A stretch of DNA of 64,000 nt from Bacteroidales bacterium (GTDB taxonomy: Bacteria > Bacteroidota > Bacteroidia > Bacteroidales > WCHB1-69). The translations under genes and the position numbers were made by a program. The notes under the pieces were generated by a model. The model was not told where the DNA came from. It searched no databases and saw nothing but the letters and a program-made list of their open reading frames with translations. This document shows positions 1 to 64,000 of this stretch, one piece after another (positions within the stretch are counted from its first letter, which is position 1; each line of letters begins with the position of its first letter). The DNA is taken from assembly GCA_016290295.1 (NCBI GenBank), contig JAEETJ010000002.1:79583-143582 (forward strand). Reading direction: 5' to 3'.

Positions 1-299
1 ACAGAAAAATATGTGCTATGTGGCCAACATCGAACAGTCTTTTTTCAGGTGATGGTTCTGGTATGTCTCTTAATGTCCAATATAAGAATAGTGGAATTTA
101 TTATAATGCGTCTAACAGAACATTAAGCAAAATAATAATCGGCCAAATCGTACTTACTCAATCCGTCAGCACATATCCGGTTGTTTCAGGATTGAATTTT
201 AGGATAGGAATGACTCATTACGGAGGTGATAAATTCTATGGCTGGCTTAGAAATGTCAGGTTGTATATTGGAGAATTCAATCAAAACATGTTGTTATGA
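1..299 (+). CDS. LamG/concanavalin-A-like jelly-roll protein, C-terminal fragment (5' end outside window)
   Basis: The reading frame is open from the window edge. The C-terminus ...DKFYGWLRNVRLYIGEFNQNMLL is paralogous to the C-termini of the next two ORFs. The stop overlaps the next start (ATGA at 296-299). Confidence 0.5.
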   Translation, partial: RKICAMWPTSNSLFSGDGSGMSLNVQYKNSGIYYNASNRTLSKIIIGQIVLTQSVSTYPVVSGLNFRIGMTHYGGDKFYGWLRNVRLYIGEFNQNMLL

Positions 300-913
300 A
301 ACGAGAACAAGATAATATTAGCGAAAATGTTATGCCAGACCTATGGCTGCCGCTGTTGTCTGATACCAAGGATATGATAACTGGTAATTCAGCAATATTG
401 TCAGGTGCCATATCTTTTGGTGACAAAGGTGCTTATTTCAGTAACAGTGCGTATCTCAAATTTAATTCCGGAACGCACAATGTATTGCCACCATCTCTCA
501 GTCAATCGATGACTTTCCTGTGCGATTTTTACAATACATCGTCGTCGGGTCATAATGCGATATTGGTATTCCAAAAAAGCACCTCGGCAAGATTTGTATC
601 GCTGGTATATAATAATCGTCGTTTTGCCGCTGAGAAGATTGGAAGTGGTAACGTTGTGGCCCAATGGACAACAAGTATTAGCCTTAACACTCAATATAAC
701 AATTGCGGGTTTTCTTGGGATGCGGATGAACGCAAATTGTCAGTAATAGTTAATGGGGAAATCAAGTCATCTGCCAATGTCTCGTCACTGCCAGATTACA
801 GCAATCCTCAGATATTGATAGGATGGGCTGACGCATCAGCTAACTATTTCAAAGGATGGTTAAGGAATGTGAGAATATACAATCGGAAATTCAATATTAA
901 TATGTTAATGTAG
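296..913 (+). CDS. LamG/concanavalin-A-like domain protein (phage tail-fibre/receptor-binding candidate), paralog 2
   Basis: 205 aa. C-terminal motif NYFKGWLRNVRIYNRKFNINMLM matches the LamG-type 'F.G.i..vriy' strand. It lies in tandem with paralogs just upstream of the lysis genes. Confidence 0.55.
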   Translation: MKREQDNISENVMPDLWLPLLSDTKDMITGNSAILSGAISFGDKGAYFSNSAYLKFNSGTHNVLPPSLSQSMTFLCDFYNTSSSGHNAILVFQKSTSARFVSLVYNNRRFAAEKIGSGNVVAQWTTSISLNTQYNNCGFSWDADERKLSVIVNGEIKSSANVSSLPDYSNPQILIGWADASANYFKGWLRNVRIYNRKFNINMLM

Positions 914-916
914 GAT

Positions 917-1582
917 ATGAAGAGACAACAAGAAAAAAAAATACAAACAGGTACAGATAGTCATACATTACTGCTTTTGACTGGAGATGATTTTGTTGAC
1001 CATTCCATATACAGCCATACAGTCACCAATAGTGGTGTCACTTTGAGTGGAGAAGTAAGCAGGTTTGGTTCATCTTATCGTTTTGGAGGGTCGGCAAAAA
1101 TAAATGTTGACATCGGAGATAAAAGAATAACAAACGGTGTGTTTACACTCGAAATGTGGATTAAATTGAATGATGTTGTAAAGAGTTATAAATGCGTTGC
1201 GGATTTCTGTAACCACTCAACAATGTATTTTGATGCGTCTGATAATCGAGATGGGACGCTTGTTTTAATGAATGGTGCCGCATCATGGCAAGCATACGGA
1301 TCTGCGATGTATAACGGTTCAGTAGTGCTTAGTACTGATTGGAATCATGTCGCAATAGTAGGTAATGACAGTGGACACAACTGGTTGTATCTGAATGGAA
1401 CGAAACTCACAAGTGGAAATTACTCGTCGAGCACCAATGTCATGAGCATGGCAAACGGGAAAATCCAGTTCGGCAATATAGCACTGAATATGTCAAGATA
1501 TTTCAAAGGTTATATGGAAGAAATACGCCTGTCAAACATTGTACGATATACTGATAATTTTATACCACAAAGTTTAAGATAA
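917..1582 (+). CDS. LamG/concanavalin-A-like domain protein, paralog 3
   Basis: 221 aa. Contains WNHVAIV...LYLNG... and the C-terminal RYFKGYMEEIRLSNIVRY LamG-like strands. Confidence 0.55.
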   Translation: MKRQQEKKIQTGTDSHTLLLLTGDDFVDHSIYSHTVTNSGVTLSGEVSRFGSSYRFGGSAKINVDIGDKRITNGVFTLEMWIKLNDVVKSYKCVADFCNHSTMYFDASDNRDGTLVLMNGAASWQAYGSAMYNGSVVLSTDWNHVAIVGNDSGHNWLYLNGTKLTSGNYSSSTNVMSMANGKIQFGNIALNMSRYFKGYMEEIRLSNIVRYTDNFIPQSLR

Positions 1583-1583
1583 T

Positions 1584-1799
1584 ATGGAAACGATAAATAT
1601 TCTAACAGATAAATGTAAAATCATTGTATTTCTGTCGGCAATGCTGTTGAACGCATTAGTATTCTCATACTCTTATTTTGTAACGCATAAAAGTGAGTGT
1701 GAAACTAAAACAATGCAGTATGAGTTTGCAATTAAAACAATACCTGCCGTTGAAGTTCTACAGTGGTCTTCGGATACAAGCTGGGTAAGTAATTGGTAA
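1584..1799 (+). CDS. Small single-TM phage protein
   Basis: 71 aa with the hydrophobic segment IIVFLSAMLLNALVFSYSYFV. Tightly packed after the LamG genes. Confidence 0.35.
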   Translation: METINILTDKCKIIVFLSAMLLNALVFSYSYFVTHKSECETKTMQYEFAIKTIPAVEVLQWSSDTSWVSNW

Positions 1800-1817
1800 C
1801 TTAAAAAATCAAGAATC

Positions 1818-2078
1818 ATGAACAGAATCAAATTGTTTTTCAAAGCTTGGCTCACCAGAGAAAATATGGTGAAATCTTTAGTTTATTATGCTATCACGCT
1901 GACATTTGGTCTTTATGTGCACTCGTTAATCGCTATGCTTGTTGCTTTTTTACTATCCGTTGGTATTGAGGCTGTGCGTGGAATGAAATCTGTTGAGTGC
2001 AAGTTTAGCTGGGTAAATGTGGTGCTCGCTTTAGTCGGCATAGTGTTAGCAATGGTGATGATGTTTTTAAAATTTTAA
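1818..2078 (+). CDS. Holin-like two-TM protein
   Basis: 86 aa with two hydrophobic helices (LVYYAITLTFGLYVHSLIAMLVAFLL; VNVVLALVGIVLAMVMMFL). It ends 5 nt before the endolysin gene. Confidence 0.45.
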   Translation: MNRIKLFFKAWLTRENMVKSLVYYAITLTFGLYVHSLIAMLVAFLLSVGIEAVRGMKSVECKFSWVNVVLALVGIVLAMVMMFLKF

Positions 2079-2083
2079 CAACA

Positions 2084-2698
2084 ATGGCAGATGTGAGGAA
2101 GCTTGCGCCGATAATACTTAAATGGGAGGCTGGCGCTCTCCCATATAATACCGTCAAAATAGATGGTGTAACCGTACAAAAGCAAATATCACTTGAGGAA
2201 CAATGGTGTAAGGCTGTGAAGAAAGGTTTTAGTGACCACCCTAATGACACTGGTGGTGCTACTATGTGTGGTATCACTATTAAGACATACCAGTCCTATT
2301 GCAATAAGAAGGGAAAGCGGACACCTACAGTTGAAGACCTGAAAGGCATAACGCTATGCGAGTGGATGGACATTTTGAAGATGCTGTACTGGGACAGAAT
2401 GAAGGCTGACAATATCATTAATCAGTCTATCGCTAACCTTTGTGTTGACAACGTTTGGGGCAGTGGTGCGGGATACATCAAGAATATCCAGAGGGTGTTG
2501 GGAGTTACTGCGGATGGTATTGTTGGTAACCAGACACTTTCCGCTATAAATGGTCATCCCGATAAGCGTGACTTGTTTGGAAGACTGTGGGAGAAGCGCA
2601 GGTTATACTACCTCAATCTTACGGTTTCGAGGCCCGCCAACAATGTCTTTCTTAAAGGGTGGATGAACAGGTTGTATGACTATAAGTATTCAGAATAG
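2084..2698 (+). CDS. Phage endolysin, glycoside hydrolase family 108 N-acetylmuramidase with C-terminal PG_binding_3-like domain
   Basis: N-terminal ILKWEAG...NDTGGATMCGIT matches the GH108 signature (..WEGG...D.GG.T..GI). The C-terminal ..VLGVTADGIVGNQTLSAIN.. resembles a peptidoglycan-binding repeat. Confidence 0.8.
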   Translation: MADVRKLAPIILKWEAGALPYNTVKIDGVTVQKQISLEEQWCKAVKKGFSDHPNDTGGATMCGITIKTYQSYCNKKGKRTPTVEDLKGITLCEWMDILKMLYWDRMKADNIINQSIANLCVDNVWGSGAGYIKNIQRVLGVTADGIVGNQTLSAINGHPDKRDLFGRLWEKRRLYYLNLTVSRPANNVFLKGWMNRLYDYKYSE

Positions 2699-2707
2699 GA
2701 GGTGGTT

Positions 2708-3184
2708 ATGGAAGACTGGAAGTTGAAATTATTAGAAATTGTGTTAAGCGCGACAGTCATTGGTTTTATCTTCAAGGCTATAGACCTTATCAGATACAAG
2801 AAACAGGATAAAAAGCTTAAAAAAGATGAAGTTGACAAGGCGGAAGTGGAAACAGACAGAAAGCAAATAGACCTTGGCGATTTGTTCCTTGAGAAATCTC
2901 AAAAATGGAGCGAAATCATAGAGTCTAACTCAATGAAGATGATGAAGATTATGGAGAAGATGGATCAGGATAAGGTGGAAAGGGATAAGGATTGGACAGA
3001 GCTAAAGAAAGACATGGAATATGTCAAAACTGAAATCGGGAATTTGGTTGAATACAATAATGGTGGTTATCAGGATTTTTTAAAGAATAAATATGGGCGT
3101 AAAAAAACGACACCAATGCCGAAGCGCAGAGGTTATGAGAGAAAAGACGTGCGAGACGTGCAGACACTCGGCACCAATAACTGA
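2708..3184 (+). CDS. N-terminally membrane-anchored coiled-coil protein (spanin-like position)
   Basis: TM segment LLEIVLSATVIGFIFKAI is followed by a K/E/D-rich helical region. It lies directly after the endolysin. The ATG at 2708 is preferred over the GTG at 2702. Confidence 0.45.
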   Translation: MEDWKLKLLEIVLSATVIGFIFKAIDLIRYKKQDKKLKKDEVDKAEVETDRKQIDLGDLFLEKSQKWSEIIESNSMKMMKIMEKMDQDKVERDKDWTELKKDMEYVKTEIGNLVEYNNGGYQDFLKNKYGRKKTTPMPKRRGYERKDVRDVQTLGTNN

Positions 3185-3293
3185 CAGATGGATAGGGTAT
3201 GACGGGAAGCCTACCATGTGCAAATGCGACTTCTCGAAATTCTCAATGCTGTATTTCAAACCGTGTGAGAACGGAGGTTGGGAGGCGAGATGA
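3135..3293 (+). CDS. Small Cys-rich (zinc-ribbon-like) protein; start uncertain (3093 or 3135)
   Basis: Contains CETCRH..x18..CKCD..x14..C. It overlaps the 3' end of the previous ORF in another frame, and its stop overlaps the next start (ATGA 3290-3293). Confidence 0.3.
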   Translation: MREKTCETCRHSAPITDRWIGYDGKPTMCKCDFSKFSMLYFKPCENGGWEAR

Positions 3294-3589
3294 TGGAAAA
3301 AAAGAGAATATTCATTGCAGGTGCTTTTAATGTGTCTGATTATGATGATACGTGTAGGCGATTCAATGATATTGATGAGATGATAATGATGCGTGGCGAC
3401 GTTCCTGTCAATCCTGTGTGGTTCTGCGATCCTTCGGGTAGTTTTGAGGGGAACATGAGAATTTGTCTAAAGCATTTGGTTGATTGCGATGGGATATACA
3501 TGCTTAAGGGATGGGAAAAATGCAGAATGGCAAAGATGGCGCACTTTGTCGCATTGAAACTTAAATTAAAAATAGAACTTGAGAAATGA
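3290..3589 (+). CDS. DUF4406 (nucleoside 2-deoxyribosyltransferase-like) phage protein
   Basis: RIFIAGAF...VNPV...LVDCDGIYMLKGWEKCRMAKMAHFVALKL matches the DUF4406 pattern (IYIAGPM.. / ..CDaiymLpGWe.S.GA..E). Start set at the ATGA-coupled ATG at 3290. Confidence 0.65.
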   Translation: MMEKKRIFIAGAFNVSDYDDTCRRFNDIDEMIMMRGDVPVNPVWFCDPSGSFEGNMRICLKHLVDCDGIYMLKGWEKCRMAKMAHFVALKLKLKIELEK

Positions 3590-4140
3590 AAGGGATGTTA
3601 ATTAAACTGCTGCTGCTCGTTGTGATGGTGGCAGCTATCGTGGCGCTTATTTTGGTAACGGTATGGCAGTCAAAGGAGATTGCGAGGCTTCGAGAAAATT
3701 TCATAACAGAAGTTAATGGTGAGCGTGATGTCCAGCAGACAATAACAAAAGACGAACTTAAAAAATTGTTCTCGGAGGAAGTTGAGAAGTTGAAAGAATA
3801 CGGAATAAAACCGAGACAGGTAGAGAATGTGATAAATGTTGAATATCATTACATAGACACTTTGCGTTATCGTGACACACTTGTATGGGTTTATGACACT
3901 TCAAAAAAAAGCATTTGCACACCGTTCTCGGTCAGTGCTGAGTGCTACACAATTGACGGTGAGATAGTCGGAGACACACTTGAAATCACACGTCACACGT
4001 CAAATGACGAGATACTGGTGTCGCTTTACAAGGAGAAAAGAAAGTGCATATTCTCAAAGCGAAGGGTCAAAGCTATTGCGATAAGTGCATGCAAGGGTGA
4101 CACACTGTCTGTAATCAGGAATTTGAAGATAGGAAGATGA
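3586..4140 (+). CDS. Membrane-anchored phage protein of unknown function
   Basis: 184 aa with the N-terminal TM LIKLLLLVVMVAAIVALILVTVW. ATGA overlaps at both ends. Confidence 0.5.
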   Translation: MKGMLIKLLLLVVMVAAIVALILVTVWQSKEIARLRENFITEVNGERDVQQTITKDELKKLFSEEVEKLKEYGIKPRQVENVINVEYHYIDTLRYRDTLVWVYDTSKKSICTPFSVSAECYTIDGEIVGDTLEITRHTSNDEILVSLYKEKRKCIFSKRRVKAIAISACKGDTLSVIRNLKIGR

Positions 4141-4484
4141 GACATATAGAAGAGAATATACAGATGGCTTGCGTAAAGTGGTTTGAATACCAATACCCGC
4201 AGTACTCAAGGTTGTTGCACCATTCTCCAAATGGAGGGTTCCGTAACAGCAGGGAAGCCGGTCGGTTCAAGGCGATGGGTACAAGGGCCGGGTTCGCCGA
4301 CCTCGTCCTGCTGCTTCCTCGCCATGGCTTCCATGCGCTGTTCATTGAGATGAAAACAGCGAAAGGAACGCAGTCGGAATCGCAAAAAACATTCCAGAAA
4401 TCTGTGACGGAAGCAGGGTATGATTACAGGATTTGTCGTGGGTTTGAGGAATTCACTGCAATAATTGCCGAGTATCTGTTGTGA
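4137..4484 (+). CDS. VRR-NUC domain nuclease
   Basis: GFADLVLLLPRHGFHALFIEMKTAKGTQSESQKTFQ matches the VRR-NUC core (G.PDl.l......fiEvK...G.ls..Q). Confidence 0.8.
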   Translation: MRHIEENIQMACVKWFEYQYPQYSRLLHHSPNGGFRNSREAGRFKAMGTRAGFADLVLLLPRHGFHALFIEMKTAKGTQSESQKTFQKSVTEAGYDYRICRGFEEFTAIIAEYLL

Positions 4485-4588
4485 TTTGTTATCAAAAGTT
4501 TTGTATATTTGCACGAAATTTGACTCAAGGCTCTCGGCGAACCGTACTATGTTGTTTTGTGAATGCGCTTTGTGTGTTCACAAAGTAA

Positions 4589-4615
4589 AGGAGAGGACAA
4601 AACCTCTCCTTTTTC
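4589..4615 (+). terminator. Rho-independent terminator closing the phage operon
   Basis: Stem AGGAGAGG / CCTCTCCT with loop ACAAAA, followed by TTTT. Confidence 0.55.
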
Positions 4616-4995
4616 ATTGTGGAAACCCGCTATGAGAAACAAATGGCGGTAAACAACACAGTTATGGAAACAGCATGTAATACCAAGTGCGGATTTTCAT
4701 GTGGCAAATGTAGTGAAAAATGCCAATATTTCAAGTTTAAATTTGATTTTATATAACTATATTTATATAAAACACATTATATAAATACATTACATTTTTG
4801 ATAAAATTCTAAATAATGTATTTTATATTGATTTTTTCGTTATATTTGTAGTGAAAAATCAACAATATAAATATATGTATAAGAGTGAGTTTTACAGGCA
4901 GGCAGAAAAAGCCAGGAAACAAGCCAGGAATATTGTGCTGATGTCATTGGCACTGATATTGTTTTTTACTGTTGTCGTTTTAATTGTAAGTTGAT

Positions 4996-5550
4996 ATGAA
5001 AAGTGTGGATTACAGACGTTTGGTTATTGAGATATTCGTGTTCTCTCAGATAACACGTGATTTGATGGTTGAGTTCGGTAACCTTCCTGTTGTAAAGGAG
5101 CGTTTCAGATATGAGACAAGCAATGTAAACGAAAGGCTTGAGCGTATGCGAAAGCGTTTGCGCAGGGTTCTCCCACGTGAGACATTCGATGAGTTTGAGG
5201 GTATGATATGCGATATTGTTGACTCGTGCGAAAAAAACGTTAGGAAGGTACGTCTTGACTTACGCACGGAAATGGTCAACAAGGTACGCTGGAACCAAGT
5301 GGAGGCAGCCATACTCATAGGAATGATTGGAGGTTTTATTGACGTTGTAAACCAAATAAGCAAATGTCTTTCTGGTAAGGAGGACTCGGATTGTGTTGAG
5401 ACTCTTCGTTATTTGAGGTACATAGATACCCACATCGGTTTTGAGGCTATGAATGCGGGTGTGGAGCCGGATTACGAGAAATGCAAGGACTCAATGATAA
5501 AGATGTATGACAGTATAGGAGCCGAGGTGTCCGCATGGCTGGCCGCTTGA
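4996..5550 (+). CDS. Hypothetical protein (separate cargo/moron-like unit at the phage end)
   Basis: 184-aa ORF downstream of a terminator and an extremely AT-rich region with a TAtaTTTG box. No recognisable domain. Confidence 0.5.
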   Translation: MKSVDYRRLVIEIFVFSQITRDLMVEFGNLPVVKERFRYETSNVNERLERMRKRLRRVLPRETFDEFEGMICDIVDSCEKNVRKVRLDLRTEMVNKVRWNQVEAAILIGMIGGFIDVVNQISKCLSGKEDSDCVETLRYLRYIDTHIGFEAMNAGVEPDYEKCKDSMIKMYDSIGAEVSAWLAA

Positions 5551-5652
5551 TAATCCAAAAATTTCGTCATTGAAGTTTCTACACAGCGTGTTTGTCTTTC
5601 AGAACTGTAAAAATCATATTTATTCCCTGTTTATTCCCTCTATAAAAAGAAA

Positions 5653-5685
5653 AAGGCTGCAATTTGTTTGCAACCTTTTGTGTTT
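5653..5685. terminator. Hairpin terminator between the phage end and the tRNA (best T-run on the minus strand, i.e. for the tRNA)
   Basis: AAGGCTGCAA / TTGCAACCTT stem with one mismatch. On the minus strand it is followed by TTTTTCTTTTTT. Confidence 0.45.
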
Positions 5686-5690
5686 CAGGG

Positions 5691-5764
5691 TGGTCCCACT
5701 CGGGCTCGAACCAAGGACCCGCTGATTATGAGTCAGCTGCTCTAACCAACTGAGCTATGGGACC
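5691..5764 (-). tRNA. tRNA with CAT anticodon (elongator Met, or Ile2 if lysidine-modified)
   Basis: The reverse complement GGTCCCATAGCTCAGTTGGTTAGAGCAGCTGACTCATAATCAGCGGGTCCTTGGTTCGAGCCCGAGTGGGACCA folds as a cloverleaf. Acceptor GGTCCCA/TGGGACC, anticodon stem GCTGA/TCAGC, loop CTCATAA. CCA is not encoded. A TAtTTTTG box lies upstream. Confidence 0.9.
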
Positions 5765-5968
5765 TGCTTTTGAAAAGCGGATGCAAAAATACAAAAATTT
5801 TCAATACCTCCAACATCCTTGTCGGGAAATGTTTTTTTCTTGTTTCATGGCTTTTTTTTGTTGAATATCTGCAAAAAAATCTTATTTTTGCATCACCGTA
5901 CAGGAGTGTTTTGTGTGGACGGATATGGCTATTTGCATGATAATTATGCACATTCAATATAAGTCAAT

Positions 5969-7672
5969 ATGACCTTATTCACTTTCTTGAAACTTTTAGG
6001 CTGCCTGGCTCTGCTGATGTTTGGTATGAAGATGATGAGCGAGGCACTGCAAAAGCTGACTGGTGGCGGCTTGCGTAAGGTGCTCGGCACCATGACCACC
6101 AATCGTGTAACAGGTATTTTTACGGGAGCCCTCGTAACCACTGCTGTGCAGTCATCCACTGCCACCACTGTGATGACGGTAAGCTTTGTCAATGCGGGAC
6201 TGCTAACCTTAAGCCAGGCCATTTCGGTCATCATGGGTGCTAATATCGGTACTACTGTGACCGCATGGATTATTGCCCTATTTGGCTTCAGTATTCCCAT
6301 GTCCGCTTTGGTTTTTCCTTTGTTTGCTCTGGGTTTGGCCATGTCGTATATGAAAAGCACTGGTGCCAAATCGTTCGGTGAGTTCATCTTCGGCTTTTCC
6401 TTCCTGTTCTTGGGTATCGCCACCTTACGAGAGAATGCCATTGCCATGGACTTGCCGCATAATGAGTTTGTGATGAGCTTCTTTACTTCAACGGCAAAAT
6501 TAGGTTTTCTTTCCTACCTTATTTTCATGTTGATTGGTGGTGTACTGACAGTTTGTGTGCAGTCGTCCGTGGCTATCATGGCTATTACCATGATCCTCTG
6601 CTCTACGGGTGTGGCCGATATTTATCAGGGCATAGCTTTGGTGCTTGGCGAAAATATAGGTACGACTGTTACCTCCAACATTGTGGCGTTGAAAGCCAGT
6701 CCGTCTGCCCGTCGTGCTGCCCTCTCGCACCTGACTTTCAACATGTTTGGTGTATGCTGGGTGCTGCTGGTCTTCCGTCCGTTCATCTCTTTGGTCTGTT
6801 CCATAGTGGGCTATGATACCAAAGCGGATGTGTCGCAAGATCCGAATGCCGCAGAGCGTATCAATTATGCCTTGTGTGCTTTCCATACCGCTTTCAATGT
6901 GTGTAATGTGCTGATATTGGTGTGGTTTATTCCTCTTCTTGAGAAATTTGTCTGTAAGGTTATCAAAGGCGGTGAAGAAGACGAGGATATGCGCCTGCGC
7001 TTCATCTCGGGTGGTCTGCTTTCCACCGCCGAGCTGTCATTGCTCGAAGCCCGTAAGGAAATCAACCATTTTGCCATGCGTGCCCACCGTATGTTTGGCT
7101 TCGTGCCCGAATTGCTGAAACTGGAAAATGGCGACGAGTTCTCCAAATTGTTTGCCCGTATAGAGAAATATGAAGGTATTAGCGACAATATGGAGGTGGA
7201 AATCGCCAATTACCTGAACCGTGTGGCGGAAGGGAAGTTGAGTGGTGAAAGTAAGATGCAGATTCGCTGTATGTTGCGTGAGATCTCTGAAATAGAAAGT
7301 ATTTGTGATAGCTGCTACAATATGAGCCGTGTCATCAATAGGAAGTTCAAAGCTAAAGAGCGTTTCACCGAAGATCAGTTAGGTCATATCCGCCATATGT
7401 GGGGACTTTGTGATCAGGCTTTGACCCAAATGGAGAAGATTTTAGCCGATTCAGATAATCTGGTGGATCCACACGAGTCCTTGAATATTGAGAATGAAAT
7501 TAATATTTATCGTACCCAGCTGAAAGAGAATAATGTGGTGGATATCAACGAAAAGAAATACGATTATCAGACGGGTGTGAACTACATGGACATTATCGGC
7601 GATAGCGAGAAATTAGGCGACTATGCCATCAATGTGGTTGAAGCACATACGCAAGTGAAACTCACCACTTAA
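5969..7672 (+). CDS. Na/Pi cotransporter family protein with C-terminal PhoU-like region
   Basis: MFGMKMMSEALQKLTGG.LRKVL...TGALVTTAVQSSTATTVM, with a second QSSVA repeat, is the Na/Pi-cotransporter II-related signature. Confidence 0.85.
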   Translation: MTLFTFLKLLGCLALLMFGMKMMSEALQKLTGGGLRKVLGTMTTNRVTGIFTGALVTTAVQSSTATTVMTVSFVNAGLLTLSQAISVIMGANIGTTVTAWIIALFGFSIPMSALVFPLFALGLAMSYMKSTGAKSFGEFIFGFSFLFLGIATLRENAIAMDLPHNEFVMSFFTSTAKLGFLSYLIFMLIGGVLTVCVQSSVAIMAITMILCSTGVADIYQGIALVLGENIGTTVTSNIVALKASPSARRAALSHLTFNMFGVCWVLLVFRPFISLVCSIVGYDTKADVSQDPNAAERINYALCAFHTAFNVCNVLILVWFIPLLEKFVCKVIKGGEEDEDMRLRFISGGLLSTAELSLLEARKEINHFAMRAHRMFGFVPELLKLENGDEFSKLFARIEKYEGISDNMEVEIANYLNRVAEGKLSGESKMQIRCMLREISEIESICDSCYNMSRVINRKFKAKERFTEDQLGHIRHMWGLCDQALTQMEKILADSDNLVDPHESLNIENEINIYRTQLKENNVVDINEKKYDYQTGVNYMDIIGDSEKLGDYAINVVEAHTQVKLTT

Positions 7673-7786
7673 CAGTTGATAATTTATAATTGATAATTGA
7701 CAATTGACAATTATTCAAATTTACGCTATTCATTGTTCACTATTCATTATTAATTATTAATTGTAAATTGTAAATTGTAAACTGTC
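7673..7786. repeat. Heptad-phased intergenic spacer (about 16 consecutive 7-nt words from stop to next start)
   Basis: cagttga|taattta|taattga|taattga|caattga|caattat|tcaaatt|tacgcta|ttcattg|ttcacta|ttcatta|ttaatta|ttaattg|taaattg|taaattg|taaactg|tc-ATG. Confidence 0.85.
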
Positions 7787-10051
7787 ATGTCGCAGCATAA
7801 ATCAGACTATATTGAGGTAATCCGTGCTACGGAGAACAATCTGAAAGAGGTATCCCTTAGGATTCCCAAGGGGGTGATTACTGTTTTTACGGGTGTGTCT
7901 GGTTCTGGCAAATCCTCGTTGTGCCTCGATACCATTGCTGCCGAAAGTCGCCGTGAGCTGAATGAGACCTTCCCGTCATTTGTGCAGCAATACCTGCCGA
8001 AATATGGTCGCCCGAAGGTTGAGCGTATCAACAATATGCCGGTGACTATTGTCATTGACCAGAAAAAGCCGGCACCGAATAGCCGTTCCACTGTGGGCAC
8101 TTATACCGATATCCAACCCTTGCTGCGATTGCTTTTTTCGCGTGTGGGTAAGCCTTTTGTGGGCTATTCCGATACATTCTCTTTCAACCATCCCGCTGGC
8201 AGTTGTCCTCGTTGTGCAGGACTGGGAGAAATCCGCGAGCTGGACATCCACAAGTTAGTGGATTTTGACAAATCGCTGAATGACGAGGATACCATTCATT
8301 ATATTGCCTTCGGCAAAGGTGGTTGGCGCTGGATTCGCTACGCCCATAGCGGTTTGTTTGACCTGGACAAGAAAATCAAAGATTATTCGCCGGAAGAATT
8401 GGACTTGTTCTTGAATTCACCGCAGATTAAACTGAAGAATCCGCCTTCCAACTGGCCTAAAACTGCCAAATATGAAGGCTTGATACCTCGCATGTATCGC
8501 AGCATTATCAATTCGGAAGAAGGTTTGTTGCACGCTGCCGTGTTGAATCCAATGCTGACGATGGGCACTTGTCCGGACTGCAAGGGTACACGTCTGAATG
8601 AGAAAATACGCTCCTGCCGCATCAATGGCAAGAATATTGCCGAAGTGGGGGATATGCCCATCTCGGAATTGTCGAATTTTATTAATGCCATTGACGATCC
8701 CTTGGCGGTGGACATTAAGCGTGAATTGTTGAGACGTGTGCAGGCACTCAATGACATCGGCTTGGGCTATATCTCTTTGAGTCGTGGCACGGGCACTTTG
8801 TCGGGAGGCGAAGCCCAGCGCATCAAGATTGCCAAATACATTAACTCGGCACTGACCGACATGGTCTATGTGCTGGATGAACCCAGTGTGGGTCTGCATC
8901 CGCAGGATATTACCCGTTTGAAGAATTCTTTGCGTCATTTGCGTGATCATGGTAATACGGTGCTTATAGTGGAGCATCACCGTGAGATTATCGCTATGGC
9001 TGACCATGTGGTGGATATGGGACCGATGGCAGGCAGTCATGGTGGGGAAATTATGTTCGAGGGCTCGTATGATGCTTTGATTCAGTCTGATACCATTACG
9101 GGTAGAATGTTGCGCTATAAATCGGCTATGAAAACCAATCCCCGACAGCCGAATGGGTGGTTTCCGGTGCGTCATGCCGATTTGCACAACCTGAAAGACT
9201 TGTCGGTGGATATTCCGCAAGGCGTTATGACCGTTGTCGCGGGTGTCGCGGGTTCAGGCAAAAGCTCACTGATGGAATTCTTCCAAAACCATTGTGACCG
9301 TGAGACTATTTTTATTGGTCAGAAAAATATTGGTATCAACCTGCGTTCTACGCCTGCTACCTATTTGGATATATCAGATCCGATTCGTAAGCTTTTTGCA
9401 CAGGCCAACAAGGTGAATATGCAGCTGTTTTCGTTCAATTCCAAAGGTGCTTGTCCCGCTTGTGGTGGCAAGGGCGTGATTGTGTCCGATATGGCCTTTA
9501 TGGAATCCATTGAGACAGTTTGTGAGCTGTGCAATGGCAGCCGCTATGCCGAGGAAGTGCTTCAGTATAAGTACAAAGGAAAGAATATTGCCGAGGTGAT
9601 GGATTTTTCGGTGGAAGAGGCGGTGGAGTTCTTCGAGGGACAGCCCTTCCATCCTCAGCTGAAGGCCTTGCAGAAGGTGGGCTTGGGATATTTGCATCTT
9701 AACCAGACGATGACCACGTTGAGTGGGGGAGAGCTGCAACGTATTAAGCTGGCCGACCAGTTGCATCGCAAAGGTGAGGTGTTCATTATCGACGAGCCGA
9801 CCGATGGCTTGCACTTGGATGATGTGCACCGTTTGCTGAAGCTTTTCCACGAGATGACTGATGCTGGTAATACTTTAATATTGATTGAGCACAGTCTCGA
9901 TGTGATGAAAGAGGCTGATTATATCATTGAGCTGGGTCCAGGTGGTGGCGATAAAGGCGGTGAGTTGCTTTTTGCTGGTTTTCCTGCCGACATCCTCTCC
10001 GCACCCCATTCTGTCACTGCCCCATATTTACGGGAAAGCCTTCCGGAGTAA
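7787..10051 (+). CDS. UvrA-like ABC ATPase paralog lacking the UvrB-binding domain (short UvrA class)
   Basis: Two ABC modules (GVSGSGKSSL at both halves; LSGGE.QRIK signatures) and zinc modules (CPRCAGLG, CPDCKG, CPACGGKG). At 754 aa it is shorter than the roughly 940-aa canonical UvrA. The sequence goes from ..LLFSRVGKP straight to FSFNHPAGSCPRCAGLG. Confidence 0.85.
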   Translation: MSQHKSDYIEVIRATENNLKEVSLRIPKGVITVFTGVSGSGKSSLCLDTIAAESRRELNETFPSFVQQYLPKYGRPKVERINNMPVTIVIDQKKPAPNSRSTVGTYTDIQPLLRLLFSRVGKPFVGYSDTFSFNHPAGSCPRCAGLGEIRELDIHKLVDFDKSLNDEDTIHYIAFGKGGWRWIRYAHSGLFDLDKKIKDYSPEELDLFLNSPQIKLKNPPSNWPKTAKYEGLIPRMYRSIINSEEGLLHAAVLNPMLTMGTCPDCKGTRLNEKIRSCRINGKNIAEVGDMPISELSNFINAIDDPLAVDIKRELLRRVQALNDIGLGYISLSRGTGTLSGGEAQRIKIAKYINSALTDMVYVLDEPSVGLHPQDITRLKNSLRHLRDHGNTVLIVEHHREIIAMADHVVDMGPMAGSHGGEIMFEGSYDALIQSDTITGRMLRYKSAMKTNPRQPNGWFPVRHADLHNLKDLSVDIPQGVMTVVAGVAGSGKSSLMEFFQNHCDRETIFIGQKNIGINLRSTPATYLDISDPIRKLFAQANKVNMQLFSFNSKGACPACGGKGVIVSDMAFMESIETVCELCNGSRYAEEVLQYKYKGKNIAEVMDFSVEEAVEFFEGQPFHPQLKALQKVGLGYLHLNQTMTTLSGGELQRIKLADQLHRKGEVFIIDEPTDGLHLDDVHRLLKLFHEMTDAGNTLILIEHSLDVMKEADYIIELGPGGGDKGGELLFAGFPADILSAPHSVTAPYLRESLPE

Positions 10052-10054
10052 TCA

Positions 10055-10335
10055 GGTTACAGGTAGCAGTTTGCGGTGGAACCGCAACCGCCGCATAGGA
10101 TAGCAGGGTAGTAGGTAGCAGGTAGCAGGTAGTAGGTAGTAGTATGCGGTGGAACCACAGTCGCCGCATAGGATAACAGGGTAGCAGGTAGTAGGTAGTA
10201 GGTAGTAGGTAGTAGGTAGCAGGTAGCAGTTTGCGGTGGAACCGCAACCGCCGCATAGGATAGCAGGGCACAGGTAGTAGGTAGCAAGTAGCAGTTTGCG
10301 GTGGAACCGCAGTCGCCGCATAGGATAGCAGGTGT
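10055..10335. repeat. REP-like hairpin element array: 4 copies of a 29-nt core separated by (TAGGTAG)n heptamer runs
   Basis: Core TGCGGTGGAACCGCAACCGCCGCATAGGA occurs at 10072, 10145, 10232 and 10297, with variants ..CCACAGTCGCC.. It contains the hairpin TTGCGGT-GGA-ACCGCAA. The same core occurs inverted at 33.3 kb and once at 37.95 kb. Confidence 0.9.
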
Positions 10336-10371
10336 CAGTTATTTTTGTATTTTTGCAAAAAATATACCGCC

Positions 10372-11745
10372 ATGAATACCAAAGATACCATTTGTTCCAT
10401 TTCCACGCCCCAGGGCATTGGCGCTATCGCCATCGTGAGAATGTCCGGTTCCCAATCGTATGCCATTGCACAACAATTGTTTAAATTCGATTTCACTAGT
10501 TTGCATCCGTATGAAGCAAAGTATGCGGAATTATTGGATGGTAATCAACTTGTGGACCAGGTAATGGTGCTAAAATATGCAGCTCCGCATTCCTATACGG
10601 GTGAGGATATGGTGGAAATATCTTGTCATGGCTCCACCTATATCCAGCAAAAAATTCTGGAATTGTTGCTGGAGCATGGCTGCCGTATGGCCAATCCTGG
10701 CGAATATACCATGCGGGCATTTATGAATGGCAAGATGGATTTGCCTCAGGCGGAGGCTGTCGGCGATCTGATTGAGTCTCAATCCGAAGCCTCTCATCAT
10801 CTGGCAGTGAACCAGTTGAAAGGCTTGTTCTCGGCTAAAATCAAGGAGTTGCGCACGCAGTTTGTGGAATTCGCTTCTCTGTTGGAACTGGAATTGGATT
10901 TCAGCGAGGAAAATGTGGAGTTTGCCAATCGTGAACGTCTTTCGGCCTTATTGTCAGCTTTGAAAAATGAGGTTAATAGTTTGATTGACAGTTTCAAAGC
11001 AGGTAATGCTATCAAGAGCGGTATTCCGGTGGTGATTATCGGTAAACCCAATGTAGGCAAGTCAACCTTGCTGAATACGCTCTTGCAGGATGAACGTGCG
11101 ATAGTTTCCCACATTCCTGGCACCACTCGCGATACTATTGAAGATGTGCTGAATATCGGTGGGGTTACTTTCCGTTTTATTGATACAGCAGGCATTAGAA
11201 ATTCTGATGATGAGATTGAAAATTATGGCATTGAAAGAACCTATCAGGCTGTGGCCAAGGCAGATGTGATACTCTATATGGTGGATGCCGCTAACACTTC
11301 AGTGGATGAAATTCAGGAGGAAATCAATTTCCTGAAAGAAGAGGTGGATATGTCGGATAAGAAGATGATTATAATAGCGAATAAAATTGATAGCCTGACC
11401 GAAATGCCGCGTCAAATCAGAAAACTAAAGGATTATGACCATGTCTATATCTCCGCAAAAAGAAAGGTGAATATCGAGGCAGTGACGGACTTGCTGCTGG
11501 CATGGGCATCGCAGCACAAAAAAACGGATTATGCCATGTTGACCAATGTGCGCCATTATGATATTTTCTTGAAAATCAGAACTTCCATAGAAAATATTGA
11601 AAAAGGCTTGGCGGATGCTGTGCCCACGGACTTGGTGGCTATTGATGTGCGTGAAGCTCTGCATTATTTGGGTATGGTGACGGGCGAAATCGCTACCGAC
11701 GACATCCTCAACACCATCTTCGGCCATTTTTGTATCGGAAAATAG
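10372..11745 (+). CDS. mnmE: tRNA modification GTPase MnmE (TrmE)
   Basis: Shows the N-terminal DTI.SISTP.G.GAIAIVR.SG, G-domain GKPNVGKSTLLN / DTAG, and the C-terminal FCIGK hallmark. Start moved to the ATG at 10372 because a TATTTTTG -7 box (10348-10355) lies inside the longer ORF. Confidence 0.95.
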   Translation: MNTKDTICSISTPQGIGAIAIVRMSGSQSYAIAQQLFKFDFTSLHPYEAKYAELLDGNQLVDQVMVLKYAAPHSYTGEDMVEISCHGSTYIQQKILELLLEHGCRMANPGEYTMRAFMNGKMDLPQAEAVGDLIESQSEASHHLAVNQLKGLFSAKIKELRTQFVEFASLLELELDFSEENVEFANRERLSALLSALKNEVNSLIDSFKAGNAIKSGIPVVIIGKPNVGKSTLLNTLLQDERAIVSHIPGTTRDTIEDVLNIGGVTFRFIDTAGIRNSDDEIENYGIERTYQAVAKADVILYMVDAANTSVDEIQEEINFLKEEVDMSDKKMIIIANKIDSLTEMPRQIRKLKDYDHVYISAKRKVNIEAVTDLLLAWASQHKKTDYAMLTNVRHYDIFLKIRTSIENIEKGLADAVPTDLVAIDVREALHYLGMVTGEIATDDILNTIFGHFCIGK

Positions 11746-11873
11746 ACGAAACCAATTAATAGTTAACAATTAATAATTAATAGTTAATACTCGATATCTA
11801 TTATTGTCACATAAACTTTAACTGTCAACTATCAATTGTCAACTGTCAACTATCAACTTAATTCCCTGTTCTA
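11746..11873. repeat. Heptad-phased intergenic spacer (nnnTTAA and TGTCAAC words)
   Basis: caattaa|tagttaa|caattaa|taattaa|tagttaa|...|ctttaac|tgtcaac|tatcaat|tgtcaac|tgtcaac|tatcaac| all stay in one 7-nt phase. Confidence 0.85.
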
Positions 11874-12515
11874 ATGAAAATCTCTTTATTTGATGACATG
11901 TCCCTGTGTACAGAAGCAGAGGTGCAGCGCTTGCTTCCTTTGGTGAGTGAGCAGCGGCGTGAGCAGGCTCTGCGTTTCAGGCATTTGTTTGGACAGTTCG
12001 CCTGTTTGAAATCCTACGAGATGCTCAAACAATGTGTTGAGGAAGTCATTTCAGATGTTTCAGAAGAACTGGAATATAGACAACGCTTGCAACAATGGAA
12101 TGGCTCGTTTGTGTATAATGAGCATGGAAAACCGATGTTGCAGGATGCGAAGTCTGGTGAAGCTATAGCAGGTGTTGACTTCAGTATTAGTCATTGCAAA
12201 GAGGGAATTGTCGTTGTTTTGGCGTCCCAGCCTGTCGGGGTGGATATTGAGTCCTATCGCCATGCGGAGGATTCTTTGCTAAAGAAAACCATGAGTGATA
12301 AGGAAATCATGATGATAAAAGCCTCTTATAATCCGGCACGGGAATTTACTTGTTTCTGGACCGCAAAAGAGGCCTTATTGAAATTGAAGGGTACGGGGAT
12401 TGTTGATGAGCTACCTCAAGTTTTGTCAGGTTTACACCAAGCACCATACACCATCAAAGTGCATGATGGTGTCGATAAAGGCTATGTCTATACGGTAATT
12501 TCCCAGCAATTGTAA
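11874..12515 (+). CDS. 4'-phosphopantetheinyl transferase (Sfp-type)
   Basis: VGVDIE... and FWTAKEALLKLKGTG match the PPTase motifs (G.DiE ; W..KEa..K..G.G). Confidence 0.75.
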   Translation: MKISLFDDMSLCTEAEVQRLLPLVSEQRREQALRFRHLFGQFACLKSYEMLKQCVEEVISDVSEELEYRQRLQQWNGSFVYNEHGKPMLQDAKSGEAIAGVDFSISHCKEGIVVVLASQPVGVDIESYRHAEDSLLKKTMSDKEIMMIKASYNPAREFTCFWTAKEALLKLKGTGIVDELPQVLSGLHQAPYTIKVHDGVDKGYVYTVISQQL

Positions 12516-12576
12516 ATTTCCTTCAGAGCCCTTTGTGATTTATTGTTAATAATATTTGCTTTATTATTCAAAATAT

Positions 12577-12608
12577 TAATAATCAATTAAATTAAAAATT
12601 GATTATTA
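12577..12608. promoter_or_regulatory. Perfect 12-bp inverted repeat (possible operator) upstream of the ORF6N-like gene
   Basis: TAATAATCAATT (12577-12588), 8-nt spacer, AATTGATTATTA (12597-12608). A TActTTTG -7 box lies about 25 nt downstream. Confidence 0.3.
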
Positions 12609-12665
12609 TGTTATTTGCATTTCTGTTCGCCGTACTTTTGTGGAAACAAATAAAAACAAATAGTT

Positions 12666-13031
12666 ATGAAAAGTGATTTTGAATTAGAGAGTGCAATGTT
12701 CACGTTAAAAGCGCAAAGGGTGTTGTCTGTAGAAGAAGCTGCCAAGGTGTTTGAGGTTGAACCCGAAGAAATTACCAGTCTTGTAGAGCAGTACAAAGAC
12801 AGGTTTCCACAGGGATATGCTTATAAGGTAAAGAGGGAAGAAAAGGAGGACATGGTCTTTACCGAAAAAGGAATGTATATGCTTTCTGCTTTGGTAAAAT
12901 CGCCTAAGGCAAAGGAGAAATGCATAGACATGGTGGAGTCGTATAAGGTGCTGATGGATTTTGCGGATGAGATGTTCAACGCTTTGGAGCATGCAAGGAA
13001 TGGTGAGTTCAAGGAAGAAGAGTTAAAATGA
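12666..13031 (+). CDS. Divergent ORF6N/KilA-N-like DNA-binding domain protein
   Basis: ..RVLSVEEAAKVFEVEPEEITSLVEQYKDRFPQGYAY...FTEKGMYMLSALVKSPKA follows the ORF6N pattern (..vmlD.dLA.LY.V....ln..v..N..RFP.df.f....FTE.G..mLs..L.S..A). Compare the clearer copy at 61260. Confidence 0.45.
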   Translation: MKSDFELESAMFTLKAQRVLSVEEAAKVFEVEPEEITSLVEQYKDRFPQGYAYKVKREEKEDMVFTEKGMYMLSALVKSPKAKEKCIDMVESYKVLMDFADEMFNALEHARNGEFKEEELK

Positions 13032-13062
13032 AAACGGGAACCCCGTAGAGTTCCCGTTTTTC
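13031..13062. terminator. Bidirectional rho-independent terminator between convergent genes
   Basis: AAA-ACGGGAA-(10-nt loop)-TTCCCGT-TTTTT. Confidence 0.7.
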
Positions 13063-13085
13063 TTAATCAGATATGAATCTGAAAA

Positions 13086-14429
13086 TTAGTAGGCAATGCC
13101 TTGAGCGATCATAGCGTCAGCAACCTTGATGAAACCGGCGATGTTGGCACCCTTAACATAGTTGATGTAACCATTCTTTTCAGTACCATATTTCACGCAG
13201 TTAGCATGGATGCTGTTCATGATGCCATGCAGTTTTTCGTCAACTTCTTCGCGAGTCCATGACAGGTGCATTGCGTTCTGGCTCATTTCAAGACCTGAAG
13301 TAGCAACACCACCAGCGTTAGCAGCCTTACCAGGAGCGAAAGAAACTTTCTTCTTCTGCAGAGCTACAACAGCGTCAGCGGTGCAACCCATGTTAGAAAC
13401 TTCAACAACGTATTTAACCTTGTTGGCGATCAGTTTCTTAGCATCTTCACCGTTCAGCTCGTTCTGGATAGCGCAAGTCATAGCGATTTCGCAGGGAACT
13501 TCCCATACTTTTTTGCCTTTGAAGAATTTAGCTGATTTGAATTTCTTAGCGAAGGGTTCAACAACGTTGTTACGTGTTGCGTTCAGTTCGTCCATGTAAG
13601 CGATCTTTTCGGGAGTGGTGATACCTTCCTCGTCGAGGATGTAACCATCAGGACCTGAAATAGCAACCAATTTAGCACCGAGTTCAGCCAATTTCAGAGC
13701 TGTACCCCAAGCTACGTTACCGAAACCAGAGATGATGCAGCGTTTGCCTTTCAGTTTGTCTTTCTTAGCGGCCAACATGCCTTCCAAGAAATAAACAGCA
13801 CCAAAACCGGTAGCTTCAGGACGGATCAATGAGCCACCCCATTCCAAACCTTTACCAGTGAGAACGCCAACGTGTTCGCCACGGAGTCTCTTGTACTGAC
13901 CGTACATGAAACCGATTTCGCGGCCACCAACGCCGATATCACCAGCGGGAACGTCAGTGTCAGCACCGATGTATTTCTGCAGTTCAGTCATGAAAGCCTG
14001 GCAGAAACGCATAACTTCACCTTCTGATTTGCCTTTGGGATCGAAATCAGAACCACCTTTACCACCGCCCATAGGCAGAGTAGTCAGTGAGTTTTTGAAA
14101 GTCTGCTCGAAAGCCAAGAATTTCATGGTGTCTTCAGTTACAGTCGGATGGAAACGGATACCACCTTTGTAGGGTCCGATAGCCATGTTGTGCTGTACAC
14201 GGTAACCGCGGTTCACTTGGATTTGGCCTTTATCGTCAACCCAGGTAACTTTGAATTTCACAATTCTTTCAGGTTCCAGAATTCTTTCAACGATCTTGTA
14301 CTGATCGTATTTAGGATGTTCATTCACGAAATCGCAAATGGTTTCCAAAACTTCGGTTGCAGCCTGAATGTACAGAGGTTGTCCCGGATTTTTTGCCGTT
14401 ACGTCGGCTACTAATTTTTTAAGATCCAT
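13086..14429 (-). CDS. gdhA: NAD(P)-specific glutamate dehydrogenase
   Basis: KGGIRFHPTV, PMGGGKGGSDFDPKGKS and GFGNVAW are Glu/Leu/Phe/Val dehydrogenase family signatures. 447 aa. Confidence 0.95.
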   Translation of the reverse strand: MDLKKLVADVTAKNPGQPLYIQAATEVLETICDFVNEHPKYDQYKIVERILEPERIVKFKVTWVDDKGQIQVNRGYRVQHNMAIGPYKGGIRFHPTVTEDTMKFLAFEQTFKNSLTTLPMGGGKGGSDFDPKGKSEGEVMRFCQAFMTELQKYIGADTDVPAGDIGVGGREIGFMYGQYKRLRGEHVGVLTGKGLEWGGSLIRPEATGFGAVYFLEGMLAAKKDKLKGKRCIISGFGNVAWGTALKLAELGAKLVAISGPDGYILDEEGITTPEKIAYMDELNATRNNVVEPFAKKFKSAKFFKGKKVWEVPCEIAMTCAIQNELNGEDAKKLIANKVKYVVEVSNMGCTADAVVALQKKKVSFAPGKAANAGGVATSGLEMSQNAMHLSWTREEVDEKLHGIMNSIHANCVKYGTEKNGYINYVKGANIAGFIKVADAMIAQGIAY

Positions 14430-14520
14430 AATATAATTTTTTAATGGTTTGTGTTTGAATTTTTGCGTTGCAAAGGTAGCAATATTTTGTGAAATTTCCT
14501 ACCTTTTTGGAAAATTATTT

Positions 14521-14889
14521 TTACGACTTAAAAATGAAATACACAGCTAAAATCAGACAGATAAAACCAATGAGATGGTTGTATGTAAATTGCTGATTCT
14601 TAAATAGTAAGATTGAAAAAATGGAGAAGACGGTCAGGGTGATGACTTCCTGGATGACCTTCAGCTGCCAGATGGTAAATGGTCCTCCGTTTTCCACAAA
14701 GCCGATTTTATTGGCAGGAACTTGAAAACAATATTCAAATAGTGCGATTCCCCAGCTGATGAGGATGATAAGTGGCAAGCCCAAGTTGCTGAACCAGCTG
14801 AAGTCTTTGAGCTTGAGATGCCCGTACCAGGCGAAAGTCATGAAAATGTTGGAAATAATCAGCAGAACAATAGTATAAACAGCTTTCAT
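14521..14889 (-). CDS. DMT-superfamily small membrane protein (DUF486)
   Basis: SNIFMTFAWYGHLK...WGIALFEYCFQVPANKIG...QLKVIQEVITL is the DUF486 consensus. Confidence 0.8.
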   Translation of the reverse strand: MKAVYTIVLLIISNIFMTFAWYGHLKLKDFSWFSNLGLPLIILISWGIALFEYCFQVPANKIGFVENGGPFTIWQLKVIQEVITLTVFSIFSILLFKNQQFTYNHLIGFICLILAVYFIFKS

Positions 14890-14960
14890 ACTTTTGAAGA
14901 CTTTTTACTTAATGCGAATCAGTTGTTGTTAGTGGTGGAGTGGGGGCATGAAAGTGTTTT

Positions 14961-16733
14961 TTATACCTCGCTTGCTCGAATATCCTTAATGTTCAACTGG
15001 ATGGTTGTTTTGTTATTCCAGGTGTTCTCTTCAACGTGATAAACAATGTCGAATTTCTTATTATTGGTTATCAGGTCGAACTTCTCATACAGATTGTATC
15101 CGATTCCATCGAAGGGCGGGGTGGCTCTGTCGGGATAAAGCACACGCATTTTGATATGTTTGCCCTTGTTGCCGACCACCTTGCCGCTGCCATCCTCTAC
15201 CACGCCATTGGTTTGGAACACAGGAGCCATATTGCCAGGTCCAAAAGGAGCAAAACGGTTCAGGTTGGCAACAAAGCTTGGGGTTATATCTGACAAGTCA
15301 AGAGGTAAATCGACATTGATTTCAGGGATGTAAGCATCCTCTTCCAGATTCTCGGCCACGTATTGCTCAAAACGTTCCATGAATTCTTCCAGATTCTCTT
15401 CTTTCATGGAGAGGCCAGCGGCGAATTTGTGACCGCCAAAGTCTTCCAGCAAATCGGAGCAACTGTCAATACCGTCGTAAATGTTGAATTCCTTGACGGA
15501 ACGTGCGGAGCCTGTAATCAAACCGTTGGAGGAACGGGTGAGCACGATGGTAGGTTTGTAGAACTCTTCCACCAGACGAGAGGCCACAATCCCGATAATA
15601 CCTTTGAACCAGTTGGGGTTGTAAATGACGATACTTTTGCGTTTCTCGTATTCGTGGCTGGTCTTGATGGTCTGGATAGCTTCTTCCGTGGCGTTGCGGT
15701 CTTTCTCTTTACGAGCCTCGTTTTGTGTGTTGATGGTGTTTCCGATGTCAGCGGACTTGTCCTCGTCTTCAACGATAAAAAGACGGACGGATTCTTTGCC
15801 GCTTTTCATTCTACCAGCCGCATTGATACGCGGTCCCACGTAAAATACCAAGTCAGAGATGGAAATGACACGGCTGAAGATGGTTTCTTCTTTCAGTGGG
15901 AAATGGATTTTAATACCCGCTTGTTCCAGGATGGATTTGATACCCATGCGCGGGAACTTGTTGATCATTTCGAGGCCGAAATGGGCTAATATTCTGTTTT
16001 CGCCAGTGATGGCCACAATGTCGGATGCGATGCTGATAGCCACCAGGTCCATACGGGAAAGCCACAACTCATCGGGCAGGTCGAAGCGTTTGCAATAGCC
16101 TTGGATCAGCTTAAAGCCGACACCACAGCCTGACAATTCCTTATAGGGATAGGGACAGTCTTTCCGTTTGGGGTCGAGCACGGCTACTGCATTGGGAAGT
16201 GCGTCACCTTCAAGGTGGTGGTCGCAGACAATCACGTCAATGCCATACTTGTTGGCGATATCCACCTTGTCGTTGGCCTTGATGCCGCAGTCCAAAGAGA
16301 TGAGCAGGTTAACCCCTCTTTCATAGCAGTATTCCACGCCCTCTTCGGAAATGCCATAGCCTTCCAGATAGCGGTCGGGGATATAGAAATCTACGAATTT
16401 GGAAGCATCCGCACCGATGATTTCGCACAAAAAGGAATAAAGCAGCGCAACGGCGGAGGTCCCGTCCACGTCATAGTCGCCATAGACCATGATTTTCTCG
16501 TTGTTGATAATGGCTTGTGAAAGCCTCTCCACAGCCTTGTCCATGTCCTTCATGAGGAAGGGATCATGCAACTTGGAAATGTCAGGGTTAAAAAAATCGT
16601 TTGCCAGTTCGACACTGGTGATGCCGCGCGCAATCAGCAGCTTTGCCAAGGGTTTCTCAATAGATAGACTATGGCTTAGCTCATCCGCAAGCTTATCATC
16701 AGGGGGAGTAGCAGCTATCCATCTCTTATTCAT
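14961..16733 (-). CDS. recJ: Single-stranded-DNA-specific exonuclease RecJ
   Basis: DHH motifs (VYGDYDVDGTS, DCG, VCDHH) and DHHA1 (GGHKFAAG). Start set at MNKRW (16733) because a TATATTTG -7 box lies within the longer ORF. Confidence 0.9.
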   Translation of the reverse strand: MNKRWIAATPPDDKLADELSHSLSIEKPLAKLLIARGITSVELANDFFNPDISKLHDPFLMKDMDKAVERLSQAIINNEKIMVYGDYDVDGTSAVALLYSFLCEIIGADASKFVDFYIPDRYLEGYGISEEGVEYCYERGVNLLISLDCGIKANDKVDIANKYGIDVIVCDHHLEGDALPNAVAVLDPKRKDCPYPYKELSGCGVGFKLIQGYCKRFDLPDELWLSRMDLVAISIASDIVAITGENRILAHFGLEMINKFPRMGIKSILEQAGIKIHFPLKEETIFSRVISISDLVFYVGPRINAAGRMKSGKESVRLFIVEDEDKSADIGNTINTQNEARKEKDRNATEEAIQTIKTSHEYEKRKSIVIYNPNWFKGIIGIVASRLVEEFYKPTIVLTRSSNGLITGSARSVKEFNIYDGIDSCSDLLEDFGGHKFAAGLSMKEENLEEFMERFEQYVAENLEEDAYIPEINVDLPLDLSDITPSFVANLNRFAPFGPGNMAPVFQTNGVVEDGSGKVVGNKGKHIKMRVLYPDRATPPFDGIGYNLYEKFDLITNNKKFDIVYHVEENTWNNKTTIQLNIKDIRASEV

Positions 16734-16832
16734 TGTTTGTATATTTATTTTAAGATTGCAAATATACAAAAATTTTTGAATAAGAATAACTGAATTACAA
16801 TTTTTTTTTAATTTTAAAAAATGAAAAGAGAA

Positions 16833-18281
16833 TTATAATTTCATCTTCTTTTCAATCTCGTCAATGGCGAGTTTGATTTTCTTGTCAGTATCGTACAAAT
16901 TGTTGATAGTTCGGCAGGCGTGCAACACCGTGGCATGGTCTTTGTTTCCGCAGTAAGCACCTATGGTTGAGAGCGGTAGCTTAGTGTATTTCTTGGCGAA
17001 ATACATGCTCAGCTGGCGGGCTTGCACAATTTCACGCTTACGTGTTTTGGCATTGATCATGTCGATGGAGATGTGGAAATGGTCGCAAATCACCTTCTGG
17101 ATGTACTCGATGGAGATTTCCTTGGCGGTGCTTTTGACGTATTTGTCAATCATTTCCTTGGCCAAATCTACAGTGATAGCCTTGCGGTTGAGGGAAGCTT
17201 GTGCCAGAATAGCTATCATGGCGCCTTCCAGCTCTCTGGTGTTTGAGGTGATGCGTAAGGCAAGATAGTCGATAACTTCTTCGGGAAATTCTATGCCGTT
17301 GTTCTCCAGTTTCTTGCGAAGAATGGCGATACGGGTTTCCAAATCCGGTACCTGCAGGTCGGCAGTCAAGCCCCATTTGAATCGGGACAGCAGTCTCGGT
17401 TCGAAACCGGCAATCTCGACGGGTGATTTATCGGCGGTGATAACGATTTGTTTGCCTTTCTGGTGCAGGTGGTTGAAGATATGGAAGAACGCCTCCTGGG
17501 TTTTGCCTTTTCCACCGGCGATGAACTGGATATCATCAATAATCAGTACATCCACAGACTGATAGAAGAAGATGAAGTCTTGGATGTTGCCGTTTTTCAC
17601 GGATTCGATATACTGTTGGAAAAACAGGTCGGAGTTAACATACAACACGGTCTTGTCCGGGTGGTTGACCTTGGTTTGCAGACCAATGGCATGAGCCAGG
17701 TGGGTTTTTCCAAGTCCCACATCGGAATAGATGAACAAGGGGTTGAAGGCGGTGCCTCCAGGATTTTTTGCAATAGCCCAGCCGGCGGAGCGTGCCAGAC
17801 GGTTGCAATCGCCCTCGATGTAGTTGTCGAAATTCAGCGACTCTATCAGGTTGGAGTTGATTTTCTGCTTTTTCAGTCCCGGTGCCACAAAGGGATTCGG
17901 GATGGTCTTGTTGGGGGTGTTATATACGTCGATGGGTGGTTTGACGGCGGGGTTGTTGACAGCAGGACGATAGCTTGAGGGTAGAGTGATGGTTTTGGAC
18001 TGCTCTGCGGCAGCTTGTTTCTCCATCAGTACCTTATATTGAAGTTTGCCTGTAACACCAAGCTCTCTTTTGATAACTTTCTTTAATAAATTGACATAAT
18101 GCTCCTCTAACCATTCGTAGAACAGGTGGCTGGGAAGTTGGATGACAAGTGTCGAGTTCTCAAGAGCTACAGGCACGATAGGAACAAACCACGTCTTAAA
18201 AGCGGTCTCATCAACATTGTCTTTGATGATTGCCAAACAATTTTCCCAAACCGCTTTAAAATCCTTCGTTACAGTGTTCAT
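16833..18281 (-). CDS. dnaA: Chromosomal replication initiator protein DnaA
   Basis: AAA+ core NPLFIYSDVGLGKTHLAHAIG, IIDDIQF, the sensor region, and the C-terminal DNA-binding domain (..REIVQARQLSMYFAKKYT..SLSTIG...DHATVLHA). Confidence 0.95.
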   Translation of the reverse strand: MNTVTKDFKAVWENCLAIIKDNVDETAFKTWFVPIVPVALENSTLVIQLPSHLFYEWLEEHYVNLLKKVIKRELGVTGKLQYKVLMEKQAAAEQSKTITLPSSYRPAVNNPAVKPPIDVYNTPNKTIPNPFVAPGLKKQKINSNLIESLNFDNYIEGDCNRLARSAGWAIAKNPGGTAFNPLFIYSDVGLGKTHLAHAIGLQTKVNHPDKTVLYVNSDLFFQQYIESVKNGNIQDFIFFYQSVDVLIIDDIQFIAGGKGKTQEAFFHIFNHLHQKGKQIVITADKSPVEIAGFEPRLLSRFKWGLTADLQVPDLETRIAILRKKLENNGIEFPEEVIDYLALRITSNTRELEGAMIAILAQASLNRKAITVDLAKEMIDKYVKSTAKEISIEYIQKVICDHFHISIDMINAKTRKREIVQARQLSMYFAKKYTKLPLSTIGAYCGNKDHATVLHACRTINNLYDTDKKIKLAIDEIEKKMKL

Positions 18282-18650
18282 CGATTCTGTGTGTTTTATA
18301 AAAGTTCTACTTTATTGTGTTTGAAGATATTAACACGAATAACATCTTCGATTTTTGATGTTACAAAAATCAACAAAAAAAAGTTAGAAAAAATAAATAT
18401 CCACTCTTGATTTTTAAAAAACTTTGTATATAGAGAATTGCCGTTTTTCGAGGATTTGATTTGCAATTTGTTTTGATTCAGAAGGATAGCTTATTAACAG
18501 TGTTGAATAACTATTTATTATATTGATTATCAGATAGTTGAAATATATTTTATTAACAATTGGCGTATGAATGTGAAATTTCTGTATTTTTGCATTTGAA
18601 ATGCAAATATAAGATTTTAAACTATATTATTAACACTAAAATTTATCACT
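18282..18650. other. Candidate oriC / dnaA upstream region (AT-rich, DnaA-box-like 9-mers)
   Basis: 369-bp AT-rich non-coding stretch next to dnaA. It has ATATCCACT (about 18406; 7/9 match to TTATCCACA) and three identical TTATTAACA 9-mers at 18491, 18551 and 18627. Confidence 0.3.
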
Positions 18651-19112
18651 ATGAAAAAAAGTTTATTTATTATCGCAGCGATTGCATTGGTGTTCTCTTT
18701 CACCTCTTGCAACAAGACCTCCAGCTATGGTGGAAAGTACACAGGTACTTACACTTTCTTTAAACAGAATGGTTCTATTTCCACTCCAGACTCTGTGAAG
18801 AAGGGCAAAACTGTCCCTGTAACTCAATTGACAGATGCAAATGTCCAATTGTATTATATTTTGTCATTGACCAAAGTGGCAGATGGTCGTTATGAAAGTT
18901 CTGAAACACAGTCTGAACTTATTAAGCAGTTGATGCAAGTGGTTGGTATTGGTGAGAATGCAGCTGAAGCAATCACCAATGTGAAAGTTAAAGCAGACTT
19001 TACACAGAAAGATCACTTGACCTATGTGATGACGTATGATGTGCAGCTACTAGGGGTGGCGACGGTTGAAGTGCGAATCTTGCAATTCGACGGAGATAAA
19101 CAAAGTAATTAA
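18651..19112 (+). CDS. Lipoprotein of unknown function
   Basis: Signal peptide plus lipobox MKKSLFIIAAIALVFSFTSC. Confidence 0.6.
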   Translation: MKKSLFIIAAIALVFSFTSCNKTSSYGGKYTGTYTFFKQNGSISTPDSVKKGKTVPVTQLTDANVQLYYILSLTKVADGRYESSETQSELIKQLMQVVGIGENAAEAITNVKVKADFTQKDHLTYVMTYDVQLLGVATVEVRILQFDGDKQSN

Positions 19113-19155
19113 GTTTCCTTTCGTATAAATAATTAATGTTATATATTTTATTGGT

Positions 19156-20973
19156 ATGAAAAAATTCAGTTTACTTATGTTCTGTTTTTTGTTCGTAACC
19201 TTTAGTTTCGGACAGGAAATCGTGACTGCATGGACTTTTGATGGACTTACTGGCACCAACAGTGGGGCATCTGGTACGGAAAAGGTTATCCCAGCCAATA
19301 GTGAATGGGGTGCAGGTACTTTCTATGCTGATGGTACCAACGGTTCTGACAATTTGAGCAATGAAGCTAGTCCTGAAATTAATGCTTTCAACGGTACTAC
19401 GATGAATGATCCTCGTACAACTACGGATGCTTCTAAGGCTATCGCCATTGCAAACAGTTCAGCAAATGGAAAATCAGTTGTCTTCAAATTCTCTATGACT
19501 GGTTTCCAAAACCTGGAACTCTCATACGCACAGCGTGGTACTGCTTCCGGCTTTTCAACAGAGACTTGGTCGTATAGTACTAATGGTACTGACTTTACTG
19601 TTGTGGAAACTATTTCAGGCACAAATCAAACCAACTCTGAATTTGTCATGAGAAATGTGTATTTCACTGCTGCCGCATTGAATGAAGCCTCTGAGGTCTA
19701 TATTAAGCTCACCGTTGATGGTGCCACCAACGCATCGGGTAACAACCGTATCGACAATGTGGTGTTCCGTGCTAATTTGGCAGGTCCGGATGTGTATGCT
19801 CCCCATGTCACAAATGTTGCTGTTACAAGTGCCAATACAGTGGCGGTGTCTTTTAACGAGGATCTTGACAATACTACAGCTGTGGCTTTGGCTAACTATA
19901 GCTTTGACAACGGTTGCACCACTTCCAATGCATCAGTTAACGGTAATGTGGTGAATGTTACAGTTACTCCCGATTTCGCCAACGGCGTCGCTTTCAACAT
20001 GTTTATTCAGAATGTGGCCGATGTGGCAGGCAATGTAATGACTCCTGACACTTTTGCTTTAATGTATGGTATTCCCACTGAGTTTATGTGCGCTGACATT
20101 GCTACGCTGAGAAGCAAATTGGACTTTACCAGTTATAGCGTCAATGTGCAAGACACCGTGGAATATAAACTAACAGGCAGCGTGATTGTGACTGCTACTG
20201 CTGTATACAATAATCAGAAAGTTCTGCAAGACGAGACCGGCGCTATTTTGGTATATGACCAGAGTAATGTGTTGGGAAGCCTTGAGGTTGGTGATGAAAT
20301 TAGCGGTATTTATTGCAAGTTGACCAACTATTTCGGATTCTTGGAACTGGTTCCCACTCGTCCCTACGAGCAATTTGTGGATTATTACCAAGATGTTACT
20401 CCGATGGTCATCACCTTGTCACAACTGAATGACAATTCCTATATGATTGAGCATCAGGCTGAACTGATTGAGTTGGACAATGTAACAATTACTTCAACTG
20501 GTAATTTTGCTAAGTTGAACCGCTACGATTTATCACAGAATGGTGTAACTGCTCCAGCTTTATATCCTTATTTCCAGGATGTTGATTACTTGACACTTCC
20601 GATTCCTACAGGTGTTGAACAGAATATTACGGGTGTCAACTTTGCCACTACCAAGATTGGCAGCAGTAACTTCGATTTCAGATACTACATTGTTCCTCGT
20701 TCCATCACTGATATGACTGGTATGACTGGTGTTCAGGATTATGGCAAAATGAGCATTTCTGTTTATCCGAACCCGACAACCGCTTTTGTCACCGTAAATG
20801 ACGTCGAGGCTACAGATGTGGAAATCTATGATATCAATGGCAAGAAGGTCGCTTCTCAGAGCATGCAGAACACCAATATGGTTTCTCTGCAAAGCATGAG
20901 CGCTGGCAGCTACTTCTTCCGTCTGCTGAAAGATGGTGAACTGGTTGGCACTGCCAAGGTTATCAAGAGATAA
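19156..20973 (+). CDS. Secreted protein with Ig-like (SbsA/Big_5-like) domain and T9SS C-terminal sorting domain
   Basis: N-terminal signal peptide. The C-terminus ..ISVYPNPTTAFVTVN...VEIYDINGKKV....LSAGSYFFRL....GTAKVIKR is the type A Por secretion tail. Confidence 0.75.
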   Translation: MKKFSLLMFCFLFVTFSFGQEIVTAWTFDGLTGTNSGASGTEKVIPANSEWGAGTFYADGTNGSDNLSNEASPEINAFNGTTMNDPRTTTDASKAIAIANSSANGKSVVFKFSMTGFQNLELSYAQRGTASGFSTETWSYSTNGTDFTVVETISGTNQTNSEFVMRNVYFTAAALNEASEVYIKLTVDGATNASGNNRIDNVVFRANLAGPDVYAPHVTNVAVTSANTVAVSFNEDLDNTTAVALANYSFDNGCTTSNASVNGNVVNVTVTPDFANGVAFNMFIQNVADVAGNVMTPDTFALMYGIPTEFMCADIATLRSKLDFTSYSVNVQDTVEYKLTGSVIVTATAVYNNQKVLQDETGAILVYDQSNVLGSLEVGDEISGIYCKLTNYFGFLELVPTRPYEQFVDYYQDVTPMVITLSQLNDNSYMIEHQAELIELDNVTITSTGNFAKLNRYDLSQNGVTAPALYPYFQDVDYLTLPIPTGVEQNITGVNFATTKIGSSNFDFRYYIVPRSITDMTGMTGVQDYGKMSISVYPNPTTAFVTVNDVEATDVEIYDINGKKVASQSMQNTNMVSLQSMSAGSYFFRLLKDGELVGTAKVIKR

Positions 20974-20991
20974 TTTCCATATTTTTACAAT

Positions 20992-21028
20992 AAAAAAACG
21001 GGGTGGCTTTGCAACCCCGTTTTTTTTT
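20992..21028 (+). terminator. Rho-independent terminator
   Basis: AAAAAAACGGGGT-GGCTTTGCA-ACCCCGT-TTTTTTTT. A TAccTTTG box for the next gene lies at 21030-21037. Confidence 0.75.
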
Positions 21029-21054
21029 GTACCTTTGCCAAAATTTTCAGGACT

Positions 21055-21768
21055 ATGAATAGATTAAAATCATTACCGTTTTTATTGTGCTGTATCGCCG
21101 TTATAATGCTGGTTTCCTGCCGTCCTGCGGTAAAGAATCCTCATTCGGTGACCATGGGTGATGTGACCATTCAGAACGGAGACCTGCTGTTTGTGGGCTT
21201 GCCCTTGGATTATCATATAGTGGATACTGCCAGTATGGATGAGGCCATTACTGCGGCAACAGGACAGGAAAATGCTGTGAATTACATTCATGTGGCTATT
21301 TTGGAGGTGGATGAAAACGATAGCCTGTGGATTATTGACGCTACTATCAAACATGGTGTTGACCGTTATCCTTTCAGCGTTTTTGTCAGTGACTTTACTT
21401 TGAATGATGGAAGTAGTCCAGAAATGGTGGTGATGCGCCTGCAGGATAATGCAAATGTGAAAAAGTATGTGGAAAATGCCAAAACATACTGTGGACGGGA
21501 ATATGATATGCACTTCCTGCCTGATAACGAGGCCCAATATTGCAGTGAGTTGGTGCGTAATAGCTATACTACCAGCACCGGTGAGTACATCTTCAGCGAG
21601 TCACCGATGAATTTCAAGTCTGCCGATGGCACCTTCCCTCCGTATTGGGTAGAGTTGTTTGATTTGCTGGGAGAACCTATCCCACAAGGAGTTATGGGAA
21701 CTAACCCGAATGATATGTCACAGGAACAGTGCCTGAAACGGGTGGGAGAGATGAGAGTTGATAATTGA
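21055..21768 (+). CDS. YiiX-family permuted papain-like (NlpC/P60 clan, C92) enzyme
   Basis: GDLLFVG..., ..YIHVAILEV...IIDAT..GV.., REYDMHF.PDNEAQYCSELV match the YiiX/DUF830 order of motifs. Signal peptide present. Confidence 0.7.
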   Translation: MNRLKSLPFLLCCIAVIMLVSCRPAVKNPHSVTMGDVTIQNGDLLFVGLPLDYHIVDTASMDEAITAATGQENAVNYIHVAILEVDENDSLWIIDATIKHGVDRYPFSVFVSDFTLNDGSSPEMVVMRLQDNANVKKYVENAKTYCGREYDMHFLPDNEAQYCSELVRNSYTTSTGEYIFSESPMNFKSADGTFPPYWVELFDLLGEPIPQGVMGTNPNDMSQEQCLKRVGEMRVDN

Positions 21769-21865
21769 CAGTTGACAATTAACAATTAACAATGAATAAT
21801 GAATTGTGAGTGATTAGCGGAAAACAACTATTAACTATTAATTATTAACTATTAATTATAAGGGT
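21769..21865. repeat. Heptad word array (TTGACAA / TTAACAA / TTAATTA words) starting directly at the stop codon
   Basis: TGA-cagttgacaattaacaattaacaatgaataatgaatt...ctattaactattaattattaactattaatta. Confidence 0.85.
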
Positions 21866-22339
21866 ATGGATTTTGGTAAAATATTGAAATATAGTGTTTT
21901 GGTTCTTCTTTTCATGGCAGTGGTGCCGTTGAAAGCTCAGGTCAACAAAGGAGATCGTTTGGTGGGTACTTATCGTGTGGTGGAGCCGGAAACCAAAGAG
22001 GATTCCAAAGTGAAGATTTTCAAGACTGCCGATGGCAAGTACAAGGGACAAGTGATCTGGTTGGCGGTGCCTACCATGAAGGATGGCACTCCCAAACGTG
22101 ATATCTTGAATCCTGACCCCAAAAAACGCAACACCCCTGGTGACCAAATCGTGTTGCTCTGGGGCTTTACCTACGATGCCGACAAGGATATGTGGGTGAA
22201 TGGGGAAATCTATGATCCCTGCCACGGCAAAACCTATAAATGCAGGCTTAATTTCGAGAGCGACACGAAGCTGAAGGTACGGGGTTACATCGGTGCTCCC
22301 GCCTTCGGAAAGAGCATGTACTGGTACAAAATTGATTGA
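21866..22339 (+). CDS. DUF2147 domain protein (secreted)
   Basis: ..KVKIFKTADGKYKGQVIWL....D..NPDP..R..P..G..ilw.......W.NGEIYDPCHGKTYKCRL......LKVRGYIG...FGKSMYW is the DUF2147 consensus. Confidence 0.75.
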   Translation: MDFGKILKYSVLVLLFMAVVPLKAQVNKGDRLVGTYRVVEPETKEDSKVKIFKTADGKYKGQVIWLAVPTMKDGTPKRDILNPDPKKRNTPGDQIVLLWGFTYDADKDMWVNGEIYDPCHGKTYKCRLNFESDTKLKVRGYIGAPAFGKSMYWYKID

Positions 22340-22357
22340 TTAACTAAGAACTAAAAA

Positions 22358-22395
22358 TTAAGAACTAAGAATTATATTTCATTCTTAGTTCTTAA
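22358..22395. terminator. 15-bp perfect hairpin built from TTAAGAAC words, between convergent genes
   Basis: TTAAGAACTAAGAAT (22358-22372), loop tatatttc, ATTCTTAGTTCTTAA (22381-22395). Confidence 0.5.
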
Positions 22396-22446
22396 CTCTT
22401 AATTCTTAATTTAATTAGCACATTTGCTAATTAACTAATTTGCTCA

Positions 22447-23895
22447 TTATTTTAAGATCTTCATGAATTCCACGGTAAGATCCCAGCACATCTTCACAGT
22501 CTTGATTTCCAGCTTTTCATCTGGAGAGTGAACACCGCGAAGGGTGGGGCCGTAGGACACCATGTCCAAACCGGGATATTTCTCGGAGAAGAGTCCGCAT
22601 TCCAATCCAGCATGAATGGCCAATACCTGTGGCTCTTTCTTGAACAGGTTTTTGTAAGCCTGTACCAGTACTTCAAGCACTTTGGAGTCCGGGTTGGGAG
22701 TCCAGCCGGGATAGCCGTCGCTGCTGGTTACATCGTTGGCACCGGTGCCGCAGAAAGTGGCAGTCACCATATCTACCGCATCCTGCTTCTTGGATTCCAC
22801 AGAGCTGCGCTGGCTGGTGGTGACAATGATTTTCTCGCCTTCAATCTTCACAGAGGCTAAGTTGGTGGAGGTCTCTACGAAGTCTTTAATATTCTGTGAC
22901 ATGGCTAGAACTCCGTGAGGACAAGCATAGAGGCAGTTCATCAAATCCACCTGCAAGAGTTCATCCAATACTTTCTTGGGCATTTTGGCGCTTTCAAAGC
23001 AAACTTCCACATCAGGGTCTGTAACGAGATATTCATTCTTGTATGCCTCGTTCATGGTCTTGAGGTATTGCTCGAAATCCTTGGCGTAGGTTTTGGGAAT
23101 TACCACGAGGGCATAGCCTTCACGGGCGATAGCGTTGCGCAAGTTGCCAGCCTTGATGTCGGCAATGCGAAGGCCGTATTCCTGATAGCCATTCCAGAGG
23201 AGGCGGTTGAGCAATTTTACAGCATTACCACGGCCTTTGTTGATGTCATCACCAGAGTGACCGCCCTGCAAACCTTTGACAGTCACAGTGTATGCTACGC
23301 TGTTGTTTTCGATTTCGCTGTCCCACTCGCAGTCGAAAGTGGCCACGGTGTCTTTGCCGCCGGCACAGCCAATAAAGAACTGGCCTTCATCCTCGGAGTC
23401 GAGATTGAGCAGCATTTTGCCTTTCATGAAACCAGGTTCAAGTGCGAAAGCACCAGTCAAACCAGTTTCCTCATCTACAGTGAAGAGGCATTCAACGGGA
23501 CCATGTTCCAGGTCTTTGGAGGCTAAAATAGCTAAGGCCATAGCCATACCAATACCGTCGTCTGCACCAAGAGTGGTACCTTTGGCCTTCATCCATTCGC
23601 CATCCACATACGATTGAATAGCGTCTTTCTCGAAGTCAAATTTGGTGTCATTATTCTTTTCACACACCATGTCCATGTGAGCCTGGAAAATGATGGGCGT
23701 AACATTTTCTTTGCCGGGAGTGGCGGGCTTGCTGATTAATACATTGCCGATTTTGTCACGTTTGGTCTCCAAACCTAATTTCTTGCCGGTTTCAACCAAC
23801 CATGCTGATATTTTCTCCTCTTTTTTGGAGGGACGGGGAACTTTGCATATTTCGTCAAAGAAGTCAAAAACGATTTTCGGTTCTAAGTTTGCCAT
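22447..23895 (-). CDS. pepD: Aminoacyl-histidine (Xaa-His) dipeptidase PepD, M20 family
   Basis: FFDEICKVPRPSKKE..., QAHMDMV, GADDGIG, VDEETGLTGA, LNLDSEDEG are PepD/M20C motifs. 482 aa. Confidence 0.9.
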   Translation of the reverse strand: MANLEPKIVFDFFDEICKVPRPSKKEEKISAWLVETGKKLGLETKRDKIGNVLISKPATPGKENVTPIIFQAHMDMVCEKNNDTKFDFEKDAIQSYVDGEWMKAKGTTLGADDGIGMAMALAILASKDLEHGPVECLFTVDEETGLTGAFALEPGFMKGKMLLNLDSEDEGQFFIGCAGGKDTVATFDCEWDSEIENNSVAYTVTVKGLQGGHSGDDINKGRGNAVKLLNRLLWNGYQEYGLRIADIKAGNLRNAIAREGYALVVIPKTYAKDFEQYLKTMNEAYKNEYLVTDPDVEVCFESAKMPKKVLDELLQVDLMNCLYACPHGVLAMSQNIKDFVETSTNLASVKIEGEKIIVTTSQRSSVESKKQDAVDMVTATFCGTGANDVTSSDGYPGWTPNPDSKVLEVLVQAYKNLFKKEPQVLAIHAGLECGLFSEKYPGLDMVSYGPTLRGVHSPDEKLEIKTVKMCWDLTVEFMKILK

Positions 23896-23956
23896 ATTTT
23901 TGTTTTAAGTAATTATTTGATATTGAGTTAATTGAATGTTTTATTTGAAAGTCAAA

Positions 23957-24697
23957 TTATTTCACATAATAAGTCAGTCGCATATTGATGCTGGCTCTTT
24001 TTTGTTTAGAGCTGGTATTGAAGGTGCCACCCCAAGAATAATCTTCGTTAGAGGAGTTGGGAGCGGTAATCTGGAACACACCCATATTGGCGGTTTTGAG
24101 GCCACCGAGGCTTGCACCAGCATTTTTGGCAATGGTTTCGGCACGGTTGCGTGCGTCTTTGGTGGCGTTGGCTAACATCTCAATCTTCAGATCAGCCAGT
24201 TTTGTATAGTAATAAGAAACATCATTGGTGCCGATTTGAATGCCCTGATCCAACAAATCGCTTGCCTCACGTGAGATTTTCTCAATTTTCTCAACGTCGG
24301 TGGATTCAACACGGATGCTCTGGGTCAAAACATAACCTTTGAACACTTCAAAGCTACGGCGTGCCGTCTCATTCCATTCCCAATCATTGTCAGCATAATG
24401 GGTTACAGCATTGAAAATCATTTCTTTTTCATCAATACCTTTGCTTTTCAGGTATTCTTTCACCACATTATTTTGGTCTTTGATAACGCTATAAGCGTCT
24501 TTCATGTTCATATTGCGGACAGAGTAGCTTAAATCCCAGACAATCAAGTCGGATTCGAAGTCTTGTTCTGCTAAACCAATGACTGACATGGTTTTGGCAG
24601 GACCTTTGGTTTTGTAGAAATAATGACCAGCCAACCATACGGCTGCAACGGTTGCAATACATGCAATGATTCCGATGATAATTCCTGTTTTTTTCAT
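23957..24697 (-). CDS. SIMPL-domain (DUF541) protein, membrane-anchored
   Basis: N-terminal TM, about 245 aa, with the pattern ..VIGLAE..F..D...W.LS......M..AY........V..YL...GI... typical of SIMPL family proteins. Recognition is moderate. Confidence 0.5.
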   Translation of the reverse strand: MKKTGIIIGIIACIATVAAVWLAGHYFYKTKGPAKTMSVIGLAEQDFESDLIVWDLSYSVRNMNMKDAYSVIKDQNNVVKEYLKSKGIDEKEMIFNAVTHYADNDWEWNETARRSFEVFKGYVLTQSIRVESTDVEKIEKISREASDLLDQGIQIGTNDVSYYYTKLADLKIEMLANATKDARNRAETIAKNAGASLGGLKTANMGVFQITAPNSSNEDYSWGGTFNTSSKQKRASINMRLTYYVK

Positions 24698-24704
24698 AGC
24701 TTTT

Positions 24705-25487
24705 TTATTTTAAGTTTTTGATTGATATTGTTTTACCGTTTGAAAGTATAAGCTTATTTTGACACACAAGTACCTGTTGGGTCTCTTCTGGTAGGTCTAT
24801 CAAAGTATTAGCTTCTAAATTCAAGTGATTGTAACTATTTAACTGATTGTTTTTTACATAGAAAATCATATCCTTGAGGATTTGCACGGGATGCTCGGAC
24901 AGTATTGCGATATTTTTGTCGTAAGTACCGAAACTGTCAAAAAAATAAATGCCGTTTTGATTATCCTGCATATAGATCTTCTTCTCATTTACATCTTTCA
25001 GTATAACGGGGTAGAACTCATTAAAATTGTAATGGATGCGTTCTTTTTCGTTAAAATAAAAATCCAGGATAATTAGATCAGTATTGGCTTCGTCGTACAG
25101 GATGATATTGTTCTTGGTGGAATAGGTGGCTAAACTAATGGTAGTCAGTCCTTTGGAAAACAAGTCGATGGGATTGCCGATAGGGGATAGTTTGTCATCC
25201 AGAAAAACAATGCTGCCTGCATCGCGGTAGAAAAGCATGATTTTCAGCGGATTATCCACATCAATGGAAGCGATATGGCCATCCATGGAATTATTAGAGG
25301 TGTAGAGCAGTGTTCCGTCGGGAGCGTATTTATACAGGGTGACATCATTAACAGCATAGATATAGCCCTGCGGGTCAACAGCGATGATTTGGGCAGGCTG
25401 CTCAATGACCATCGCATCACTGGTTTGTGCGAACATATTGCAAGTGTATGCAAACAGCAGTGTTACGATGATGACCAAGTGTTTCAT
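24705..25487 (-). CDS. Secreted hypothetical protein
   Basis: Signal peptide MKHLVIIVTLLFAYTCNMFAQ. It ends 7 nt upstream of the next gene on the same strand. Confidence 0.55.
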   Translation of the reverse strand: MKHLVIIVTLLFAYTCNMFAQTSDAMVIEQPAQIIAVDPQGYIYAVNDVTLYKYAPDGTLLYTSNNSMDGHIASIDVDNPLKIMLFYRDAGSIVFLDDKLSPIGNPIDLFSKGLTTISLATYSTKNNIILYDEANTDLIILDFYFNEKERIHYNFNEFYPVILKDVNEKKIYMQDNQNGIYFFDSFGTYDKNIAILSEHPVQILKDMIFYVKNNQLNSYNHLNLEANTLIDLPEETQQVLVCQNKLILSNGKTISIKNLK

Positions 25488-25578
25488 ATCTGTTTATATT
25501 GTCCGATGTCATTAAACATCTTGCAAAGGTACATATTTTTCCTATATAACGCACAGATATGTGTGAAATTATTTCTTT

Positions 25579-28185
25579 CTATAATTTCTGCAAAATCTGA
25601 CTGCCGGTACCAATGCGGTAACCTTCGCTCTTGAACAAAATTGTACCGTTTTTGTCGGCAAAAATCACCAAGGGGAAATTGTCGCTAAATGTTGATTTGG
25701 TGTGCGTTAGCACATTGTTCAGCCATCGGTTTCCTTCGTCCTCTACCAAGATGCTTTGGGCGGGTAATTTCCACTTGCTAAAATTGAAATCAGGAACATT
25801 TTTATTGTCAGGCAGGGCAAAAATGATACTGTAACCCCTTTGCTCAAACTCTTTGGCGTGACTGGCAATGTCTTTCAACAAGTGTTTGCTGGGCTCACGG
25901 CTCGGATCAATGAAGCAGAGTAGGAGAGGATGACCCTGGGTCAGTGTCTTGACGGTTTTGTTGTCTTGTGATGGCAATTTGAACTGGAGGTCAAGCTGAC
26001 CGTAGTTGTCGGTGCTTTCCTCTAAATCTCTAATGATTAGTTGTTTACTGGTGGTTTGTCCGGGCATGATGCCGAAAAATTCAATGCGGGAGAGGGCGGT
26101 GCCATCGGTGTATCGGTTGCCTGTGGACAGCATGTAATAGCCTTGCTCAAGTTCCAAAGTGATGGGGAAAGTGCTTACACGCGGGTCATTTTCATAGTCG
26201 AAGGTGACAAAATCCCCATTTTCGTATTTGGCAATGGTGAAATTAGTCCAATAAACAGGCTTTAGGTTTTGTTTTGAATCATAATTAATTACCAATGTGC
26301 CAGTTGGAAGTTCTTTCTTACCCTCATTGAAACTGATGGAATTCCATCGGCTGTTATTGTAAACGAATATTTGTCCTGTAGCATTATCCATATAGGCGGG
26401 AATGTCCATGGCGCGGCAGGCTGCCACGAAAAAGATGTCGCGGGAGTGGGAATCTGCCCAGCGTAATTCGTAAACACCGCGTGGAGAGATGGGACAGTTG
26501 AAGTAGTTGGCCTCGTCATCAATCTGGATGTGTTTTTCAATCCAATTCTTGATATTGTTTGGCGTGACACTGGCACCCAAGGTGGCGGTGAGTGATTCTT
26601 TCAGGAAGTGACGCCATGGTCTGAGGCCCTCGTTGGCAATTCGTGGAGAGACAATACCTTGCTTGTAAATATACAAAGAATAAGGTGATGTTTTGTCTCT
26701 ATAGACAGTAATATGGTCTTCAAGTGTCTCTTTAACAAAATCTCTTAAATCTTTTTCTGATAATGAATTAAGAAAATCATAAAGATAAAGATACCGGTCT
26801 TCTTTCTGATGCATGTTCAGGAAATCGATGAGCTCGGCATAGTTTCCTTCGCTCTTTTTCAGAAAGATTCCTATTTGTTCTTCAGTCAGGTTTTCATTGA
26901 TGATGCCGGCCGCATCAGCTTCGGTTTTGAAAGTGGCCATATAGGCGTTGCGCAGCGAATCCTCATATTGCAGGCGTCGGGTATTTTTGTCCGCTTTCTT
27001 TTGGTCGGCCGTGGTGATGTCGCTGTTGCCAATGGGGGGAACGATGGTGTATTGTTCCGTGTAGCTTTCGCCGGGCAGACGCTCCATGACAACGACAATA
27101 GAGTCTTGTTGGCGTACATCAATTTTGCTGTAATTGTAATGATAACCATCTGTGGCCCAGATGAGTAAGTCGCCCAGACCAGTGGTTAAGTGTGCAATGC
27201 CCTGAGCATCGGTGGTTTGAGTGGCAATGGGATAGTATTCGGAGTAGTTATAGAGTTTGAACTTGACGGTAGCCCCTTCCACTGCCTTTTGGTCATGATC
27301 CACGACTTTAACTGTAATTTGTTTAGTATCAGCATAATTCGATAGCATGTTAATGCGTGAGAAGAGGTCGGTATTAAGCGTGGTTTCCTCCTCGCCTTTA
27401 TACTTTCCGAAGGCGTTGGAATGAACCATCATGGTGCGTGTGGAGGGGATGGCAAACCAGCCCATGTTCAGTTCGGGGTCGGGTTCGCAGGCACCGAGAA
27501 AGTACCATTTGCCTTCTATCCATACTTCCACCCAAGCGTGGTTGTCATCAGTGTGTGCCCAGCGAGGAGTGTAGCACTGGCGGGCTGGGATACCGACAGC
27601 ACGAAGGGCGGTGACGGTAAAGGTTGATTCCTCACCACAACGGCCCAAGGCGGTGCGGACAGTGGCGAGTGGGGCAGAGGTGCGGCTGTCGGAGGGACGG
27701 TAGGCCACTTTCTCGTGGCACCAGTGGTTCACCTCCAAAGCGGCATCGTACATCGTCATATTTTCGATTCGTGGCTTCAGCTCATTGAAAAACACCTGGC
27801 GAGCACTGTCCAGATTCTCGTTGTTCACACGGTACACCAGCACAAAATGGCGGAAGATATCTTCAGGAATGGTGCTTCCCCAGCTGAAAGTTTCACGGGC
27901 TTTCAGCGCACCCCGCACCTGTTGCAGGAAAAAGTCCCCGTCGTAGTCCGCCAGGTCGCTTAGCGGCATGTAGGCGTATAGGAATTGGAGGGCTTCCTTC
28001 TCCTCGCGTGTCAGCGATTGTTTGAAAACTCCGAATAAGGCGTCATTGCGTCCTTGTGCCAGCTCTTTCCTTTGCTTAAAATCTTTTTGCACCTGTTGAC
28101 GGTAGTCTCTGTCGCTGATGAAATGCTTTCCGCAAGAAGCTAATAATAAAACTGTTACAATTCCGAATAATAGTTTCTTTATCAT
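25579..28185 (-). CDS. Transglutaminase-like cysteine protease domain lipoprotein with thioredoxin-like C-terminal region
   Basis: Lipobox MIKKLLFGIVTVLLLASC (start moved to the ATG at 28185). Transglutaminase core GRCGEESTF..ALRAVGIPAR....W....D.NHAWVEVW. The C-terminal ..LLLCFIDPSREPSKHLL.. is TlpA-like. Confidence 0.75.
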   Translation of the reverse strand: MIKKLLFGIVTVLLLASCGKHFISDRDYRQQVQKDFKQRKELAQGRNDALFGVFKQSLTREEKEALQFLYAYMPLSDLADYDGDFFLQQVRGALKARETFSWGSTIPEDIFRHFVLVYRVNNENLDSARQVFFNELKPRIENMTMYDAALEVNHWCHEKVAYRPSDSRTSAPLATVRTALGRCGEESTFTVTALRAVGIPARQCYTPRWAHTDDNHAWVEVWIEGKWYFLGACEPDPELNMGWFAIPSTRTMMVHSNAFGKYKGEEETTLNTDLFSRINMLSNYADTKQITVKVVDHDQKAVEGATVKFKLYNYSEYYPIATQTTDAQGIAHLTTGLGDLLIWATDGYHYNYSKIDVRQQDSIVVVMERLPGESYTEQYTIVPPIGNSDITTADQKKADKNTRRLQYEDSLRNAYMATFKTEADAAGIINENLTEEQIGIFLKKSEGNYAELIDFLNMHQKEDRYLYLYDFLNSLSEKDLRDFVKETLEDHITVYRDKTSPYSLYIYKQGIVSPRIANEGLRPWRHFLKESLTATLGASVTPNNIKNWIEKHIQIDDEANYFNCPISPRGVYELRWADSHSRDIFFVAACRAMDIPAYMDNATGQIFVYNNSRWNSISFNEGKKELPTGTLVINYDSKQNLKPVYWTNFTIAKYENGDFVTFDYENDPRVSTFPITLELEQGYYMLSTGNRYTDGTALSRIEFFGIMPGQTTSKQLIIRDLEESTDNYGQLDLQFKLPSQDNKTVKTLTQGHPLLLCFIDPSREPSKHLLKDIASHAKEFEQRGYSIIFALPDNKNVPDFNFSKWKLPAQSILVEDEGNRWLNNVLTHTKSTFSDNFPLVIFADKNGTILFKSEGYRIGTGSQILQKL

Positions 28186-28200
28186 AGTGTTTAAATTCAA

Positions 28201-28246
28201 AATTCAAGATTCAATACTAACCCCTAATCCCTAATTATCACATTAA
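28201..28246. repeat. Word array (ATTCAA, CCCTAA) plus junction TTATCACATTAA; the same composite element occurs at 33.75 kb
   Basis: aattcaagattcaatactaacccctaatccctaattatcacattaa. Its reverse complement shares 18 identical nt (TTAATGTGATAATTAGGG) with 33747-33764. Confidence 0.85.
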
Positions 28247-28912
28247 CTAATTTGCTAATTTGCTAATTATCAATTTGATTTCTTCTGTCTGGCTTGTGTC
28301 GCCGTTGAGTTTGCAGCTGGCGTGAACCTCGTTTACATGGCTGCGGCTGATGAGTTCTGTCACATTCTCACTGCCGACTCCGCCGCCGGCGAGAATGGTG
28401 ATGCGTTGGCGGGCTTGTTTGACGATTTCTGCCAGTGTGTCAGCTCCTTGCGGGGCACTGGGTTGCTGGCCGGAGGTAAGAATACGATGGAAGCCACAGT
28501 CAATGATCTGTTCCAGCGCTACTTGCCAGTCCTTGCAGCGGTCGAAGGCACGGTGAAAGGTCACCTGCATGGAGCCGACATGTTGCATGGCAGTGCGGCA
28601 TTTTTCCACATCTATACTCAAATCGGACTTGAGAAAGCCAATTACCACACCGGGAATGCCATGTTCGCGGCAAAATGTGATGTCCGACAGTATCGTGTTG
28701 AACTCTTCCTCCGTATAGCAAAAATCGCCGCCACGGGGACGAATCAACACAAAGGTTTGCAGAGGCAGATGCTCCTGACAGTACAAAATATCATCGTATG
28801 AGGGAGTTAAGCCGCCTAAATGCAGGTCACGGCATAACTCAATGCGTTTAGCTCCGGCCTCCGCCGCATTGATGGCGGATTGTCGGTTTCCGCAACAAAC
28901 TTCCAATAGCAT
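28247..28912 (-). CDS. cutC: Copper homeostasis protein CutC
   Basis: LLEVCCGN..SAINAAEAGAKRIELC, ..IRPRGGDFCY, FHRAFD, ILTSGQ are CutC motifs. Start moved to the ATG at 28912, downstream of a TAAATTTG box. Confidence 0.85.
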   Translation of the reverse strand: MLLEVCCGNRQSAINAAEAGAKRIELCRDLHLGGLTPSYDDILYCQEHLPLQTFVLIRPRGGDFCYTEEEFNTILSDITFCREHGIPGVVIGFLKSDLSIDVEKCRTAMQHVGSMQVTFHRAFDRCKDWQVALEQIIDCGFHRILTSGQQPSAPQGADTLAEIVKQARQRITILAGGGVGSENVTELISRSHVNEVHASCKLNGDTSQTEEIKLIISKLAN

Positions 28913-28962
28913 AAATGTCCTTATTAAAATTGCAAATTTACGATAAAAAATTGAATTGTCGT

Positions 28963-29043
28963 AATTCAAAATTCAAAGATCAAAATTCAAAATTCAAGAA
29001 GTCCATTTACTAATTTGCTAATTAACGAATTTGCTAATTGAAT
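28963..29043. repeat. Heptad/octad word array (AATTCAA, TAATTTGC) in a divergent promoter region
   Basis: aattcaa|aattcaa|agatcaa|aattcaa|aattcaa|gaagtcc|atttact|aatttgc|taattaa|cgaattt|gctaatt. Confidence 0.85.
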
Positions 29044-29092
29044 TTTTTGTATCTTTGCGGCAACAAAATAACAACCTAAAAACCAATTTGCT

Positions 29093-29578
29093 ATGATTAG
29101 TAAAAAAATGCAAGAGGCTATCAATGCCCAAATCAATGCCGAAATGTGGTCGGCTTACCTGTATTTAGCTATGTCTATGGATGCCAACGACAAAGGTCTC
29201 AAGGGTGTGGCCCATTGGTATCGCAAACAATATGAAGAAGAAATGGAACATGCCTTCCGTTTCGTACATTATTTGGAAGAACAACTGGCACGCGTGGAAC
29301 TGAAACCTATTGCCAAGTTCAAAACCAGCTGGAAAAATATGGCCGAAATGTTCAATGAGACATTGGAACACGAAAAAGTGGTGACTGGTTTGATTCATAA
29401 ACTCTGCGATTTGGCTGCTAAAGAAAAAGACTATGCTACTGCAAACATGTTACAATGGTTTGTGAATGAGCAGGTTGAAGAAGAAGCCAATGCTACTGAA
29501 TTGATCGAAACCGCCAAATGCATCGGTAACGATAAAGCCGCTTTCTATATGTTTGACAAAGAACTGGCTGCCAGATAG
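29093..29578 (+). CDS. ftnA: Non-haem ferritin
   Basis: INAQINAEMWSAYLYLAMS, EEMEHA, ..LEHEK.V.. are ferritin di-iron ligand motifs. 161 aa. Confidence 0.9.
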   Translation: MISKKMQEAINAQINAEMWSAYLYLAMSMDANDKGLKGVAHWYRKQYEEEMEHAFRFVHYLEEQLARVELKPIAKFKTSWKNMAEMFNETLEHEKVVTGLIHKLCDLAAKEKDYATANMLQWFVNEQVEEEANATELIETAKCIGNDKAAFYMFDKELAAR

Positions 29579-29615
29579 TTGGCCATTTCCAAGCGGTTCA
29601 ATACAAAATTTAAGA

Positions 29616-29647
29616 AATCCTGCTGAAAATCAGTGGGATTTTTTTTA
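29616..29647 (+). terminator. Rho-independent terminator after ferritin
   Basis: AATCCTGCTGA-AAA-TCAGTGGGATT (two G.U pairs) followed by TTTTTTT. Confidence 0.6.
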
Positions 29648-29672
29648 TTTTTGCAGCACAAAACGTTACAAT

Positions 29673-30428
29673 ATGGATCCGCTTTTGCTTATTTCGATAC
29701 TTCCGGTCATCATCTTGTTGGGATATATATACCTCAAAGATAAAAACGAAAGGGAGCCTATAGGTTTGCTCTTAAAAGCTTTTTTCTCCGGCACTTTGGT
29801 GGCCGTGCTGATACTGTTGTGGAGCTTTGTGGAAGGTATTATAGGCATTCATCTTACCGCTTTCGCTGAGAATTCGGCGATACTGAAAAGTTTCTTCCAG
29901 GCAGCTATACCAGAGGAAGGATTGAAGTTGCTGTTTTTGTACTGGCTGATATGGAAAAACAAAGAATTCAACGAGCATTTCGATGGCATTGTCTATGCGG
30001 TGTTTGTCTCTATGGGCTTTGCCTGCATCGAAAATATCTTGTATGTCTATGGTGGCGGTTTCGAAACGGGTGTAGTGAGAGCTTTGTTGGCGGTGCCGGG
30101 ACATTTCCTTTTTGCGGTCATCATGGGCTATTTCTTCTCCAGAGCACGTTTCACTCCGTTGAATCGTGGTCGCCTGCTATTGATGGCGTTTGTCTGCCCG
30201 GTTTTGGCACACGGCTTGTACGACACGCTGTGCTTTGCCATGGACATGTATGGCGAAGCTACGGGCTTATCGTCAGTGCTGAATGTCTTGTTTATAGCCT
30301 TCGATATCAAATTGTGGCAAATTGGCTTAAAAGCTATCCGTACTCACTGCCATGTATGCGGTGCGAAGATCCCCAAAGGTGAAATCAATTGCCCCTGCTG
30401 CAAACAGTTGGCAGAGAATTTGGAATAA
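29673..30428 (+). CDS. PrsW-family intramembrane glutamic endopeptidase with C-terminal zinc ribbon
   Basis: Multi-pass protein with IPEEGLKL, GHFLFAVIMGYF and AHGLYD motifs. The C-terminus has CHVCG....INCPCC. Start moved to the ATG at 29673 (TATTTTTG box upstream). Confidence 0.75.
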   Translation: MDPLLLISILPVIILLGYIYLKDKNEREPIGLLLKAFFSGTLVAVLILLWSFVEGIIGIHLTAFAENSAILKSFFQAAIPEEGLKLLFLYWLIWKNKEFNEHFDGIVYAVFVSMGFACIENILYVYGGGFETGVVRALLAVPGHFLFAVIMGYFFSRARFTPLNRGRLLLMAFVCPVLAHGLYDTLCFAMDMYGEATGLSSVLNVLFIAFDIKLWQIGLKAIRTHCHVCGAKIPKGEINCPCCKQLAENLE

Positions 30429-30585
30429 GCCTTTGTAGAGGGTGTATAAAAATCAATCTGTCTGTATTTTATTGGGGAAATTTATGTAAATTTGCACCTT
30501 ATTATTATATTGACTGATTTTCGATTTAAATAATTGAAAATCAATATTTTTGAATGTTTAAAATTTAAAACTTAAGAATAAAACT

Positions 30586-33282
30586 ATGGAGATTGCTACC
30601 AAGTACGACCCGAAAAGCATTGAAGACAAATGGTACCAGTTTTGGAATGACCATCATCTCTTTGCCTCAAAACCCGACAGTAGAAAACCTTTCACCATTG
30701 TGATTCCGCCGCCCAATGTGACGGGTGTGCTGCACATGGGACACATGCTGAACAACACCATCCAGGATGTGCTGGTGCGCCGTGCCCGTATGCGCGGTTT
30801 CAATGCTGTGTGGGTGCCGGGAACTGACCATGCTTCTATAGCTACCGAGGCCAAGGTGGTGAAGAGTCTTGCTGATCAGGGCATCAAGAAGCGCGACTTG
30901 ACTCGCGAGCAGTTCTTGGAGCATGCCTGGGCATGGACTCACAAACATGGCGGCATCATCTTGCAGCAGCTCCGCAAGCTCGGTGCCTCCTGTGATTGGG
31001 ACCGCACGGCGTTCACCATGGACGAGATGCGCAGTGAGAGTGTCACCAAGGTATTTGTCGATCTCTACAACAAGGGACTCATCTATCGCGGCCTCCGCAT
31101 GATTAACTGGGATCCCAAGGCTCTTACCGCCCTCTCAACCGAGGAGGTGGAATACAAGGAGGAAAGTTCGAAACTGTACTACCTTAAATACTATGTGGTT
31201 GGGTTAGAGAATTTGGAGAATCAGGAAGCATTGGAAGCTGACGGCAATATCATCCACCGCGACGAAAAGGGTTACTATGCTGTGGTCGCCACCACGCGTC
31301 CCGAAACCATCATGGGCGACACTGCCATGTGCATCAACCCCAAAGACCCCAAGAACCAGTGGCTCCGCGGACGTCATGTCATTGTGCCTCTCGTGGGTCG
31401 CGAGGTGAAGGTTATCGAGGACCGCTATGTCGATATTGAGTTTGGTACAGGCTGTCTGAAGGTGACCCCTGCCCACGATGTCAATGACTACAATCTTGGC
31501 AAGACTCACAACCTGGAGATCATCGACATCTTCAACAACGATGGCACCATTTCTGAGCAGTCGCCTCTCTATGTTGGCATGGACCGCTTTGCCTGCCGCA
31601 AGCAGATAGCTAAAGACTTGGAGGCTGCCGGCCTTATGGAAAAGGTGGAGGACTACACCAACAAGGTGGGGTATTCGCAGCGTAATCCTGACACAGCTAT
31701 TGAGCCGCGCCTCTCGCTGCAGTGGTTCCTCAAGATGAAGCATTTTGCTGACATTGCATTGCCGCCTGTCATGAACGATGAAATCAAGTTCTATCCCGAT
31801 AAATACAAGAACACCTATCGCCAGTGGCTGGAGAATATTCAGGATTGGTGTATCTCACGCCAGCTTTGGTGGGGTCACCGTATTCCGGCCTGGTACATTG
31901 AGGTGGACGGTAAGGAGGAAATCGTGGTGGCTGTCACCGAGGAGGATGCCCGGAAAATTGCCAAGGAAAAATACAACTACACTGGTGCGATGCGTCAGGA
32001 CGAGGATGCTCTCGACACTTGGTTCAGCTCATGGTTGTGGCCCATCAGCCTTTTCGATGGTATCAACAACCCCGACAACGAGGATATCAATTACTACTAT
32101 CCCACGTCCGACCTTATCACAGCTCCCGATATTATCTTCTTCTGGGTGGCTCGTATGATCATGGCCGGTATGGAATATCGTCACGCAGTGCCTTTCCGCC
32201 ACGTCTATTTCACCGGTGTGGTTCGTGACAAGCTGGGTCGCAAGATGTCCAAGCAGTTGGGCAACTCTCCCGATCCCATCATGCTGATGGAGCAATTCGG
32301 CGCTGACGGTGTGCGTATGGGCATGTTGTTGAGCTCACCCGCAGGTAATGACTTGCTGTTTGATGAGTCTTTGTGCGAGCAGGGAAGAAATTTCAACAAC
32401 AAGATTTGGAATGCCTTCCGTCTGATCAAAGGCTGGCAGGTGGATGAGAATTTAGCTCAGCCACAGGCCTGCGCTACGGCGGTTAAGTGGTTCAATATGC
32501 GCCTGAATGAGGTGTTGGTCGAAATGAATGACCATTTTGTCAAGTACCGTCTGTCGGATGCGTTGATGGCTGTCTATAAATTAGTTTGGGACGACTTCTG
32601 CTCCTGCTTCCTCGAAGTGGTGAAACCTCCTTACCAGCAGCCTGTTGATGGCAAGACCTACAACGAAATCATTGACATTTTTGATAAACTCTTGCGTCTT
32701 TTGCATCCCTTCATGCCATTCATTACCGAAGAATTGTGGCATGGTTTGCAAGAACGCAATGAAAATGAGTCCATTATGGTGGCAGTTATGCCTGAGCCTG
32801 AAATCGGTGCCGATGATCAGGCCTTCCTGCAGCGTTTCGCTAACACCCGTAAGGTGATTGAGCAGGTTCGCCGTGTTCGTGCGGAAAAGAACATCGCTCC
32901 CAAGAATCCTGTGAACTTGTTTGTGCAGCGTGCCAAGAAAGATGATGATTTTGAGATGGACTGTGTGATTGAAAAGCTGTGCAACATTCCGCAGGTGGAA
33001 TATGTGAGCGAGAAGGTGCCCGGTTCAGTATTGTTCATCGAGCAGAATGTGGAATATTTTGTGCCCTTCGCTGACAATATCGACAAAGATGCCGAATTGA
33101 AGAAGCTGAATGATGAGTTAGCTTACGCAGAGAAATTCCTGCAGTCAGTATTGAAGAAGTTGGCTAATGAGCGCTTTGTGCAGAACGCCCCCGAGCAGGT
33201 GGTCGCCATCGAACGCAAGAAGCAAGCCGACGCCGAAGCCAAGATCAAGCTGTTGAAAGAGCAGATTGCTGGTTTGGCATAG
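30586..33282 (+). CDS. valS: Valine--tRNA ligase
   Basis: [15 protein letters not shown] (HIGH), KMSKQLGNS (KMSKS), the editing domain and the C-terminal coiled coil. 898 aa. Confidence 0.97.
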
Positions 33283-33310
33283 TTTAGTGATTAGGAAATA
33301 GTGATTTTTC

Positions 33311-33492
33311 ATATGCGTGGACTGCGGCTCCACCGCAAACGGAAACCTGTATTCCATAACCTATGCGGCGGTTGCGGTTCCACTGCAAACGGAAACCTGT
33401 ATTCCATAACCTATGCGGCGGTTGCGGTTCCACTGCAAACGGAAACCTGTATTCCATAACCTATGCGGCGGTTGCGGTTCCACCGCAAAATA
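33311..33492. repeat. Tandem 50-bp repeat (about 3.6 copies) carrying the REP-like hairpin core in inverted orientation relative to 10.1 kb
   Basis: Unit CTATGCGGCGGTTGCGGTTCCACTGCAAACGGAAACCTGTATTCCATAAC is exact at 33361-33410 and 33411-33460, with diverged flanking copies. Hairpin TTGCGGT-TCC-AC(T/C)GCAA. Confidence 0.95.
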
Positions 33493-33507
33493 TAAAACAT
33501 AACCTCA

Positions 33508-33540
33508 TAACCCCTAACCCCTAATCCCTAACCCCTAACA
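33508..33540. repeat. CCCCTAA heptamer array (telomere-like word)
   Basis: taacccctaacccctaatccctaacccctaaca. Confidence 0.9.
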
Positions 33541-33546
33541 TCTATC

Positions 33547-33714
33547 ATGGAACATATCTTTCGTTTAGTCCTCCTGTACACCGTCTATATCGTGCCAACC
33601 TATTTCATGGAGATTGATGACAAGTTCATCATCCAAATCGGTGGCATTCTGGGCATTACCGTGGCCTATATCATCGCTATACTGATTCTTAAGAAAAGGA
33701 AGAAACAGAATTAG
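33547..33714 (+). CDS. 55-aa small membrane protein (below ORF-track cutoff)
   Basis: ATG at 33547 to TAG at 33712-33714: MEHIFRLVLLYTVYIVPTYFMEIDDKFIIQIGGILGITVAYIIAILILKKRKKQN. It has two hydrophobic segments and a basic tail, and codon usage resembles its neighbours. Confidence 0.4.
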   Translation: MEHIFRLVLLYTVYIVPTYFMEIDDKFIIQIGGILGITVAYIIAILILKKRKKQN

Positions 33715-33840
33715 TTAATTAGCAAATTAGTTAATTAGTTAATTAGTTAATGTGATAATTAGGGGTTAGTGGTTAGGGGATAGGGGATAGTGTTGAATTT
33801 TGAATTCTAACCCCTATCTCCTAACCCCTAATCACTATAA
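33715..33840. repeat. Word arrays (TTAATTAG, TTAGGGG and inverted CCCCTA) forming a long imperfect hairpin
   Basis: ttaattagcaaattagttaattagttaattagttaatgtgataattaggggttagtggttaggggataggggatag ... ctaacccctatctcctaacccctaat. Confidence 0.85.
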
Positions 33841-33937
33841 CTTGTAATTAACATTCTGCCGTGCAGAAATTCTTGTGGCGGCCCTTGAAAGAGTGGGCTT
33901 AATATTGTATATTTGCCAACGTATAAATATATAATAG

Positions 33938-36679
33938 ATGGCTGAAGATAAAGATTTTATTGACACTCAGGAAACAGAACAAACTGCCGAAGAAATCCAA
34001 AATGTTGAGGAAAATAAAGAGGTGGATGTCAACATGAAAAACGTAGTTCATGTGGGCTCTATCTTCGAGAATTATTTCTTGGATTATGCCTCGTATGTAA
34101 ACTTGAACCGTGCTATCCCGGAAGTTATAGATGGTTTGAAACCCGTGCAACGCCGTATCCTGCATTCCATGGATGAACTGGAGGATGGACGCTACAACAA
34201 GGTGGCAAATATCATTGGTAACACCATGAAATATCATCCGCATGGTGATGCTTCCATTGGTGACGCCTTGGTGCAACTGGGACAGAAAGGATTGCTGATT
34301 GATACTCAGGGTAACTGGGGTAATATTCTTACGGGAGATGAGGCTGCTGCTCCGCGTTATATAGAGGCAAGACTCTCGAAATTTGCTATAGATGTGGTTT
34401 TCAATCATAAAACCACCGAATGGCAGCTCTCATACGATGGCCGTAACAAGGAACCTATTACTCTGCCCGTCAAGTTCCCCTTGCTGTTAGCCCAGGGCAC
34501 AGAGGGTATCGGCGTAAGTATCGCTACCAAGATACTGCCGCACAATTTCAATGAGCTCTTGGATGCTTCCGTGGCTATACTGGAAGGTAAGGATTTTGAG
34601 ATTTATCCCGACTTTCCGACAGGTGGTTATATCGATGTGAACAAGTACAACGAAGGGGTGAATGGCAAGATTCTGAATCGTGCCAAAATATCTATTCTGG
34701 ATAAGAAAACATTGGTAATCACTGAGATACCATACGGCACCAACACTTCCGACTTGATTCAGTCTATCACTCCTCAAATCGAAAAAGGAAAGCTGAAAAT
34801 CAAGAAGATTGATGATAATACCGCCAGTCAGGCCGAAATTCTGCTGCATTTGTATCCGGGTGTTTCTCCCGACCAGACGATTGACGCTTTGTATGCTTTC
34901 ACAGATTGCAGCATGTCGTATTCGCCCAATGCCTGCGTGATTTTCAACGGTAAGCCCTGCCTGATGTCTGTGAAGGAAATCCTGCGTATCAACACCAACA
35001 ATACCGTTAATCTGCTTCGCCGTGAGCTGGAAATTGCTTTGGAAGAATTGGGCGACCAGTGGCATAAGATTTCGTTGGAGAAGATTTTCTTCGAGAAGGG
35101 TCTGTATAAACAATTGGAAAAAGATGCTCCCAGCTGGGATGACCAGATAAGTGCTATCGAGAAGGCTTTCAATCCGTATCGTAAGCTCTTTGTCAAAGAA
35201 ATCACCCGTGAGGATGTGCTGCATCTCTGCGAGAAACCTGTAAGGAAAATCTCCAAGTTTGACATTAAGGAAGCTACCGATAAAATTGCTGATATTGAAG
35301 CGAATATAGACGAAGTGAAGAATCATCTGGATCATTTGATTGACTACGCTATCAATTATTTCAAGCAGTTGAAGAAAAAATATGGCAAGGGCCGTGAGCG
35401 TAAGACCGAAATCAGGAGTTTCGACAATATCGTTGCCGCTACAGTGGCCGTGGCCAACCAGAAATTGTATGTGGACCGTGTGGAAGGTTTTGTGGGCACC
35501 GGCCTCAAACAGCGTGACGAAAATGTGGAATATGTGTGCGATTGCTCCGATATCGACGAAGTCATTGTCTTCAAGGAGAATGGTACTTTCACCGTCAGCA
35601 AGGTCAGCGACAAGCAGTTCTTTGGCAAGGATATCATTCTGGTAGAGGTGTTTAAGCGCAATGATGATCGAACTATCTACAACATGATTTATTCTGACGG
35701 CTTGTTCGGTACAGCCATGGTGAAGCGTTTTGCCATCGGTGGTGTAACGCGTGACAAGGAATATGTGCTTACCAAGGGAAAACAGGGCAGCAAGGTGCTG
35801 TACCTGACATCAAATCCCAATGGTGAGGCGGAAAAAGTGCGTGTGTTCCTGAAACAGAAGGCAAAACTGAAAAAGATACAGTTTGATTTCGACTTCTCCA
35901 CCTTGGCCATCAAGGGACGTGCTTCAATGGGTAACATCCTGTCACGCAATCCTGTACGTAAGGTTGAACTGTGCCAGAAGGGTGTTTCCACTTTGTCGGC
36001 CATCAACATCTATTTCGATGATATTGTAACTCGTCTGAATACTGAAGAACGCGGTGTGCATTTGGGCTCATTCAAAGAGGATGACAAGATTATCACAGTC
36101 TATGGAGAAGGCTATTATAAGATAGTTGGGTTTGATTTATCCACGCATTTCGAGGATAATTTGCAGATTATCAAGAAACTGAAGAAAACTCAGGTGTTGA
36201 CAGTGGTTTATTGCAATACCAAGGAAGGAAAATACATGATTAAACGTTTTAATCCTGAGAACACGCCGAAGAGAATTGATTTCATCCCGCAGGAGAAGAA
36301 TGTGAAATTGGTGTGTGTCAGCATCGATTATCTGCCTCAGATTGAGATCACTTACTATACAAAGAATCCGAAGGAGTTGGAGCGTGAGATTGTTAACTGT
36401 GCCGAGTTTGTGGAGGTGATGGGGGTGAAAGCCAAAGGTAAGCGCCTGAATTTCGGTACCATTAAAAATGTGAAGTTCATTGATCCGCTGCCTTACGATG
36501 AACCGGAAGAAGTTGAAGAAGAACCTGAGGTTGAAAACGTTGAGTCAGAAGAGGTTGCTGAAGATATTGACATGCAGGTGGCGAAGGAAATTTATGACAA
36601 TGCAGATGATACGCAATCTTCCGACAAGGACGACCATCCCAAAGGAGATGACAAAGGGGAGCAGTTGAGCCTGTTCTGA
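33938..36679 (+). CDS. parC: Type IIA topoisomerase subunit A, most likely topoisomerase IV subunit A (ParC)
   Basis: LKPVQRRILHSM, KYHPHGDASIGDALV, the active-site region AAPRYIEARL, and a beta-pinwheel C-terminal domain with an acidic tail. The GyrA-typical motif (YHPHGDSAVYD) is absent. Confidence 0.8.
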   Translation: MAEDKDFIDTQETEQTAEEIQNVEENKEVDVNMKNVVHVGSIFENYFLDYASYVNLNRAIPEVIDGLKPVQRRILHSMDELEDGRYNKVANIIGNTMKYHPHGDASIGDALVQLGQKGLLIDTQGNWGNILTGDEAAAPRYIEARLSKFAIDVVFNHKTTEWQLSYDGRNKEPITLPVKFPLLLAQGTEGIGVSIATKILPHNFNELLDASVAILEGKDFEIYPDFPTGGYIDVNKYNEGVNGKILNRAKISILDKKTLVITEIPYGTNTSDLIQSITPQIEKGKLKIKKIDDNTASQAEILLHLYPGVSPDQTIDALYAFTDCSMSYSPNACVIFNGKPCLMSVKEILRINTNNTVNLLRRELEIALEELGDQWHKISLEKIFFEKGLYKQLEKDAPSWDDQISAIEKAFNPYRKLFVKEITREDVLHLCEKPVRKISKFDIKEATDKIADIEANIDEVKNHLDHLIDYAINYFKQLKKKYGKGRERKTEIRSFDNIVAATVAVANQKLYVDRVEGFVGTGLKQRDENVEYVCDCSDIDEVIVFKENGTFTVSKVSDKQFFGKDIILVEVFKRNDDRTIYNMIYSDGLFGTAMVKRFAIGGVTRDKEYVLTKGKQGSKVLYLTSNPNGEAEKVRVFLKQKAKLKKIQFDFDFSTLAIKGRASMGNILSRNPVRKVELCQKGVSTLSAINIYFDDIVTRLNTEERGVHLGSFKEDDKIITVYGEGYYKIVGFDLSTHFEDNLQIIKKLKKTQVLTVVYCNTKEGKYMIKRFNPENTPKRIDFIPQEKNVKLVCVSIDYLPQIEITYYTKNPKELEREIVNCAEFVEVMGVKAKGKRLNFGTIKNVKFIDPLPYDEPEEVEEEPEVENVESEEVAEDIDMQVAKEIYDNADDTQSSDKDDHPKGDDKGEQLSLF

Positions 36680-36769
36680 TCAGTTGACAATTAACAATTA
36701 ACAATTAACAATTAACCTTCCTAACCATTTGAATTTTGAATTTTGAACTTTGAATTCTGAATTAATGCC
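36680..36769. repeat. Heptad arrays (CAATTAA x4, TTTGAAT x5) filling the spacer
   Basis: t-cagttgacaattaacaattaacaattaacaattaac...catttgaattttgaattttgaactttgaattctgaatt. Confidence 0.9.
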
Positions 36770-37840
36770 ATGCCTAAACGAATATGCTATTTACTAAGTA
36801 TCATTTTTCTGTTGGCATCCTGCAAGAAGCCTGAATTCAAAGCCACACCCTACGAAATCCAGATACCGCTGCATTTCCCCACAATTCTGAATATCCCTGC
36901 AGATAATCCCATGACTGTGGAAGGTGTCGATTTGGGCAAGAAACTATTCTATGATGGGCATTTGTGCGGTTATATGGGCAGTGATGAAGCCCAACAGATG
37001 AGTTGTGCCACCTGCCATGATTCGCAGCATAGTTTTGACATAGGCACCGACAATCCGCGCTTTCCGGGTGGACAGCCTGTCGGTCTGTCGGGACAAGCCA
37101 CACACCATGTGCCGTTGCCCTTGATAAACCTCGTGTTCAACAGCAAAGGCTATTTGTGGAATGGGGCGATTACGAGCATAGAAGATATTGTGCTGGCGAC
37201 TTTTACTGACCCGACAGAGATGAATAGCAGCCATGCAAGTGTGGTGGCGGCCATCCAGTCGAATAGCGCTTATCCGCCAATGTTCGAGAAGGCTTTTGGC
37301 ACACCCGAGGTTACCATTGACCGCATTGCCAAGGCCATAGCGCAGTATGTCCGCACGTTGATATCCGCCAACTCCAAGTTTGACAAATATATGCGGGGAC
37401 AGGCGCAACTGACACCGCAGGAGTTGAATGGTTATGTGCTATTCACTACCGAAGAAGGAGGCGATTGCTTCCATTGCCATGGCGGTGGCGGTACGCCGTT
37501 GTTTACCACAAACCTGTGCTATAATAATGGCTTGGACAATGTTTTCAATGACCCGCATGACCGTTTTTCCGTGACTGGCGATCCAATGGACCACGGAGCC
37601 TATAAAGCACCGACACTGCGTAATATTGCTTTGACAGCACCCTATATGCATGACGGGCGTTTCAAAACCTTGGATGAAGTGCTGGAGTTTTACAATACTG
37701 GTTTGCAGAATTCGCCGTATGTGAATCCGCTGATGCACCATGTGAACGATGGGGGAGTGCTGCTCACCCCCAACCAAATAGCGGACCTGAAGGCCTTTCT
37801 GGAGACTTTGACGGATGAGGAGTTGACAGTTGACAATTGA
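36770..37840 (+). CDS. Di-haem cytochrome c peroxidase (CCP/MauG family) lipoprotein
   Basis: Lipobox LLASC and two CxxCH motifs (CATCHD, CFHCHG). Conserved ..YKAPTLRNIALTAPYMHDGRF.TL.EV..FY. Confidence 0.85.
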   Translation: MPKRICYLLSIIFLLASCKKPEFKATPYEIQIPLHFPTILNIPADNPMTVEGVDLGKKLFYDGHLCGYMGSDEAQQMSCATCHDSQHSFDIGTDNPRFPGGQPVGLSGQATHHVPLPLINLVFNSKGYLWNGAITSIEDIVLATFTDPTEMNSSHASVVAAIQSNSAYPPMFEKAFGTPEVTIDRIAKAIAQYVRTLISANSKFDKYMRGQAQLTPQELNGYVLFTTEEGGDCFHCHGGGGTPLFTTNLCYNNGLDNVFNDPHDRFSVTGDPMDHGAYKAPTLRNIALTAPYMHDGRFKTLDEVLEFYNTGLQNSPYVNPLMHHVNDGGVLLTPNQIADLKAFLETLTDEELTVDN

Positions 37841-37949
37841 CAGTTGACAATTAAGAATTAAGAATTAAGAATTAAGAACTTTACTACTAATCACTAAACA
37901 TTAAGAGTTTGAATTTTGAATTTTGATCTTTGAATTTTGAACTTAATCC
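37841..37949. repeat. Heptad arrays (TTGACAA, GAATTAA x4, TTTGAAT x5)
   Basis: cagttgacaattaagaattaagaattaagaattaagaac...agtttgaattttgaattttgatctttgaattttgaac. Confidence 0.9.
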
Positions 37950-37975
37950 TGCGGAGGAGCCGCAACCGCCGCATA
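37950..37975. repeat. Solo copy of the REP-like core
   Basis: TGCGGAGGAGCCGCAACCGCCGCATA compared with the core TGCGGTGGAACCGCAACCGCCGCATA (2 mismatches). Confidence 0.8.
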
Positions 37976-37987
37976 AAACATAATACA

Positions 37988-38518
37988 ATGAAAATCTACA
38001 CCAAAACCGGAGACAAAGGAGAAACCTCATTAGTAGGAGGTAAAAGAGTAAAAAAATATGATACCCTGCTGGAATCATACGGCACTATCGATGAGCTGAA
38101 TGCCCATATTGGCTTGGTCATTGCTGATGAACCGGAACCGTTTTTGACGGATATCCAGCGGATGCTTTTTGTGGTGGGTGGCATGTTGGCCACGGAGACT
38201 CAAAATTGGAGCAAATACTGGCCTGATACAGACTTGGATGCATTATTGCATGGTATAGAGGCTGAAATCGACCGCATGAGCGCTGAGTTGGAGCCTTTCA
38301 AAGGCTTTATTTTGCCCCAAGGTTCCATGCTGATTGCCCACATCCACGTGTGCCGTACGGTATGCCGAAGAGCTGAGCGTTTGGTGGTGAAAATCGCAGA
38401 AGAAAACGAAACTTATTTGCCCCTTTTGAAGTTGGTAAATCGACTCTCCGATTATTTCTTTATTTTGGCACAATATTGTCACAAAAAGAACAACATTTCT
38501 GTAACCTACTGGAAATAA
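37988..38518 (+). CDS. ATP:cob(I)alamin adenosyltransferase, PduO type
   Basis: MKIYTKTGDKGETSLVGG.RV.K.....E.YGTIDELNAHIG is the PduO-type N-terminal signature. Start moved to the ATG at 37988. Confidence 0.85.
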   Translation: MKIYTKTGDKGETSLVGGKRVKKYDTLLESYGTIDELNAHIGLVIADEPEPFLTDIQRMLFVVGGMLATETQNWSKYWPDTDLDALLHGIEAEIDRMSAELEPFKGFILPQGSMLIAHIHVCRTVCRRAERLVVKIAEENETYLPLLKLVNRLSDYFFILAQYCHKKNNISVTYWK

Positions 38519-38600
38519 AGGAGAAAAAATCTTTAAAAAATGTCCCCTTTTTTATAAAAAAAGAGTACCTTTGCCGCCACAAAAAAAGGAGGACAAATAT

Positions 38601-38822
38601 ATGTATTGGACACTTGAATTAGCCACAAAATTAGAGGACGCTCCGTGGCCGGCAACCAAGAAGGAATTGATAGATTTTGCCCTTCGTTCCGGAGCTCCAA
38701 TGGAAGTAATTGAGAACTTGAATGAGATTGAGGATGAGGGTGAGGTTTATGACAATATTGAAGACCTCTGGCCCGATTATCCTACGAAAGATGACTTTTT
38801 CTTCCACGAAGACGAATATTAA
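38601..38822 (+). CDS. DUF2795 domain protein
   Basis: ..APWPATKKELIDFALRSGAPMEVIENLNEIEDEGEVY matches DUF2795. Start moved to the ATG at 38601 because the listed TTG start lies in a TAccTTTG box. Confidence 0.7.
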   Translation: MYWTLELATKLEDAPWPATKKELIDFALRSGAPMEVIENLNEIEDEGEVYDNIEDLWPDYPTKDDFFFHEDEY

Positions 38823-38866
38823 TGGTGTCAGTTGTACGAAGTCACTGATACAACATTGATAATCAA

Positions 38867-38902
38867 CAAAAAAAAACGCACCTGAACAGGTGCGTTTTTT
38901 TT
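38867..38902. terminator. Bidirectional rho-independent terminator
   Basis: AAAAAAAAA-CGCACCTG-AA-CAGGTGCG-TTTTTTTT between convergent genes. Confidence 0.8.
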
Positions 38903-38921
38903 ATGCGATATTTTAATGGTT

Positions 38922-40181
38922 CTAATTCAATACCCAGTAGTTCAAGCCTGTGCTGCGTCCGTAGCTGTCAGCGGCGGCTTCGGTGTCAAAAACGCCAATG
39001 CAGATACGCATGTGTTTTGAGTTCGGCTGTAATACCACCTTGGGATTGTACTGCTCCAGTTTGCGCTGCTTAATGTGCTGGCGGACTTCATTCTCGTTTC
39101 GGAAACTGCCCACAATGACATAGTGCTTGCCTTGCTCGAAATTGATGAAGAACTTCTCACCATCAGGCAGCTGACCTGCATTGGGAGTCTGTTTTTGCTG
39201 TATGCTCGGAGTCGTTTCCGTTGTGATATCTTCTTCAGTATTTTCAACCATGCTAAGGGAATCCTGGTTGAGTGCCAAACTGTCCACCATAAGAGTGTCT
39301 GGTGCAACCACTTCCGATTCCGTCACAATAGGAGTCTCTTCCACCACGGCCTCGGTGGTTTGACCGAAATACTTGTCATACAGTTCTTTCAACTGATCCT
39401 TGAAATAGTAGGCGGCAGCGGCTAAAAGTGCAAGCAACAGCAGGATAAGCAACCAAATCCAGCCTCTATGCTTTTTGGGAGTATCCTCAACATTTTCTTC
39501 TGCATCATCCTTATCTGTAGGCTCATTTACTTCATTCTCTGCATGATCTTCATCTTTTTCAGCCTTATCCTCATCTTGTTTAGTGTCAGCCTCCTCTTCA
39601 GTCTTAACCTCATTGTCATCCTCAATCGTTGGTTCGTTTTCAGTCTTATTATTGGTCTCTGTCATCAAACCATCCTGCTGCTCATATTTCTCCTCTGTTT
39701 TTTCTTCTTCCGGATTTGTTTCGATCTCATGATCAACCTTGTCCTCAAGCTCGGTTACAACAGCGGCTTTGCCTTTTTGTATGCTGAACGACACGGGTTC
39801 CATACCTTCGTACTCCATGTTCAACTCGGCGATGCGGTCGCAAATGTAGGTGACAACTCCCTTGTCATTTAAGGCGAAGGTGCCGAAATTCTCGAAACTG
39901 ACACTTTTGTTATTGCTCAATGCGGTTTTGAGTTGGCTTACCCACTGGTCAATCTGCTTTGTGGCATCCGTAATCAACATACCTCCCTTTTGCGAGACAA
40001 ACATGGTGAAAGCGAAGCCGTTTCCGTCAAAATCGGGGTCGAAAACAACCTTGTAACCCGGTGGCGTGATCATTCCATCCCGGATTTGTGCTGGCTCATA
40101 CTCCTTGCGGAACAAACCCAGATTGTTGACATACACGCTTTCCTTCTCGCAAAGTGACTTGACTAAAAAGTTGATGATCAT
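38922..40181 (-). CDS. HU-like N-terminal domain / SPOR C-terminal domain protein with acidic low-complexity linker and one TM
   Basis: The N-terminus resembles HU-domain proteins (VYVNNLGLF). An E/D/K-rich linker and the TM WIWLLILLLLALLAAAAYYF follow. The C-terminal HYVIVGSFRNENEV...IGVFDTEAAADSY is SPOR-like. Confidence 0.7.
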   Translation of the reverse strand: MIINFLVKSLCEKESVYVNNLGLFRKEYEPAQIRDGMITPPGYKVVFDPDFDGNGFAFTMFVSQKGGMLITDATKQIDQWVSQLKTALSNNKSVSFENFGTFALNDKGVVTYICDRIAELNMEYEGMEPVSFSIQKGKAAVVTELEDKVDHEIETNPEEEKTEEKYEQQDGLMTETNNKTENEPTIEDDNEVKTEEEADTKQDEDKAEKDEDHAENEVNEPTDKDDAEENVEDTPKKHRGWIWLLILLLLALLAAAAYYFKDQLKELYDKYFGQTTEAVVEETPIVTESEVVAPDTLMVDSLALNQDSLSMVENTEEDITTETTPSIQQKQTPNAGQLPDGEKFFINFEQGKHYVIVGSFRNENEVRQHIKQRKLEQYNPKVVLQPNSKHMRICIGVFDTEAAADSYGRSTGLNYWVLN

Positions 40182-40205
40182 TTATCAATTATAAATTGTT
40201 AATTG

Positions 40206-40925
40206 TTAACTGTTAATTGCTTTCAGGTCTTCCGGCGTATCCACCCCAATGCCTTCGTACTCGCATTCCGACACATAGATAGAGTACCCGTTTTCTATCC
40301 AGCGGAGTTGCTCCAGCTTCTCGCTTTTCTCCAACGTAGATTCCGGTAGTTGGATGAGTTCTTGCAGGATTTTATGAGTGTAGCCGTAAATGCCGATGTG
40401 TTTGTAGTAGTTGGGAGTAAATTGTTCGGGATTACGCAGGTAAGGTATAGTATGGCGGCTGAAATAAATGGCTTTATGGTTCTTGTCGAAAACCACTTTC
40501 ACCTTGTTAGGGTCGTTGATTTCTTCGGTTTTAGTGATTTTTGAGCATAAAGTAGCTATTTTCGTGTTGGGATTATCAAACTGATGAATGAGCAGGTTGA
40601 TGATGTCGCCGGTAATGAAGGGCTCATCGCCTTGCACATTGATGATAATGTCGTCATCGGGTAATCCTAACTCTTTGGCGGCGGCTCCACAACGGTCTGT
40701 GCCTGAAGGCAGGGTAGGTGAGGTCATCACTGCCTGTCCGCCAAAACCATGAACGCAGTTGGCGATACGTTCATCGTCGGTGGCTACCAAAACCCTATGG
40801 GCCTGTGAGCGTAAAGCGGCTTCACAGACATGCTGTATCATGGGTTTCCCCTGAATCAAAGCTAAAGGTTTGCCAGGAAAGCGTGTCGATGCGTATCGTG
40901 CTGGGATAATGATATTTACAGCCAT
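40206..40925 (-). CDS. kdsB: 3-deoxy-manno-octulosonate cytidylyltransferase (CMP-KDO synthetase)
   Basis: IIPARYASTRFPGKPLA, VATDDERI, NVQGDEPF, LEQLRWIENG are KdsB motifs. Confidence 0.9.
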   Translation of the reverse strand: MAVNIIIPARYASTRFPGKPLALIQGKPMIQHVCEAALRSQAHRVLVATDDERIANCVHGFGGQAVMTSPTLPSGTDRCGAAAKELGLPDDDIIINVQGDEPFITGDIINLLIHQFDNPNTKIATLCSKITKTEEINDPNKVKVVFDKNHKAIYFSRHTIPYLRNPEQFTPNYYKHIGIYGYTHKILQELIQLPESTLEKSEKLEQLRWIENGYSIYVSECEYEGIGVDTPEDLKAINS

Positions 40926-40928
40926 CGT

Positions 40929-41543
40929 TTATTTGAACAAGCCGAACAATTCAGCATTGATTTTTTCAATAACGATACCGAAATCTTCTGCACGTTCGGC
41001 GAATTTGATGGTGTTGACATCAATCACCAACAATTTGCCGGGGTAGTTGCTGATCCACTTCTCGTATTTCTCGTTCAGATGTTGCAGATAGTCGATGCGG
41101 ATAGTGTTCTCATACTCGCGTCCACGTTTGTTGATTTGTGCCACCAATGTGGGAATATCGGCCTTCAGGTAAATCAGCAGGTCTGGATATTCCAGAAATT
41201 GTGCCATCAGCTCGAACAGAGAAGTGTAGTTCTCGAAATCACGGGTGGGCATCAGCTGCATATCATGCAGGTTGGGGGCGAAAATGTAGGCATCCTCATA
41301 TATGGTGCGGTCCTGGATCACGTCTTTTTTCTTCTTGCGCAATTCAATGACCTGTCTGAAGCGGCTGTTCAAAAAATAAACCTGAATGTTGAAAGACCAG
41401 CGTTGCATGTCTTCATAAAAACTGGCCAGATAGGGGTTATGTTCAACACTTTCGTACATGGGCTCCCATCCGAAATGCTTGGCCAACATGCCAGTAAGGG
41501 TGGTTTTGCCCGATCCAATGTTTCCTGCTACGGCTATATGCAT
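40929..41543 (-). CDS. Deoxynucleoside kinase
   Basis: IAVAGNIGSGKTTL, ESVE.NPYL..FY.D..RWSF..Q.YFL..R, DRTIYED are dNK family motifs. Confidence 0.85.
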   Translation of the reverse strand: MHIAVAGNIGSGKTTLTGMLAKHFGWEPMYESVEHNPYLASFYEDMQRWSFNIQVYFLNSRFRQVIELRKKKKDVIQDRTIYEDAYIFAPNLHDMQLMPTRDFENYTSLFELMAQFLEYPDLLIYLKADIPTLVAQINKRGREYENTIRIDYLQHLNEKYEKWISNYPGKLLVIDVNTIKFAERAEDFGIVIEKINAELFGLFK

Positions 41544-41628
41544 GGTGATATGTATTTGTATTTTTTAGCTTGCAAAGATAATAAAAATATTCAATGCAAC
41601 ATCAATGAAAAATAATTTCCATGCGGAT

Positions 41629-42543
41629 TTAACAGGTAGCGTTGGTGCGGGCTTGGCTTGTCTTTTTGCTGATTCTGTAACCGATGAACAAGATGATGAA
41701 AATGAATAATAACAAGACAAGTTCGAAGACAAGGAATCCTATTAGATCTGGGGTTGGATAGGTCGATATTCTTTCAAACAGGATGGCCATGGAAATGAGG
41801 ATAAGAATCGCGAGGAACCATATATTCACTATAAGCAGGAGACGCCATGTGGTGCCCCAGAAACGGTAGCCGAACAATTGACGGTAGGCAATATAATAGT
41901 ATATTGGGATTAGCCATTTCAAATAGTTGGAGATGATCTCCGAAAAGAAAATGCACATCAGCAATAGGGTGCCCATGAATAGCTGGATAAAAGCCCCCTG
42001 GGGCAAGGTGTGGTGATTGTTGCGCGGAGAAAAACGGAACAGTGCCCAGGTGGGAATAATAAAAAACATGGTGATGGTCATGATACCCCAGCCTGGATTG
42101 TTGATCAGCCAGTTGATGGCATTCAGAAGTATGATGAGATCGTCTTCATCCTCAGCGACTATGTCGATTGGAGCAGGGTTTATCCATTTTGTAACTATCG
42201 CATAGAAAAGGGCGACAATGAAGAGCATGTTGGTGGGCGGATAGCTTTGCTGGCGGTGTCCGTTAATGTAGTCGCTGATAAGATAGCCTGGACGCCATAG
42301 TAGCTGCCACAAACTGTAAATCAATGATTTTGAGTCCATCCCCCATACGTTCAGGATGTTTTCCCATACCGAGCGCCAGGTGATGCGGCCTACACCAGCA
42401 GCCTGTCCACATATGGGGCAGTAGTTGCCCGTGTACGTATGGTCGCAGTTGACGCAATGATGTTCCTCAAGCCCCTCGTCTGAATAGTGGAAGGGATTTT
42501 TCTGCCATGCACGGAATCGGGCGAACAGTTCTTTCACTTTCAT
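41629..42543 (-). CDS. DUF3667 domain membrane protein
   Basis: N-terminal zinc ribbon HCVNCDHTYTGNYCPICGQ followed by multiple TM helices. Confidence 0.7.
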   Translation of the reverse strand: MKVKELFARFRAWQKNPFHYSDEGLEEHHCVNCDHTYTGNYCPICGQAAGVGRITWRSVWENILNVWGMDSKSLIYSLWQLLWRPGYLISDYINGHRQQSYPPTNMLFIVALFYAIVTKWINPAPIDIVAEDEDDLIILLNAINWLINNPGWGIMTITMFFIIPTWALFRFSPRNNHHTLPQGAFIQLFMGTLLLMCIFFSEIISNYLKWLIPIYYYIAYRQLFGYRFWGTTWRLLLIVNIWFLAILILISMAILFERISTYPTPDLIGFLVFELVLLLFIFIILFIGYRISKKTSQARTNATC

Positions 42544-42611
42544 GTGGTAATGCGGTTTGTGTCTTGTTGCAGCTTGAAGTTTGACGGCAGGTGGTGTTCA
42601 GGAAGAAAAAT

Positions 42612-44708
42612 TTATTTTGATTTTCTCTTCTTGACAGCCTTTACCTCTTTCTTTTCCTTCTTGATTTGCTTGTCGTAGTTGGCTACGTCACCAACGGCTA
42701 AGGAAGTGGCTCTCAGCAGCGGTTCAGTGGAAAGTTTCTGACCTACGGCACGCTGTAACCAAAGGTCGGGAGTAAGGTGTCCCATGGCAAAGATGCGTTC
42801 CACTTCTGGACCAACTTTCTTTCCCTTCAGGTATTGCTCCAATTGGAAATCAACGAGGTGGCCAATGGGATATGCTGACACATAAAGCGGATCAACAATA
42901 ATGTGGGAATAACATGCCAAAATAACCTGGTTGTTTTCTTTGAAAATAGGTGCATAATATTGATTCCAAACCTCTTTGGCAATGCTCAGAACGGCACTTC
43001 TCAACTGTTCGGCATTGGCTTTGGGATGAGCGTACATCCATTGCCAAGTCTTGATGTCAACCAATGAAACCCCCATGATTTCATAGCAGTTCCAGAAGAT
43101 ATCCAGTGTATTCAGGTCCTCGTTGATGGTGTCATTGTCGGCTAAACCCAACAGTTCCAGGTCACGGTTCTGGAAAGTGAATGCAAGCGCTTCGGTAAAG
43201 CCTGTGTTAGGCACACCACGCATGAAGTAGTTGTCCACCTCGTACAGCGAAATGGTTTGTTCTACATTATGACCAAATTCATGAATACCAATGTTATAGC
43301 CTTTATAATCCATGCCGTTCTCGCCAATGCGAGTTCTTAACATGGAGTTGTCTCCTTTCATCATGGATTCCCAGGCATGACCGGCACCGACAGAGGGGTC
43401 AACAGATACATGGTTGCAGATAAATTCGGCTCTTGGTCTGGTGAAGCCCAGTTTTACCAGTACATTGGGCAGGTCTTTGGCAAATGCCTCGGCATCAGGG
43501 TATCTGCTCATGGTGATGCTGTCCAATTTACGCTGGTCCATGCTGCTGCGGGCTTTGAAGCCATCATACCAGATGTCAAAAGGTTGCAGTTTGCGGCCTA
43601 AACGTTTGGAAATCAGTTCGGCAACTTCTTTTACCTGAGGTGAGGACAGCACTTCACGGAATAACTTTTCAGCTTGCTCAACGGAAATTTCGTATTCATC
43701 CTCGAATTTACGGGTGATAAAGTTGTCGGTCTCATAGTATTCATCCGATGCCTTGATGGCTTTGAAGTTGCGCAGCAAGCATTCATAACGTTTGTTGTTC
43801 TCTGATTTTCCTTTGATTTCAACACGTTGCACGTAGGTTTGGTTGGTGGATGGATACCAGATATAATCGGATTTGTCAATGACATCCTCGGCAATACTTT
43901 GGTCGGTGATACGGGTAAGGATATTGTAGATGATGCTTTGTTTGTCGGTGCCGCTAACGGGGTCGCTATAAGCAGCTTTCAGCTCGTCGCGCAGTCCCCA
44001 GTGGGTGATGAGTTTCACATCCTGTGACCAGTATCTGATGTTTCTGTCGCTCCATACCATACCCATGTGAATGTTGTAGTTGGCGATGTAATTTTCGGCG
44101 GCAGCGGTGGCAGCATTGATGTTCTGTTCGGCAGATGCGGGGGCTCTGCTGGTGAACAGGTCGCCCAAACGCACATAACCCCACTGGCGAATGGTCCAGG
44201 AGTCACCGTTGTTTATTTTCTCTCGCAGCGTGAAGTGCGGGAAATTCATGATGACGATGAAGGCTAACTTGTTGTTGAACATGTCCTCATTGAAATGTGC
44301 CAGTCCGTTGTAGGCTCCGAAAATGTCATCTATGGGCAGGTTCTCCACGCCTTTTACATGTGAGGGGCGGAGCAATTCGATGGTGACACGGTTGTTATGA
44401 CCTAATATGGTTTCGAAGTTTGTGCACAGTCTTTCAAAAAGATGATCCTTTTCTTCCAAATTCTTGCAGAAGTTCTTCGTGCAAAAATCGATAAATTCAT
44501 CCTGGGAACCGTCAGCGGAGGTCCAGAAATTAGCCGCTTGACTCAAGCCTCTGTCGATAAGCTTCTCGGAGATGTTACAGCCCTTTCTCAAGATGGCTGA
44601 TTTGGCTTTTGAACAGGTGTGTTCGGTGATGTATCTATTTGATGGACCAGCATTTAACATAATAGATGATACTAATAATACAGTTAAAATTAAGTAGAAT
44701 TTTTTCAT
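42612..44708 (-). CDS. Secreted protein with HExxH motif (putative zinc metallopeptidase)
   Basis: Signal peptide, 698 aa. It has a single GIHEFGHNVEQ zincin-like motif. Family not recognised. Confidence 0.55.
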   Translation of the reverse strand: MKKFYLILTVLLVSSIMLNAGPSNRYITEHTCSKAKSAILRKGCNISEKLIDRGLSQAANFWTSADGSQDEFIDFCTKNFCKNLEEKDHLFERLCTNFETILGHNNRVTIELLRPSHVKGVENLPIDDIFGAYNGLAHFNEDMFNNKLAFIVIMNFPHFTLREKINNGDSWTIRQWGYVRLGDLFTSRAPASAEQNINAATAAAENYIANYNIHMGMVWSDRNIRYWSQDVKLITHWGLRDELKAAYSDPVSGTDKQSIIYNILTRITDQSIAEDVIDKSDYIWYPSTNQTYVQRVEIKGKSENNKRYECLLRNFKAIKASDEYYETDNFITRKFEDEYEISVEQAEKLFREVLSSPQVKEVAELISKRLGRKLQPFDIWYDGFKARSSMDQRKLDSITMSRYPDAEAFAKDLPNVLVKLGFTRPRAEFICNHVSVDPSVGAGHAWESMMKGDNSMLRTRIGENGMDYKGYNIGIHEFGHNVEQTISLYEVDNYFMRGVPNTGFTEALAFTFQNRDLELLGLADNDTINEDLNTLDIFWNCYEIMGVSLVDIKTWQWMYAHPKANAEQLRSAVLSIAKEVWNQYYAPIFKENNQVILACYSHIIVDPLYVSAYPIGHLVDFQLEQYLKGKKVGPEVERIFAMGHLTPDLWLQRAVGQKLSTEPLLRATSLAVGDVANYDKQIKKEKKEVKAVKKRKSK

Positions 44709-44869
44709 GAAAGACAGGGCTTTTTAAGTGGTATTTTTTATGTTATAAGTGAATAAATATTTATGTTTAAAATGAAGTTGCAAAAGTAGCAAAAAAAATC
44801 TTTGAAAAAGAGTACAACGTAAGAAAAAAAGTTGTATTTTTGCAACCTCATTTCAAACGAGGTGAGCAT

Positions 44870-44943
44870 CGGGGTGTGGCGCAGTTGGCTAGCGCACTTG
44901 CATGGGGTGCAAGGGGTCGAAAGTTCGAGTCTTTTCACCCCGA
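44870..44943 (+). tRNA. tRNA-Pro (GGG anticodon)
   Basis: CGGGGTG-TG-GCGC-AGTTGGCTA-GCGC-A-CTTGC-ATGGGGT-GCAAG-GGGTC-GAAAG-TTCGAGT-CTTTT-CACCCCG-A folds as a cloverleaf. A TATTTTTG box lies about 28 nt upstream. CCA is not encoded. Confidence 0.9.
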
Positions 44944-44956
44944 CGAAAAAACAAAA

Positions 44957-44985
44957 AGGGAATGACAAAGTCATTCCCTTTTTTG
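44957..44985 (+). terminator. Rho-independent terminator after tRNA-Pro
   Basis: AGGGAATGAC-AAA-GTCATTCCCT-TTTTT. Confidence 0.8.
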
Positions 44986-44989
44986 TTAG

Positions 44990-45211
44990 TGGTTAGTGGC
45001 CAGGGGTCAGGTTACAGGTGTCAGGGATCAGAATTGACAATTGATAATTGACAGTTAATAGTTGTAGCTATTGAAATTCAGAATTCAATACTAACCTTTT
45101 TAACCTTCCTAACCTTCCTAACCCATCTAACCCTTCCATCCTGTAATCCTGTAATCCAAAATCAATTGTCAACTATCAGTTTTCAGTTTTCAGTTCTCAG
45201 TTTTCAACTTC
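44990..45211. repeat. About 220-bp continuous short-period word tract (7-nt, then 9/8-nt, then 7-nt)
   Basis: gttagtg|gttagtg|gccaggg|gtcaggt|tacaggt|gtcaggg|atcagaa|ttgacaa|ttgataa|ttgacag|ttaatag|...|aaccttcct|aaccttcct|aacccatct|...|cctgtaat|cctgtaat|...|atcagtt|ttcagtt|ttcagtt|ctcagtt|ttcaact. Confidence 0.9.
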
Positions 45212-47680
45212 TCACAGTCCTCTCGTTCCTCTCGGAGCCGTGGAGATTACCGCGCTACGGGGACGGATGTTGCCGCCACCGCTGGTGCTGCGACTGCTTG
45301 CCGTACTGGTAGCGGTGCTGCTATGGCTGGTTGATGAACTGCTGGTGGTGCTGGGACGGGTACCTGAACTCGTGGAGGGCTTAGCCCCACTGCTGGGCGT
45401 TGCGGAACCTGTAGGCCTGCTATTGCTACTGGGAGCAGTGCTGCTTGAGGGTCTGCTGCCACTTGGTGCCGCACTACCACTCGGTTTGCTGCTGGGAGCT
45501 GTACCACCACTCGGCTTGCTTGCCGTGGGAGTGCTTGCGGAGGGTTCTGAGGTGACAGGCTTGTTTTCCGCCAGCACAGGCTCAGTATTGGCAGGCCTGT
45601 CATAGTCCTTCGGCACATAATTGCCCTTACTCTGCTTGTAATGTGTCATGGAGTTCACACGGCTGATGCGTGATGATAGATTGTGTCCGCCAGTAGTCAG
45701 CAGGTCGTTAAAGGTGATGATGAGCGAGGAGGTCTTCATGTAGCGTCCGCTGTTGCCAGCCAAATTGCCCGCAAAATAGTTCTTGACATTGTTCAGGTCC
45801 ATGCCTAAAAGGTCCAGATTGTTCTTGCCGATTTCCCGCATCAGCTGGTTGACCTTACGGGCTCGAAGCATGGTGTTATAACTCTCCCGGTCTCTGACGG
45901 CGACACCACGAGGGTAGGAGAGGAACTTCGCCAGTTTGTTGAACTGCTCTTCCGACAGACTGTTAAGCAGGTTCTTCACCTCGTTGATATTTCCGCTGAT
46001 ACCCGCTTTGGTGTTCTGATGTACATTCTGATAAATGAAATCAATATGCTCATTTGTATAAGTCATGTTGTAGTTCTGCTCATTCTCGCGTAATTGTTTG
46101 TCAACATGTTCTTTCTGATACCTGTCGAAAGTGCGGTGCGACAAGCTGTCGGCGAAAGCGGCAATCGCCTCGCTACTCATGTTTTTAATGGTGTTGAGCA
46201 GATTAAGCGTTGGCTTATACAGCAAAAACGGTTTGTTCTTCGGGAAAGAAGGGTAGGTGTTGCCGGAATAGCTGATGTTATTGTCAATAAATAACTGATA
46301 CAAAGCGGTATATTGCACCACACGTGCCAAATCGGTATTGCAAAGGGTGGCGAAATAGTGGTAGGCCTGGCTTTCATAGCGGTAGCCGATGGATTCGCTG
46401 CGTTCCTGCGAGTTGAAATAACTGACAGGCAGTGAGCCGGTGCGGTTCAGTGTGTAAATGGTATATCCTTCACAGTCAATGGCATACATGGCACCAGCGG
46501 TGTTCCAGTTATAAACCAGTTCCGACAAACCCAATTTTCTGAACAGCGGTTTATCGAAAGGATAGTAGCCGGGGTCAGGATAGCGGTAATAGCCTTCCTG
46601 GATGGTGCCACGCTCCGACCAGTCCTTCAGCAGCACGTCGGTGATGGTCATCAGGTCGCCAAATTCGGTGTTTTCCAGCTCTTTGCTCAGGTAGGTGGGA
46701 CACCAGTCGCGGCCATTGTTCATCTTGCCGGCCATCAGGTCGTTGATGTCGAGGCTCTGCGACAATTCTTTTTCGGTAGTGGAGGCCAACAGCAAAATGC
46801 TCTCGATTTGCAGGGGTGGCAGCTCATTCAGCGGAGACTGGCGTTCGCGGCCAATGATGACCAAGGTGCTGCTGTCGGCCAAAGCTCCCAAAATCAGGTC
46901 TGCATCCAGGGTGAATTGGCGGATATCGCCCACTTGTCCGGCAATATCTTCATTCTTAGCAATTGCCCAGGCCACAAAACCTGGCAGCTGGCTGAAGAAT
47001 ACCCCTCGCGATTGTTCGGCAAACATGTCGGATATGGTCATCACATGATTGGTGTCATCCAAGGTCATAAAGCCTTCGCCATCTTCCATGAACCAGATGT
47101 TGAATTCATTCAAAGTAATCTGATAATCAATATTTTCCTTGGCGAAATACTGCCTTTTCTGCTCCACAGGCAACTCGGTTACGATAGGCTTGTATTCGCT
47201 GAAAAACAGCTCTTTGTTCAGCTTGCGAATCAGATTGTCGCAGTTCTCCTGGGTGGCGTTGCCCAAGTATATCAGCATGTCGGTCACATAGCCGTCATAA
47301 CCTATGGAATGCTTGCGTAATTCCACTTTGTGGGTGAATTTTTTGAAAATGGAGGCCACAGAGTCGGTCTCAAAGTGGGGTGGCAGTTCGCTGACCATGA
47401 TCATACGACTGCTGTCGGCAAAGGAAGCCATGCCAATGGTCTGATAATGAAAACGATATTTCTTCCGGAAGTCTTTGTAAATGGAATCGGACGACTGGCT
47501 AACCATACAGCTGTCAATTTGTATATTCTGATTGGGAATATACTCATACACAAATAGTTTGGCGGTTCCTCGTTTGACCTCCTCCACAATGGAAGGGCGG
47601 GTGGTGACCAGGAGAACGCCTGCGGCAAACAAGGCTATGATAATCAGCCATATAATAGTTTTTCCAGCAGTTTTTTTCAT
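45212..47680 (-). CDS. 822-aa N-terminally anchored protein of unknown function with a roughly 140-aa Ser/Thr/Pro-rich C-terminal tail
   Basis: TM IIWLIIIALFAAGVLLV, a large domain with no motif I recognise, and a C-terminus ..PSASTPTASKPSGGTAPSSKPSGSAAPSGSRPSSSTAPSS.... Strong long ORF. Confidence 0.7.
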   Translation of the reverse strand: MKKTAGKTIIWLIIIALFAAGVLLVTTRPSIVEEVKRGTAKLFVYEYIPNQNIQIDSCMVSQSSDSIYKDFRKKYRFHYQTIGMASFADSSRMIMVSELPPHFETDSVASIFKKFTHKVELRKHSIGYDGYVTDMLIYLGNATQENCDNLIRKLNKELFFSEYKPIVTELPVEQKRQYFAKENIDYQITLNEFNIWFMEDGEGFMTLDDTNHVMTISDMFAEQSRGVFFSQLPGFVAWAIAKNEDIAGQVGDIRQFTLDADLILGALADSSTLVIIGRERQSPLNELPPLQIESILLLASTTEKELSQSLDINDLMAGKMNNGRDWCPTYLSKELENTEFGDLMTITDVLLKDWSERGTIQEGYYRYPDPGYYPFDKPLFRKLGLSELVYNWNTAGAMYAIDCEGYTIYTLNRTGSLPVSYFNSQERSESIGYRYESQAYHYFATLCNTDLARVVQYTALYQLFIDNNISYSGNTYPSFPKNKPFLLYKPTLNLLNTIKNMSSEAIAAFADSLSHRTFDRYQKEHVDKQLRENEQNYNMTYTNEHIDFIYQNVHQNTKAGISGNINEVKNLLNSLSEEQFNKLAKFLSYPRGVAVRDRESYNTMLRARKVNQLMREIGKNNLDLLGMDLNNVKNYFAGNLAGNSGRYMKTSSLIITFNDLLTTGGHNLSSRISRVNSMTHYKQSKGNYVPKDYDRPANTEPVLAENKPVTSEPSASTPTASKPSGGTAPSSKPSGSAAPSGSRPSSSTAPSSNSRPTGSATPSSGAKPSTSSGTRPSTTSSSSTSHSSTATSTASSRSTSGGGNIRPRSAVISTAPRGTRGL

Positions 47681-47752
47681 CTTTTTTAATTTCCTGAGAA
47701 ATGAGTTGGCAAAGGTAGCAAATTAATTCGTATTTTTGCCAAAATTTAAAGG

Positions 47753-48709
47753 ATGTTTCGATCTATCCAGTCAAAATTATTTTTTCAAGTTGTGTGTGTG
47801 TTGGCATTGCTGGTGTGGGCGGTGCTGCAATTCATAAGTTCAACGCACTTTCTGCAACCGCCTTCCTCTACCACCTTCTGGCAGATGTTGGCCCCATTGC
47901 AGGGTCATTATGGCGGCATGATAACCATCATCAGTTTTGGCCTGCTCTTGCAAATTCTGCTTACGGATGTCTATTATTTCCGTGGCGGTTTCGGTGACAA
48001 CCACCACCTGATGGTGTGCATTTGGTTCCTCCTGATTCTGTGTTGCGGAGGCTTTGTTTCGGAATTATCTCCCGTTTGGTTCTCCAACCTTATTTTGGCT
48101 ATCATTATCAGTTTGAATTTCGATTACGACAATGGCAATCTGAAAAGCAAGGACCTTCTGTCGGGCATCCTCACGGGCGTGGCGTCCCTGTTTTATCCTC
48201 CCATGCTTTTTGTGGCGTTTTTTGTAATCAGTTCATTGATAATCAACAGATTCAGCAAGTATAAAGATATCATTGTTTATATATTAGGCATCCTGCTGGT
48301 ATATCTCTATATCTTTTGTTTTTATTTCTTCTGCGATAGATTGCCGGAGTTGTACCAGTTTGTGTCGGAGATACGTTTCTACAATACCTTTGTGATGACA
48401 GAAATGTACTCATGGAAGGTTATGGTGCTGATAGCCACAACGGTGGTGTCTTTGCTTTATGCTACCGTGGTGCTGAAAATACAATATGACAGTAAGACGG
48501 TGCTTCTTCGTAAAAGATTGATAACCATACATTTGATTACCATGTCATGTCTGCTGCTGATGGTATTCTCTCCTTTTGACTTTCATCAGGCTGTAGGTTT
48601 TCTGTTGATACCTATGACCTTGTATTACAGCATGTTGTCGCAGATGAAAGAACATCCGTTCATTAATGACCTTATGATGTTGATTTTTGTAGTTGCCTTA
48701 TGCCTTTAA
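47753..48709 (+). CDS. Multi-pass integral membrane protein of unknown function
   Basis: 318 aa with at least 8 hydrophobic helices. It overlaps the rnhB start by 10 nt. Confidence 0.65.
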   Translation: MFRSIQSKLFFQVVCVLALLVWAVLQFISSTHFLQPPSSTTFWQMLAPLQGHYGGMITIISFGLLLQILLTDVYYFRGGFGDNHHLMVCIWFLLILCCGGFVSELSPVWFSNLILAIIISLNFDYDNGNLKSKDLLSGILTGVASLFYPPMLFVAFFVISSLIINRFSKYKDIIVYILGILLVYLYIFCFYFFCDRLPELYQFVSEIRFYNTFVMTEMYSWKVMVLIATTVVSLLYATVVLKIQYDSKTVLLRKRLITIHLITMSCLLLMVFSPFDFHQAVGFLLIPMTLYYSMLSQMKEHPFINDLMMLIFVVALCL

Positions 48710-49302
48710 AGAGTCATTATTCTGATACTGAAATACTTGAATGCGGATGCGATGAAGTAGGGCGGGGCTGTATTGCCGGACCGGTTTTCGCGGCTGCGGT
48801 GATTTTGCCTTACAATTATCAGAATGAGGAAATCAATGATTCCAAGCAGCTTTCAGCCGCCAAGAGAAACCAAATGCGAATGATTATTGAGCGCGATGCC
48901 TTGGCTTGGGCGGTAGGGCAGGTGTCTGAGAAGGAAATCGACAAGATTAACATTTTGCAGGCCTCTTTTTTGGCGATGACACGTGCCGTAGAGCAGCTGA
49001 CTCTCAAACCGCAGCTGTTGCTGATTGACGGCAATCGCTTTGTCAACCGCACGGACATTCCCTATAAGACTGTGGTCAAGGGAGATGCTACTTATCTGTC
49101 CATTGCCGCCGCCTCGATTTTGGCCAAATGTTACCGCGACGAGCTGATGGAGCGTTTGCACGAGGAATATCCCATGTATGGCTGGAAGGACAACAAAGGC
49201 TACCCCACGCCTTACCATCAGGAAGCGGTGCTGAAATACGGCAACAGTCCCTACCACCGCCGCAGCTTCCAGCTGAAGCGACAATTGCGGCTGGAGTTCT
49301 AA
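48700..49302 (+). CDS. rnhB: Ribonuclease HII
   Basis: CGCDEVGRGCIAGPVFAAAV, DSK.L, IDG.., ASI.AK..RD are RNase HII motifs. Confidence 0.9.
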   Translation: MPLKSHYSDTEILECGCDEVGRGCIAGPVFAAAVILPYNYQNEEINDSKQLSAAKRNQMRMIIERDALAWAVGQVSEKEIDKINILQASFLAMTRAVEQLTLKPQLLLIDGNRFVNRTDIPYKTVVKGDATYLSIAAASILAKCYRDELMERLHEEYPMYGWKDNKGYPTPYHQEAVLKYGNSPYHRRSFQLKRQLRLEF

Positions 49303-49568
49303 TAGTATCTCCACCGCGGTGCAGAACATACTTGCACCTAAGCACTGCACCTGTTCACCGCGGAAGGGTATCAATTCAGCCGTGGCTGAAAATACTCCAA
49401 AATTTTCCAAAATTCTTCCTTCCTTTTTTGCAGCCCAAAGCAAATCTAAAAACACGCATTCCGCCATTTCCGCATCTTTTTGCATAATTTCGTTCACTTT
49501 TTGAATCGAAAGTGTGTTTTATTAAACTATTGATTTTAAGTAAATTAAGCATTCTTTTGCTATTGATT

Positions 49569-49594
49569 TTAAGAATTGGGTGTTGTAACTTTGC
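49569..49594 (+). promoter_or_regulatory. Conserved promoter module 'D', copy 1 (TTAAGAATTGGGTGTTGTAACTTTGC)
   Basis: Nearly identical 26-mers occur at 61205-61230 and 61913-61938. It contains the TAACTTTG -7 box about 30 nt before the ATG at 49623. Confidence 0.6.
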
Positions 49595-49622
49595 CAACAG
49601 TAAAAACTTAACTTAAGATACT

Positions 49623-50789
49623 ATGACAGAACTTTTACCTCTCGAAATGGCAAGCAATAAGTATAAGGACGATTTTGAAACAGTGTATGGCATCATTTCT
49701 GCCCATCGCAACCATGTCATACAGCAGGTCAACGGTGAAGCGGTGTTGATGGCATGGGAAGTGGGAGGGTTTGTTTTCAGCAAGTTGAAGACATCGGCAT
49801 GGGGTAGTGGTGTTGTCCGTCAGTTGGCTGAATACATCCATACACAGAACCCATCTGTGAGGGGTTGGAGCTACCGCTCCATATACAAGATGGTTCAGTT
49901 TTATGAAACCTATTCATTTCCGACATTTACCGAACTGATTGGCAAGGTCAAATCTCAAATTGTGCCAGTCGAAATGGCACAAATCCCCAATCAACAAATA
50001 ATGCCGATTCAATCGGCACAAATATTTTCTCAGACAATTGTGCCAATCCGATTGGCACAAATTCCCGACGTGCTGCTCTCTACAGGTTGGAGCAACCATC
50101 AGCTCATCTTGAACTACTGCAAGACGGATGAGCAACGACTGTTCTATATGCTGTATGCAGGTCGCGAACGATTGGAGTATAAAGAACTTGACCGTGCCAT
50201 CAAGACCGATGCGATGTCGGCCATCCTAGGTGGCCACGATGTACAATCGCAAGCGATGCAAACTCTGTATCCGCAGGCACCGCTACTATTCAAAGATCGT
50301 GTCAGTTTGGATATGCTTGGATTACCTCTTGATTACAAAGAAGCGAGGCTTCGCAAATCTATTATTGTGCACATGAAGGATTTTATATTGGAGATGGGCA
50401 AAGACTTCCTCTTCATTGACGAAGAGCATCGGCTTGTGGTAGGTGGTAAAACTTTTAAGGTTGATTTGTTGTTCTACCACAGGTTGTTGCAATGCATGGT
50501 TGCTATTGAGCTTAAAACATCAGAGTTCCAGCCCAGAGATCTCGGACAGTTGGAATTCTATCTTGAGGCTTTGGATCAGGAGGAACGTCGTTCCTGCGAG
50601 AATCCTAGCATTGGCATCCTGTTGTGTAAGGAAGCCAACATGGAGGTAGTGCGTTTCGCATTGAACCGAAGCATGTCGCCCACCATGGTGGCACAGTATA
50701 AAGAGCAGCTGCAGGTGGGAGGGGTAATACAGCGTAGTTTGGTCGAGTTTTGTAGATTTTTGGATAATGGTGGAAAGGTCGTGAAATAG
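49623..50789 (+). CDS. YhcG-family PDDEXK nuclease (DUF1016), copy 1
   Basis: N-terminal YhcG-like helical domain. C-terminal restriction-endonuclease-like core FKVDLLFYHRLLQCMVAIELKTSEF.PRDLGQLEFYL. Confidence 0.8.
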   Translation: MTELLPLEMASNKYKDDFETVYGIISAHRNHVIQQVNGEAVLMAWEVGGFVFSKLKTSAWGSGVVRQLAEYIHTQNPSVRGWSYRSIYKMVQFYETYSFPTFTELIGKVKSQIVPVEMAQIPNQQIMPIQSAQIFSQTIVPIRLAQIPDVLLSTGWSNHQLILNYCKTDEQRLFYMLYAGRERLEYKELDRAIKTDAMSAILGGHDVQSQAMQTLYPQAPLLFKDRVSLDMLGLPLDYKEARLRKSIIVHMKDFILEMGKDFLFIDEEHRLVVGGKTFKVDLLFYHRLLQCMVAIELKTSEFQPRDLGQLEFYLEALDQEERRSCENPSIGILLCKEANMEVVRFALNRSMSPTMVAQYKEQLQVGGVIQRSLVEFCRFLDNGGKVVK

Positions 50790-50869
50790 AACAGCAGAAA
50801 GAATTCTACCGCTTGCAACACAAAGGAGCAGGACAGGTATAGAGAAAGACAGAGAGGTGGTCACTTCCC

Positions 50870-51712
50870 TCACATCTTCCAGCATCTCTTTAATTGCTCC
50901 AACTTGCAACGATAAGCCGATGTCTTGGCCAGGCGGATGATATTGGTTTTGTAATCGGGTGGGAGATACTTATCCATTTCAGTGACAATTCCGTCTGGCA
51001 TGCCATAAAACGCTTCCGCAATGCCGCCTGCGATACAGGCTTGGGTGTCGCTGTCACCGCCAAGCGATACTGCCAGTCTGACGCTTGACTCATAGTCTGT
51101 GCTGTCTATGAATGCGATGATGGCTTCTGGCACCGACTTTTGGCAAGACACAAAGAAACCATATTGGGGACGGATTTGGTCGCAAGTACGGTTAAGGTCG
51201 TATTCGTATTTCTTTGAAATATAATTCTTTATCTCTTCCTTGCTTTTCCCGTTGCGAGCCATAAAGATGGCTGCCGCCGTGGCTTGTGCCCCTTTGATGC
51301 CTTCGGGATGATTGTGCGTGATGCTGGCAGAGATTTCCGCCACCCGTTCCGTTTCCTCCAAGCTGTCGAAGAACCAGCCTACAGCGCTCACACGCATAGC
51401 GGAGCCATTGCCGTAGCTGTTATAAGGTCTTCGCACGCCATCTTTCCAGATATTTTCAGGGTAAAACAGCCATTGCAAAAACCTGCCACCATAGCCCGCA
51501 CCGGAATCATAGTTCCCAAACTTTACCATTTTCTGTTCTAATACCTCATGAGATAGAGTAGGGTCGTCCATCAGCCATTCCGCCACCGCCATAGTCATCA
51601 CCGAATCATCAGTATAGCGGCTTCTGCGACCAAATAATTCAAAATCAGTATCTTTAATACTATTAAATTCAAATGGAGAACCAATGATATCTCCTGCAAT
51701 CGCGCCTAACAT
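50870..51712 (-). CDS. ADP-ribosylglycohydrolase (DraG/ARH/Tri1-like) family protein
   Basis: MLGAIAGDIIGSPFEF, YTDDSVMT, GNGSAMR, SLGGDSDTQACIAGGIAEAFYG are ARH family motifs. Confidence 0.85.
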   Translation of the reverse strand: MLGAIAGDIIGSPFEFNSIKDTDFELFGRRSRYTDDSVMTMAVAEWLMDDPTLSHEVLEQKMVKFGNYDSGAGYGGRFLQWLFYPENIWKDGVRRPYNSYGNGSAMRVSAVGWFFDSLEETERVAEISASITHNHPEGIKGAQATAAAIFMARNGKSKEEIKNYISKKYEYDLNRTCDQIRPQYGFFVSCQKSVPEAIIAFIDSTDYESSVRLAVSLGGDSDTQACIAGGIAEAFYGMPDGIVTEMDKYLPPDYKTNIIRLAKTSAYRCKLEQLKRCWKM

Positions 51713-51725
51713 AAGTCTAAAGAAA

Positions 51726-52589
51726 TTAATGCGTTATTTGATCTAAAGCTTTCTTCAATCGAGGACAATCTTCTATTTGTTCCCCAAAACTTGCTCCTGG
51801 GCCACCTCTCATAGAATACCATCCTTCTGTTGTTTTGTATGAAACATCCACGAACAAGGACTGCGACAACATCTGCATCAGATATTTGTAGGGCATGAGC
51901 AAAGTCTTAATGCCTCTTGCGGCATTTGTAGAATCGACATATACTTCATTTTCATATACAACATCCAGTACAGTATAAACACTATCATAAAAAGTGATTT
52001 GAATACTGTCCATCTGAAAATCTTCGTAGTTGGTGATGACAAAACTAGAAAGAGGTTCTTCGTCATCTTTCCCGATAGTCAGAATTATATTGGCAAAGTG
52101 CCAAGGAGCTTCCCAGGATCTGGGTATAACAGTGAAGCACATGAGTTCCACATCTGTAAAGGATACTGTTTGCCATTCCACAAAGCGTGAGATTGACTCA
52201 CCGGAACAATCGCATTGATAAACCCGGTCATCCTTCGATGCTAGCCTCCAGAAATTGGATGCTGTAGCCCGCATCATCAGGGTGAATTCAAATACAGAAT
52301 CATAGGCTATAACATTAGCCATTTGATCCAACATTCTGCATACCTGATTTGAATGGGCTTCAACAGATTGTGTGCTATCCTCCAAGAAATAATACACGGA
52401 ATCTATCAAATTGATAAGTGAGAGCCTTTGGCTGTCATTGATTTCATAATCTGCTGCCCAATTCCGCAGGAAATTTGGCCAACGAACTTCCCCGGTTTCT
52501 TCATCAGTCTTTTGGGGTGTGGCGCAAGCAGATAGTGCGATAGCGCAAAGGATGAAAATTGCTATTTGTTTGTACTTTAACTGTTTCAT
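51726..52589 (-). CDS. Lipoprotein of unknown function (same transcription unit as the ADP-ribosylglycohydrolase)
   Basis: Lipobox ILCAIALSAC. Own TACTTTTG -7 box upstream (about 52619-52626). It ends 13 nt before the ARH gene. Confidence 0.6.
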   Translation of the reverse strand: MKQLKYKQIAIFILCAIALSACATPQKTDEETGEVRWPNFLRNWAADYEINDSQRLSLINLIDSVYYFLEDSTQSVEAHSNQVCRMLDQMANVIAYDSVFEFTLMMRATASNFWRLASKDDRVYQCDCSGESISRFVEWQTVSFTDVELMCFTVIPRSWEAPWHFANIILTIGKDDEEPLSSFVITNYEDFQMDSIQITFYDSVYTVLDVVYENEVYVDSTNAARGIKTLLMPYKYLMQMLSQSLFVDVSYKTTEGWYSMRGGPGASFGEQIEDCPRLKKALDQITH

Positions 52590-52877
52590 TTTTGTTTTCG
52601 GTTTGAATTTTTTGCAAAAGTAGTTATTTTATTCGAGAATCACTTTGAAAGAGAAGCTTCTAAATCCCTCTTCTCTGAAGTTCACGGATTCTTTCTTGGA
52701 TTTCTTCTAACAGGTCTTGATTACTCTTAGTATCCGAAATGTTTTTGTCAATGTCACATGACCTCCCATCTACCAGGGAATATAGAAACTGTTTAATCTG
52801 ATTGAAAATGTTCATAAACTTGTATTTTTAAGGTTGAAAATTTTGTGTATTTTATGCAATGAATCTACAGATCACTC

Positions 52878-54959
52878 CTATTCTGTCGTGTTAATTCTTC
52901 GAACCCTTCGGCTAAATATCTGGAACTCTGTACTGTTTTTGTCTGCCTCATTAAGTATCTTTTCAAAGTCGCTGTCAGATACAGTTTTATTATTGAAAGC
53001 TACAACAATGGCATTTTTCTCTTCTTCCTCGTCCATCTCAACATGCAAATTGCTGGCAAGTGCTTCCTTCCGAATCATCATGTATGCGGGCAAGTACTCT
53101 GAACAGAGTTTTACCAAATGACGGCATGTTTCAATATTTGAATATCCAAGTTTCTGATTGAGTTGCGCTTCAAACAGGTATTGTTTTTTATCGATAGCAA
53201 TCTTCTCATCTGAATTGTTCGAAATTTCACGAATAAATTTGACCACACTGTCAGCTTCTTCGTATCGTTCCAAACGATACAGCGCTTTTGCCTTGACAAA
53301 CAGGGCTTCGAGACAGGGACTTTTTTTCTGTGCTGTCTTTTTGTCAAATACCATGTCCGAATATCCTATAGCTTCCTCATACCGGCCTTTGTAGAGGCAT
53401 AGCACCGCATTCAAAAAGTCACAAGTCATGCTGCAATCCTTTAGCAACGGGACATTCTTTGTAGCATCATGCAGACATTCATCGTCAAGCATCACATCGA
53501 ACATCCGTTTAGCTACGAGAGCTGCATTTCTATAGTCACCGCTCTTGATTTTGGCAACGACTTGTTTCATGCACACCTGAACAGCACCATCATAGTCATG
53601 CTTATAAAAATATGTGGAGAAATCCTTACCAAACTTGTACTCCTCATCTATCATGGGCACATCGTTAAACGAGTTGGCAAAAGCCCTGATCTCGGCATTC
53701 TGTTTGATATGATATGAGCGCAACTTGTTGCTCAATGTAAGTCCATCTAATGAACGCATACGGCTGATGGCTACATACGCCTGTCCAGGAGCAAATGTTC
53801 CTCGAGTCAAATCGAAATGCATACGGTCAAAAGTCATTCCCTGCGACTTATGTATCGTGATAGCCCAAGCCAGTTTCAAAGGATATTGTGTAAAACTTCC
53901 CACAACCTTCGATTCAACCTTTCGGGTATCCTCATTATATACACTTTCCTTGCTCTCCCACACCATCTTTTCCACTTTGAGTGTTTTGCCATTTTCCAGG
54001 ACCACAACAATTTTGTCATCGGTCAATTTAGTCACAATGGCAATGGTTCCATTCACCACACCTCTTGGATAATCGTTGCGGCAGAAGATTACCTGTGCAC
54101 CAACTTTCAGCTGCAGTTTAACCGGCACTGGCGCATCTTGCATCTTGAATTTTCCATCTAACTCCCCCTCATAACAGAATTCCTCCGCTTCTATCTCGTC
54201 TAACTTCATCTCATTAATGCTTTCAGCAATTCTATTATAAGCCGTCAGGGTAACCGAATAATCGCCAACTTTGTCATCAGAACTCACATGTTCATTAATG
54301 ATTTCAAAATCCTCTTGAATATTTTCTCCTACACGCATACGGTCTAAAACATCCAAAAAAGGCTGATCTTTCTGACGATAAACCTTCTGAAACTCTATCT
54401 TGGGCAGATTCATTCGTTTCAATGCGTACGCTTTGTAGAAATAAGGAGTTCCATTTCCATAAAAGTCTCGGAGCATATCTTCATCTGCCGTACCCTGCTT
54501 ATATACGGGTGGCAATTGAAATAAGTCGCCTACAAAAACAACCTGCTTGCCCCCGAAAGGTAAATGCGAATAAGTCAAAGTCCTGAGAAATCTATCCATA
54601 CCGTCCACCATATCGGCTCTTACCATCGAAGCCTCATCAATGATAATGGTATCTGTTTTCTCCAGCACGCGTCTTTTCTCTAACGACACTTCCATGTGGG
54701 TTGTAGGACCAATTATCTCCAATGGAAAGCCAAAGAAGGAATGCATAGTTTGACCTCCAACATTGAGTGCTGCTATGCCTGTGGGAGCAAGAACCAAAAA
54801 GTTCTTGTTGATTTCCTTTTGGATTCTCTTCACAAAAGTGGTTTTACCCGTACCAGCCTTCCCTGTGATGAAAAGACTGATGTTGGTATATGCCACAAGA
54901 TCGTATGCTTTCTGCTGCTCGAAGTTGGTTTTGTCGAATGCTATTTCTTTGTTTTCCAT
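52878..54959 (-). CDS. Pif1/RecD-family SF1B helicase with a roughly 250-aa TPR-like helical C-terminal extension
   Basis: FITGKAGTGKTTF (Walker A), LAPTGIAALNVGGQTMHSFFG, IIIDEASMV (Walker B), GDLFQLPPV, ITIHKSQGMTFD, AYVAISR. Start moved to MENKE (54959) because the longer ORF runs through the promoter module. Confidence 0.85.
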   Translation of the reverse strand: MENKEIAFDKTNFEQQKAYDLVAYTNISLFITGKAGTGKTTFVKRIQKEINKNFLVLAPTGIAALNVGGQTMHSFFGFPLEIIGPTTHMEVSLEKRRVLEKTDTIIIDEASMVRADMVDGMDRFLRTLTYSHLPFGGKQVVFVGDLFQLPPVYKQGTADEDMLRDFYGNGTPYFYKAYALKRMNLPKIEFQKVYRQKDQPFLDVLDRMRVGENIQEDFEIINEHVSSDDKVGDYSVTLTAYNRIAESINEMKLDEIEAEEFCYEGELDGKFKMQDAPVPVKLQLKVGAQVIFCRNDYPRGVVNGTIAIVTKLTDDKIVVVLENGKTLKVEKMVWESKESVYNEDTRKVESKVVGSFTQYPLKLAWAITIHKSQGMTFDRMHFDLTRGTFAPGQAYVAISRMRSLDGLTLSNKLRSYHIKQNAEIRAFANSFNDVPMIDEEYKFGKDFSTYFYKHDYDGAVQVCMKQVVAKIKSGDYRNAALVAKRMFDVMLDDECLHDATKNVPLLKDCSMTCDFLNAVLCLYKGRYEEAIGYSDMVFDKKTAQKKSPCLEALFVKAKALYRLERYEEADSVVKFIREISNNSDEKIAIDKKQYLFEAQLNQKLGYSNIETCRHLVKLCSEYLPAYMMIRKEALASNLHVEMDEEEEKNAIVVAFNNKTVSDSDFEKILNEADKNSTEFQIFSRRVRRINTTE

Positions 54960-54977
54960 ATTGGCGTGTTGTATTTT

Positions 54978-55023
54978 GTTTTCGGGTGCAAAAGTACAAC
55001 CGCCTCGCGCAACCAATTTGCGC
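54978..55023 (-). promoter_or_regulatory. Conserved promoter/operator module 'A' upstream of the Pif1-like helicase
   Basis: Minus strand: GCGCAAATTGGTTGCGCGAGGCGGTTGTACTTTTGCACCCGAAAAC. The palindrome GCGCAA-N5-TTGCGC lies 10 nt upstream of the TACTTTTG -7 box. 39/46 identical to module B. Confidence 0.7.
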
Positions 55024-55096
55024 AAAAATAAAAAGCACGGAATAACTTTTGGTGAAATTTGTATTATCTTTGCAAAAACCATAAAACCCAACAAAT

Positions 55097-55849
55097 ATGG
55101 AACCTTTCATGATATATTCCGGAAAACATGTATTTCACTTTACAAAATTCGAATCTGCGTTGAGAATCATTGCAACCCAATCCTTAAAGTTTGGCCGTTT
55201 TGAGAATATGAATGATATTGCAGAAGTGAAAAGAGAAGTTTATGGTATTATTTCTGCCGATATTATAGATAGTGAATTGTCAAAATATCAATCCATAAGT
55301 CTTACATTAGACAAGCCCTCGCACCGTGGCTTCAAAATTGACCCTCTATGGGGTCACTATGCACAAGGAGGTAATGGTGCATGTTTGGTTTTTGATAAAG
55401 ACAAGTTATCACAAAGGGTTGTTGAACAATTTGGTGAAAAAGCAAAAATTGCTCCAATCAATTACTTGCCTAATTTTTCAAATGCAATATTCACGGAGGG
55501 AGATTCTCAAGAAGCAGTAGAAAAATATATAGAAGATAATCTAGAGGACATTTTCTTCACCAAATCTCTTGACTGGGAATATGAACAAGAACTGAGGATC
55601 TTAATCAAAGAGGACAGGGAAAATGAGAAATACCTTTGTTGGGATGATGCATTAATTGCCGTTATACTTTGCCTGCCAAAAGTCATCAACTACAAAGAGT
55701 CGCCTGAATTCAGAATTATGAAATCCATGTTGCCGGCCATCCCTATTCTTAATTATACGACATCTTTGGGGAACAAAGAATTACTCGATGAGAACGGGGG
55801 AAAAGTGTGTGACATTATTGGTGAGGATTTACAAATACTCTTTGAATGA
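55097..55849 (+). CDS. DUF2971 family protein
   Basis: ..VFHFTKFESALRII....LKFGRFENMNDIAE..., ..DPLWGHYAQGGNGACLVFDK.., ..DWEYEQELRIL follow the DUF2971 pattern (lyhYt...., f.s....NDp.E, mWshYa....G.cl.F, EkEwR). Confidence 0.65.
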   Translation: MEPFMIYSGKHVFHFTKFESALRIIATQSLKFGRFENMNDIAEVKREVYGIISADIIDSELSKYQSISLTLDKPSHRGFKIDPLWGHYAQGGNGACLVFDKDKLSQRVVEQFGEKAKIAPINYLPNFSNAIFTEGDSQEAVEKYIEDNLEDIFFTKSLDWEYEQELRILIKEDRENEKYLCWDDALIAVILCLPKVINYKESPEFRIMKSMLPAIPILNYTTSLGNKELLDENGGKVCDIIGEDLQILFE

Positions 55850-55870
55850 GATATGTACTAAAAAAACTAT

Positions 55871-56860
55871 TTAATCTGCCAAATTAAACAATCGGTTAAT
55901 GCGGTTTTCTTTAGTTCCAAATCTTCTATGTTGGTATCTTCCCTCTTTTTGAGATTCTATTGACGTCTTTTTTATCCAATTGTAATAATCATCCGTATCA
56001 CCATTTTTATCCAATGTTGGTTGACAAATATGAAAATTACAATCTTTTTGAGCCTTTATTTCTCTTTCAACAGGGCCGAAAACACTAAAACCACCAGATG
56101 CCTCTATCATCAAATTGTTTGTCAAAACAAATCTGTCATGCCAACCTTCTCCTTGTGCTGGAATTTGATATAATGTAAAAGAAAAATCCAAATTAGGTCT
56201 GATATCTTTAAGCATTTCAAGTATTTCTTTGTAAAAGGAGAGCCCCAATTCTTCATTATCAAAATTGTTACCTCCAACTCCACTAAAAATAGAAATATCA
56301 AAAGGGATACTTAATGATTGAGGTAATATGTTTTTAAAAAGATGCTTTAAATGATATTGGATATACTTTCTATCATTCAAGATATGAGGATCTATAAGGA
56401 TAAGAGAATTACAGGGGATAGAAAAATACTCTTTTAATCCATAATAATCCCCTTTCTGATGAAATTTAAAATGTATTTTTTTCCCTGAAACGAGATGTTT
56501 ATTTCTCGATAGCATTTCCGCATTCAAGCTTAGTACACCTTTTTGTTGAGCAAACGTTTCACAATAACTCTGGTCTTTATCAAGCAAAAAGACTGAGCAT
56601 AATTTCTCAATGGAAAGACTATCGTCTTCAATTATTGCATCAATCTGCCCTTTTTCGGCAAAGCAACTTCCTCCGGTTTTATGCCATAAAATACTCAAAA
56701 AATCATCTTGGCCAAAATCCTCAATCGGTATTTCTGCTTGAACATTATTTGCTTGCAAGACACAGAATAAGTCCCATGCATTAGGACCAAAAATATCCAT
56801 GTCAAGTTTCTTTACAGCTTTCCAGAAACCGTATTGAAGAAAGATTTTTCCCCTTTTCAT
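55871..56860 (-). CDS. Protein with C-terminal MIT_C-like phospholipase-D-fold domain (HxR variant); candidate effector
   Basis: LILIDPHILNDRKYIQYHLKHLF ... FSFTLYQIP...GWHDRFVLTNNLMIEASGGFSVF parallels, from memory, the MITD1 C-terminal domain (IVDPYIRS.HQL.NFLRF ... [23 protein letters not shown]). The start overlaps the ATPase stop (ATGA). Confidence 0.6.
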   Translation of the reverse strand: MKRGKIFLQYGFWKAVKKLDMDIFGPNAWDLFCVLQANNVQAEIPIEDFGQDDFLSILWHKTGGSCFAEKGQIDAIIEDDSLSIEKLCSVFLLDKDQSYCETFAQQKGVLSLNAEMLSRNKHLVSGKKIHFKFHQKGDYYGLKEYFSIPCNSLILIDPHILNDRKYIQYHLKHLFKNILPQSLSIPFDISIFSGVGGNNFDNEELGLSFYKEILEMLKDIRPNLDFSFTLYQIPAQGEGWHDRFVLTNNLMIEASGGFSVFGPVEREIKAQKDCNFHICQPTLDKNGDTDDYYNWIKKTSIESQKEGRYQHRRFGTKENRINRLFNLAD

Positions 56861-58497
56861 TTTGCCTCCATCTTCATTTTTAACAAACGCATAGACAAAT
56901 CTGTCGCCTCATCAAAAAAACCTGGGCCAAATGGCTCATTCAACCGTCCGTCTTCAAGAACCTTTATCTGACGATTATGGGAAATACCTTCTTCATCTTT
57001 TTCCACATAATTGAGTGAAATGTCATTTGGCATAAGTACATTTTCTTTATCTGCAACCATCACCTGAAGTTTACGAATCAAATATTCGCTATGGGTTTCA
57101 ATGATGAAGTGGATATTGTATTTTTGAAATGCTTCCACAAACATATCGGCAAGAAGCGACTGATATTTTGGGTGGAGATGAATTTCGGGCTCTTCTACAC
57201 AAATGATTTGTTTTGGTTTGTTCCAATATCCTTTATGAGGCTTGCCTTTATACCAAGGAATTTCTATTTCATTTTCAATATTTTTTATGTCAGGTGATTT
57301 AATTGCATTGTCAATTAGCAACAATAAGGACACTAATTGAGTAATGCCATAACCTTCGTCTGCAAGCAACCTGTATTCTTTTTCTTTTTTTAGATATATT
57401 TTAACACCACCTTCCTCATCACCTTCTACACTAACTTTACCAAGATTAAACCTCTCTTTACCCAACCAACGATTCATAAAGCCACCAGGTTTATGATAAT
57501 ATGGATCGGCAGATAAAACATCGAAATGCTCCTCGAATGTTACTCGCATACTATTAAAAACGCACAGAGCATGGCTCATTTTATTGTCGTTCTCAACTGA
57601 ATATGAGCGTCGTATTGCTGCAGAATTCGAATCTATATATTTTACATTACAAGTAAACCAAGGGGAATATACTTCATTTGTGACTAATTCAAAAAAATGT
57701 TCTATAATTATGCCTTTTGGAAAATATTTATCCATCATTTCCTCCATCTCTTCATCAGTCTTACAGTATTTCTTCCATTCTTCAATATCACTATTCCGTT
57801 TATCAATCCATTCATACCAGTTATTTAGAAGTTTAATATTATAATCTTCTATATTGATTTTATTTTCTTCTAATTGCTTTCTGGTATTTTCCAAATCACG
57901 AGTTAACCTTAATGCAACTGACGTGTTCTCATATTTTTTGTATAAATCTTTCTTGAATACTTCAATGCCTCTGATCAATTTAAGATACTGGCTTGCCAAT
58001 GAGAAGTTGTTGAAATTTTGAGTGATGTTTTCTTTGTATATTTTTTTATTTCCGATTCCTCTTGGTGTTGTGTCTTTTTCAAGAATAATACTTCCATCAA
58101 TTTTTTCAATCGTATATCTACAAAGATGCCCATCATTAAGAGTATCAGCTTTCTTGCTTTTGAAATATCGCCTGACATATACTTCTTCTTGAAGATAATT
58201 AGACCATATTTTATATGAAATTTCTATCTCATTACTATTTGCCTGTTTGTGTAATACTTTCTTAAAATTGCCGAGGTCAAGGTCTTTTGAATACAATTTG
58301 AGAGCTGTATGTATAGTCTCTTTTTCATGTGGCAATTTGCTCAATAGCATAAGAGCTTTTGTCATAGAACTCTTCCCTGCACTATTGCATCCTGTCAGTA
58401 CGGTGATAGGGGCAAGTTCAAAATCTGCACCGTCTTCACCAAATGAGCGAAAGTTTTTCAAACTAAAAACTGGGTTCATGTTTTTATTATTGTTCAT
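56857..58497 (-). CDS. ABC-type (AAA_15/AAA_21-like, OLD/PtuA/AriA-like) ATPase with DUF3696-like C-terminal tail
   Basis: LKNFRSFG...ITVLTGCNSAGKSS (Walker A), long K/E-rich helical insertion, DEGYGITQLVSLLLL (signature-like), IICVEEPEIHLHP (Walker B/D-loop), IIETHSEYLIRKLQ (H-loop), C-terminal ..GRLNEPFGPGFFDE. Start moved to the ATG at 58497. Confidence 0.85.
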   Translation of the reverse strand: MNNNKNMNPVFSLKNFRSFGEDGADFELAPITVLTGCNSAGKSSMTKALMLLSKLPHEKETIHTALKLYSKDLDLGNFKKVLHKQANSNEIEISYKIWSNYLQEEVYVRRYFKSKKADTLNDGHLCRYTIEKIDGSIILEKDTTPRGIGNKKIYKENITQNFNNFSLASQYLKLIRGIEVFKKDLYKKYENTSVALRLTRDLENTRKQLEENKINIEDYNIKLLNNWYEWIDKRNSDIEEWKKYCKTDEEMEEMMDKYFPKGIIIEHFFELVTNEVYSPWFTCNVKYIDSNSAAIRRSYSVENDNKMSHALCVFNSMRVTFEEHFDVLSADPYYHKPGGFMNRWLGKERFNLGKVSVEGDEEGGVKIYLKKEKEYRLLADEGYGITQLVSLLLLIDNAIKSPDIKNIENEIEIPWYKGKPHKGYWNKPKQIICVEEPEIHLHPKYQSLLADMFVEAFQKYNIHFIIETHSEYLIRKLQVMVADKENVLMPNDISLNYVEKDEEGISHNRQIKVLEDGRLNEPFGPGFFDEATDLSMRLLKMKMEAK

Positions 58498-58511
58498 ATT
58501 CTTCTTTGTTT

Positions 58512-58557
58512 GTTTTCGTTTGCAAAAGTACAACCTTCTTGCGCAACTTATTTGCGC
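58512..58557 (-). promoter_or_regulatory. Conserved promoter/operator module 'B' upstream of the ATPase operon (overlaps the YhcG-2 stop codon)
   Basis: Minus strand: GCGCAAATAAGTTGCGCAAGAAGGTTGTACTTTTGCAAACGAAAAC, with the same palindrome and spacing as module A. Confidence 0.7.
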
Positions 58558-59750
58558 GAATTTTCTTTTTTCTTTTGCTCCAACTCTTTTACCGTGCGCT
58601 CCACCACTTCTTCCAGTTGATAAGTGGATACGCCAAGAGGTTTGTTGATGTCACGCAGAGACCATTCCACAACGGTTTTGTCAGTTGATTTGCAAATAAG
58701 CAAACCCACAGTTGGATTGTCACCGTCGCCACGCATCAACTCGTCGATAGCAGTCACATAGAAATTCAGTTTGCCGGCAAATTCGGGGATGAATTTCACC
58801 ACCTTTAATTCGACGACAACATAACGGTGCTGGGGTATGTGATAGAATAGCAAGTCGGGGAAGAAAGTCTGACCTCCGGGCATTTGCAGCTCCATCTGAC
58901 GGCCCACATACGAAAAGCCCTGGCCTAACTCCATCAGAAATCGTGTAACATTGGATACCAACGCATCTTCTAGGTCCTGTTCCTCGTATTCTTCTCCCAT
59001 GGAGAGAAATTCAAAATGGTAGGGATCTTTCAGCAGCTCTTTGGCCAATTGGCTCTGTGGAGCAGGTAGTGTATGCTCGAAGTTAGTAAGTGCTGCACCT
59101 TGACTTCCGAATAGATTGGCTGCCACTTGGGCTTCAAGTCTGCTGCGACTCCAGCCCTCTTCCACAACCTTGTTAATATAGAACATAGCCTCATCAAGAG
59201 ACTGGCATTTGGAGATAATCAGAATATGACAGCCCCATGGTATAAGACCAAATGTATCAGGAAATTGCAATTGGCCAACGACTTGTTGACCTTTTTCGTC
59301 AACAGTTTGTTGACGATTTGCAGTTTCTAATTCGTCAACAACTTGTTGACGAATTTCAACATCTTGATTATCACCCGTCTTGGATGCTAAAGCAATACCA
59401 AATTCGTCACCAACTTGGGGACGAATTGCAAATCTTTCACTATAAAATGCATACCAACGTTTCATGTATTTGAGGTTGGTTACAGAGAAACCTTTTTCGT
59501 TGGGAAATGCCGTTTTCAAATCAAGACACAACTGATTAAAGAAGCCATTTCCCCATTTGCTTTCAGCACGAAGTTCAACTATGTCGCGTCCTAAGCTCCA
59601 ATAAAACTCAAGCATGGCAGTGTTTACACGGACCGCCGCTTTTACTTGGCTTTGGCGAAAACGCTGCTTGATGTCAGCCATCCATTGTACGTAACCTTCG
59701 TCGGTGGTCATTTCTTCTCGGAATATAAATGTTGGTTTTTCATTCATCAT
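58548..59750 (-). CDS. YhcG-family PDDEXK nuclease (DUF1016), copy 2
   Basis: N-terminal ..VNTAMLEFYWSLGRDIV...WG.GFFNQL..DLK..FP..KGFS..NL.YM..WY. C-terminal FFPDLLFYHIPQHRYVVVELKVVKF.PEFAGKLNFYV. Start set at the ATG at 59750 (TATTTTTG box upstream). Confidence 0.8.
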   Translation of the reverse strand: MMNEKPTFIFREEMTTDEGYVQWMADIKQRFRQSQVKAAVRVNTAMLEFYWSLGRDIVELRAESKWGNGFFNQLCLDLKTAFPNEKGFSVTNLKYMKRWYAFYSERFAIRPQVGDEFGIALASKTGDNQDVEIRQQVVDELETANRQQTVDEKGQQVVGQLQFPDTFGLIPWGCHILIISKCQSLDEAMFYINKVVEEGWSRSRLEAQVAANLFGSQGAALTNFEHTLPAPQSQLAKELLKDPYHFEFLSMGEEYEEQDLEDALVSNVTRFLMELGQGFSYVGRQMELQMPGGQTFFPDLLFYHIPQHRYVVVELKVVKFIPEFAGKLNFYVTAIDELMRGDGDNPTVGLLICKSTDKTVVEWSLRDINKPLGVSTYQLEEVVERTVKELEQKKKENSRK

Positions 59751-59789
59751 TATTAAAGAATTTGTGAAGTGCAAAAATACAAATAAATT

Positions 59790-60860
59790 CTATTTCAAGG
59801 AGTGATATGCTTGAAGTTGTGCTGCCACATAATCTTTTACCTTCTGTTGTATATTGGTAGGAGAAAGTACAATCAAGTCTTTGCCAAATGAGGTCAATTC
59901 CCTGATAAGTTCATAATTCTCGATGCATTCAATGGAAAAGAAGGCCCCACCTTTCAACATTGGATACTGACGACGCAGTTCAGCTTCTTTTTCATCATGA
60001 AAGGGTCGTGTAGGTTGAGATTCGTGTATTGGTTTTGTAATAACGTAATTCTTGGAATAATCACTTACCCAGAAGATAATGGTTTGCAATGGCCTGTCAT
60101 CATAAAGAGATACACCTATAATATCCTCAAAGCGTTCATTCAGATTACCGGGGTATGGGATATATCGATGATTTGATAGCATATCGAATTGGTCAATCTG
60201 GTCCAACCTGAAATTTAGTAATCTACCAGAGTCCTCTGCGGAACCAAAGAGATACCATCTGCGATTGTACTCTTTCAATAAGTGAGGATGAATAATCACC
60301 TGTTTTACATTGTCGAGGTCATCAAAAGTATGATAATGCAACTTCAGCACCTGTCGTTGCGAAATAGCGGTAAAAAGTTCCCCGAACAGAGTGGTTTTCT
60401 CTAAAGGATTCTTGGTAAAGGAAACGATTTGGCGCTTTTCTTTAAGATTCAAGCTGCCTTTCAACTTTTCCAGTCCGTCAAGATTTGGAAGACCGTCAAA
60501 CTGTCCCAGCAACGACAATGCTTCCGAAAGCAGATACTTCTCATCCTCGGTCAATGGCTTCTTGAAAATAGAGAATGATGGGTCTTTATAACGCAAACAT
60601 TCTTTTTTCACCGTGAGATTTGGATTCTTTTGGCTGACCGCATCAATTTGATAATGCTCAATATCTGCAAGAAAGGGGCCCGCTTTTTCTATATAGTTGA
60701 TGTCATATTGGATTGTGCGAATGCTGACTTTCATTTTCCTCTCTTCTAATTCTTCATTCACCAATTCACATATATCGGCAACAGAATAGTTCCTATATCG
60801 ATTGGCAAGCAACTTGTCAATGATGTAATATCGCGTAACGGCGTTTTTGTTGGCTGGCAT
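59790..60860 (-). CDS. WYL-domain transcriptional regulator (wHTH-WYL-WCX; BrxR/CapW-like architecture)
   Basis: N-terminal HTH (..YSVADICELVNEEL....VSIRTIQYDINYIE), WYL core (VLKLHYHTF.....VIIHPHLLKEYNRRWYLFG) and a C-terminal extension. Confidence 0.8.
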   Translation of the reverse strand: MPANKNAVTRYYIIDKLLANRYRNYSVADICELVNEELEERKMKVSIRTIQYDINYIEKAGPFLADIEHYQIDAVSQKNPNLTVKKECLRYKDPSFSIFKKPLTEDEKYLLSEALSLLGQFDGLPNLDGLEKLKGSLNLKEKRQIVSFTKNPLEKTTLFGELFTAISQRQVLKLHYHTFDDLDNVKQVIIHPHLLKEYNRRWYLFGSAEDSGRLLNFRLDQIDQFDMLSNHRYIPYPGNLNERFEDIIGVSLYDDRPLQTIIFWVSDYSKNYVITKPIHESQPTRPFHDEKEAELRRQYPMLKGGAFFSIECIENYELIRELTSFGKDLIVLSPTNIQQKVKDYVAAQLQAYHSLK

Positions 60861-60890
60861 GATTGTGGTTTTATTGTGATTGTTCTTGTT

Positions 60891-60936
60891 TTTTTTGTTT
60901 GCAAAAGTACGACCGCCTTGTGCAACCTATTTGCGT
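60891..60936 (-). promoter_or_regulatory. Conserved promoter/operator module 'C' upstream of the WYL regulator gene
   Basis: Minus strand: ACGCAAATAGGTTGCACAAGGCGGTCGTACTTTTGCAAACAAAAAA. Same layout as A and B with slightly degenerate half-sites. A second palindrome, TATGTAT-N9-ATACATA (60938-60961), lies just upstream. Confidence 0.65.
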
Positions 60937-61156
60937 GATATGTATTTTGCAAAGATACATATTATTTCCGAAATAATTGATAACACTGGAGAGAAAGTCC
61001 TGATTTGTCGCATATAGATACAAGTATTTAAGCATATTTCTTCCAAAAATTCCAGCTGCTATCCTCAAGTTTGAGAAGCGTGGGAAAATTTTACCTCTCG
61101 ATTCAACGCTATTTTCTGTTCGAAAAAATCATCTTTTCGAACGAAATTTGTAATTT

Positions 61157-61230
61157 CTTATAATGTTGATTTTGAGATGATTAACAATGTTTTGTCCCAT
61201 GATATTAAGAATTGGGTGTTGTATTTTTGC
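61157..61230 (+). promoter_or_regulatory. Conserved promoter module 'D', copy 2 (74 nt)
   Basis: cttataatgttgattttgagatgattaacaatgttttgtcccatgatattaagaattgggtgttgtatttttgc. About 80% identical to 61866-61938. TATTTTTG box at 61222-61229. Confidence 0.65.
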
Positions 61231-61259
61231 GGGCAAAAACAATTTCAAATATTAATACT

Positions 61260-61643
61260 ATGGAAAAAAAATTACTCATAGAAGTCGAAAAAAAGATTAT
61301 CACCGTCAGAAACAAGAAGGTGATTTTAGATTCAGATGTTGCGGAGCTGTATGACGTTTTAACCAAGGAAATCAATCAAGGGGTTAGCAATAACCCTGAA
61401 AAATTTCCAGAAGGGTATGTTTTTGAATTGACTGAAGACGAGAAAAACGAGGTGGTCAAAAATTTTGACCACCTCCAAAAACTCAAGTTTTCACCACAAT
61501 TGCCAAAGGCTTTCACCGAAAAAGGCCTCTATATGCTGGCTACAATCTTGAAAAGTGACCAGGCAGTGGACACTACCATCGCCATAGTGGAGGCTTACGC
61601 AAAATTAAAGGAATTGTCGCGAGTGATTGTTGAAGTCCCGTAA
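61260..61643 (+). CDS. ORF6N (KilA-N-like) DNA-binding domain protein, possibly truncated
   Basis: IITVRNKKVILDSDVAELYDV.TKEINQGVSNNPEKFPEGYVFELT..E......LPKAFTEKGLYMLATILKSDQAV is the ORF6N consensus. Start moved to the ATG at 61260 because the listed TTG lies in the promoter module. Confidence 0.8.
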   Translation: MEKKLLIEVEKKIITVRNKKVILDSDVAELYDVLTKEINQGVSNNPEKFPEGYVFELTEDEKNEVVKNFDHLQKLKFSPQLPKAFTEKGLYMLATILKSDQAVDTTIAIVEAYAKLKELSRVIVEVP

Positions 61644-61865
61644 CAAGAAGACAACAGTACGGAGCAACAGTTCTTGTTGCATTGAGGCGGGCAATTAGTG
61701 GAGGATATCATGGGCGACATCTTACCTAAACAGAGTAGCGAGACTTCCTTTGAGCTGAACTTGGCGATGTTTAAGTTCAAGCATTCTGTGAAAAGGGAAA
61801 ATGATGAGGAAATCAAGCAGTTGAAGGCTAAATTAGCAGAATTGGAGAAGAAAGTTAGATAATAT

Positions 61866-61938
61866 CTTATAATGTTGATTTTTAGATGATTAATAATATT
61901 TAGCCCTCGGTTTTAAGAATTGGGTGTTCTATTTTTGC
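61866..61938 (+). promoter_or_regulatory. Conserved promoter module 'D', copy 3 (73 nt)
   Basis: cttataatgttgatttttagatgattaataatatttagccctcggttttaagaattgggtgttctatttttgc. TATTTTTG box at 61930-61937. Confidence 0.65.
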
Positions 61939-61964
61939 AAGACAATCATTCAATAACTACACAA

Positions 61965-62822
61965 ATGGAAAATAGTATTGTATTAAATCAAAATAATGGT
62001 GAAATCATTTTCTACCAGCCTGACAATAATATACGTCTGGAAGTGATGTTGCGAGAAGATACGGTGTGGCTTAATCGACAACAGATTGCCGAGTTGTTTC
62101 ATAGGGACATCAAGACTATAGGTAAACACATACAAAATGCCAATGCGGAAGAATTAAAAGGAATTCCAACTGTCGCAAAATTTGCGACAGTTCAACAAGA
62201 GGGTAATCGTCTAATAAACAGAGAAATAGAATATTTTAATTTAGATATGATTATATCTGTGGGGTATCGTGTTAAATCAAAACAAGGGATTCTCTTTCGT
62301 CAATGGGCAAATGCTGTTCTTAAGGAATACCTGTTGCGTGGATATGTTATCAACCAAAGAGTAGAACAGTTGGAGCAGCGAGTTGCTAAAACGGAAGAGC
62401 AAATTGGTTTCTTTGTTCGCACTGCATTGCCTCCCGTTGAGGGCGTTTTTTACGACGGACAGGTCTTTGATGCCTACACCTTTGTGGCAGATTTGATACG
62501 CTCGGCTCATGAACGAGTCGTCTTCATCGACAACTATGTGGACGATTCGGTATTGAAGACTCTCACCAAACGGAATGAAGGAGTTAGTTCCAAAATCATT
62601 ACCCGAAAGATATCGGAAACATTGCAGGTGGATTTAGAACGCCACAACCGACAGTACTCATCAATAGACATCAACACTTCCGACCGTTACCATGATCGAT
62701 TCCTCATTATTGATAACACAGTCTATCATCTTGGAGCCTCCCTCAAAGATTTGGGCAAGAAACTTTTCGCATTCAATAAGATGGAGGTGCTCGCAGAAGA
62801 AATTATCTCTTTTGCCAGCTGA
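61965..62822 (+). CDS. RhuM-family protein with C-terminal degenerate PLD-like (HxR) motif
   Basis: ..VAKFATVQQEGNRLINREIEYFNLDMIISVGYRVKSKQGILFRQWANAVLKEYLLRGYVIN is the RhuM core. The C-terminal YHDRFLIIDNTVYHLGASLKDLGKK resembles HxK-x4-D-x6-G with R replacing K. Start moved to the ATG at 61965. Confidence 0.85.
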   Translation: MENSIVLNQNNGEIIFYQPDNNIRLEVMLREDTVWLNRQQIAELFHRDIKTIGKHIQNANAEELKGIPTVAKFATVQQEGNRLINREIEYFNLDMIISVGYRVKSKQGILFRQWANAVLKEYLLRGYVINQRVEQLEQRVAKTEEQIGFFVRTALPPVEGVFYDGQVFDAYTFVADLIRSAHERVVFIDNYVDDSVLKTLTKRNEGVSSKIITRKISETLQVDLERHNRQYSSIDINTSDRYHDRFLIIDNTVYHLGASLKDLGKKLFAFNKMEVLAEEIISFAS

Positions 62823-62994
62823 AAAACTTTGCAAAAGGACGAAATTTCTTGCCAGTCACACCTGGTTTTACCACCCAATTTGCTTTGGGATTATTGTACT
62901 TCTGTTTTTATGTTCCTCACTTTCGCGGCAGCAGGGTCTCTTCATCAGGGCAAGCGGCTCCGGTGCCGCGAGGAGGGTAGGGAAGTGATGCCGC

Positions 62995-63390
62995 TTACCG
63001 CTCCTCTAACTTCGGTTTAACAGGGTCATCCAAGTGTATGACATAGTCATATTCCACTGTCAGCACGCCTTTTACGCCCTTGAAATATTGCATGGTTTCT
63101 TCAAGTGTTTTGTTCTCGGGCTTCTTCAGCGCCATGCCATTCATGAAATGGTAGTCATAGACAATCTCGCACTTGTAATTCTTGATGGCTTTCAATATGG
63201 CCTCTTTCCCTATTTCCGCATCGTATAAAATCAAAAAAACATTCGGAGAGTGTTCCGGAACAAACTTGTCTTCCAGCAGGGGCTCCGACTGCTCAACCAC
63301 TTGCTCTGTCCTGCACGACATCAAGCACAGAAGAGCAAGTAGAACTATCAAAATCTCGATTTTATTGATCATTGGATATCTAATTATCAA
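62995..63390 (-). CDS. Small secreted protein with peptidase-inhibitor-I9 (subtilisin propeptide)-like fold
   Basis: Signal/lipobox region ILIVLLALLCLMSC, then ..ILYDAEIGKEAILKAIKNYKCEIVYDYHFMNGMALKKPENKTLEE....KGVLTVEYDYVIHL resembles the I9 pattern. Moderate recognition only. Confidence 0.45.
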   Translation of the reverse strand: MIIRYPMINKIEILIVLLALLCLMSCRTEQVVEQSEPLLEDKFVPEHSPNVFLILYDAEIGKEAILKAIKNYKCEIVYDYHFMNGMALKKPENKTLEETMQYFKGVKGVLTVEYDYVIHLDDPVKPKLEER

Positions 63391-63442
63391 TTACTAAATG
63401 CCAATAATCAATTATCAACTATTAATTATCAATTGTCAACTG
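63391..63442. repeat. Heptad word array (TTGACAA / TTGATAA words) directly after the stop of the upstream minus-strand gene
   Basis: Minus strand after the TAA: cagttgacaattgataattaatagttgataattgattattggc... Confidence 0.85.
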
Positions 63443-64000
63443 TTAATTATTAATCGCTGCCATGATTTCTTCCTCTGATTTTCCCAGCACCTGCAAGTAA
63501 GCACGGATGTTGTCACAACTGCTGTCGTCAGGGTATTTGTGCAGGAATTCGCGGTATTCGTATTCGGCATCCAGATATTTGTGCAAGATGTCATCGTAGA
63601 TAAAAGCGCGGTTCAGATAGCAGTTCTTTACACCTTCGTATTCAGGGTAGGTGGCTTGGATCTTTTCGAATACAGAAATACCTTTCCGGGCATATTTCTC
63701 AATATATTCCTCATCAGGATTCGGTTCCATGCTGGCATTTTTTGCCAATATCATGCAGGCTACACCCGCTTTGGACAGCATGTCGGGAATGATGTTGTTC
63801 TCGGGATGCATATCAGCAAATCTGATAGTCTGGGTGATGAAATCCTCGAAAAGCTCCTTGTTGATAATGCCTTGCTGATACAGCGAGTCGGCTTTGTCGT
63901 AAGCCTGCAACAGTTCGGTCTGGTCGCAGCTTTCCTCTTGGACAGCATTGACATTTTGATTCCTCGATTTATTGCAGGAAAATAGGAGAGTGGCTATGCA
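63443..64000 (-). CDS. Lipoprotein (TPR-like helical), 5' end outside window
   Basis: The frame stays open upstream of the listed TTG start to the window edge: ..CIATLLFSCNKSRNQNVNAVQEESCDQTELLQAYDKA... LLFSC looks like a lipobox, so the true start lies beyond 64000. Confidence 0.6.
   Translation of the reverse strand, partial: CIATLLFSCNKSRNQNVNAVQEESCDQTELLQAYDKADSLYQQGIINKELFEDFITQTIRFADMHPENNIIPDMLSKAGVACMILAKNASMEPNPDEEYIEKYARKGISVFEKIQATYPEYEGVKNCYLNRAFIYDDILHKYLDAEYEYREFLHKYPDDSSCDNIRAYLQVLGKSEEEIMAAINN

Follow-up and report, generated by a model that had tools for sequence, protein, structure and literature searches.

Heptanucleotide and octanucleotide tandem repeat arrays in the intergenic spacers of a rumen Bacteroidales genus

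The focal spacer and other array loci of the window

The window, i.e., the whole stretch of 64,000 nucleotides analyzed here, contains at its focal locus a Na/Pi cotransporter-related gene with a PhoU-like C-terminal part (5969..7672, + strand; NCBIfam NF037997, 159 bits; TIGR00704, 201 bits), followed on the same strand by a gene for a UvrA-like ABC ATPase of 754 aa (7787..10051; TIGR00630, 702 bits). As the latter score falls under the UvrA equivalog cut-off of 729.8, the encoded protein is probably a paralogue. The intervening spacer (7673..7786) comprises 114 nt with a GC content of 20% and is composed of two heptad ladders. The first (7673-7714; CAGTTGA/TAATTGA/CAATTGA) begins with the heptad CAGTTGA directly after the TAA stop codon of the Na/Pi gene (7670-7672), while the second (7729-7784) proceeds from TTCATTG through TTCATTA, TTAATTG and TAAATTG to TAAACTG, and a core of 14-21 nt without repeats lies between them. 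TRF reports TTGATAA x5.3 (7676-7712) and a period-7 ladder spanning 7726-7785, and period-7 arrays make up 85% of the spacer length. The lag-7 identity of 0.73 (z 9.1) was reached by none of 1000 shuffles.

The original prediction had parsed all 114 nt into 16 consecutive heptads in one phase. The period of seven is real, but 16 heptads account for 112 nt and leave two bases over, and the supposed continuous ladder is broken mid-way, where Hamming distances of 5, 5 and 4 across units 6-9 separate two distinct ladders. These ladders are near-inverted (arms 7690-7713 and 7758-7781, 83% complementary), so that the spacer RNA can form a long imperfect hairpin, with a predicted stem of ~28 bp (MFE -23.1 kcal/mol, z -2.8).

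Similar arrays occur throughout the window. At 10061..10332 (+ strand), GGTAG(T/C)A heptad arrays alternate with a GC-rich 24-nt hairpin motif present in four copies (TRF periods 7, 65, 73 and 87; motif census); this motif is a REP-like dispersed element. The spacer between mnmE and a PPTase gene holds AATTAAT x5.1 and AACTGTC x5.6 (11754..11858; TRF; lag-7 z 6.1), and a further locus TTGACAA x5.1 and AACTATT x4.9 (21752..21859; TRF; lag-7 z 7.9), of which the TTGACAA array begins in the final codons of the gene upstream and runs across the stop codon of that gene (21766-21768). In a convergent spacer (22342..22449; TRF), AACTAAG x4.3 and ATTCTTA x4.4 form an inverted pair, after which comes an array with a period of 16 nt; both arms contain TAA, read in the direction of the gene to which the arm belongs. 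The inverted blocks previously noted near 22358-22395, a segment with a terminator-like match, are real and extend over 22327-22426 with 46-nt arms that are 76% complementary. AAATTCA x3.1, CTAATCC x2.7 and the octamer CTAATTTG x2.8 were found at 28193..28268 (TRF), and AATTCAA x5 (period 7), followed by ATTTACTA / CTAATTTG-type arrays (period 8 and 16), at 28963..29045 (TRF, lag-7), immediately beyond which lies the -7 promoter motif TATCTTTG (29050-29057).

Upstream of parC (33508..33831; TRF), TAACCCC x4.6, the octamer AATTAGTT x6.8, TTAGGGG x4.6 and CTAACCC x3.6 are present, the TTAGGGG array being the inverted partner of TAACCCC at a distance of 219 nt. The spacer between parC and a di-haem enzyme gene (36687..36763; TRF, lag-7) is made up of ACAATTA x4.3, directly 3' of the parC TGA stop codon, and TTTGAAT x5.1, which ends 6 nt before the ATG of the di-haem enzyme. 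The remaining loci, all called by TRF and lag-7 analysis, are AGTTGAC x4, AATTAAG x4.3 and TTTGAAT x4.9 (37821..37944; the AGTTGAC array overlaps the stop codon at 37838-37840); a short AATTGTT x3.7 array at a 24-nt spacer, extending into the adjoining ORF end (40194..40219); AATTGAC x3.1 (period 7), CTAACCTTC x3.7 (period 9), ATCCTGTA x2.5 (period 8) and TCAGTTT x4.4 (period 7; 45032..45214); and a TATCAAT-type array of 11 units (63377..63454), which covers the entire spacer 63391-63442. An Rfam scan of the window returned only two tRNAs above threshold, and the arrays match no known RNA family.

All nine other spacers for which a period of seven had been predicted are significant (lag-7 z 3.7-8.4), although not all of them are purely period 7, as half of 28963-29043 has period 8 and 44990-45211 mixes periods 7, 8 and 9. 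A phase common to different blocks was not borne out: unrelated neighbouring period-7 arrays are in register in 4 of 27 cases, with 3.9 expected by chance, and a shared phase of unrelated blocks is therefore meaningless.

A role of the arrays as Bacteroidetes promoters was considered and dismissed. The octamer CTAATTTG comes near the -7 motif TAnnTTTG yet lacks one of its bases, the sense-strand motif is absent from the focal spacer and from the six fully array-built spacers of the window, and in mixed window spacers it falls outside the arrays. The array-built window spacers are accordingly likely to be transcribed within operons. Sigma-70 promoter-like matches within the arrays were disregarded, since AT-rich repeats with TTGACA/TAATTA trivially resemble that consensus and the Bacteroidetes promoter type differs.

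Genome-wide scale, vocabulary and position of the arrays

The survey was extended to the 3.19 Mb metagenome-assembled genome (MAG) of this uncultured rumen Bacteroidales, with arrays called by TRF, Markov-shuffled spacers as the null model for TRF counts, and gene ends taken from a crude longest-ORF caller, on which all positional statistics rest. TRF returned 329 period-7 rows in spacers versus 0 in shuffled spacers, and 225 period-8 rows versus 1, while periods 5, 6, 9 and 10 are nearly absent from spacers and short-period SSRs are absent. A period-7 row is present in 233 of 1415 crude spacers, and 19% of the spacers of 50-400 nt have a lag-7 z > 3. It is thus confirmed that the spacer arrays of this genome are real, non-random period-7/8 tandem repeats. 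As originally proposed, they are not ordinary AT-rich spacer DNA. They are neither reproduced by shuffling nor confined to the window, the two outcomes that would have refuted the proposal; the period-7 trait is genome-wide, but the second, period-8 class had been overlooked. The non-redundant TRF set contains 251 period-7 arrays in intergenic DNA versus 51 within called ORFs (155 versus 22 for period 8), and 20 of the 48 period-7 arrays with their midpoint in a called ORF lie no more than 45 nt from its 3' end or straddle its stop codon. The two families jointly span 34 kb, i.e., ~1% of the genome, with a median of 4.4 and a maximum of 28.6 copies per array.

The vocabulary consists of 67 classes, 44 heptameric (of ~1170 possible) and 23 octameric, and half of all arrays come from six words. 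AAACTGA is tandem at 38 loci and TTTTGAA, a top word, occurs in at least two tandem copies at 37 loci. Neighbouring units differ by no substitution in 39% and by one in 45% of cases; entire units come and go, and unit variants with one changed base stand side by side as word ladders. Array GC content is 0.26-0.29, G-runs being restricted to the minor words TTAGGGG/TAACCCC, and ATG/CAT and ATA/TAT are twofold depleted within arrays. Array words are also common as heptamers outside arrays, albeit with a weak correlation (rho 0.24).

Typically, an array of ~4 units sits within ~50 nt of the stop codon of the upstream ORF, between co-oriented ORFs. Array coverage amounts to 0.25 at 5-25 nt past the stop, 0.15 in mid-spacer and 0.05 in the last 5 nt before the start, and spacers between divergent genes are less often array-bearing. 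Start-proximal arrays have 7% G on the sense strand, and leaders generally 10%.

Nearly every word was said to carry a stop triplet on at least one strand, and 97% of the arrays and 89% of the distinct heptamers do so, but 85% and 77%, respectively, are expected from their letters. The excess over letter shuffles is limited in heptamers (p ~0.014) and nil in octamers; the stop-triplet content of the arrays is mostly a result of AT-richness. Selection for stops in all frames had been proposed as well, but finds no support as a general rule. A strand bias exists only in arrays that touch or overlap a gene stop codon (sense:antisense discordance 26:3 and 14:1), including those that start 0-7 nt past the stop without overlapping it (still 14:1), whereas at 8-400 nt from the stop no sense/antisense asymmetry was observed in either of two counts (9:10 and 32:24; 9:13 and 29:28). 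Gene stop and touching array share one register in 34 of 87 cases, compared to 1/7 expected, and the sense-stop bias is accordingly a boundary effect. Ascertainment by the ORF caller was rejected as its sole source: only ~6 arrays are read through at ORF 3' ends, which, together with the 14:1 bias of non-overlapping arrays, indicates that the boundary effect is real.

Relatives and known repeat systems

Whole-unit gain and loss of the slippage type, one of the mechanisms initially suggested, is directly visible among relatives. L003 and L005 align across the spacer with 94% identity and a single gap, which measures exactly 7 nt and is located inside the array, while G007 and G004 have five units in common before copy number and word diverge. 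An array follows the parC stop in every close relative, and the spacer between the Na/Pi and UvrA-like genes of close relatives likewise bears arrays, in both cases with differing words. The words are fully replaced at orthologous spacers between congeners, and distant Bacteroidales MAGs contain period-7 and period-8 arrays built of unrelated words, a turnover that speaks against the conserved protein-binding site envisaged earlier. The words of the focal spacer nevertheless have dozens of matching loci in the genomes of congeners. All 7 samples of the same genus contain arrays, compared to none of 7 from other genera of the family and 1 of 6 from other families, and assemblies made independently from cattle, sheep, yak and deer have them at the same loci. 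The arrays characterize this rumen Bacteroidales genus; in other Bacteroidales they are patchy and use other words.

Heptameric long simple-sequence repeats (LSSRs) have been recorded in cyanobacteria, Xanthomonas, Beggiatoa and a small number of Bacteroidetes (PMC4692102, PMC4679880), and the present genus is a new host lineage. The closest parallels are the GGGAATC repeats of Xanthomonas and the GGGGAYT repeats of Nostoc, which are ~90% intergenic, consist of ~4 units near or over the upstream stop, are favoured between co-oriented and depleted between divergent ORFs, and are transcribed; their positions are kept while length and sequence vary among close relatives, for which slippage has been invoked (Rehm 2015, PMC4692102). 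The arrays described here agree in their tandem 7-nt units, ~4 copies, intergenic and stop-proximal location, co-oriented preference, and retention of position with variable length and sequence. However, the Xanthomonas and Nostoc units are G-rich, can form G-quadruplexes and follow one consensus, whereas the Bacteroidales words are AT-rich, cannot form G-quadruplexes, number in the dozens, combine into mosaics across entire spacers, and include a second class of 8-nt units; GGGAATC and GGGGATT are never tandem in this genome.

As quoted in later papers, the LSSR survey describes units of 5-11 nt, dominated by heptanucleotides and with a sporadic phylogeny (Mrazek 2007 in PMC4679880, PMC4692102), in which non-multiples of three are excluded from coding DNA and polymerase slippage is proposed (Mrazek 2007, PMC4679880). 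The taxa highlighted in that survey are Burkholderia, cyanobacteria, actinobacteria and Xanthomonas, not rumen Bacteroidales. With LSSRs as they are characterized there, the present arrays share head-to-tail units in at least ~3 copies, over-representation relative to composition, a sporadic distribution among lineages, a mostly non-coding location and whole-unit copy-number change between close relatives (the exact 7-nt gap); they depart from that description in that octamers are almost as common as heptamers.

Direct repeats of TAACTGA have been reported from marine Beggiatoaceae, some cyanobacteria and five Bacteroidetes, among them Paludibacter of the Bacteroidales (MacGregor 2015, PMC4679880), and in Gramella and Aequorivita they share spacers with other heptamer repeats (PMC4679880). 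They resemble the present arrays as intergenic heptamer direct repeats (2-6 copies there) with stop triplets inside, but in Beggiatoa they lie a few nt upstream of start codons in forward orientation (PMC4679880), whereas coverage here peaks past stops and is lowest before starts. TAACTGA itself occurs as 230 single copies and in no tandem doublet in this genome; AAACTGA, which is tandem at 38 loci, is a related word. TTTTGAA, reported upstream of Nostoc recF (bioRxiv 10.1101/2022.06.06.494920), is read as convergence of an AT-rich word. A stable stem-loop, the general trait of intrinsic terminators and REP-type elements, is not a general property of the arrays.

In 1990, Mazel et al. reportedly described the cyanobacterial STRR heptamers of Calothrix, Nostoc and Anabaena. 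The present arrays are similar in that several tandem heptamers are scattered through the intergenic DNA of one lineage, but they belong to another phylum and use other words. A cyanobacterial origin or STRR membership, prompted by words such as TAACCCC, was rejected: the host is not a heterocystous cyanobacterium, its ParC relatives being MAGs of rumen Bacteroidales, and the heptamers ascribed to STRR1-3 do not occur in tandem in this genome.

Origin and significance of the arrays

Among the explanations weighed, a role as functional cis-elements is unlikely. According to this proposal, the arrays would be reiterated sites, in DNA or in polycistronic RNA, for a lineage-specific protein, for instance an S1-, Csp- or CsrA-like factor, that would tune translation or stability of the adjoining cistrons. 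Comparable proposals have been published for TAACTGA in Beggiatoaceae (MacGregor 2015, PMC4679880) and for heptamers near Nostoc recF/recO, the latter with a partial reporter study (bioRxiv 10.1101/2022.06.06.494920). A cis-acting role would fit the restricted vocabulary common to the genus, the presence of arrays in the same spacers of all congeners, the likely operonic transcription of the array-built window spacers without the -7 motif, and the strong orientation of certain words relative to transcription (AACAATTC 15:1, AAAACTG 15:3, AACCTGT 11:1). The commonest words, however, are unbiased (AAATTAGC 14:16, AAGAATT 9:14), and the existing biases are explained by position, i.e., by stop-bearing 3' ends and G-poor 5' leaders. 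Furthermore, 67 word classes with complete word replacement at orthologous spacers in the genus, the rarity of arrays directly upstream of starts, opposite to the situation in Beggiatoa, and sister genera that have no arrays all argue against reiterated binding sites. As neither 7 nor 8 is divisible by three, three stop-bearing units would close every frame, and the arrays might thus have been selected as translational 'bumpers' that catch read-through or frameshifted ribosomes. This is very improbable. In its favour, 78 of 91 stop-touching arrays close all three sense frames, compared to 42 of 91 in antisense, coverage is highest right after stops, the 14:1 bias holds for arrays starting 0-7 nt past the stop, and heptamer stop content exceeds that of letter shuffles. 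The asymmetry nevertheless vanishes at 8 nt or more from the stop (9:10, 32:24), a distance at which a reserve stop ought to remain of use. Of the arrays at 8-400 nt, ~25-30% contain no sense stop, octamers have no excess over shuffles, and the register of gene stop and array indicates that the array physically contains the stop rather than backing it up. The stop-poor GGGAATC repeats of Xanthomonas pile up at stop codons likewise (PMC4692102), showing that position is independent of stop content.

RNA structure, with inverted blocks forming long hairpins that would act as terminators, whether intrinsic or bidirectional, or as sites of RNase III processing between cistrons, has an equally slim chance of accounting for the arrays in general. 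The ~28 bp stem of the focal spacer (MFE -23.1, z -2.8), the terminator-like score at 22358-22395 and a surplus of inverted same-word pairs within one spacer (14 versus 7.9 expected), with 6 inverted among the 19 pairs in convergent spacers, are consistent with such a role. Yet inverted blocks are confined to 4 of the 10 array-bearing window spacers that were examined, and the hairpin or terminator arrays envisaged by the original prediction do not generalize: genome-wide, array-rich spacers are no more structured than array-free ones (median z -2.0 versus -1.3, p = 0.21) and their folds are weaker (-0.123 versus -0.177 kcal/mol/nt), while inverted pairs in convergent spacers are predicted if each gene end bears its own sense-oriented array. 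Templated or mobile spread, or a metagenome assembly artefact, is hardly credible, even though identical words recur at many loci of the genome and its congeners. No evidence was found for a dedicated templated or mobile process: terminal repeats, target duplications and associated genes are all absent, and array differences consist of single units and bases instead of block presence/absence. As to an artefact, the cattle, sheep, yak and deer assemblies agree on the array loci, and contig ends are not enriched in arrays (3 versus 7.5 expected), for which reason arrays as assembly break-points were also discounted.

The best explanation, which we consider probable, is that the arrays are heptanucleotide and octanucleotide LSSRs made by slippage and filtered by local constraints. 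Strand slippage during DNA replication or repair would generate short tandem arrays in continual turnover, and local re-amplification of variant units would give rise to the word ladders. The generating process would act at the DNA level and be strand-symmetric. Loss of mismatch repair was rejected as the cause, as MutS (909 bits) and MutL (507 bits) are present and intact in the genome; a 7- or 8-nt loop would exceed what they can correct. Array survival and orientation would then be set by purifying selection on surrounding functional elements. The zone just past stop codons, presumably unconstrained, would be where arrays build up, while promoter-bearing divergent spacers would seldom keep them. 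Beside gene 3' ends essentially only sense-stop orientations would survive, in which an ORF running into the array is closed within three units, and beside start codons only G-poor orientations, like the G-poor leaders of this genome.

Several observations count against the slippage reading. The restricted genus-wide vocabulary is not predicted by pure local slippage from random seeds, and the sharp 7-8-nt ruler is likewise a difficulty, the published guess at its cause being the footprint of the replicative polymerase. Arrays are kept at the same positions across congeners, as selection on period or presence would likewise predict, and the stop-word excess together with the depletion of ATG/CAT and ATA/TAT hints at some selection on content. 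It is unlikely that the 7/8-nt period itself, rather than any word, is under selection, as a lineage-specific spacer architecture made or maintained by a dedicated factor, for example a variant polymerase or repair protein, or a protein that binds the arrays. If so, the arrays would serve as all-frame ORF closers at the 3' side and as unstructured G-poor leaders at the 5' side of operon junctions, and the genus would have swapped conventional intercistronic sequence for self-renewing repeat modules.

The present analysis extends heptameric LSSRs to an uncultured rumen Bacteroidales genus, in which arrays, built from many words, occupy between about one fifth and one third of the mid-sized spacers and include an octamer class as sharp as the heptamer class. 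With so many words, stop content and orientation can be set against the position of an array, unlike in the one-word systems of Xanthomonas and Beggiatoa, and this comparison shows that stop content and strand bias are boundary effects and not a general design. For the genes concerned, the arrays are a source of stop codons as well as of short C-terminal tails; by moving ORF ends from one strain to another, they will confuse gene-end annotation and ortholog alignment in MAGs. The arrays also represent natural hypervariable strain markers, and a genus with array-free sister genera is well suited to a comparative search for the responsible factor.

Heptamer and octamer arrays in the window and across the genome

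The spacer at 7673-7786 (114 nt, 20% GC), which separates a Na/Pi cotransporter-like gene (5969-7672) from a UvrA-like gene (7787-10051), exhibits a lag-7 identity of 0.73 (z = 9.1), a value matched by none of 1000 shuffles, with lag-8 identity at background level. TRF returned a TTGATAA array of 5.3 copies (7676-7712), followed at 7726-7785 by period-7 and period-14 rows that overlap one another, and period-7 arrays make up 85% of the spacer. The original prediction had parsed the entire spacer into 16 consecutive heptads in one phase; the heptad build is upheld, but 16 heptads amount to 112 nt, leaving two bases over, and the units form two ladders, i.e., runs in which single-base variants of a unit stand next to one another. 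The first ladder reads CAGTTGA-TAATTTA-TAATTGA-TAATTGA-CAATTGA-CAATTAT and the second TTCATTG-TTCACTA-TTCATTA-TTAATTA-TTAATTG-TAAATTG-TAAATTG-TAAACTG, with two to three unrelated heptads between them (Hamming distances 5, 5 and 4). A single phase holds only inside a ladder, since neighbouring arrays of unrelated words are in register no more often than by chance (4/27 vs 3.9 expected). The other spacers of the window for which period 7 had been proposed display significant lag-7 identity in all 9 cases (z 3.7-8.4); half of the spacer at 28963-29043 is of period 8, and that at 44990-45211 mixes periods 7, 8 and 9. The UvrA-like protein itself (754 aa) scores 702 bits against a UvrA equivalog cut-off of 729.8, its match starting at profile position 266, and is probably no canonical excinuclease subunit but a UvrA2-type ABC ATPase, either truncated or a paralogue.

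The genome containing the window (3.19 Mb, 94 contigs, 44% GC, 97.7% complete) is a MAG, as is every genome used here. Uncultured rumen Bacteroidales/Bacteroidetes MAGs (cattle, sheep, yak and red deer) encode ParC proteins with 92-96% identity to its own, matches which rule out a cyanobacterial host, the first guess for heptamer repeats. The cumulative GC skew of the window rises until ~50 kb and declines thereafter, and the turn near position 50000 could mark an origin or terminus of replication, or else a rearranged segment.

Genome-wide, TRF returned 329 period-7 and 225 period-8 rows in intergenic segments, plus rows at the multiples 14, 16, 21 and 24, against 0 and 1, respectively, once these segments were shuffled under a first-order Markov model. 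Periods 1-6, 9 and 10 were almost absent from these segments, and unit length is thus sharply 7 or 8; the octamer arrays constitute a second genome-wide class which the original prediction had missed. A period-7 row occurs in 233 of 1415 crude spacers. The shuffles thus fail to reproduce the signal, and the arrays extend beyond the window; the opposite outcomes had been named beforehand as speaking against the proposal. Among 1156 spacers of 50-400 nt, a z above 3 was reached at lag 7 in 19% and at lag 8 in 14%, compared to 0.5-1.7% at other lags. With gene ends resting throughout on a crude longest-ORF map, non-redundant period-7 arrays number 251 in intergenic DNA vs 51 in called ORFs (period 8: 155 vs 22), and 20 of 48 period-7 arrays with their midpoint in a called ORF straddle its stop or come within 45 nt of the ORF's 3' end. 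In total, arrays cover 34 kb, ~1% of the genome.

The arrays hold few copies (median 4.4, 10th-90th percentile 3.4-6.0, at most 28.6) and are AT-rich (GC 0.26-0.29), and 39% of adjacent units are identical while 45% are one base apart. When words are made canonical over strand and rotation, 249 period-7 arrays fall into 44 classes, with about half using just six heptamers, and 155 period-8 arrays into 23, of which octamer AAATTAGC (CTAATTTG) accounts for 51. Array words are among the commoner heptamers outside arrays, though weakly so (rho 0.24). In the window, octamer units include CTAATTTG, ATCCTGTA, AATGTGCT and AACAATTC (e.g., 28247-28268, 29005-29045, 33709-33762 and 45138-45157), the first of these missing the Bacteroidetes -7 motif TAnnTTTG by one base. 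The sole words of the window with G-runs, TAACCCC (x4.6, 33508-33539) and its inverted partner TTAGGGG (x4.6, 33759-33790), stand upstream of parC at 219 nt from each other and enclose an octamer array, AATTAGTT x6.8. Relative to the remaining spacer DNA of the genome, ATG/CAT and ATA/TAT trinucleotides are twofold depleted in arrays, and TAA/TTA, CTA/TAG and AAT/ATT are 2.2-2.5-fold enriched; start codons or TATA-like steps may be avoided here, or the few dominant words may simply happen to have this composition.

Stop codons, promoters and leaders

Stop triplets had been proposed to occur in nearly every word, closing all three frames within three units. The arithmetic holds for 7- and 8-nt units alike, and 97% of period-7 arrays do carry a stop on one strand or both, but letter shuffling within units alone yields 85%. 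Distinct heptamers retain an excess (89% vs 77% in letter shuffles, p about 0.014), while octamers possess none. A period-7 array directly follows 207 genes, usually in the form nnnnT(A/G)A and often beginning inside the last codons. With the antisense strand as internal control, sense-strand stops are favoured in arrays overlapping the stop codon (discordant 26:3) or beginning 0-7 nt past it (14:1), and the bias is absent at 8-40 nt (9:10) and beyond 40 nt (32:24), a trend seen in a further tally too. Similarly, the gene stop is in register with the array's own stop triplets in 34 of 87 arrays touching a gene end (39% vs 14% expected, p about 1e-8), and at chance level in those further away (16/84). 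Few arrays are read through at ORF 3' ends, and the bias is therefore not merely an artefact of how ORF ends were called. General selection for back-up stops, as originally suggested, is not supported, since the bias vanishes from 8 nt onward, octamers show no excess, and the stop-poor Xanthomonas repeat GGGAATC piles up at stop codons likewise (PMC4692102). Our reading is rather that of a boundary filter, whereby arrays reaching a gene end persist solely when so oriented that they close the ORF within three units; such an array would then donate a stop codon and a short tail to the gene.

Placement within spacers is uneven. Arrays are borne by 48% of tandem, 38% of convergent and 28% of divergent spacers of 150-250 nt, and across 529 co-directional spacers coverage is highest, 0.24-0.26, at 5-25 nt past the stop codon, is ~0.15 mid-spacer, and is 0.05 in the final 5 nt before the start codon. 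Divergent, promoter-bearing spacers relatively favour octamer arrays, with period-7 to period-8 arrays at 10:23 there vs 239:133 elsewhere (Fisher p = 2.6e-4). The -7 promoter motif TAnnTTTG has 91 matches in the window vs 56 expected; in mixed spacers the motif adjoins the start codon, clear of the arrays, and on the sense strand it is absent from the fully array-built spacers of the window, which are therefore probably intra-operonic and transcribed. Sense-strand G amounts to 7% in arrays no more than 30 nt from a start codon, much as leaders of this genome in general contain 10% G and 42-49% A, and this appears to be a second boundary filter, on the start-codon side of the spacer. The two filters, at gene end and leader, explain why individual words are biased in orientation; the commonest words, with stops on both strands, are unbiased in orientation.

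Inverted blocks and a REP-like element

The two ladders at 7673-7786 run nearly inverted to each other (arms 7690-7713 and 7758-7781, 83% complementary), and a long stem is predicted for the RNA of this spacer (-23.1 kcal/mol, z -2.8). Further inverted blocks lie at 22327-22426, 28968-29046 and 45032-45202, but none was found in six more of the window's spacers with arrays. Genome-wide, 14 same-word inverted pairs share a spacer vs 7.9 expected; they concentrate in convergent spacers (6 of 19 pairs there), as expected from two arrays each independently sense-oriented. Spacers rich in arrays show no more structure than those free of them (median z -2.0 vs -1.3, p = 0.21) and fold more weakly per nucleotide, so that a hairpin or terminator function, as originally suggested, is not a general property.

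Separately, a GC-rich 24-nt hairpin motif, TGCGGTGGAACCGCA(A/G)CCGCCGCA, occurs at 10071-10332 in four copies 65-87 nt apart with GGTAG(T/C)A heptads between them, and at 33323-33489, in opposite orientation, as 3.3 tandem 50-nt units. The genome holds at least 31 strict and 52 core matches, commonly in small clusters and with several at contig ends (C7, C75, C81 and C89); the motif resembles a dispersed element of REP-like type whose copies alternate with heptad arrays.

Turnover among relatives and relation to known repeats

A heptad array directly follows the parC stop codon in each of six close relatives (ParC identity 92-96%), with differing words and copy numbers, and is absent there from two relatives at 84% identity. 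Between two of these loci (L003 and L005) the post-parC spacer is 94% identical, its sole gap being exactly 7 nt and inside the array. The spacer between the Na/Pi transporter and UvrA-like genes, 114 nt here, measures about 170-310 nt in three congeners, where it likewise opens with heptads at the stop codon, but with other words; in two congeners (G007 and G004) the first five units are common before the spacers diverge. The exact 7-nt gap and the common units followed by divergence support slippage as the generating mechanism, while a dedicated templated or mobile process, also originally envisaged, is not supported. MutS and MutL are intact, which fits both the absence of 1-6-nt repeats and the idea, drawn from the established specificity of MutS, that a loop would escape correction only when its size exceeds what mismatch repair can handle.

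Words of the 7673-7786 spacer recur at dozens of other loci, here and in most congeners. In 20-kb samples, period-7 or period-8 arrays were present in 7/7 same-genus genomes, 0/7 from other genera of the family and 1/6 from other families, and a set of 80 ParC loci includes several more remote Bacteroidales MAGs (55-70% identity) with arrays of both periods and unrelated words.

Heptanucleotides are reported to dominate prokaryotic long simple-sequence repeats, with polymerase slippage and a 7-nt polymerase footprint as the suggested cause (Mrazek et al. 2007, as cited in PMC4679880 and PMC4692102). In Xanthomonas and Nostoc such repeats are ~90% intergenic, lie near or overlap the stop codon of the upstream ORF, prefer 4 units, are depleted between divergent ORFs, are mostly transcribed, and vary in length and sequence among close relatives (Rehm et al. 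2015, PMC4692102); the same anatomy was measured here, transcription aside. Intergenic TAACTGA repeats occur in Beggiatoaceae, cyanobacteria and five Bacteroidetes, one of which, Paludibacter, belongs to the Bacteroidales, and in Gramella and Aequorivita further heptamer repeats share their spacers (MacGregor 2015, PMC4679880). Of the published words, only TTTTGAA is found in tandem in this genome, and unlike the published heptamer repeats the vocabulary is AT-rich and many-worded, mosaics fill whole spacers, an octamer class is present, and the host lineage is another. The original observation is confirmed, more strongly than the sequence by itself could tell, and its interpretation is partly right: the arrays are a known kind of repeat, functionally unexplained, in a new lineage. 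As the comparisons among relatives and distant Bacteroidales indicate, the arrays keep their position and period but not their sequence, and they are a lineage-specific, recurrent trait.

Follow-up and report, generated by a model that had tools for sequence, protein, structure and literature searches.

A recurrent palindrome-promoter module beside a WYL protein points to a putative regulon over a Bacteroidales defence island

Three nearly identical sequences of 46 nt precede three separate transcription units in the window (the whole 64-kb stretch of DNA analysed here), and they raise the question of whether they are merely promoters or the operators of the WYL-domain protein encoded beside them, and, if operators, whether that protein activates or represses. 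All three lie on the minus strand where the initial annotation had placed them (Table 1), with 39 of 46 positions identical by hand count between copies A and B, as first described, and 38 of 46 between B and C. Each module consists of a 17-base palindrome of the form 6-N5-6, then exactly 10 nt, then a TAnnTTTG -7 box. A 6+6 inverted repeat at this distance had been claimed for every copy; the spacing holds in all of them, but the repeat is perfect only in copies B (GCGCAA-ATAAG-TTGCGC, 58541-58557) and A (GCGCAA-ATTGG-TTGCGC, 55007-55023), and in copy C (ACGCAA-ATAGG-TTGCAC, 60920-60936) four of the six arm pairs remain. The ATG lies 29, 25 and 41 nt downstream of the box in modules A, B and C, respectively, matching the range of 25-41 nt given earlier, and all three modules carry the -7 element and the ATG distance of promoters for the Bacteroidota primary sigma factor. 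The flanks of the TACTTTTG boxes (ttG...CA) agree with the local promoter consensus. Other promoters of the window share the -7 box alone, as had been stated: TAnnTTTG by itself occurs 91 times in the 64 kb, whereas a search with the 24-nt promoter half of the module that tolerated as many as 3 mismatches recovered modules A-C and nothing else, and shuffled sequence gave no match. Module B overlaps the end of the YhcG gene (...TCG CGC AAA TAA), another detail of the annotation that proved correct; the stop codon sits in the palindrome spacer, and the same overlap is seen again in related loci.

Table 1. Features of the island and its promoter modules (positions in the window)
Feature	Position	Strand	Remarks
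Module C (P1), putative promoter-operator of the WYL gene	60891..60936	-	ATG at 60860
Module B (P2), putative promoter-operator of the cargo slot	58512..58557	-	ATG at 58497
Module A (P3), putative promoter-operator of the Pif1 helicase gene	54978..55023	-	ATG at 54959
-7 boxes TACTTTTG	60902-60909 (C), 58523-58530 (B), 54989-54996 (A)	-	
Second -7 box TATCTTTG, without operator	60950..60957	-	13 nt upstream of palindrome C
wHTH-WYL-WCX transcription factor, 356 aa	59790..60860	-	Recognition helix VSIRTIQYDINY; WYL motif RRWYLF
YhcG-2, YhcG/DUF1016 PD-(D/E)XK nuclease family	58548..59750	-	Second gene of the WYL unit
AAA_15/AAA_21 ATPase, C-terminal DUF3696	56857..58497	-	First cargo gene; Pfam
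ATPase partner, 329 aa	55871..56860	-	Start overlaps ATPase stop
DUF2971 gene	55097..55849	+	Divergent from Pif1; Pfam DUF2971 1e-10, PADLOC PDC-S31
Pif1-family SF1B helicase, 693 aa, C-terminal extension	52878..54959	-	Pfam PIF1 9e-34

YhcG-2 is recognised by Pfam (YhcG_C, 6.6e-54; DUF1016_N, 1e-32) and by PADLOC (PDC-S02, 2e-133), and a YhcG gene after the WYL gene recurs in a subset of the related loci. The ATPase has PADLOC matches to NsnB (4e-40), PDC-M55A (1e-33) and AriA (4e-22), and its homologues stand behind the module in 10 related loci; the 329-aa partner, which has no match in Pfam, PADLOC or NCBIfam, is found together with the ATPase in 9 loci. The helicase shares its type with the Bacteroides Pif1 whose crystal structure is known (PDB 5FHD/5FTB, E 1e-85; 8BNV, 9e-102), and orthologues that are 65-98% identical close the island in related loci.

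The module is not peculiar to the window. In dozens of genomes and metagenomes of Bacteroidales, two to four copies per locus lie beside WYL homologues. When any 6-N5-6 palindrome with at most one mismatch upstream of a -7 box was counted across the window and the related loci (699 kb), a palindrome-to-box gap of 10 nt was observed in 84 cases, compared with 2-14 cases for each other gap from 0 to 30 nt; there is no excess at gaps of 9 or 11 nt, and none of the approximately 90 module sites departs from the 10-nt register. The pairing of palindrome and -7 box is far beyond chance. Under a strict definition, 70 sites were counted in 40 genome loci of WYL relatives, all of them (100%) on the WYL strand, with at least two such sites in 26 of 41 loci and none in shuffles of these loci. 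The consensus of the palindrome is GCG[C/A]A[A/C]-N5-[G/T]T[G/T]CGC, in which CG at positions 2-3 and 15-16 is almost invariant; the 5 nt at the centre are conserved as well, with an asymmetric sequence that is oriented relative to the promoter. In the 10-nt spacer before the box, sequence is randomised and length is fixed.

With this spacing, 19 nt separate the centre of the palindrome from the TA of the downstream -7 box, and the centre falls near -31 to -33. The -33 region is the usual seat of sigma region 4. A -33 element (TTTG some 19-20 nt upstream of -7) is absent from the modules, and its place is taken by the A-rich left arm and the spacer of the palindrome; TTG at a spacing of 19-20 nt occurs in 0 of 69 module promoters, although only about 15% of ordinary promoters in these loci have it. 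Over the same spacer positions the ordinary promoters in these loci are strongly A/T-rich, and the GC content of the spacers in the module promoters is 48% for P2, 59% for P3 and 29% for P1. The -7 box of the module with its flanks, ttGTAnnTTTGCA, is closer to consensus than that of ordinary promoters.

The islands in which the module is found occur in many rumen and gut Bacteroidales and usually follow the order module-WYL(+second gene)-module-variable cargo-module-Pif1 helicase. The cargo varies (e.g., ATPase pairs, retron reverse transcriptases, a GHKL pair, DUF3825), and WYL is the only gene shared by all related loci. In some of them a type XI-like retron reverse transcriptase lies directly downstream of the WYL gene; the window itself contains no retron. 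The module stands at the orthologous position upstream of WYL homologues in at least 20 loci. Twelve genome loci, L161 and several loci from metagenomes have it ahead of the Pif1 orthologue as well, and the P2 module (..GTTGTAyTTTTGCAAACGAAAA) is kept regardless of the upstream or downstream gene. A minimal locus of the form WYL-DUF3825-Pif1, fetched independently, carries three modules amid housekeeping genes. In the literature that could be searched, such a WYL-module island appears to be undescribed in Bacteroidota.

The WYL protein itself has 1804 homologues. Its Pfam WYL domain (PF13280) scores 45.6 bits (E 7e-12; cutoff 21.8); the WCX match (E 7.7e-4, 20.2 bits) falls under its cutoff of 23.9, and WCX is recorded for many homologues. 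The AF2 model (pLDDT 75) has three N-terminal helices and a beta wing, followed by a C-terminal alpha/beta domain, and W202-Y203-L204 are conserved across 36 homologues. The initial annotation had drawn on regulators of the BrxR/CapW type, a group to which this protein does not belong. The BrxR family is defined by homology at E below 1e-5 (PMC9122601), and the RWHVR version of the WYL motif is conserved across CapW/BrxR repressors (PMC11662680). The family profile gave E-values of 0.033 and 0.17 for BrxR and 0.042 for CapW against 1.1e-5 for PafB/PafC, and phmmer matched neither BrxR nor CapW. RWHVR is replaced in the window protein and in 35 of 35 aligned homologues by RRWYL, after which comes F, I, L or V, with no second arginine. 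What the WYL gene does share with the BrxR/CapW group is a promoter that carries an inverted repeat and a place among defence genes.

Evidence connecting this protein to the palindrome comes from the half-site, which differs by clade (GCGCAA, GCGAAA or GCGAAC). The recognition-helix residue at the position of Y52 in the window protein tracks these changes (K with GCGAAC, L with GCGAAA, and Y, N or S with GCGCAA) across lineages that are 26-94% identical to the window protein, a covariation based on perhaps three to four independent switches. Hybrid sites (GCGAAA...TTGCGC) also exist, so specificity would be loose. The recurrence of the module, its constant placement on the WYL strand, its linkage to WYL and the covariation of helix and half-site together support an autoregulated WYL regulon over the three units of the island, as first suggested; whatever the sign of control, these sequence patterns make such a regulon very probable.

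In the mechanism that we propose, the 17-bp palindrome would be the DNA site of the adjacent WYL protein, bound as a homodimer with one recognition helix per arm, and this operator would form part of a portable promoter some 46 nt long, at a distance of 10 nt from the Bacteroidota -7 box. The module would head the WYL-YhcG unit, the ATPase with its 329-aa partner, and Pif1, giving across Bacteroidales a frame of P1-WYL-(second gene)-P2-interchangeable defence cargo-P3-Pif1. By analogy with all WYL factors studied, the WYL domain probably senses ssDNA from phage replication or DNA damage, in which case the entire island would answer one signal. Held at a fixed register over -33, the WYL factor may help RNA polymerase at promoters that lack a -33 element and have an unusually GC-rich spacer, and P1, with its normal AT-rich spacer, would give basal amounts of the regulator. 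Taken as a whole (an operator of the WYL protein in a portable promoter, ssDNA sensing and DriD-like positive control), this proposal is tentative, a little less than evenly balanced.

Regarding the sign of control, the comparison with known systems leans slightly towards activation by the WYL protein, triggered by ssDNA, although the call is close to even. The best fold and profile matches are DriD of Caulobacter and PafBC of mycobacteria, which are similar in length and about 15% identical to the window protein; Foldseek ranked PafBC (4e-13) and DriD (1e-11) before BrxR (5e-9) and CapW (6e-8), all with full-length alignments of 350-380 columns. DriD binds as a homodimer to a palindrome over -35 at an identical distance from -10 in every regulated promoter, these promoters have no -35 motif, and the regulon comprises multiple promoters (PMC13004042). 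The corresponding arrangement here, a site over the -35 equivalent at an identical distance from the -10 equivalent, is found at 84 sites. The systems nevertheless differ: the targets of DriD and PafBC are DNA-damage genes scattered on the chromosome rather than an island of defence genes in one place, the palindrome of DriD spans 20 bp (17 bp here), PafBC is a heterodimer with a non-palindromic site, and their promoter grammar is -10/-35 with another sigma factor in place of the Bacteroidota -7/-33. The lean to activation follows from the closer profile and fold, the RRWYL rather than RWHVR motif and the fixed -33 register, from the GC-rich spacers of the target promoters P2 and P3 where ordinary promoters are A/T-rich, and from the oriented, asymmetric central 5 nt and a spacing in which a change of 1 nt is never tolerated.

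Repression by the same protein, acting on the same regulon, is a serious and only slightly less probable alternative. An apo WYL dimer at -33 would repress the three units, including its own gene, and would also cover +1 of an occasional upstream promoter; ssDNA would release the dimer and induce the island. BrxR of E. fergusonii pEFER and Acinetobacter is likewise a wHTH-WYL-WCX factor heading a defence island; it binds its own promoter at an inverted repeat whose arms are 5 bp apart, and the island contains a further box (PMC9122601). BrxR homologues accompany many different defence systems (PMC9122601); 97% of them come from Proteobacteria, and none has been reported in Bacteroidota. CapW, the CBASS-associated repressor, shares the domain architecture and binds a palindromic site in the promoter of its immune operon; ssDNA, which releases it, makes expression of the immune genes respond to DNA damage or to the induction of a prophage (PMC11662680). 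All WYL factors so far tied to defence (BrxR and CapW) repress (PMC9122601, PMC11662680), and the setting here is also that of a defence island, given the PADLOC matches of YhcG, the ATPase and DUF2971 and the retron or other cargo in relatives. A module on the regulator's own promoter is typical of autorepression, and a -7 consensus above average suits promoters needing restraint over help.

Tandem promoters point the same way. Transcripts from the TATCTTTG box would start at or just before palindrome C, and the arrangement with an upstream box at 13 nt is also present in L002 and L008. Such upstream -7 boxes put the palindrome at about +1 for window copies C and A and in L002, L008 and L023, where binding could only repress the upstream promoter. 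As read from the sequences, an upstream -7 box also occurs at the equivalent place in L004 and L032, and both loci keep the palindrome though the downstream box has decayed. Against repression, a steric block needs no invariant 10-nt register, the RWHVR motif of CapW and BrxR (PMC11662680) is missing, activators rank first in the profile and fold searches, and the GC-rich target spacers and the oriented, asymmetric centre of the palindrome are left unexplained. The repressors also differ in layout: the arms of BrxR boxes are 11 bp long and its box lies downstream of -10 without a fixed register, whereas each locus here has 2-4 sites, all at one fixed position in the promoter, and the window protein is about 65 aa longer than BrxR; CapW acts at a single divergent promoter region, and its fold and profile similarity is weaker than that of the activators.

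Extending the activation reading, the module could be a standard defence 'socket' in which the -33 element is replaced by the site of a DriD/PafBC-like, ssDNA-activated WYL activator and the cargo at P2 (retrons, ATPase-effector pairs, GHKL pairs or DUF3825) is interchangeable, an unlikely version. P3-Pif1 would then be the fixed partner, the helicase might feed the signal by unwinding DNA, and an alarm signal would switch the island on instead of merely de-repressing it. If true, it would be the first case of anti-phage systems governed by an activator, and the operator would offer a way to search gut and rumen Bacteroidota for new defence genes.

It is highly improbable that the module is simply a strong and often-copied group promoter, or the site of an unlinked factor, with WYL proximity a by-product of the island. 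The -7 part is indeed that of a general Bacteroidota promoter, and the site counts come from loci and metagenome contigs rather than complete genomes, so that additional distant sites are possible. In metagenomes a WYL-family ORF lies in the locus for 16 of the 24 sites with adequate flanks, leaving about one third without a WYL gene in the available DNA; many WYL-less metagenome matches are GC-rich chance matches. For ten strict sites of the genome loci and the window, the distance to the downstream WYL gene exceeds 200 nt; judged from the gene maps, most of these are operon promoters, with WYL as a later gene of the operon. The other 58 kb of the window holds no module, and a half-site that changes with the recognition helix of the only universally shared neighbour is not expected of a generic promoter. 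The initial annotation had proposed that occurrence before unrelated genes would mark the module as generic, and this was not borne out in the loci and metagenomes surveyed, where sites are linked to WYL genes.

Least probable of all is that the palindrome is no protein operator but an RNA or ssDNA hairpin (terminator or stabiliser), in which symmetric base changes would merely keep the stem paired, or a recombination site at cassette borders: a 6-bp stem is possible, module B lies at the 3' end of YhcG, homology between loci starts and stops at the module borders with different cargo behind the same module, and the hybrid left and right arms resemble recombination products, but folding energies are unremarkable (z from -0.4 to -1.3, the best fold of copy C having no hairpin), no T-run follows the stem, arm sequence is conserved beyond pairing (the near-invariant CG), the frequent hybrid sites would put an A-G mismatch in the stem, a same-strand upstream gene is missing for P1 and P3, and the fixed distance to the -7 box and the covariation with the WYL helix are unexplained.

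The WYL loci described here also have a partial counterpart in the 'TXI_C2like' retrons of Bacteroidota, in which a WYL protein is paired with a type XI-like reverse transcriptase, as in some of the related loci; the consulted passages of the preprint report this pairing only in Bacteroidota, note that the WYL protein matches PafB/PafC structures, and treat it as a retron accessory without describing an operator (bioRxiv 10.64898/2026.05.14.725207). Unlike in that account, WYL and the module here also head non-retron cargo and Pif1. On the opposite strand, the DUF2971 gene has a -7 box at 55065-55072, which places palindrome A 41 nt upstream of that box, and the same divergent arrangement is also present in L004, L014 and L017.

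Three closely similar 46-nt promoter-operator modules lie on the minus strand of the window, each consisting of a palindrome with two 6-nt arms (half-sites) around a 5-nt spacer, a further 10 nt, and a -7 box (TAnnTTTG). Reading the sequence directly places modules A, B and C exactly where the initial annotation had put them, and a hand count reproduces its 39 of 46 positions shared by A and B and gives 38 of 46 for B and C. Its description of a 6-N5-6 inverted repeat in every copy stands, the repeat being perfect in A and B and imperfect in C, in which 4 of the 6 arm positions pair. In all three modules the TACTTTTG -7 box begins exactly 10 nt past the inverted repeat and the ATG follows 29, 25 or 41 nt past the box (A, B and C, respectively), as described. 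Other promoters in the window do share the -7 box only: the promoter half of the module (up to three mismatches) matches just three places in 64 kb and none in shuffled sequence, compared with 91 matches to the -7 box alone. The reported overlap of module B with the end of YhcG-2, the second gene of the WYL unit, is also real, the YhcG stop codon lying inside the spacer of palindrome B. Module B also gave a match to a further, overlapping palindrome (GCGCAA-GAAGG-TTGTAC, two mismatches); the lack of conservation at positions 18-24 across module sites shows that it is not general, and it was rejected. The divergent DUF2971 gene has its -7 box at 55065-55072 (plus strand), and palindrome A lies 41 nt upstream of that box (region 55007-55072), so a factor bound to the palindrome could also affect the DUF2971 promoter; the related loci L004, L014 and L017 show the same divergent pairing of DUF2971 and Pif1. 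Upstream of the gene after Pif1 (52589) is a plain promoter with no palindrome.

Modules and genes of the island in the window
Feature	Position	Strand	Matches and remarks
Module C (P1, WYL gene)	60936-60891	-	
Module B (P2, cargo slot)	58557-58512	-	
Module A (P3, Pif1 gene)	55023-54978	-	
WYL-domain protein	59790-60860	-	
YhcG/DUF1016 nuclease-family protein (YhcG-2)	58548-59750	-	
AAA_15/DUF3696 ATPase	56857-58497	-	PADLOC NsnB, PDC-M55A, AriA-like
329-aa partner of ATPase	55871-56860	-	without any family match
DUF2971 protein	55097-55849	+	
Pif1 helicase, crystallised Bacteroides type	52878-54959	-	5FHD, E 1e-85

The region is a defence island adjoining housekeeping genes, flanked by genes for ORF6N, RhuM, an ADP-ribosylglycohydrolase, a second YhcG protein and RNase HII; an NCBIfam search of the island proteins added no names. 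Both YhcG/DUF1016 genes contain in-frame perfect palindromes within an insertion in the N-terminal domain, encoding IRQQVVDE-like repeats: AATTCGTCAACAA-C-TTGTTGACGAATT at 59329-59355 plus three related copies in YhcG-2 (59260-59431), and TTGTGCCAATC-C-GATTGGCACAA at 50038-50060 plus one related copy in YhcG-1 (50002-50062). Some 500 nt upstream of module C, the ORF called as ORF6N contains a strong terminator-like hairpin (61449-61475, minus strand; 12-bp stem, GAGGTGGTCAAAATTTTTGACCACCTC then a T-run).

The WYL protein has 1804 homologues at E <= 1e-5, the best 120 of which are 65-94% identical to it, and a genome scan yielded 40 loci, mainly from rumen and gut Bacteroidales but also from Prevotella and Muribaculum. 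In these loci the same palindrome and -7 box precede most full-length WYL genes, and extra module copies occur downstream on the same strand. In an unbiased count over 699 kb, in which any 6-N5-6 palindrome with at most one mismatch was scored before any TAnnTTTG at gaps of 0-30 nt, 84 cases fell at a gap of 10 versus 2-14 at each other gap. A strict definition of the module returned 70 sites, all on the WYL strand (shuffles, 0), with at least two in 26 of 41 loci. No genuine palindrome is free-standing: a -7 box, sometimes decayed, follows at +10 in each case. The resulting logo reads G-C-G-[A/C]-A-[A/C]-A-T-A-G-R-[T/G]-T-[T/G]-C-G-C, 10 unconserved nt, TAnnTTTGCA and a CGAAAA box. The ttG...CA flanks of the -7 box are a general promoter feature of these genomes; the CGAAAA box, 5-10 nt past the -7 box at positions 40-45 from the palindrome start (e.g., 58513-58518), is module-specific, being kept in module promoters but not in their ordinary counterparts from those loci, and is followed by an unusually A-rich leader that is likewise conserved in module promoters; transcription is expected to start in the A-run 12-17 nt past the TA of the -7 box. 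The constancy of the CGAAAA box while the half-site varies among clades led to its rejection as a third half-site and probably marks it as a start-site or leader feature. Decay products also occur: L014 (14120) keeps a Pif1 promoter module, its -7 box mutated, and lacks the Pif1 gene; in L017 (14642) an intact module is followed by a Pif1 fragment of 78 aa; and in L039 (10001-10153) a 51-aa remnant of WYL stands ahead of a YhcG gene and a module that has degenerated. L005 and L031, whose WYL islands are typical of the Bacteroidales type, bear the labels 'Candidatus Limiplasma sp.' and 'Lactococcus garvieae', respectively, and are probably mis-binned contigs rather than evidence of transfer to Firmicutes.

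Gene maps show that the WYL gene is the sole gene common to all loci. In an alignment of 36 homologues, extended to 73, one recognition-helix residue (Y52 in the window motif VSIRTIQYD) tracks the half-site: K accompanies GCGAAC...GTTCGC, L accompanies GCGAAA...TTTCGC, and Y, N or S accompanies GCGCAA...TTGCGC. Independent switches are few, perhaps 3-4, and hybrid sites occur; the pattern is compatible with direct read-out of the palindrome by the WYL protein. TGCGCAA-N5-TTGCGCA palindromes 10 nt from a -7 box are also found beside more distant WYL proteins, which share 24-39% identity with that of the window and have the helix VSRRTFQND (L046, L059, L060, L064, L076, L094, L116, L144, L159); the WYL gene is sometimes divergent from the site. 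The design therefore covers a broader range of Bacteroidota-like WYL families. Direct sequence matching to solved structures failed (phmmer against the PDB gave nothing significant), and the protein was placed by family profile and fold search. The profile ranks PafB/PafC (1.1e-5) and PafBC (8e-4) ahead of BrxR and CapW (0.03-0.17), and Foldseek with an AF2 model (pLDDT 75; full-length alignments) gives E-values of 4e-13 for PafBC, 1e-11 for DriD, 5e-9 for BrxR and 6e-8 for CapW. CapW/BrxR repressors conserve RWHVR (PMC11662680), whereas the window protein has RRWYL instead. By the tests run, the window protein is a wHTH-WYL-WCX factor but no member of the BrxR/CapW family, the type of WYL regulator to which the initial annotation appealed.

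As to the direction of control, there is about an even chance that the WYL factor activates the module promoters. Pointing this way are the 10-nt register, which is invariant though the spacer sequence is randomised; the conserved, oriented and asymmetric central spacer of the palindrome; the lack of a -33 TTG in module promoters; the GC-rich spacers of the target promoters P2 (48%) and P3 (59%), P1 having 29% GC and ordinary promoters being AT-rich over the same positions; and the greater closeness of the protein to the activators. Repression, slightly less likely, would fit the defence-island context with BrxR and CapW as precedents, the above-average -7 consensus of module promoters, and the presence of the module at the promoter of the regulator itself. 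An upstream -7 box sets the palindrome at about +1 in 5 of 98 sites, among them modules C and A of the window, and in L004 and L032 the palindrome is kept despite a decayed downstream box, both of which also favour repression. An RNA hairpin or terminator is a weak alternative and was rejected as the main function: palindrome folds are ordinary in energy (z-scores -0.4 to -1.3), copy C forms none, no T-run follows the stem, hybrid arms would break it, and the arm sequence itself is conserved; an Rfam search of window positions 52000-62000 matched no family, with only spurious miRNA-hairpin matches on a palindrome inside YhcG. The palindrome was also rejected as hiding a -33 element, its right-arm TTG being 13 nt from the -7 box; TTG enrichment in ordinary promoters occurs only at 19-20 nt. 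A metagenome scan for palindrome and box returned at least 120 stretches, many of the GC-rich ones chance matches. A generic promoter, the outcome that the initial annotation had set against its own reading, was rejected, as the window holds no further copy, ordinary promoters share ttGTAnnTTTGCA only, and, over the related loci and metagenome stretches covered, sites are confined to WYL loci, a WYL-family ORF being present in the same locus at 16 of the 24 TTTGC-type metagenome sites with an upstream flank of 3 kb or more and a downstream flank of 1.5 kb or more, among the matches listed.

ORF clustering and gene maps reveal a recurrent frame, P1-WYL, P2-cargo and P3-Pif1, conserved across Bacteroidales, Prevotella and Muribaculum loci. 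P1 heads WYL and a variable second gene (YhcG, AAA_14-like ATPase, DUF4062-HATPase_c_4 or other). The P2 cargo is the ATPase and 329-aa partner in 10 loci, a retron-type reverse transcriptase and partner in 15 (PADLOC RT-Protease_XI, ~1e-100), and elsewhere a GHKL pair or DUF3825; P3 heads Pif1 in 12 loci (65-98% identity). The Prevotella and Muribaculum-type loci have a module-headed gene for a 900-970-aa protein first and WYL second, and a separately fetched 604-kb contig carries a minimal form, WYL-DUF3825-Pif1, with three modules amid housekeeping genes. The P2 module is kept irrespective of either neighbour, with homology running from the palindrome to just past GCAAACGAAAA, indicating that the module itself is the conserved unit behind which cargo is swapped.

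WYL regulators heading defence islands (BrxR, CapW) and ssDNA-activated WYL activators (DriD, PafBC) are already known. To our knowledge, little has been established about how phage-defence genes are regulated in Bacteroidota, the dominant phylum of gut and rumen. We likewise know the Bacteroides-type Pif1 helicase mainly as a structural and biochemical model, and the island offers it a physiological context, as a putatively alarm-regulated, island-associated enzyme. The case described here is probably a WYL regulon that acts locally on several promoters, in a phylum and a promoter grammar both new to such regulators; the predicted regulon is distinguished by its fixed-register site, exchangeable cargo slot and conserved Pif1 partner. 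The finding supplies a defined cis-element that is open to testing, together with the factor that probably acts on it. Through guilt by association, the operator can also point to unknown defence genes, examples being the 329-aa partner, DUF3825, the GHKL pair and the 900-aa beta-propeller-like proteins. If the factor is an activator at fixed register, the DriD mechanism would be extended to a different sigma/promoter grammar and to immunity. A survey of BrxR reported no Bacteroidota homologues (PMC9122601), and a literature search for WYL regulators in Bacteroidales (Bacteroides, Prevotella, Porphyromonas) found no study. The accessible part of a May 2026 preprint places WYL genes beside Bacteroidota type XI-like retrons and mentions neither an operator nor a wider island frame (bioRxiv 10.64898/2026.05.14.725207); the module may provide a regulatory context for these retrons. 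Where relatives carry a retron, about 250-330 nt without any ORF separate the module from the ATG of the reverse transcriptase downstream, and the module probably drives the retron non-coding RNA; an Rfam search of the L034 retron leader matched no family. Retron or tandem-module loci comprise L033, L034, L035, L036 and L038 (e.g., L034 11296-11620), and L006, L013, L019, L022 and L023; in Muribaculum-type loci, two tandem modules lie ~230 nt apart.

Follow-up and report, generated by a model that had tools for sequence, protein, structure and literature searches.

The question raised by this locus of a Bacteroidales bacterium is whether two overlapping genes, coding for an ABC-type ATPase and a partner protein with a candidate phospholipase D (PLD)-like domain, form a defence module of an uncharacterised kind, as had been proposed from a reading of the sequence alone. 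The window, i.e. the whole stretch of DNA analysed, comprises 64,000 nucleotides, and its relevant features are summarised in Table 1. Both open reading frames were found where the sequence-only reading had placed them, and its choice of the ATG at 58497 is also the likely start of the ATPase, because the alternative TTG start at 58533 is located upstream of the Bacteroidota -7 box (TACTTTTG, 58523-58530). The translational coupling that it had claimed holds as well: the stop codon of the ATPase and the start codon of the partner overlap by 4 bp (ATGA), this overlap being kept in 19 of the 24 non-redundant related loci. The two genes proved, moreover, to be conserved neighbours, the partner being adjoined by the ATPase in all 24 of these loci, and the adjacency together with the overlap means that the pair is no chance juxtaposition. 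Synteny and coupling span 25 non-redundant loci, down to ~25-30% identity of the partner, in unrelated flanks that include a mobilisable element with a relaxase. The ATPase and its partner are thus confirmed as a real, conserved gene pair.

Table 1 Features of the locus within the window (positions count from the first nucleotide of the window)
Feature	Position	Strand	Basis or remark
PIF1-family SF1B helicase with C-terminal TPR-like extension	52878-54962	minus	Pfam PIF1 1.1e-33; PADLOC PDC-S68 1.5e-23
Operator in the divergent PIF1/DUF2971 intergenic region, GCGCAA-N5-TTGCGC	55007-55023		Perfect palindrome, 45 nt before the PIF1 ATG (54962)
DUF2971 gene, between partner and PIF1	55097-55849	plus	Pfam DUF2971 1e-10; PADLOC PDC-S31 1.9e-13
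Partner gene, effector candidate of 329 aa	55871-56860	minus	Open reading frame
Codons of the HxR motif, His241-Asp242-Arg243	56132-56140	minus	PLD-like site
Asp157 codon	56390-56392	minus	PLD-like site
Partner MIT_C-type PLD domain, aa ~126-300		minus	Predicted structure; followed by a helical tail
Partner N-domain, small alpha/beta, aa 1-125	56486-56860	minus	Predicted structure
ATPase gene	56857-58497	minus	Open reading frame from ATG; 58533 if from the upstream TTG start
Hypervariable central cassette (ABC-ATPase insert regions), about codons 45-430	57220-58366	minus	Similarity breaks
Operator at the ATPase promoter, GCGCAA-N5-TTGCGC	58541-58557		Perfect palindrome, ends 44 nt before ATG 58497
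YhcG/DUF1016 PDDEXK gene, between WYL and ATPase	58548-59774	minus	Pfam YhcG_C 6.8e-54; PADLOC PDC-S02 2.5e-133
WYL-domain transcription regulator (wHTH-WYL-WCX, BrxR-like)	59790-60860	minus	Pfam WYL 7e-12; PADLOC WYL 4.7e-20; WCX 7.7e-4, below its cut-off
Operator copy at the WYL promoter, ACGCAA-ATAGG-TTGCAC	60920-60936		Two mismatches from a perfect palindrome

The ATPase matches the Pfam families AAA_15 (2.8e-20), AAA_21 (6.9e-14) and DUF3696 (2.8e-07). Its best-scoring PADLOC models are those of defence ATPases (NsnB, PDC-M55A, HEC-03, AriA, PtuA and GajA), the top one being NsnB (4.2e-40) from Menshen (NsnABC), a system reportedly presented by Millman et al. in 2022. It should be noted that the match to NsnB amounts to only 137 bits and is split into two pieces. 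Further matches were obtained with PDC-M55A (1.1e-33) and the HEC-03 ATPase model (1e-24, the C-terminal region included), the ATPase families of Septu, PARIS and Gabija giving much weaker ones (E-values from 1e-11 to 1e-22), and there are also weak matches to SMC_N/RecF. All the motifs previously quoted for the ATPase were found and are invariant across the relatives, i.e. the Walker A LTGCNSAGKSS (aa 34-44), the signature-like ADEGYG (380-384) with GxG replacing SGG, CVEEPExHLHP (433-443), ETHSEYLIRKLQ (467-478) and GRLxEPFGPGFFDE of the tail; Arg297, located within the expected Q-loop region, is likewise invariant. The Walker B reads VEEPE (EE), in contrast to NsnB, the reported peculiarities of which are EN in the Walker B, an arginine in the Q-loop and GxG for SGG (PMC12065111). 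The proposed assignment to the OLD/AAA_15-type ABC ATPases with a DUF3696 C-terminal tail is borne out by both Pfam and PADLOC and, by its motifs and profile matches, the protein can be described as NsnB-like; its homologues form more than 1661 clusters.

Within the ATPase, a large central cassette is hypervariable. Its nucleotide sequence exhibits no similarity to the relatives L021, L014 and L001, the flanks being 78-87% identical, and the break points are identical in all three. In terms of amino acid identity to the same three relatives, which are the closest loci, the cassette reaches 26-34%, compared with 63-89% for the ends of the ATPase and 69-91% for the neighbouring genes, the corresponding medians for 119 cluster representatives being 36% for the cassette, 90% for the N end and 78% for the C end. 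The ATPase is, judging from these comparisons, a constant frame enclosing a hypervariable insert, and such an insert is what one would expect for a surface involved in an arms race.

Concerning the partner, its AF2 model (pLDDT 90.8) retrieved MITD1 (4a5z) as the top PDB match in Foldseek (E 6.2e-7, probability 1.00, TMt 0.67), which supports the MIT_C/PLD fold with an HxR motif that had been claimed for the C-terminal half; FAM83A, Tdp1, PLDs and SauUSI follow among the lower matches, and phosphatidylserine synthase is also present among the fold matches. The window partner alone has no direct match to Pfam (PLDc included), PADLOC or NCBIfam models; MIT_C of Pfam is matched, however, by 31 of 67 diverse relatives (best 4.4e-08), the BrxL model by three of them and, weakly, the PADLOC NsnC model also by three (best 5.6e-05). 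A profile of the partner family, which counts 938 representative clusters at E<=1e-3 and 50% identity, has MITD1 as its sole match in the PDB (E 0.0054) with a motif-to-motif alignment, so that the alignment to MITD1 given in the sequence-only reading was reproduced by HMMER. The partner contains LILIDPHIL and WHDRFVLTNN and, in the alignment with MITD1, its Asp157 and His241/Arg243 match the IEDPYI and IHDR motifs. With this fold, the Asp following strand 2 and the H-D/x-R motif, the partner belongs to the MIT_C/PLD-like superfamily. Asp157, His241, Arg243, Asn248 and Gly257 are invariant or nearly so; Asp157, His241 and Arg243 are invariant both in alignment A1 (30 sequences) and in alignment A2 (67 sequences, 19-34% identity), and the invariance of the Asp...His-x-Arg set over the latter argues for catalysis. 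The canonical HxK(x)4D(x)6G[ST]xN motif is absent, the partner reading H241-D-R243-F-V-L-T247-N248 without lysine and without aspartate at +7, and a canonical HKD phospholipase D or Nuc-type nuclease was thus ruled out. The partner is probably a PLD-fold nuclease. Its N-domain was modelled (pLDDT 81) as a small Rossmann-like beta-alpha fold and has no significant match in Foldseek, the best one being CheY-like (E 0.2), with the PIN domains of SMG6 and ZC3H12C at E ~2 (TM 0.32-0.38); a docking role as an inactive PIN domain, such as the N-terminal inPIN of NsnC, is for this reason only putative. In the loci L032-L036 the DUF3696 tail is 69-75% identical and the N-domain goes down to about 28-30%, so that the two do not simply co-vary.

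As far as the surroundings are concerned, both the upstream WYL regulator and the YhcG PDDEXK gene that had been recognised beforehand are confirmed. The YhcG gene is missing in the closest relative (L021), its position is taken by a different YhcG type in L014, L030 and L038 and by other genes in L008, L017 and L041, and its own promoter has no palindrome of the kind described below; by comparison of the loci it is an embedded passenger, not a part of the core. The DUF2971 neighbour is present in the closer relatives L001, L021, L023 and L024, plus L038-L040. At least 10 of 18 loci, and also L038 and L041, have a PIF1-family helicase on the downstream side of the pair; three subtypes of it are represented, and it may be either a co-regulated accessory or a neighbouring defence gene. 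The neighbours of the pair match the PADLOC defence-candidate models PDC-S02, PDC-S05, PDC-S31 and PDC-S68, such candidate genes flanking the module or sitting inside it, which supports the suggested setting in a defence island.

The operator-bearing promoter ascribed to the pair not only exists, but the same operator extends to three promoters, i.e. those of the WYL, ATPase and PIF1 genes. The 64-kb window contains the exact 17-nt palindrome twice and one copy with two mismatches, each of them lying 44-48 nt before one of the three starts, and in each of the three promoters the palindrome overlaps the -33 element; at the ATPase its gene-proximal arm is also the -33 TTG. The -7 boxes of the WYL (TACTTTTG) and PIF1 promoters are found at 60902-60909 and 54989-54996, respectively. 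In most relatives the palindrome of the ATPase promoter has an equivalent, that of the PIF1 promoter is kept in L021, L001, L014, L029, L032, L035 and L038, and perfect palindromes occupy the WYL-promoter position in L021, L001, L030, L026, L011 and L038. Overall, 30 of 44 promoters bear the palindrome, corresponding to 7.5 per kb, whereas the remaining locus DNA has 0.22 per kb. The arms co-vary between lineages—the GCGCAA, GCGAAA and ACGAAC types follow the WYL clade—and L011 has the same operator in front of a prokaryotic viperin (pVip 5.2e-69). By analogy with BrxR, a repressor of defence islands whose binding sites are inverted repeats spaced by 5 bp (Picton et al. 2022, PMC9122601), the WYL regulator is likely to be the repressor of the module. 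The idea of a two-gene module thus holds for the pair itself, but not for a plain two-gene unit: a linked WYL gene precedes the ATPase in 12 of the 13 loci with enough upstream sequence, and PIF1 is under the same operator.

The DGQQR/DUF262 signature, i.e. that of NsnA, is absent from the whole window, and screening 25 non-redundant loci for the DUF262 signature showed no NsnA beside the pair, the sole DGQQR match being an 88-aa ORF in L025, about 7 kb off and on the opposite strand; DUF262 was not found in the Pfam gene tables of the related loci either, L038-L042 included. Without NsnA, the locus is not Menshen as defined.

Homology and context make a defence role of the ATPase-partner family most likely. 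With moderate confidence, we favour a reading in which the pair, related to NsnB-NsnC and working without the NsnA sensor, forms the constant core of an anti-phage or anti-mobile-element module repressed by WYL. In the uninfected cell, a WYL dimer would occupy the palindromes and keep expression low; upon infection or DNA damage, a ligand might arise and free the regulator from the operator. The ATPase oligomer would retain the effector via the DUF3696 tails and the effector N-domain, the kind of interface predicted for the NsnB4-NsnC2 assembly (PMC12065111), and the hypervariable insert could recognise a phage-derived protein or nucleic-acid structure. The effector would then be released or activated through ATP binding or hydrolysis, its single-motif PLD domain completing an active site with a second copy and cutting nucleic acid—likely DNA, in analogy to DruE with its MITD1-like PLD nuclease—so that the phage would be stopped or the cell killed. 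The PIF1-family helicase, having the same operator, might act as a DNA-processing accessory or as a separate co-regulated defence gene. A more far-reaching combination of these points is possible, but tentative: the present locus would be the type locus of a large unnamed family outside PADLOC, Menshen-like without the need for NsnA, in which the insert senses the phage directly, one WYL repressor coordinates the ATPase-PLD pair, the PIF1 helicase and elsewhere viperin, and the HxR domain is an active nuclease. If true, a co-evolving operator would unite several otherwise independent defence genes, and the eukaryotic MITD1 domain would fall among the descendants of bacterial immune nucleases.

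MITD1 itself is a membrane-binding and apparently non-catalytic protein, and its MIT_C domain is the closest solved structure to the partner. An alternative thus has the partner bind, and perhaps hydrolyse, membrane phospholipids, its liberation by the ATPase damaging or remodelling the membrane and leading to membrane failure and abortive infection; the fold matches also comprise phosphatidylserine synthase and genuine phospholipases D, and the HxR motif misses the lysine of the canonical HxK(x)4D. This we consider unlikely, given the invariance of Asp157, His241 and Arg243 over the 67 divergent sequences. The same Asp and H-x-R also support ssDNA cleavage and defence in DruE (Druantia III-A), the MITD1-like PLD domains of which act as a nuclease on ssDNA, with Asp/Arg mutants losing defence (10.64898/2026.05.13.724313), and PB-PLD1 was put with the nucleases by Li et al. 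(PMC12065111). Furthermore, Tdp1 and the SauUSI nuclease belong to the fold matches as well, and no transmembrane segment or lipid anchor is evident in the sequence of the partner. WYL regulators also control DNA-damage responses, PafBC and DriD being the models for a reading in which a regulator of this kind induces the SMC/RecF-like ATPase, a Tdp1-like end-adduct phosphodiesterase and PIF1 for repair under DNA damage or replication stress rather than for immunity. The weak SMC_N/RecF matches of the ATPase, the presence of Tdp1 among the fold matches of the partner, and the helicase that has the operator in common and is linked in over half of the loci would suit it, but neither a hypervariable cassette with sharp, recombination-like boundaries nor a patchy distribution in islands and mobile elements is expected for repair genes. 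Since the best matches of the ATPase are also defence ATPases, with viperin behind the same operator in L011 and defence-candidate genes inside the module, this reading seems quite unlikely.

Selfish behaviour was considered, too, i.e. an addiction or exclusion module with a PLD toxin held by an ATPase antitoxin, which would stabilise the island or exclude competing plasmids and conjugative elements instead of phages. In one lineage the locus is indeed part of a mobilisable element, with relaxase, NikA-like and DUF3853 genes next to it, AAA_21 is annotated as related to AbiEii/type IV toxin-antitoxin systems, and HEC-03 is toxic upon induction (10.1101/2024.01.29.577857). Most loci are, however, chromosomal islands without mobility genes, and the control by a WYL operator and the link to pVip suit immunity better, so that the proposal, which differs from defence in the target and not in the mechanism, appears quite improbable. 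An NsnB-like ATPase with an NsnC(PB-PLD1)-like partner and no DUF262 gene might also be a decayed Menshen, non-functional after the loss of nsnA. That is very improbable, because at least 12 independent contexts show this layout, with WYL and without NsnA, to ~25% identity of the partner, and the intact ORFs, invariant catalytic residues and conserved 4-bp overlap point, together with this recurrence, to a working unit under purifying selection rather than to decay.

Among the known systems, the immune module favoured here is a relative of Menshen, where the ABC ATPase NsnB carries DUF3696 and precedes the NsnC effectors (Li et al. 2025, PMC12065111). The latter include an MIT_C-like PB-PLD1 domain with an Asp plus HDR site, classed with nucleases (Li et al. 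2025, PMC12065111). The present loci share with Menshen the DUF3696-tailed ATPase, directly followed by a two-domain protein whose small N-domain is alpha/beta and whose PLD domain is MIT_C-like with Asp and H-D/x-R, as well as the GxG in the ATPase signature. They differ in having no NsnA (ParB-DUF262 plus ParBDB), an operator-bearing WYL regulator being linked instead, in the EE of Walker B, and in that the window partner does not match the PADLOC NsnC model; the tie of the partner to NsnC, resting on the domain type and the three matching relatives, is weakly suggested. The survey of Menshen was seeded on DUF262 (PMC12065111) and could thus not have picked up loci of the present kind. HEC-03, a validated two-gene system of an ABC ATPase and a VapC-like PIN protein, both genes of which are needed (Payne et al. 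2024 preprint, 10.1101/2024.01.29.577857), also pairs such an ATPase with a small effector without a DUF262 sensor; its effector is, however, PIN and not an MIT_C-type PLD, none of the HEC-03 models fits the partner, and membership was ruled out on the effector domain.

The MIT_C of MITD1 (PDB 4a5z/2ymb) and the MITD1-like PLD domains of DruE and BrxL, whose C-termini carry MIT_C (PMC12065111), have the same fold and Asp...H-x-R as the partner, whereas here the domain would be a stand-alone effector, occurring once per chain, coupled to an ABC ATPase and without a fused MIT domain, helicase or Lon-like protein. Septu (PtuAB), PARIS (AriAB) and Gabija (GajAB) resemble the proposed module in an OLD-type ABC ATPase oligomer holding or regulating a nuclease, and the SF1 helicase often located next to the pair is reminiscent of GajB; their effectors are, however, HNH, DUF4435/TOPRIM or fused TOPRIM, not PLD, and their ATPases have no DUF3696 tail. 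With no HNH, DUF4435-TOPRIM or TOPRIM domain in the partner or the ATPase, membership in these systems was ruled out, too. With the regulators of the BrxR/CapW type, the locus has in common a WYL plus WCX protein heading a defence island and inverted repeats with a 5-bp spacer at its own and a second or third island promoter, the arms being 6 bp here versus 11 bp in BrxR and the putative operator overlapping the Bacteroidota -33 element. The combination that the sequence-only reading did not recognise is thus, with NsnA absent, not Menshen as defined, but it has precedents in HEC-03 and in the NsnB/PB-PLD1 NsnC of Menshen, neither of which that reading had taken into account, and by its domains and gene order the locus may best be described as a Menshen-like variant of an ABC ATPase plus effector without NsnA.

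The ATPase gene, the gene of its PLD-fold partner and that of the WYL regulator appear to form a unit, often joined by a PIF1-family helicase gene, because their layout persists across divergent loci and in unrelated surroundings. Related loci were gathered from metagenomes and metagenome-assembled genomes (MAGs) and annotated by searching them with the proteins of the window; the first 36 gave a tally of 25 non-redundant loci, and five more (L038–L042) were read from Pfam gene tables. The ATPase gene lies directly upstream of the partner gene in all 24 loci judged, 19 of the 24 retaining the 4-bp overlap; the WYL gene is found upstream in 12 of 13 judged loci and the helicase downstream in 10 of 18, as well as in two further lineages fetched later, outside the tally. 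The pair layout can be followed down to a partner identity of about 25–30%, on a mobilisable element alongside genes for a relaxase and a NikA-like protein (L005), in a Prolixibacteraceae chromosome (MAG, L017) beside McrB-like and DUF4011 helicase genes, and in several Bacteroidales MAGs; the genome collection yielded two loci. The sources of these loci are uncultured Bacteroidales MAGs and gut or rumen metagenomes.

Coordinates of the features in the window and in related loci (L handles)
Feature	Locus	Position (nt)	Strand	Remark
tRNA-Met (CAT)	window	5689–5764
tRNA-Pro (GGG)	window	44870–44944
RNase HII gene	window	48700–49302
Second YhcG/DUF1016 PDDEXK gene	window	49623–50789	+	different from the first; island edge
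ADP-ribosylglycohydrolase gene	window	50870–51712	−
PIF1 gene	window	52878–54962	−	PDC-S68-like
Palindrome, PIF1 promoter	window	55007–55023		perfect
DUF2971 gene	window	55097–55849	+	PDC-S31
Partner gene	window	55871–56860	−	329 aa
ATPase gene	window	56857–58497	−
−7 box TACTTTTG	window	58523–58530
Palindrome, ATPase promoter	window	58541–58557		perfect
YhcG gene	window	58548–59774	−	PDC-S02
WYL gene	window	59790–60860	−
Palindrome, WYL promoter	window	60920–60936		two mismatches
RhuM-like gene	window	61920–62822	+	PDC-S05, 1.4e-120
ADP-ribosylglycohydrolase gene	L001	14646–15554
ADP-ribosylglycohydrolase gene	L018	3925–4854
Helicase gene downstream of pair	L005	8983–12503		PDC-M16A, with PDC-M16B
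Helicase gene downstream of pair	L033	2138–4168		PDC-M16A
WYL-ATPase gap: DUF234 and AAA_14-DUF4143 genes	L008	3149–5806		PDC-S27, PDC-S01
WYL-ATPase gap: different YhcG type	L014	5146–6276
WYL-ATPase gap: four small ORFs	L017	3309–4842
WYL-ATPase gap: 451-aa gene of no assigned family	L041	5646–7001
Viperin (pVip) gene	L011	5741–6676		5.2e-69
CobW-type GTPase/MIT_C-like fusion (P0168)	L020	241–1368

Both genes of the pair were found in the reading frames assigned to them by the sequence-only reading, the stop codon of the ATPase overlapping the start of the partner as ATGA. A longer ATPase frame starting at TTG 58533 was dropped, and ATG 58497 is the likely start, because the Bacteroidota −7 box lies downstream, i.e. 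3′, of that TTG. The ATPase matches the Pfam families AAA_15 (2.8e-20), AAA_21 (6.9e-14) and DUF3696 (2.8e-07), and all its previously quoted motifs are present and unchanged in an alignment with six relatives, the invariant ones being Walker A, ADEGYG, CVEEPExHLHP, ETHSEYLIRKLQ and the GRLxEPFGPGFFDE tail. Its top PADLOC models are NsnB of Menshen (4.2e-40), PDC-M55A (1.1e-33) and the HEC-03 ATPase (1e-24), those of AriA, PtuA and GajA trailing far behind; a sequence search of the PDB gave no match at E ≤ 1e-3. The nearest ATPase, leaving out one identical database entry, is 61% identical overall. A 5.6-kb NCBI metagenome-assembly contig (L037; GCA_024712465.1, JAMQYI012014189.1) carries an ATPase identical to that of the window in the same gene order, ORF6N-WYL-YhcG-ATPase.

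Close homologues of the partner fall into 36 clusters, all of them unnamed and devoid of Pfam domains, and the nearest homologue is 86% identical. An exhaustive profile search collected 938 representative clusters at E ≤ 1e-3, of which 371 pass E ≤ 1e-10; the listed matches are mostly 300–400 residues long. Direct sequence searches of Pfam, PADLOC, NCBIfam and the PDB with the window partner, and of plasmids by tblastn, gave no match. Its AlphaFold2 model (30 sequences; pLDDT 90.8, pTM 0.91) is best matched in the PDB by the MIT_C domain of MITD1 (4a5z; E 6.2e-7, TMt 0.67), followed by FAM83A, Tdp1, bacterial PLDs and the SauUSI nuclease. Pfam MIT_C is matched directly by 31 of 67 diverse partner relatives (19–34% identical), and MITD1 is the sole PDB match of the family profile (E 0.0054). 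The alignment thus obtained, with 'IiDnYil' opposite 'IEDPYIR' and 'fHDRvIiTNn..GaGFdlF' opposite a MITD1 stretch ending '..GRGLDYF', is the one put forward in the sequence-only reading; G108, D157, P180, H241, R243 and G257 are invariant across the 67 relatives. The N-terminal 125 residues, modelled alone (pLDDT 81), form a small beta-alpha domain, for which a fold search prompted by the inactive-PIN idea returned no significant neighbour (best E 0.2, PIN domains at E ~2). Single-linkage clustering of the family, by whole protein or by N-domain, led to near-total merging and separated no NsnC-like subgroup. It should be mentioned that protein P0168 from L020 is a fusion, in one chain, of a CobW-type GTPase domain with a MIT_C-like domain—a different NTPase partner of the same effector fold.

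The ATPase combines a constant frame with a hypervariable middle. Compared with the closest relative, L021, the amino-acid identity is 80–90% for the partner, 86% for WYL, 86–91% for PIF1 and 89% for the ATPase tail, with 63% for the N-terminal part of the ATPase (residues 1–110), 68% for its C-terminal part (371–485) and 28% for residues 111–370. At the nucleotide level, the similarity to L021, L014 and L001 amounts to 78–87% and breaks at the same points, ~58367 and 57204–57219, between which no similarity to these three loci is detectable. Over 119 cluster representatives, the median identity to the window ATPase is 90% for residues 1–45, 36% (maximum 52%) for residues 46–430 and 78% for residues 431–546. 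Since a constant frame with a cassette-like insert is what would be expected of a surface facing fast-evolving phage factors, the insert may be read as a sensor. Co-variation between the DUF3696 tail and the partner N-domain, considered as evidence of an interface, is not visible in the data, which would count mildly against a simple lock-and-key. The effector, too, has been exchanged or has diverged fast, because its two sub-clades (at least 52% versus ~30% identity) both occur with similar ATPase C-termini and PIF1 genes (L032–L036).

Concerning regulation, the WYL, ATPase and PIF1 genes are all preceded by a 29-nt motif (three copies in the window versus none expected), whose 3′ core is also found before unrelated genes elsewhere. 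The possibility of a merely generic Bacteroidota −33/−7 promoter was dropped after the alignment of the upstream regions of all loci revealed the palindrome GCGCAA-N5-TTGCGC—its gene-proximal arm serving also as the −33 TTG—because this palindrome has co-varying arms, keeps a fixed distance from the three gene starts and is 34-fold enriched (7.5 per kb in promoters versus 0.22 per kb elsewhere in the loci). Of the 44 promoters of WYL, ATPase and PIF1 genes, 30 carry a palindrome of this kind with one mismatch or none, in most cases ending 36–49 nt before the start codon. The arms change jointly in other lineages, their type tracking the similarity of WYL to that of the window: GCGCAA/TTGCGC at 69–86% identity, GCGAAA/TTTCGC at 65–69% and ACGAAC/GTTCGT at 43–48%. 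The operator-bearing promoter of the sequence-only reading is thus confirmed and extended to WYL and PIF1. The operator appears to define a small regulon, the palindromes being the putative binding sites of the WYL protein; BrxR, the WYL repressor of a BREX island, recognises inverted repeats whose halves lie 5 bp apart, at two promoters of that island (PMC9122601). In the window, the DUF2971 gene is divergent from PIF1, and the operator in their shared 134-bp intergenic region could regulate both. Directly downstream of the pair in L011 there is a prokaryotic viperin gene preceded by a perfect copy of the palindrome, so the WYL regulon appears to take in a known antiviral gene there.

The island extends from just past the RNase HII gene to ~62.8 kb and holds the second YhcG, ADP-ribosylglycohydrolase, PIF1, DUF2971, the pair, YhcG, WYL, ORF6N and RhuM-like genes. 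No integrase was seen among the genes scanned at 41.6–64 kb of the window, and neither tRNA gene abuts the island. YhcG was considered as a part of the system and set aside as an embedded passenger: it is absent in L021, where the WYL-ATPase gap is empty, and is replaced by an unrelated YhcG type in L014, L030 and L038 and by other genes in L008, L017 and L041. This gap is an embedding hotspot as Payne et al. use the term. The helicase of L005 and L033 belongs to the PADLOC candidate PDC-M16A (6.8e-196); in L005 it starts 1 nt past the partner stop and is accompanied by PDC-M16B (DUF7017/S1CSD-TOTE-2, 1.2e-140). Since this helicase belongs with DUF7017 to PDC-M16, the PIF1 neighbours may be separate defence genes under a common regulator rather than subunits. 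L001 and L018, too, have an ADP-ribosylglycohydrolase gene close to the pair, the partner in L018 being distant (~31% identical). The RhuM-like protein (Virulence_RhuM, 8.1e-24) has at its end a second PLD-like domain of the HDR type, 'RYHDRFLIIDNTVYHLGASLKDLG' (PLDc_2, E 0.014; VPA1262_N, 1.9e-07), so two island proteins carry H-D-R PLD-like motifs.

To the observed gene coupling, domain identities, conserved residues, variability pattern and operator architecture a mechanism may be added that we hold to be reasonably probable, its biochemical steps all being inferred. A BrxR-like WYL dimer would repress the three promoters, an oligomer of the ATPase would sequester the effector and the variable insert would detect an infection cue; the nucleotide cycle would then free or activate the effector, whose single-motif HxR PLD domain could, together with a second copy, cleave nucleic acid. 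The rivals concern both the effector and the purpose of the locus. The effector might be directed at lipids. In DruE of Druantia III-A, according to a 2026 preprint, the two MITD1-like PLD domains form a nuclease site including Asp1740, His1999 and Arg2001; mutation abolished defence, and D1740A served as the nuclease-inactivating mutant in vitro (10.64898/2026.05.13.724313). The pair might alternatively serve as a repair module or as an addiction or exclusion module, or the locus might be a decayed Menshen; a DUF262 gene adjoins the pair in none of the 25 tallied loci, is absent from the Pfam gene tables of L038–L042, and its signature is found nowhere within the 64-kb window.

If the proposed mechanism is true, the NsnB-NsnC type ATPase-effector core of Menshen would be a self-sufficient unit, taking its input via the ATPase insert and not via a DUF262 DNA sensor. 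The sharp cassette in a constant frame would offer natural swaps for mapping trigger specificity in ABC-ATPase defence systems, and the partner a simple single-domain protein for testing catalysis by MIT_C-type HxR PLD domains, with a bearing on human MITD1 and BrxL. The co-varying operator would show clearly how a single WYL repressor unites several defence genes in one regulon; in the Bacteroidales of gut and rumen concerned here, defence regulation has, to our knowledge, been little studied.

With regard to known systems, Menshen consists of NsnA (ParB-DUF262 with ParBDB), NsnB (ABC ATPase with a DUF3696 tail) and NsnC (an inactive-PIN N-domain with a variable effector) (Li et al. 2025, PMC12065111). 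One class of NsnC effectors, PB-PLD1, resembles MIT_C and has a conserved Asp/Glu together with an HDR motif, and pairs of DUF3696 tails are predicted to clamp the NsnC N-domain (PMC12065111). HEC-03 is a validated two-gene system of an ABC ATPase and a PIN protein, both genes being required (Payne et al., 10.1101/2024.01.29.577857). The earlier view that the combination was unknown among the named systems was therefore too strong, NsnB with PB-PLD1-type NsnC, HEC-03 and DruE being precedents, and the general architecture is one that specialists would expect. What deserves attention is that the locus does without NsnA, that the putative sensor insert is cassette-like, that a co-varying WYL operator links several defence genes, and that the simple MIT_C-type protein lends itself to tests of catalysis. 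The Menshen survey started from DUF262 (PMC12065111), so loci devoid of NsnA were beyond its reach, and the search strategy for Menshen-like systems would have to change if the locus works as proposed. The ATPase-tail-effector logic is common to Menshen, HEC-03 and the window locus; the locus differs, however, from Menshen in the defining sensor gene NsnA and from HEC-03 in the type of effector, and thus probably represents a variant of the ATPase-effector kind of defence, distinct from both as they are defined.
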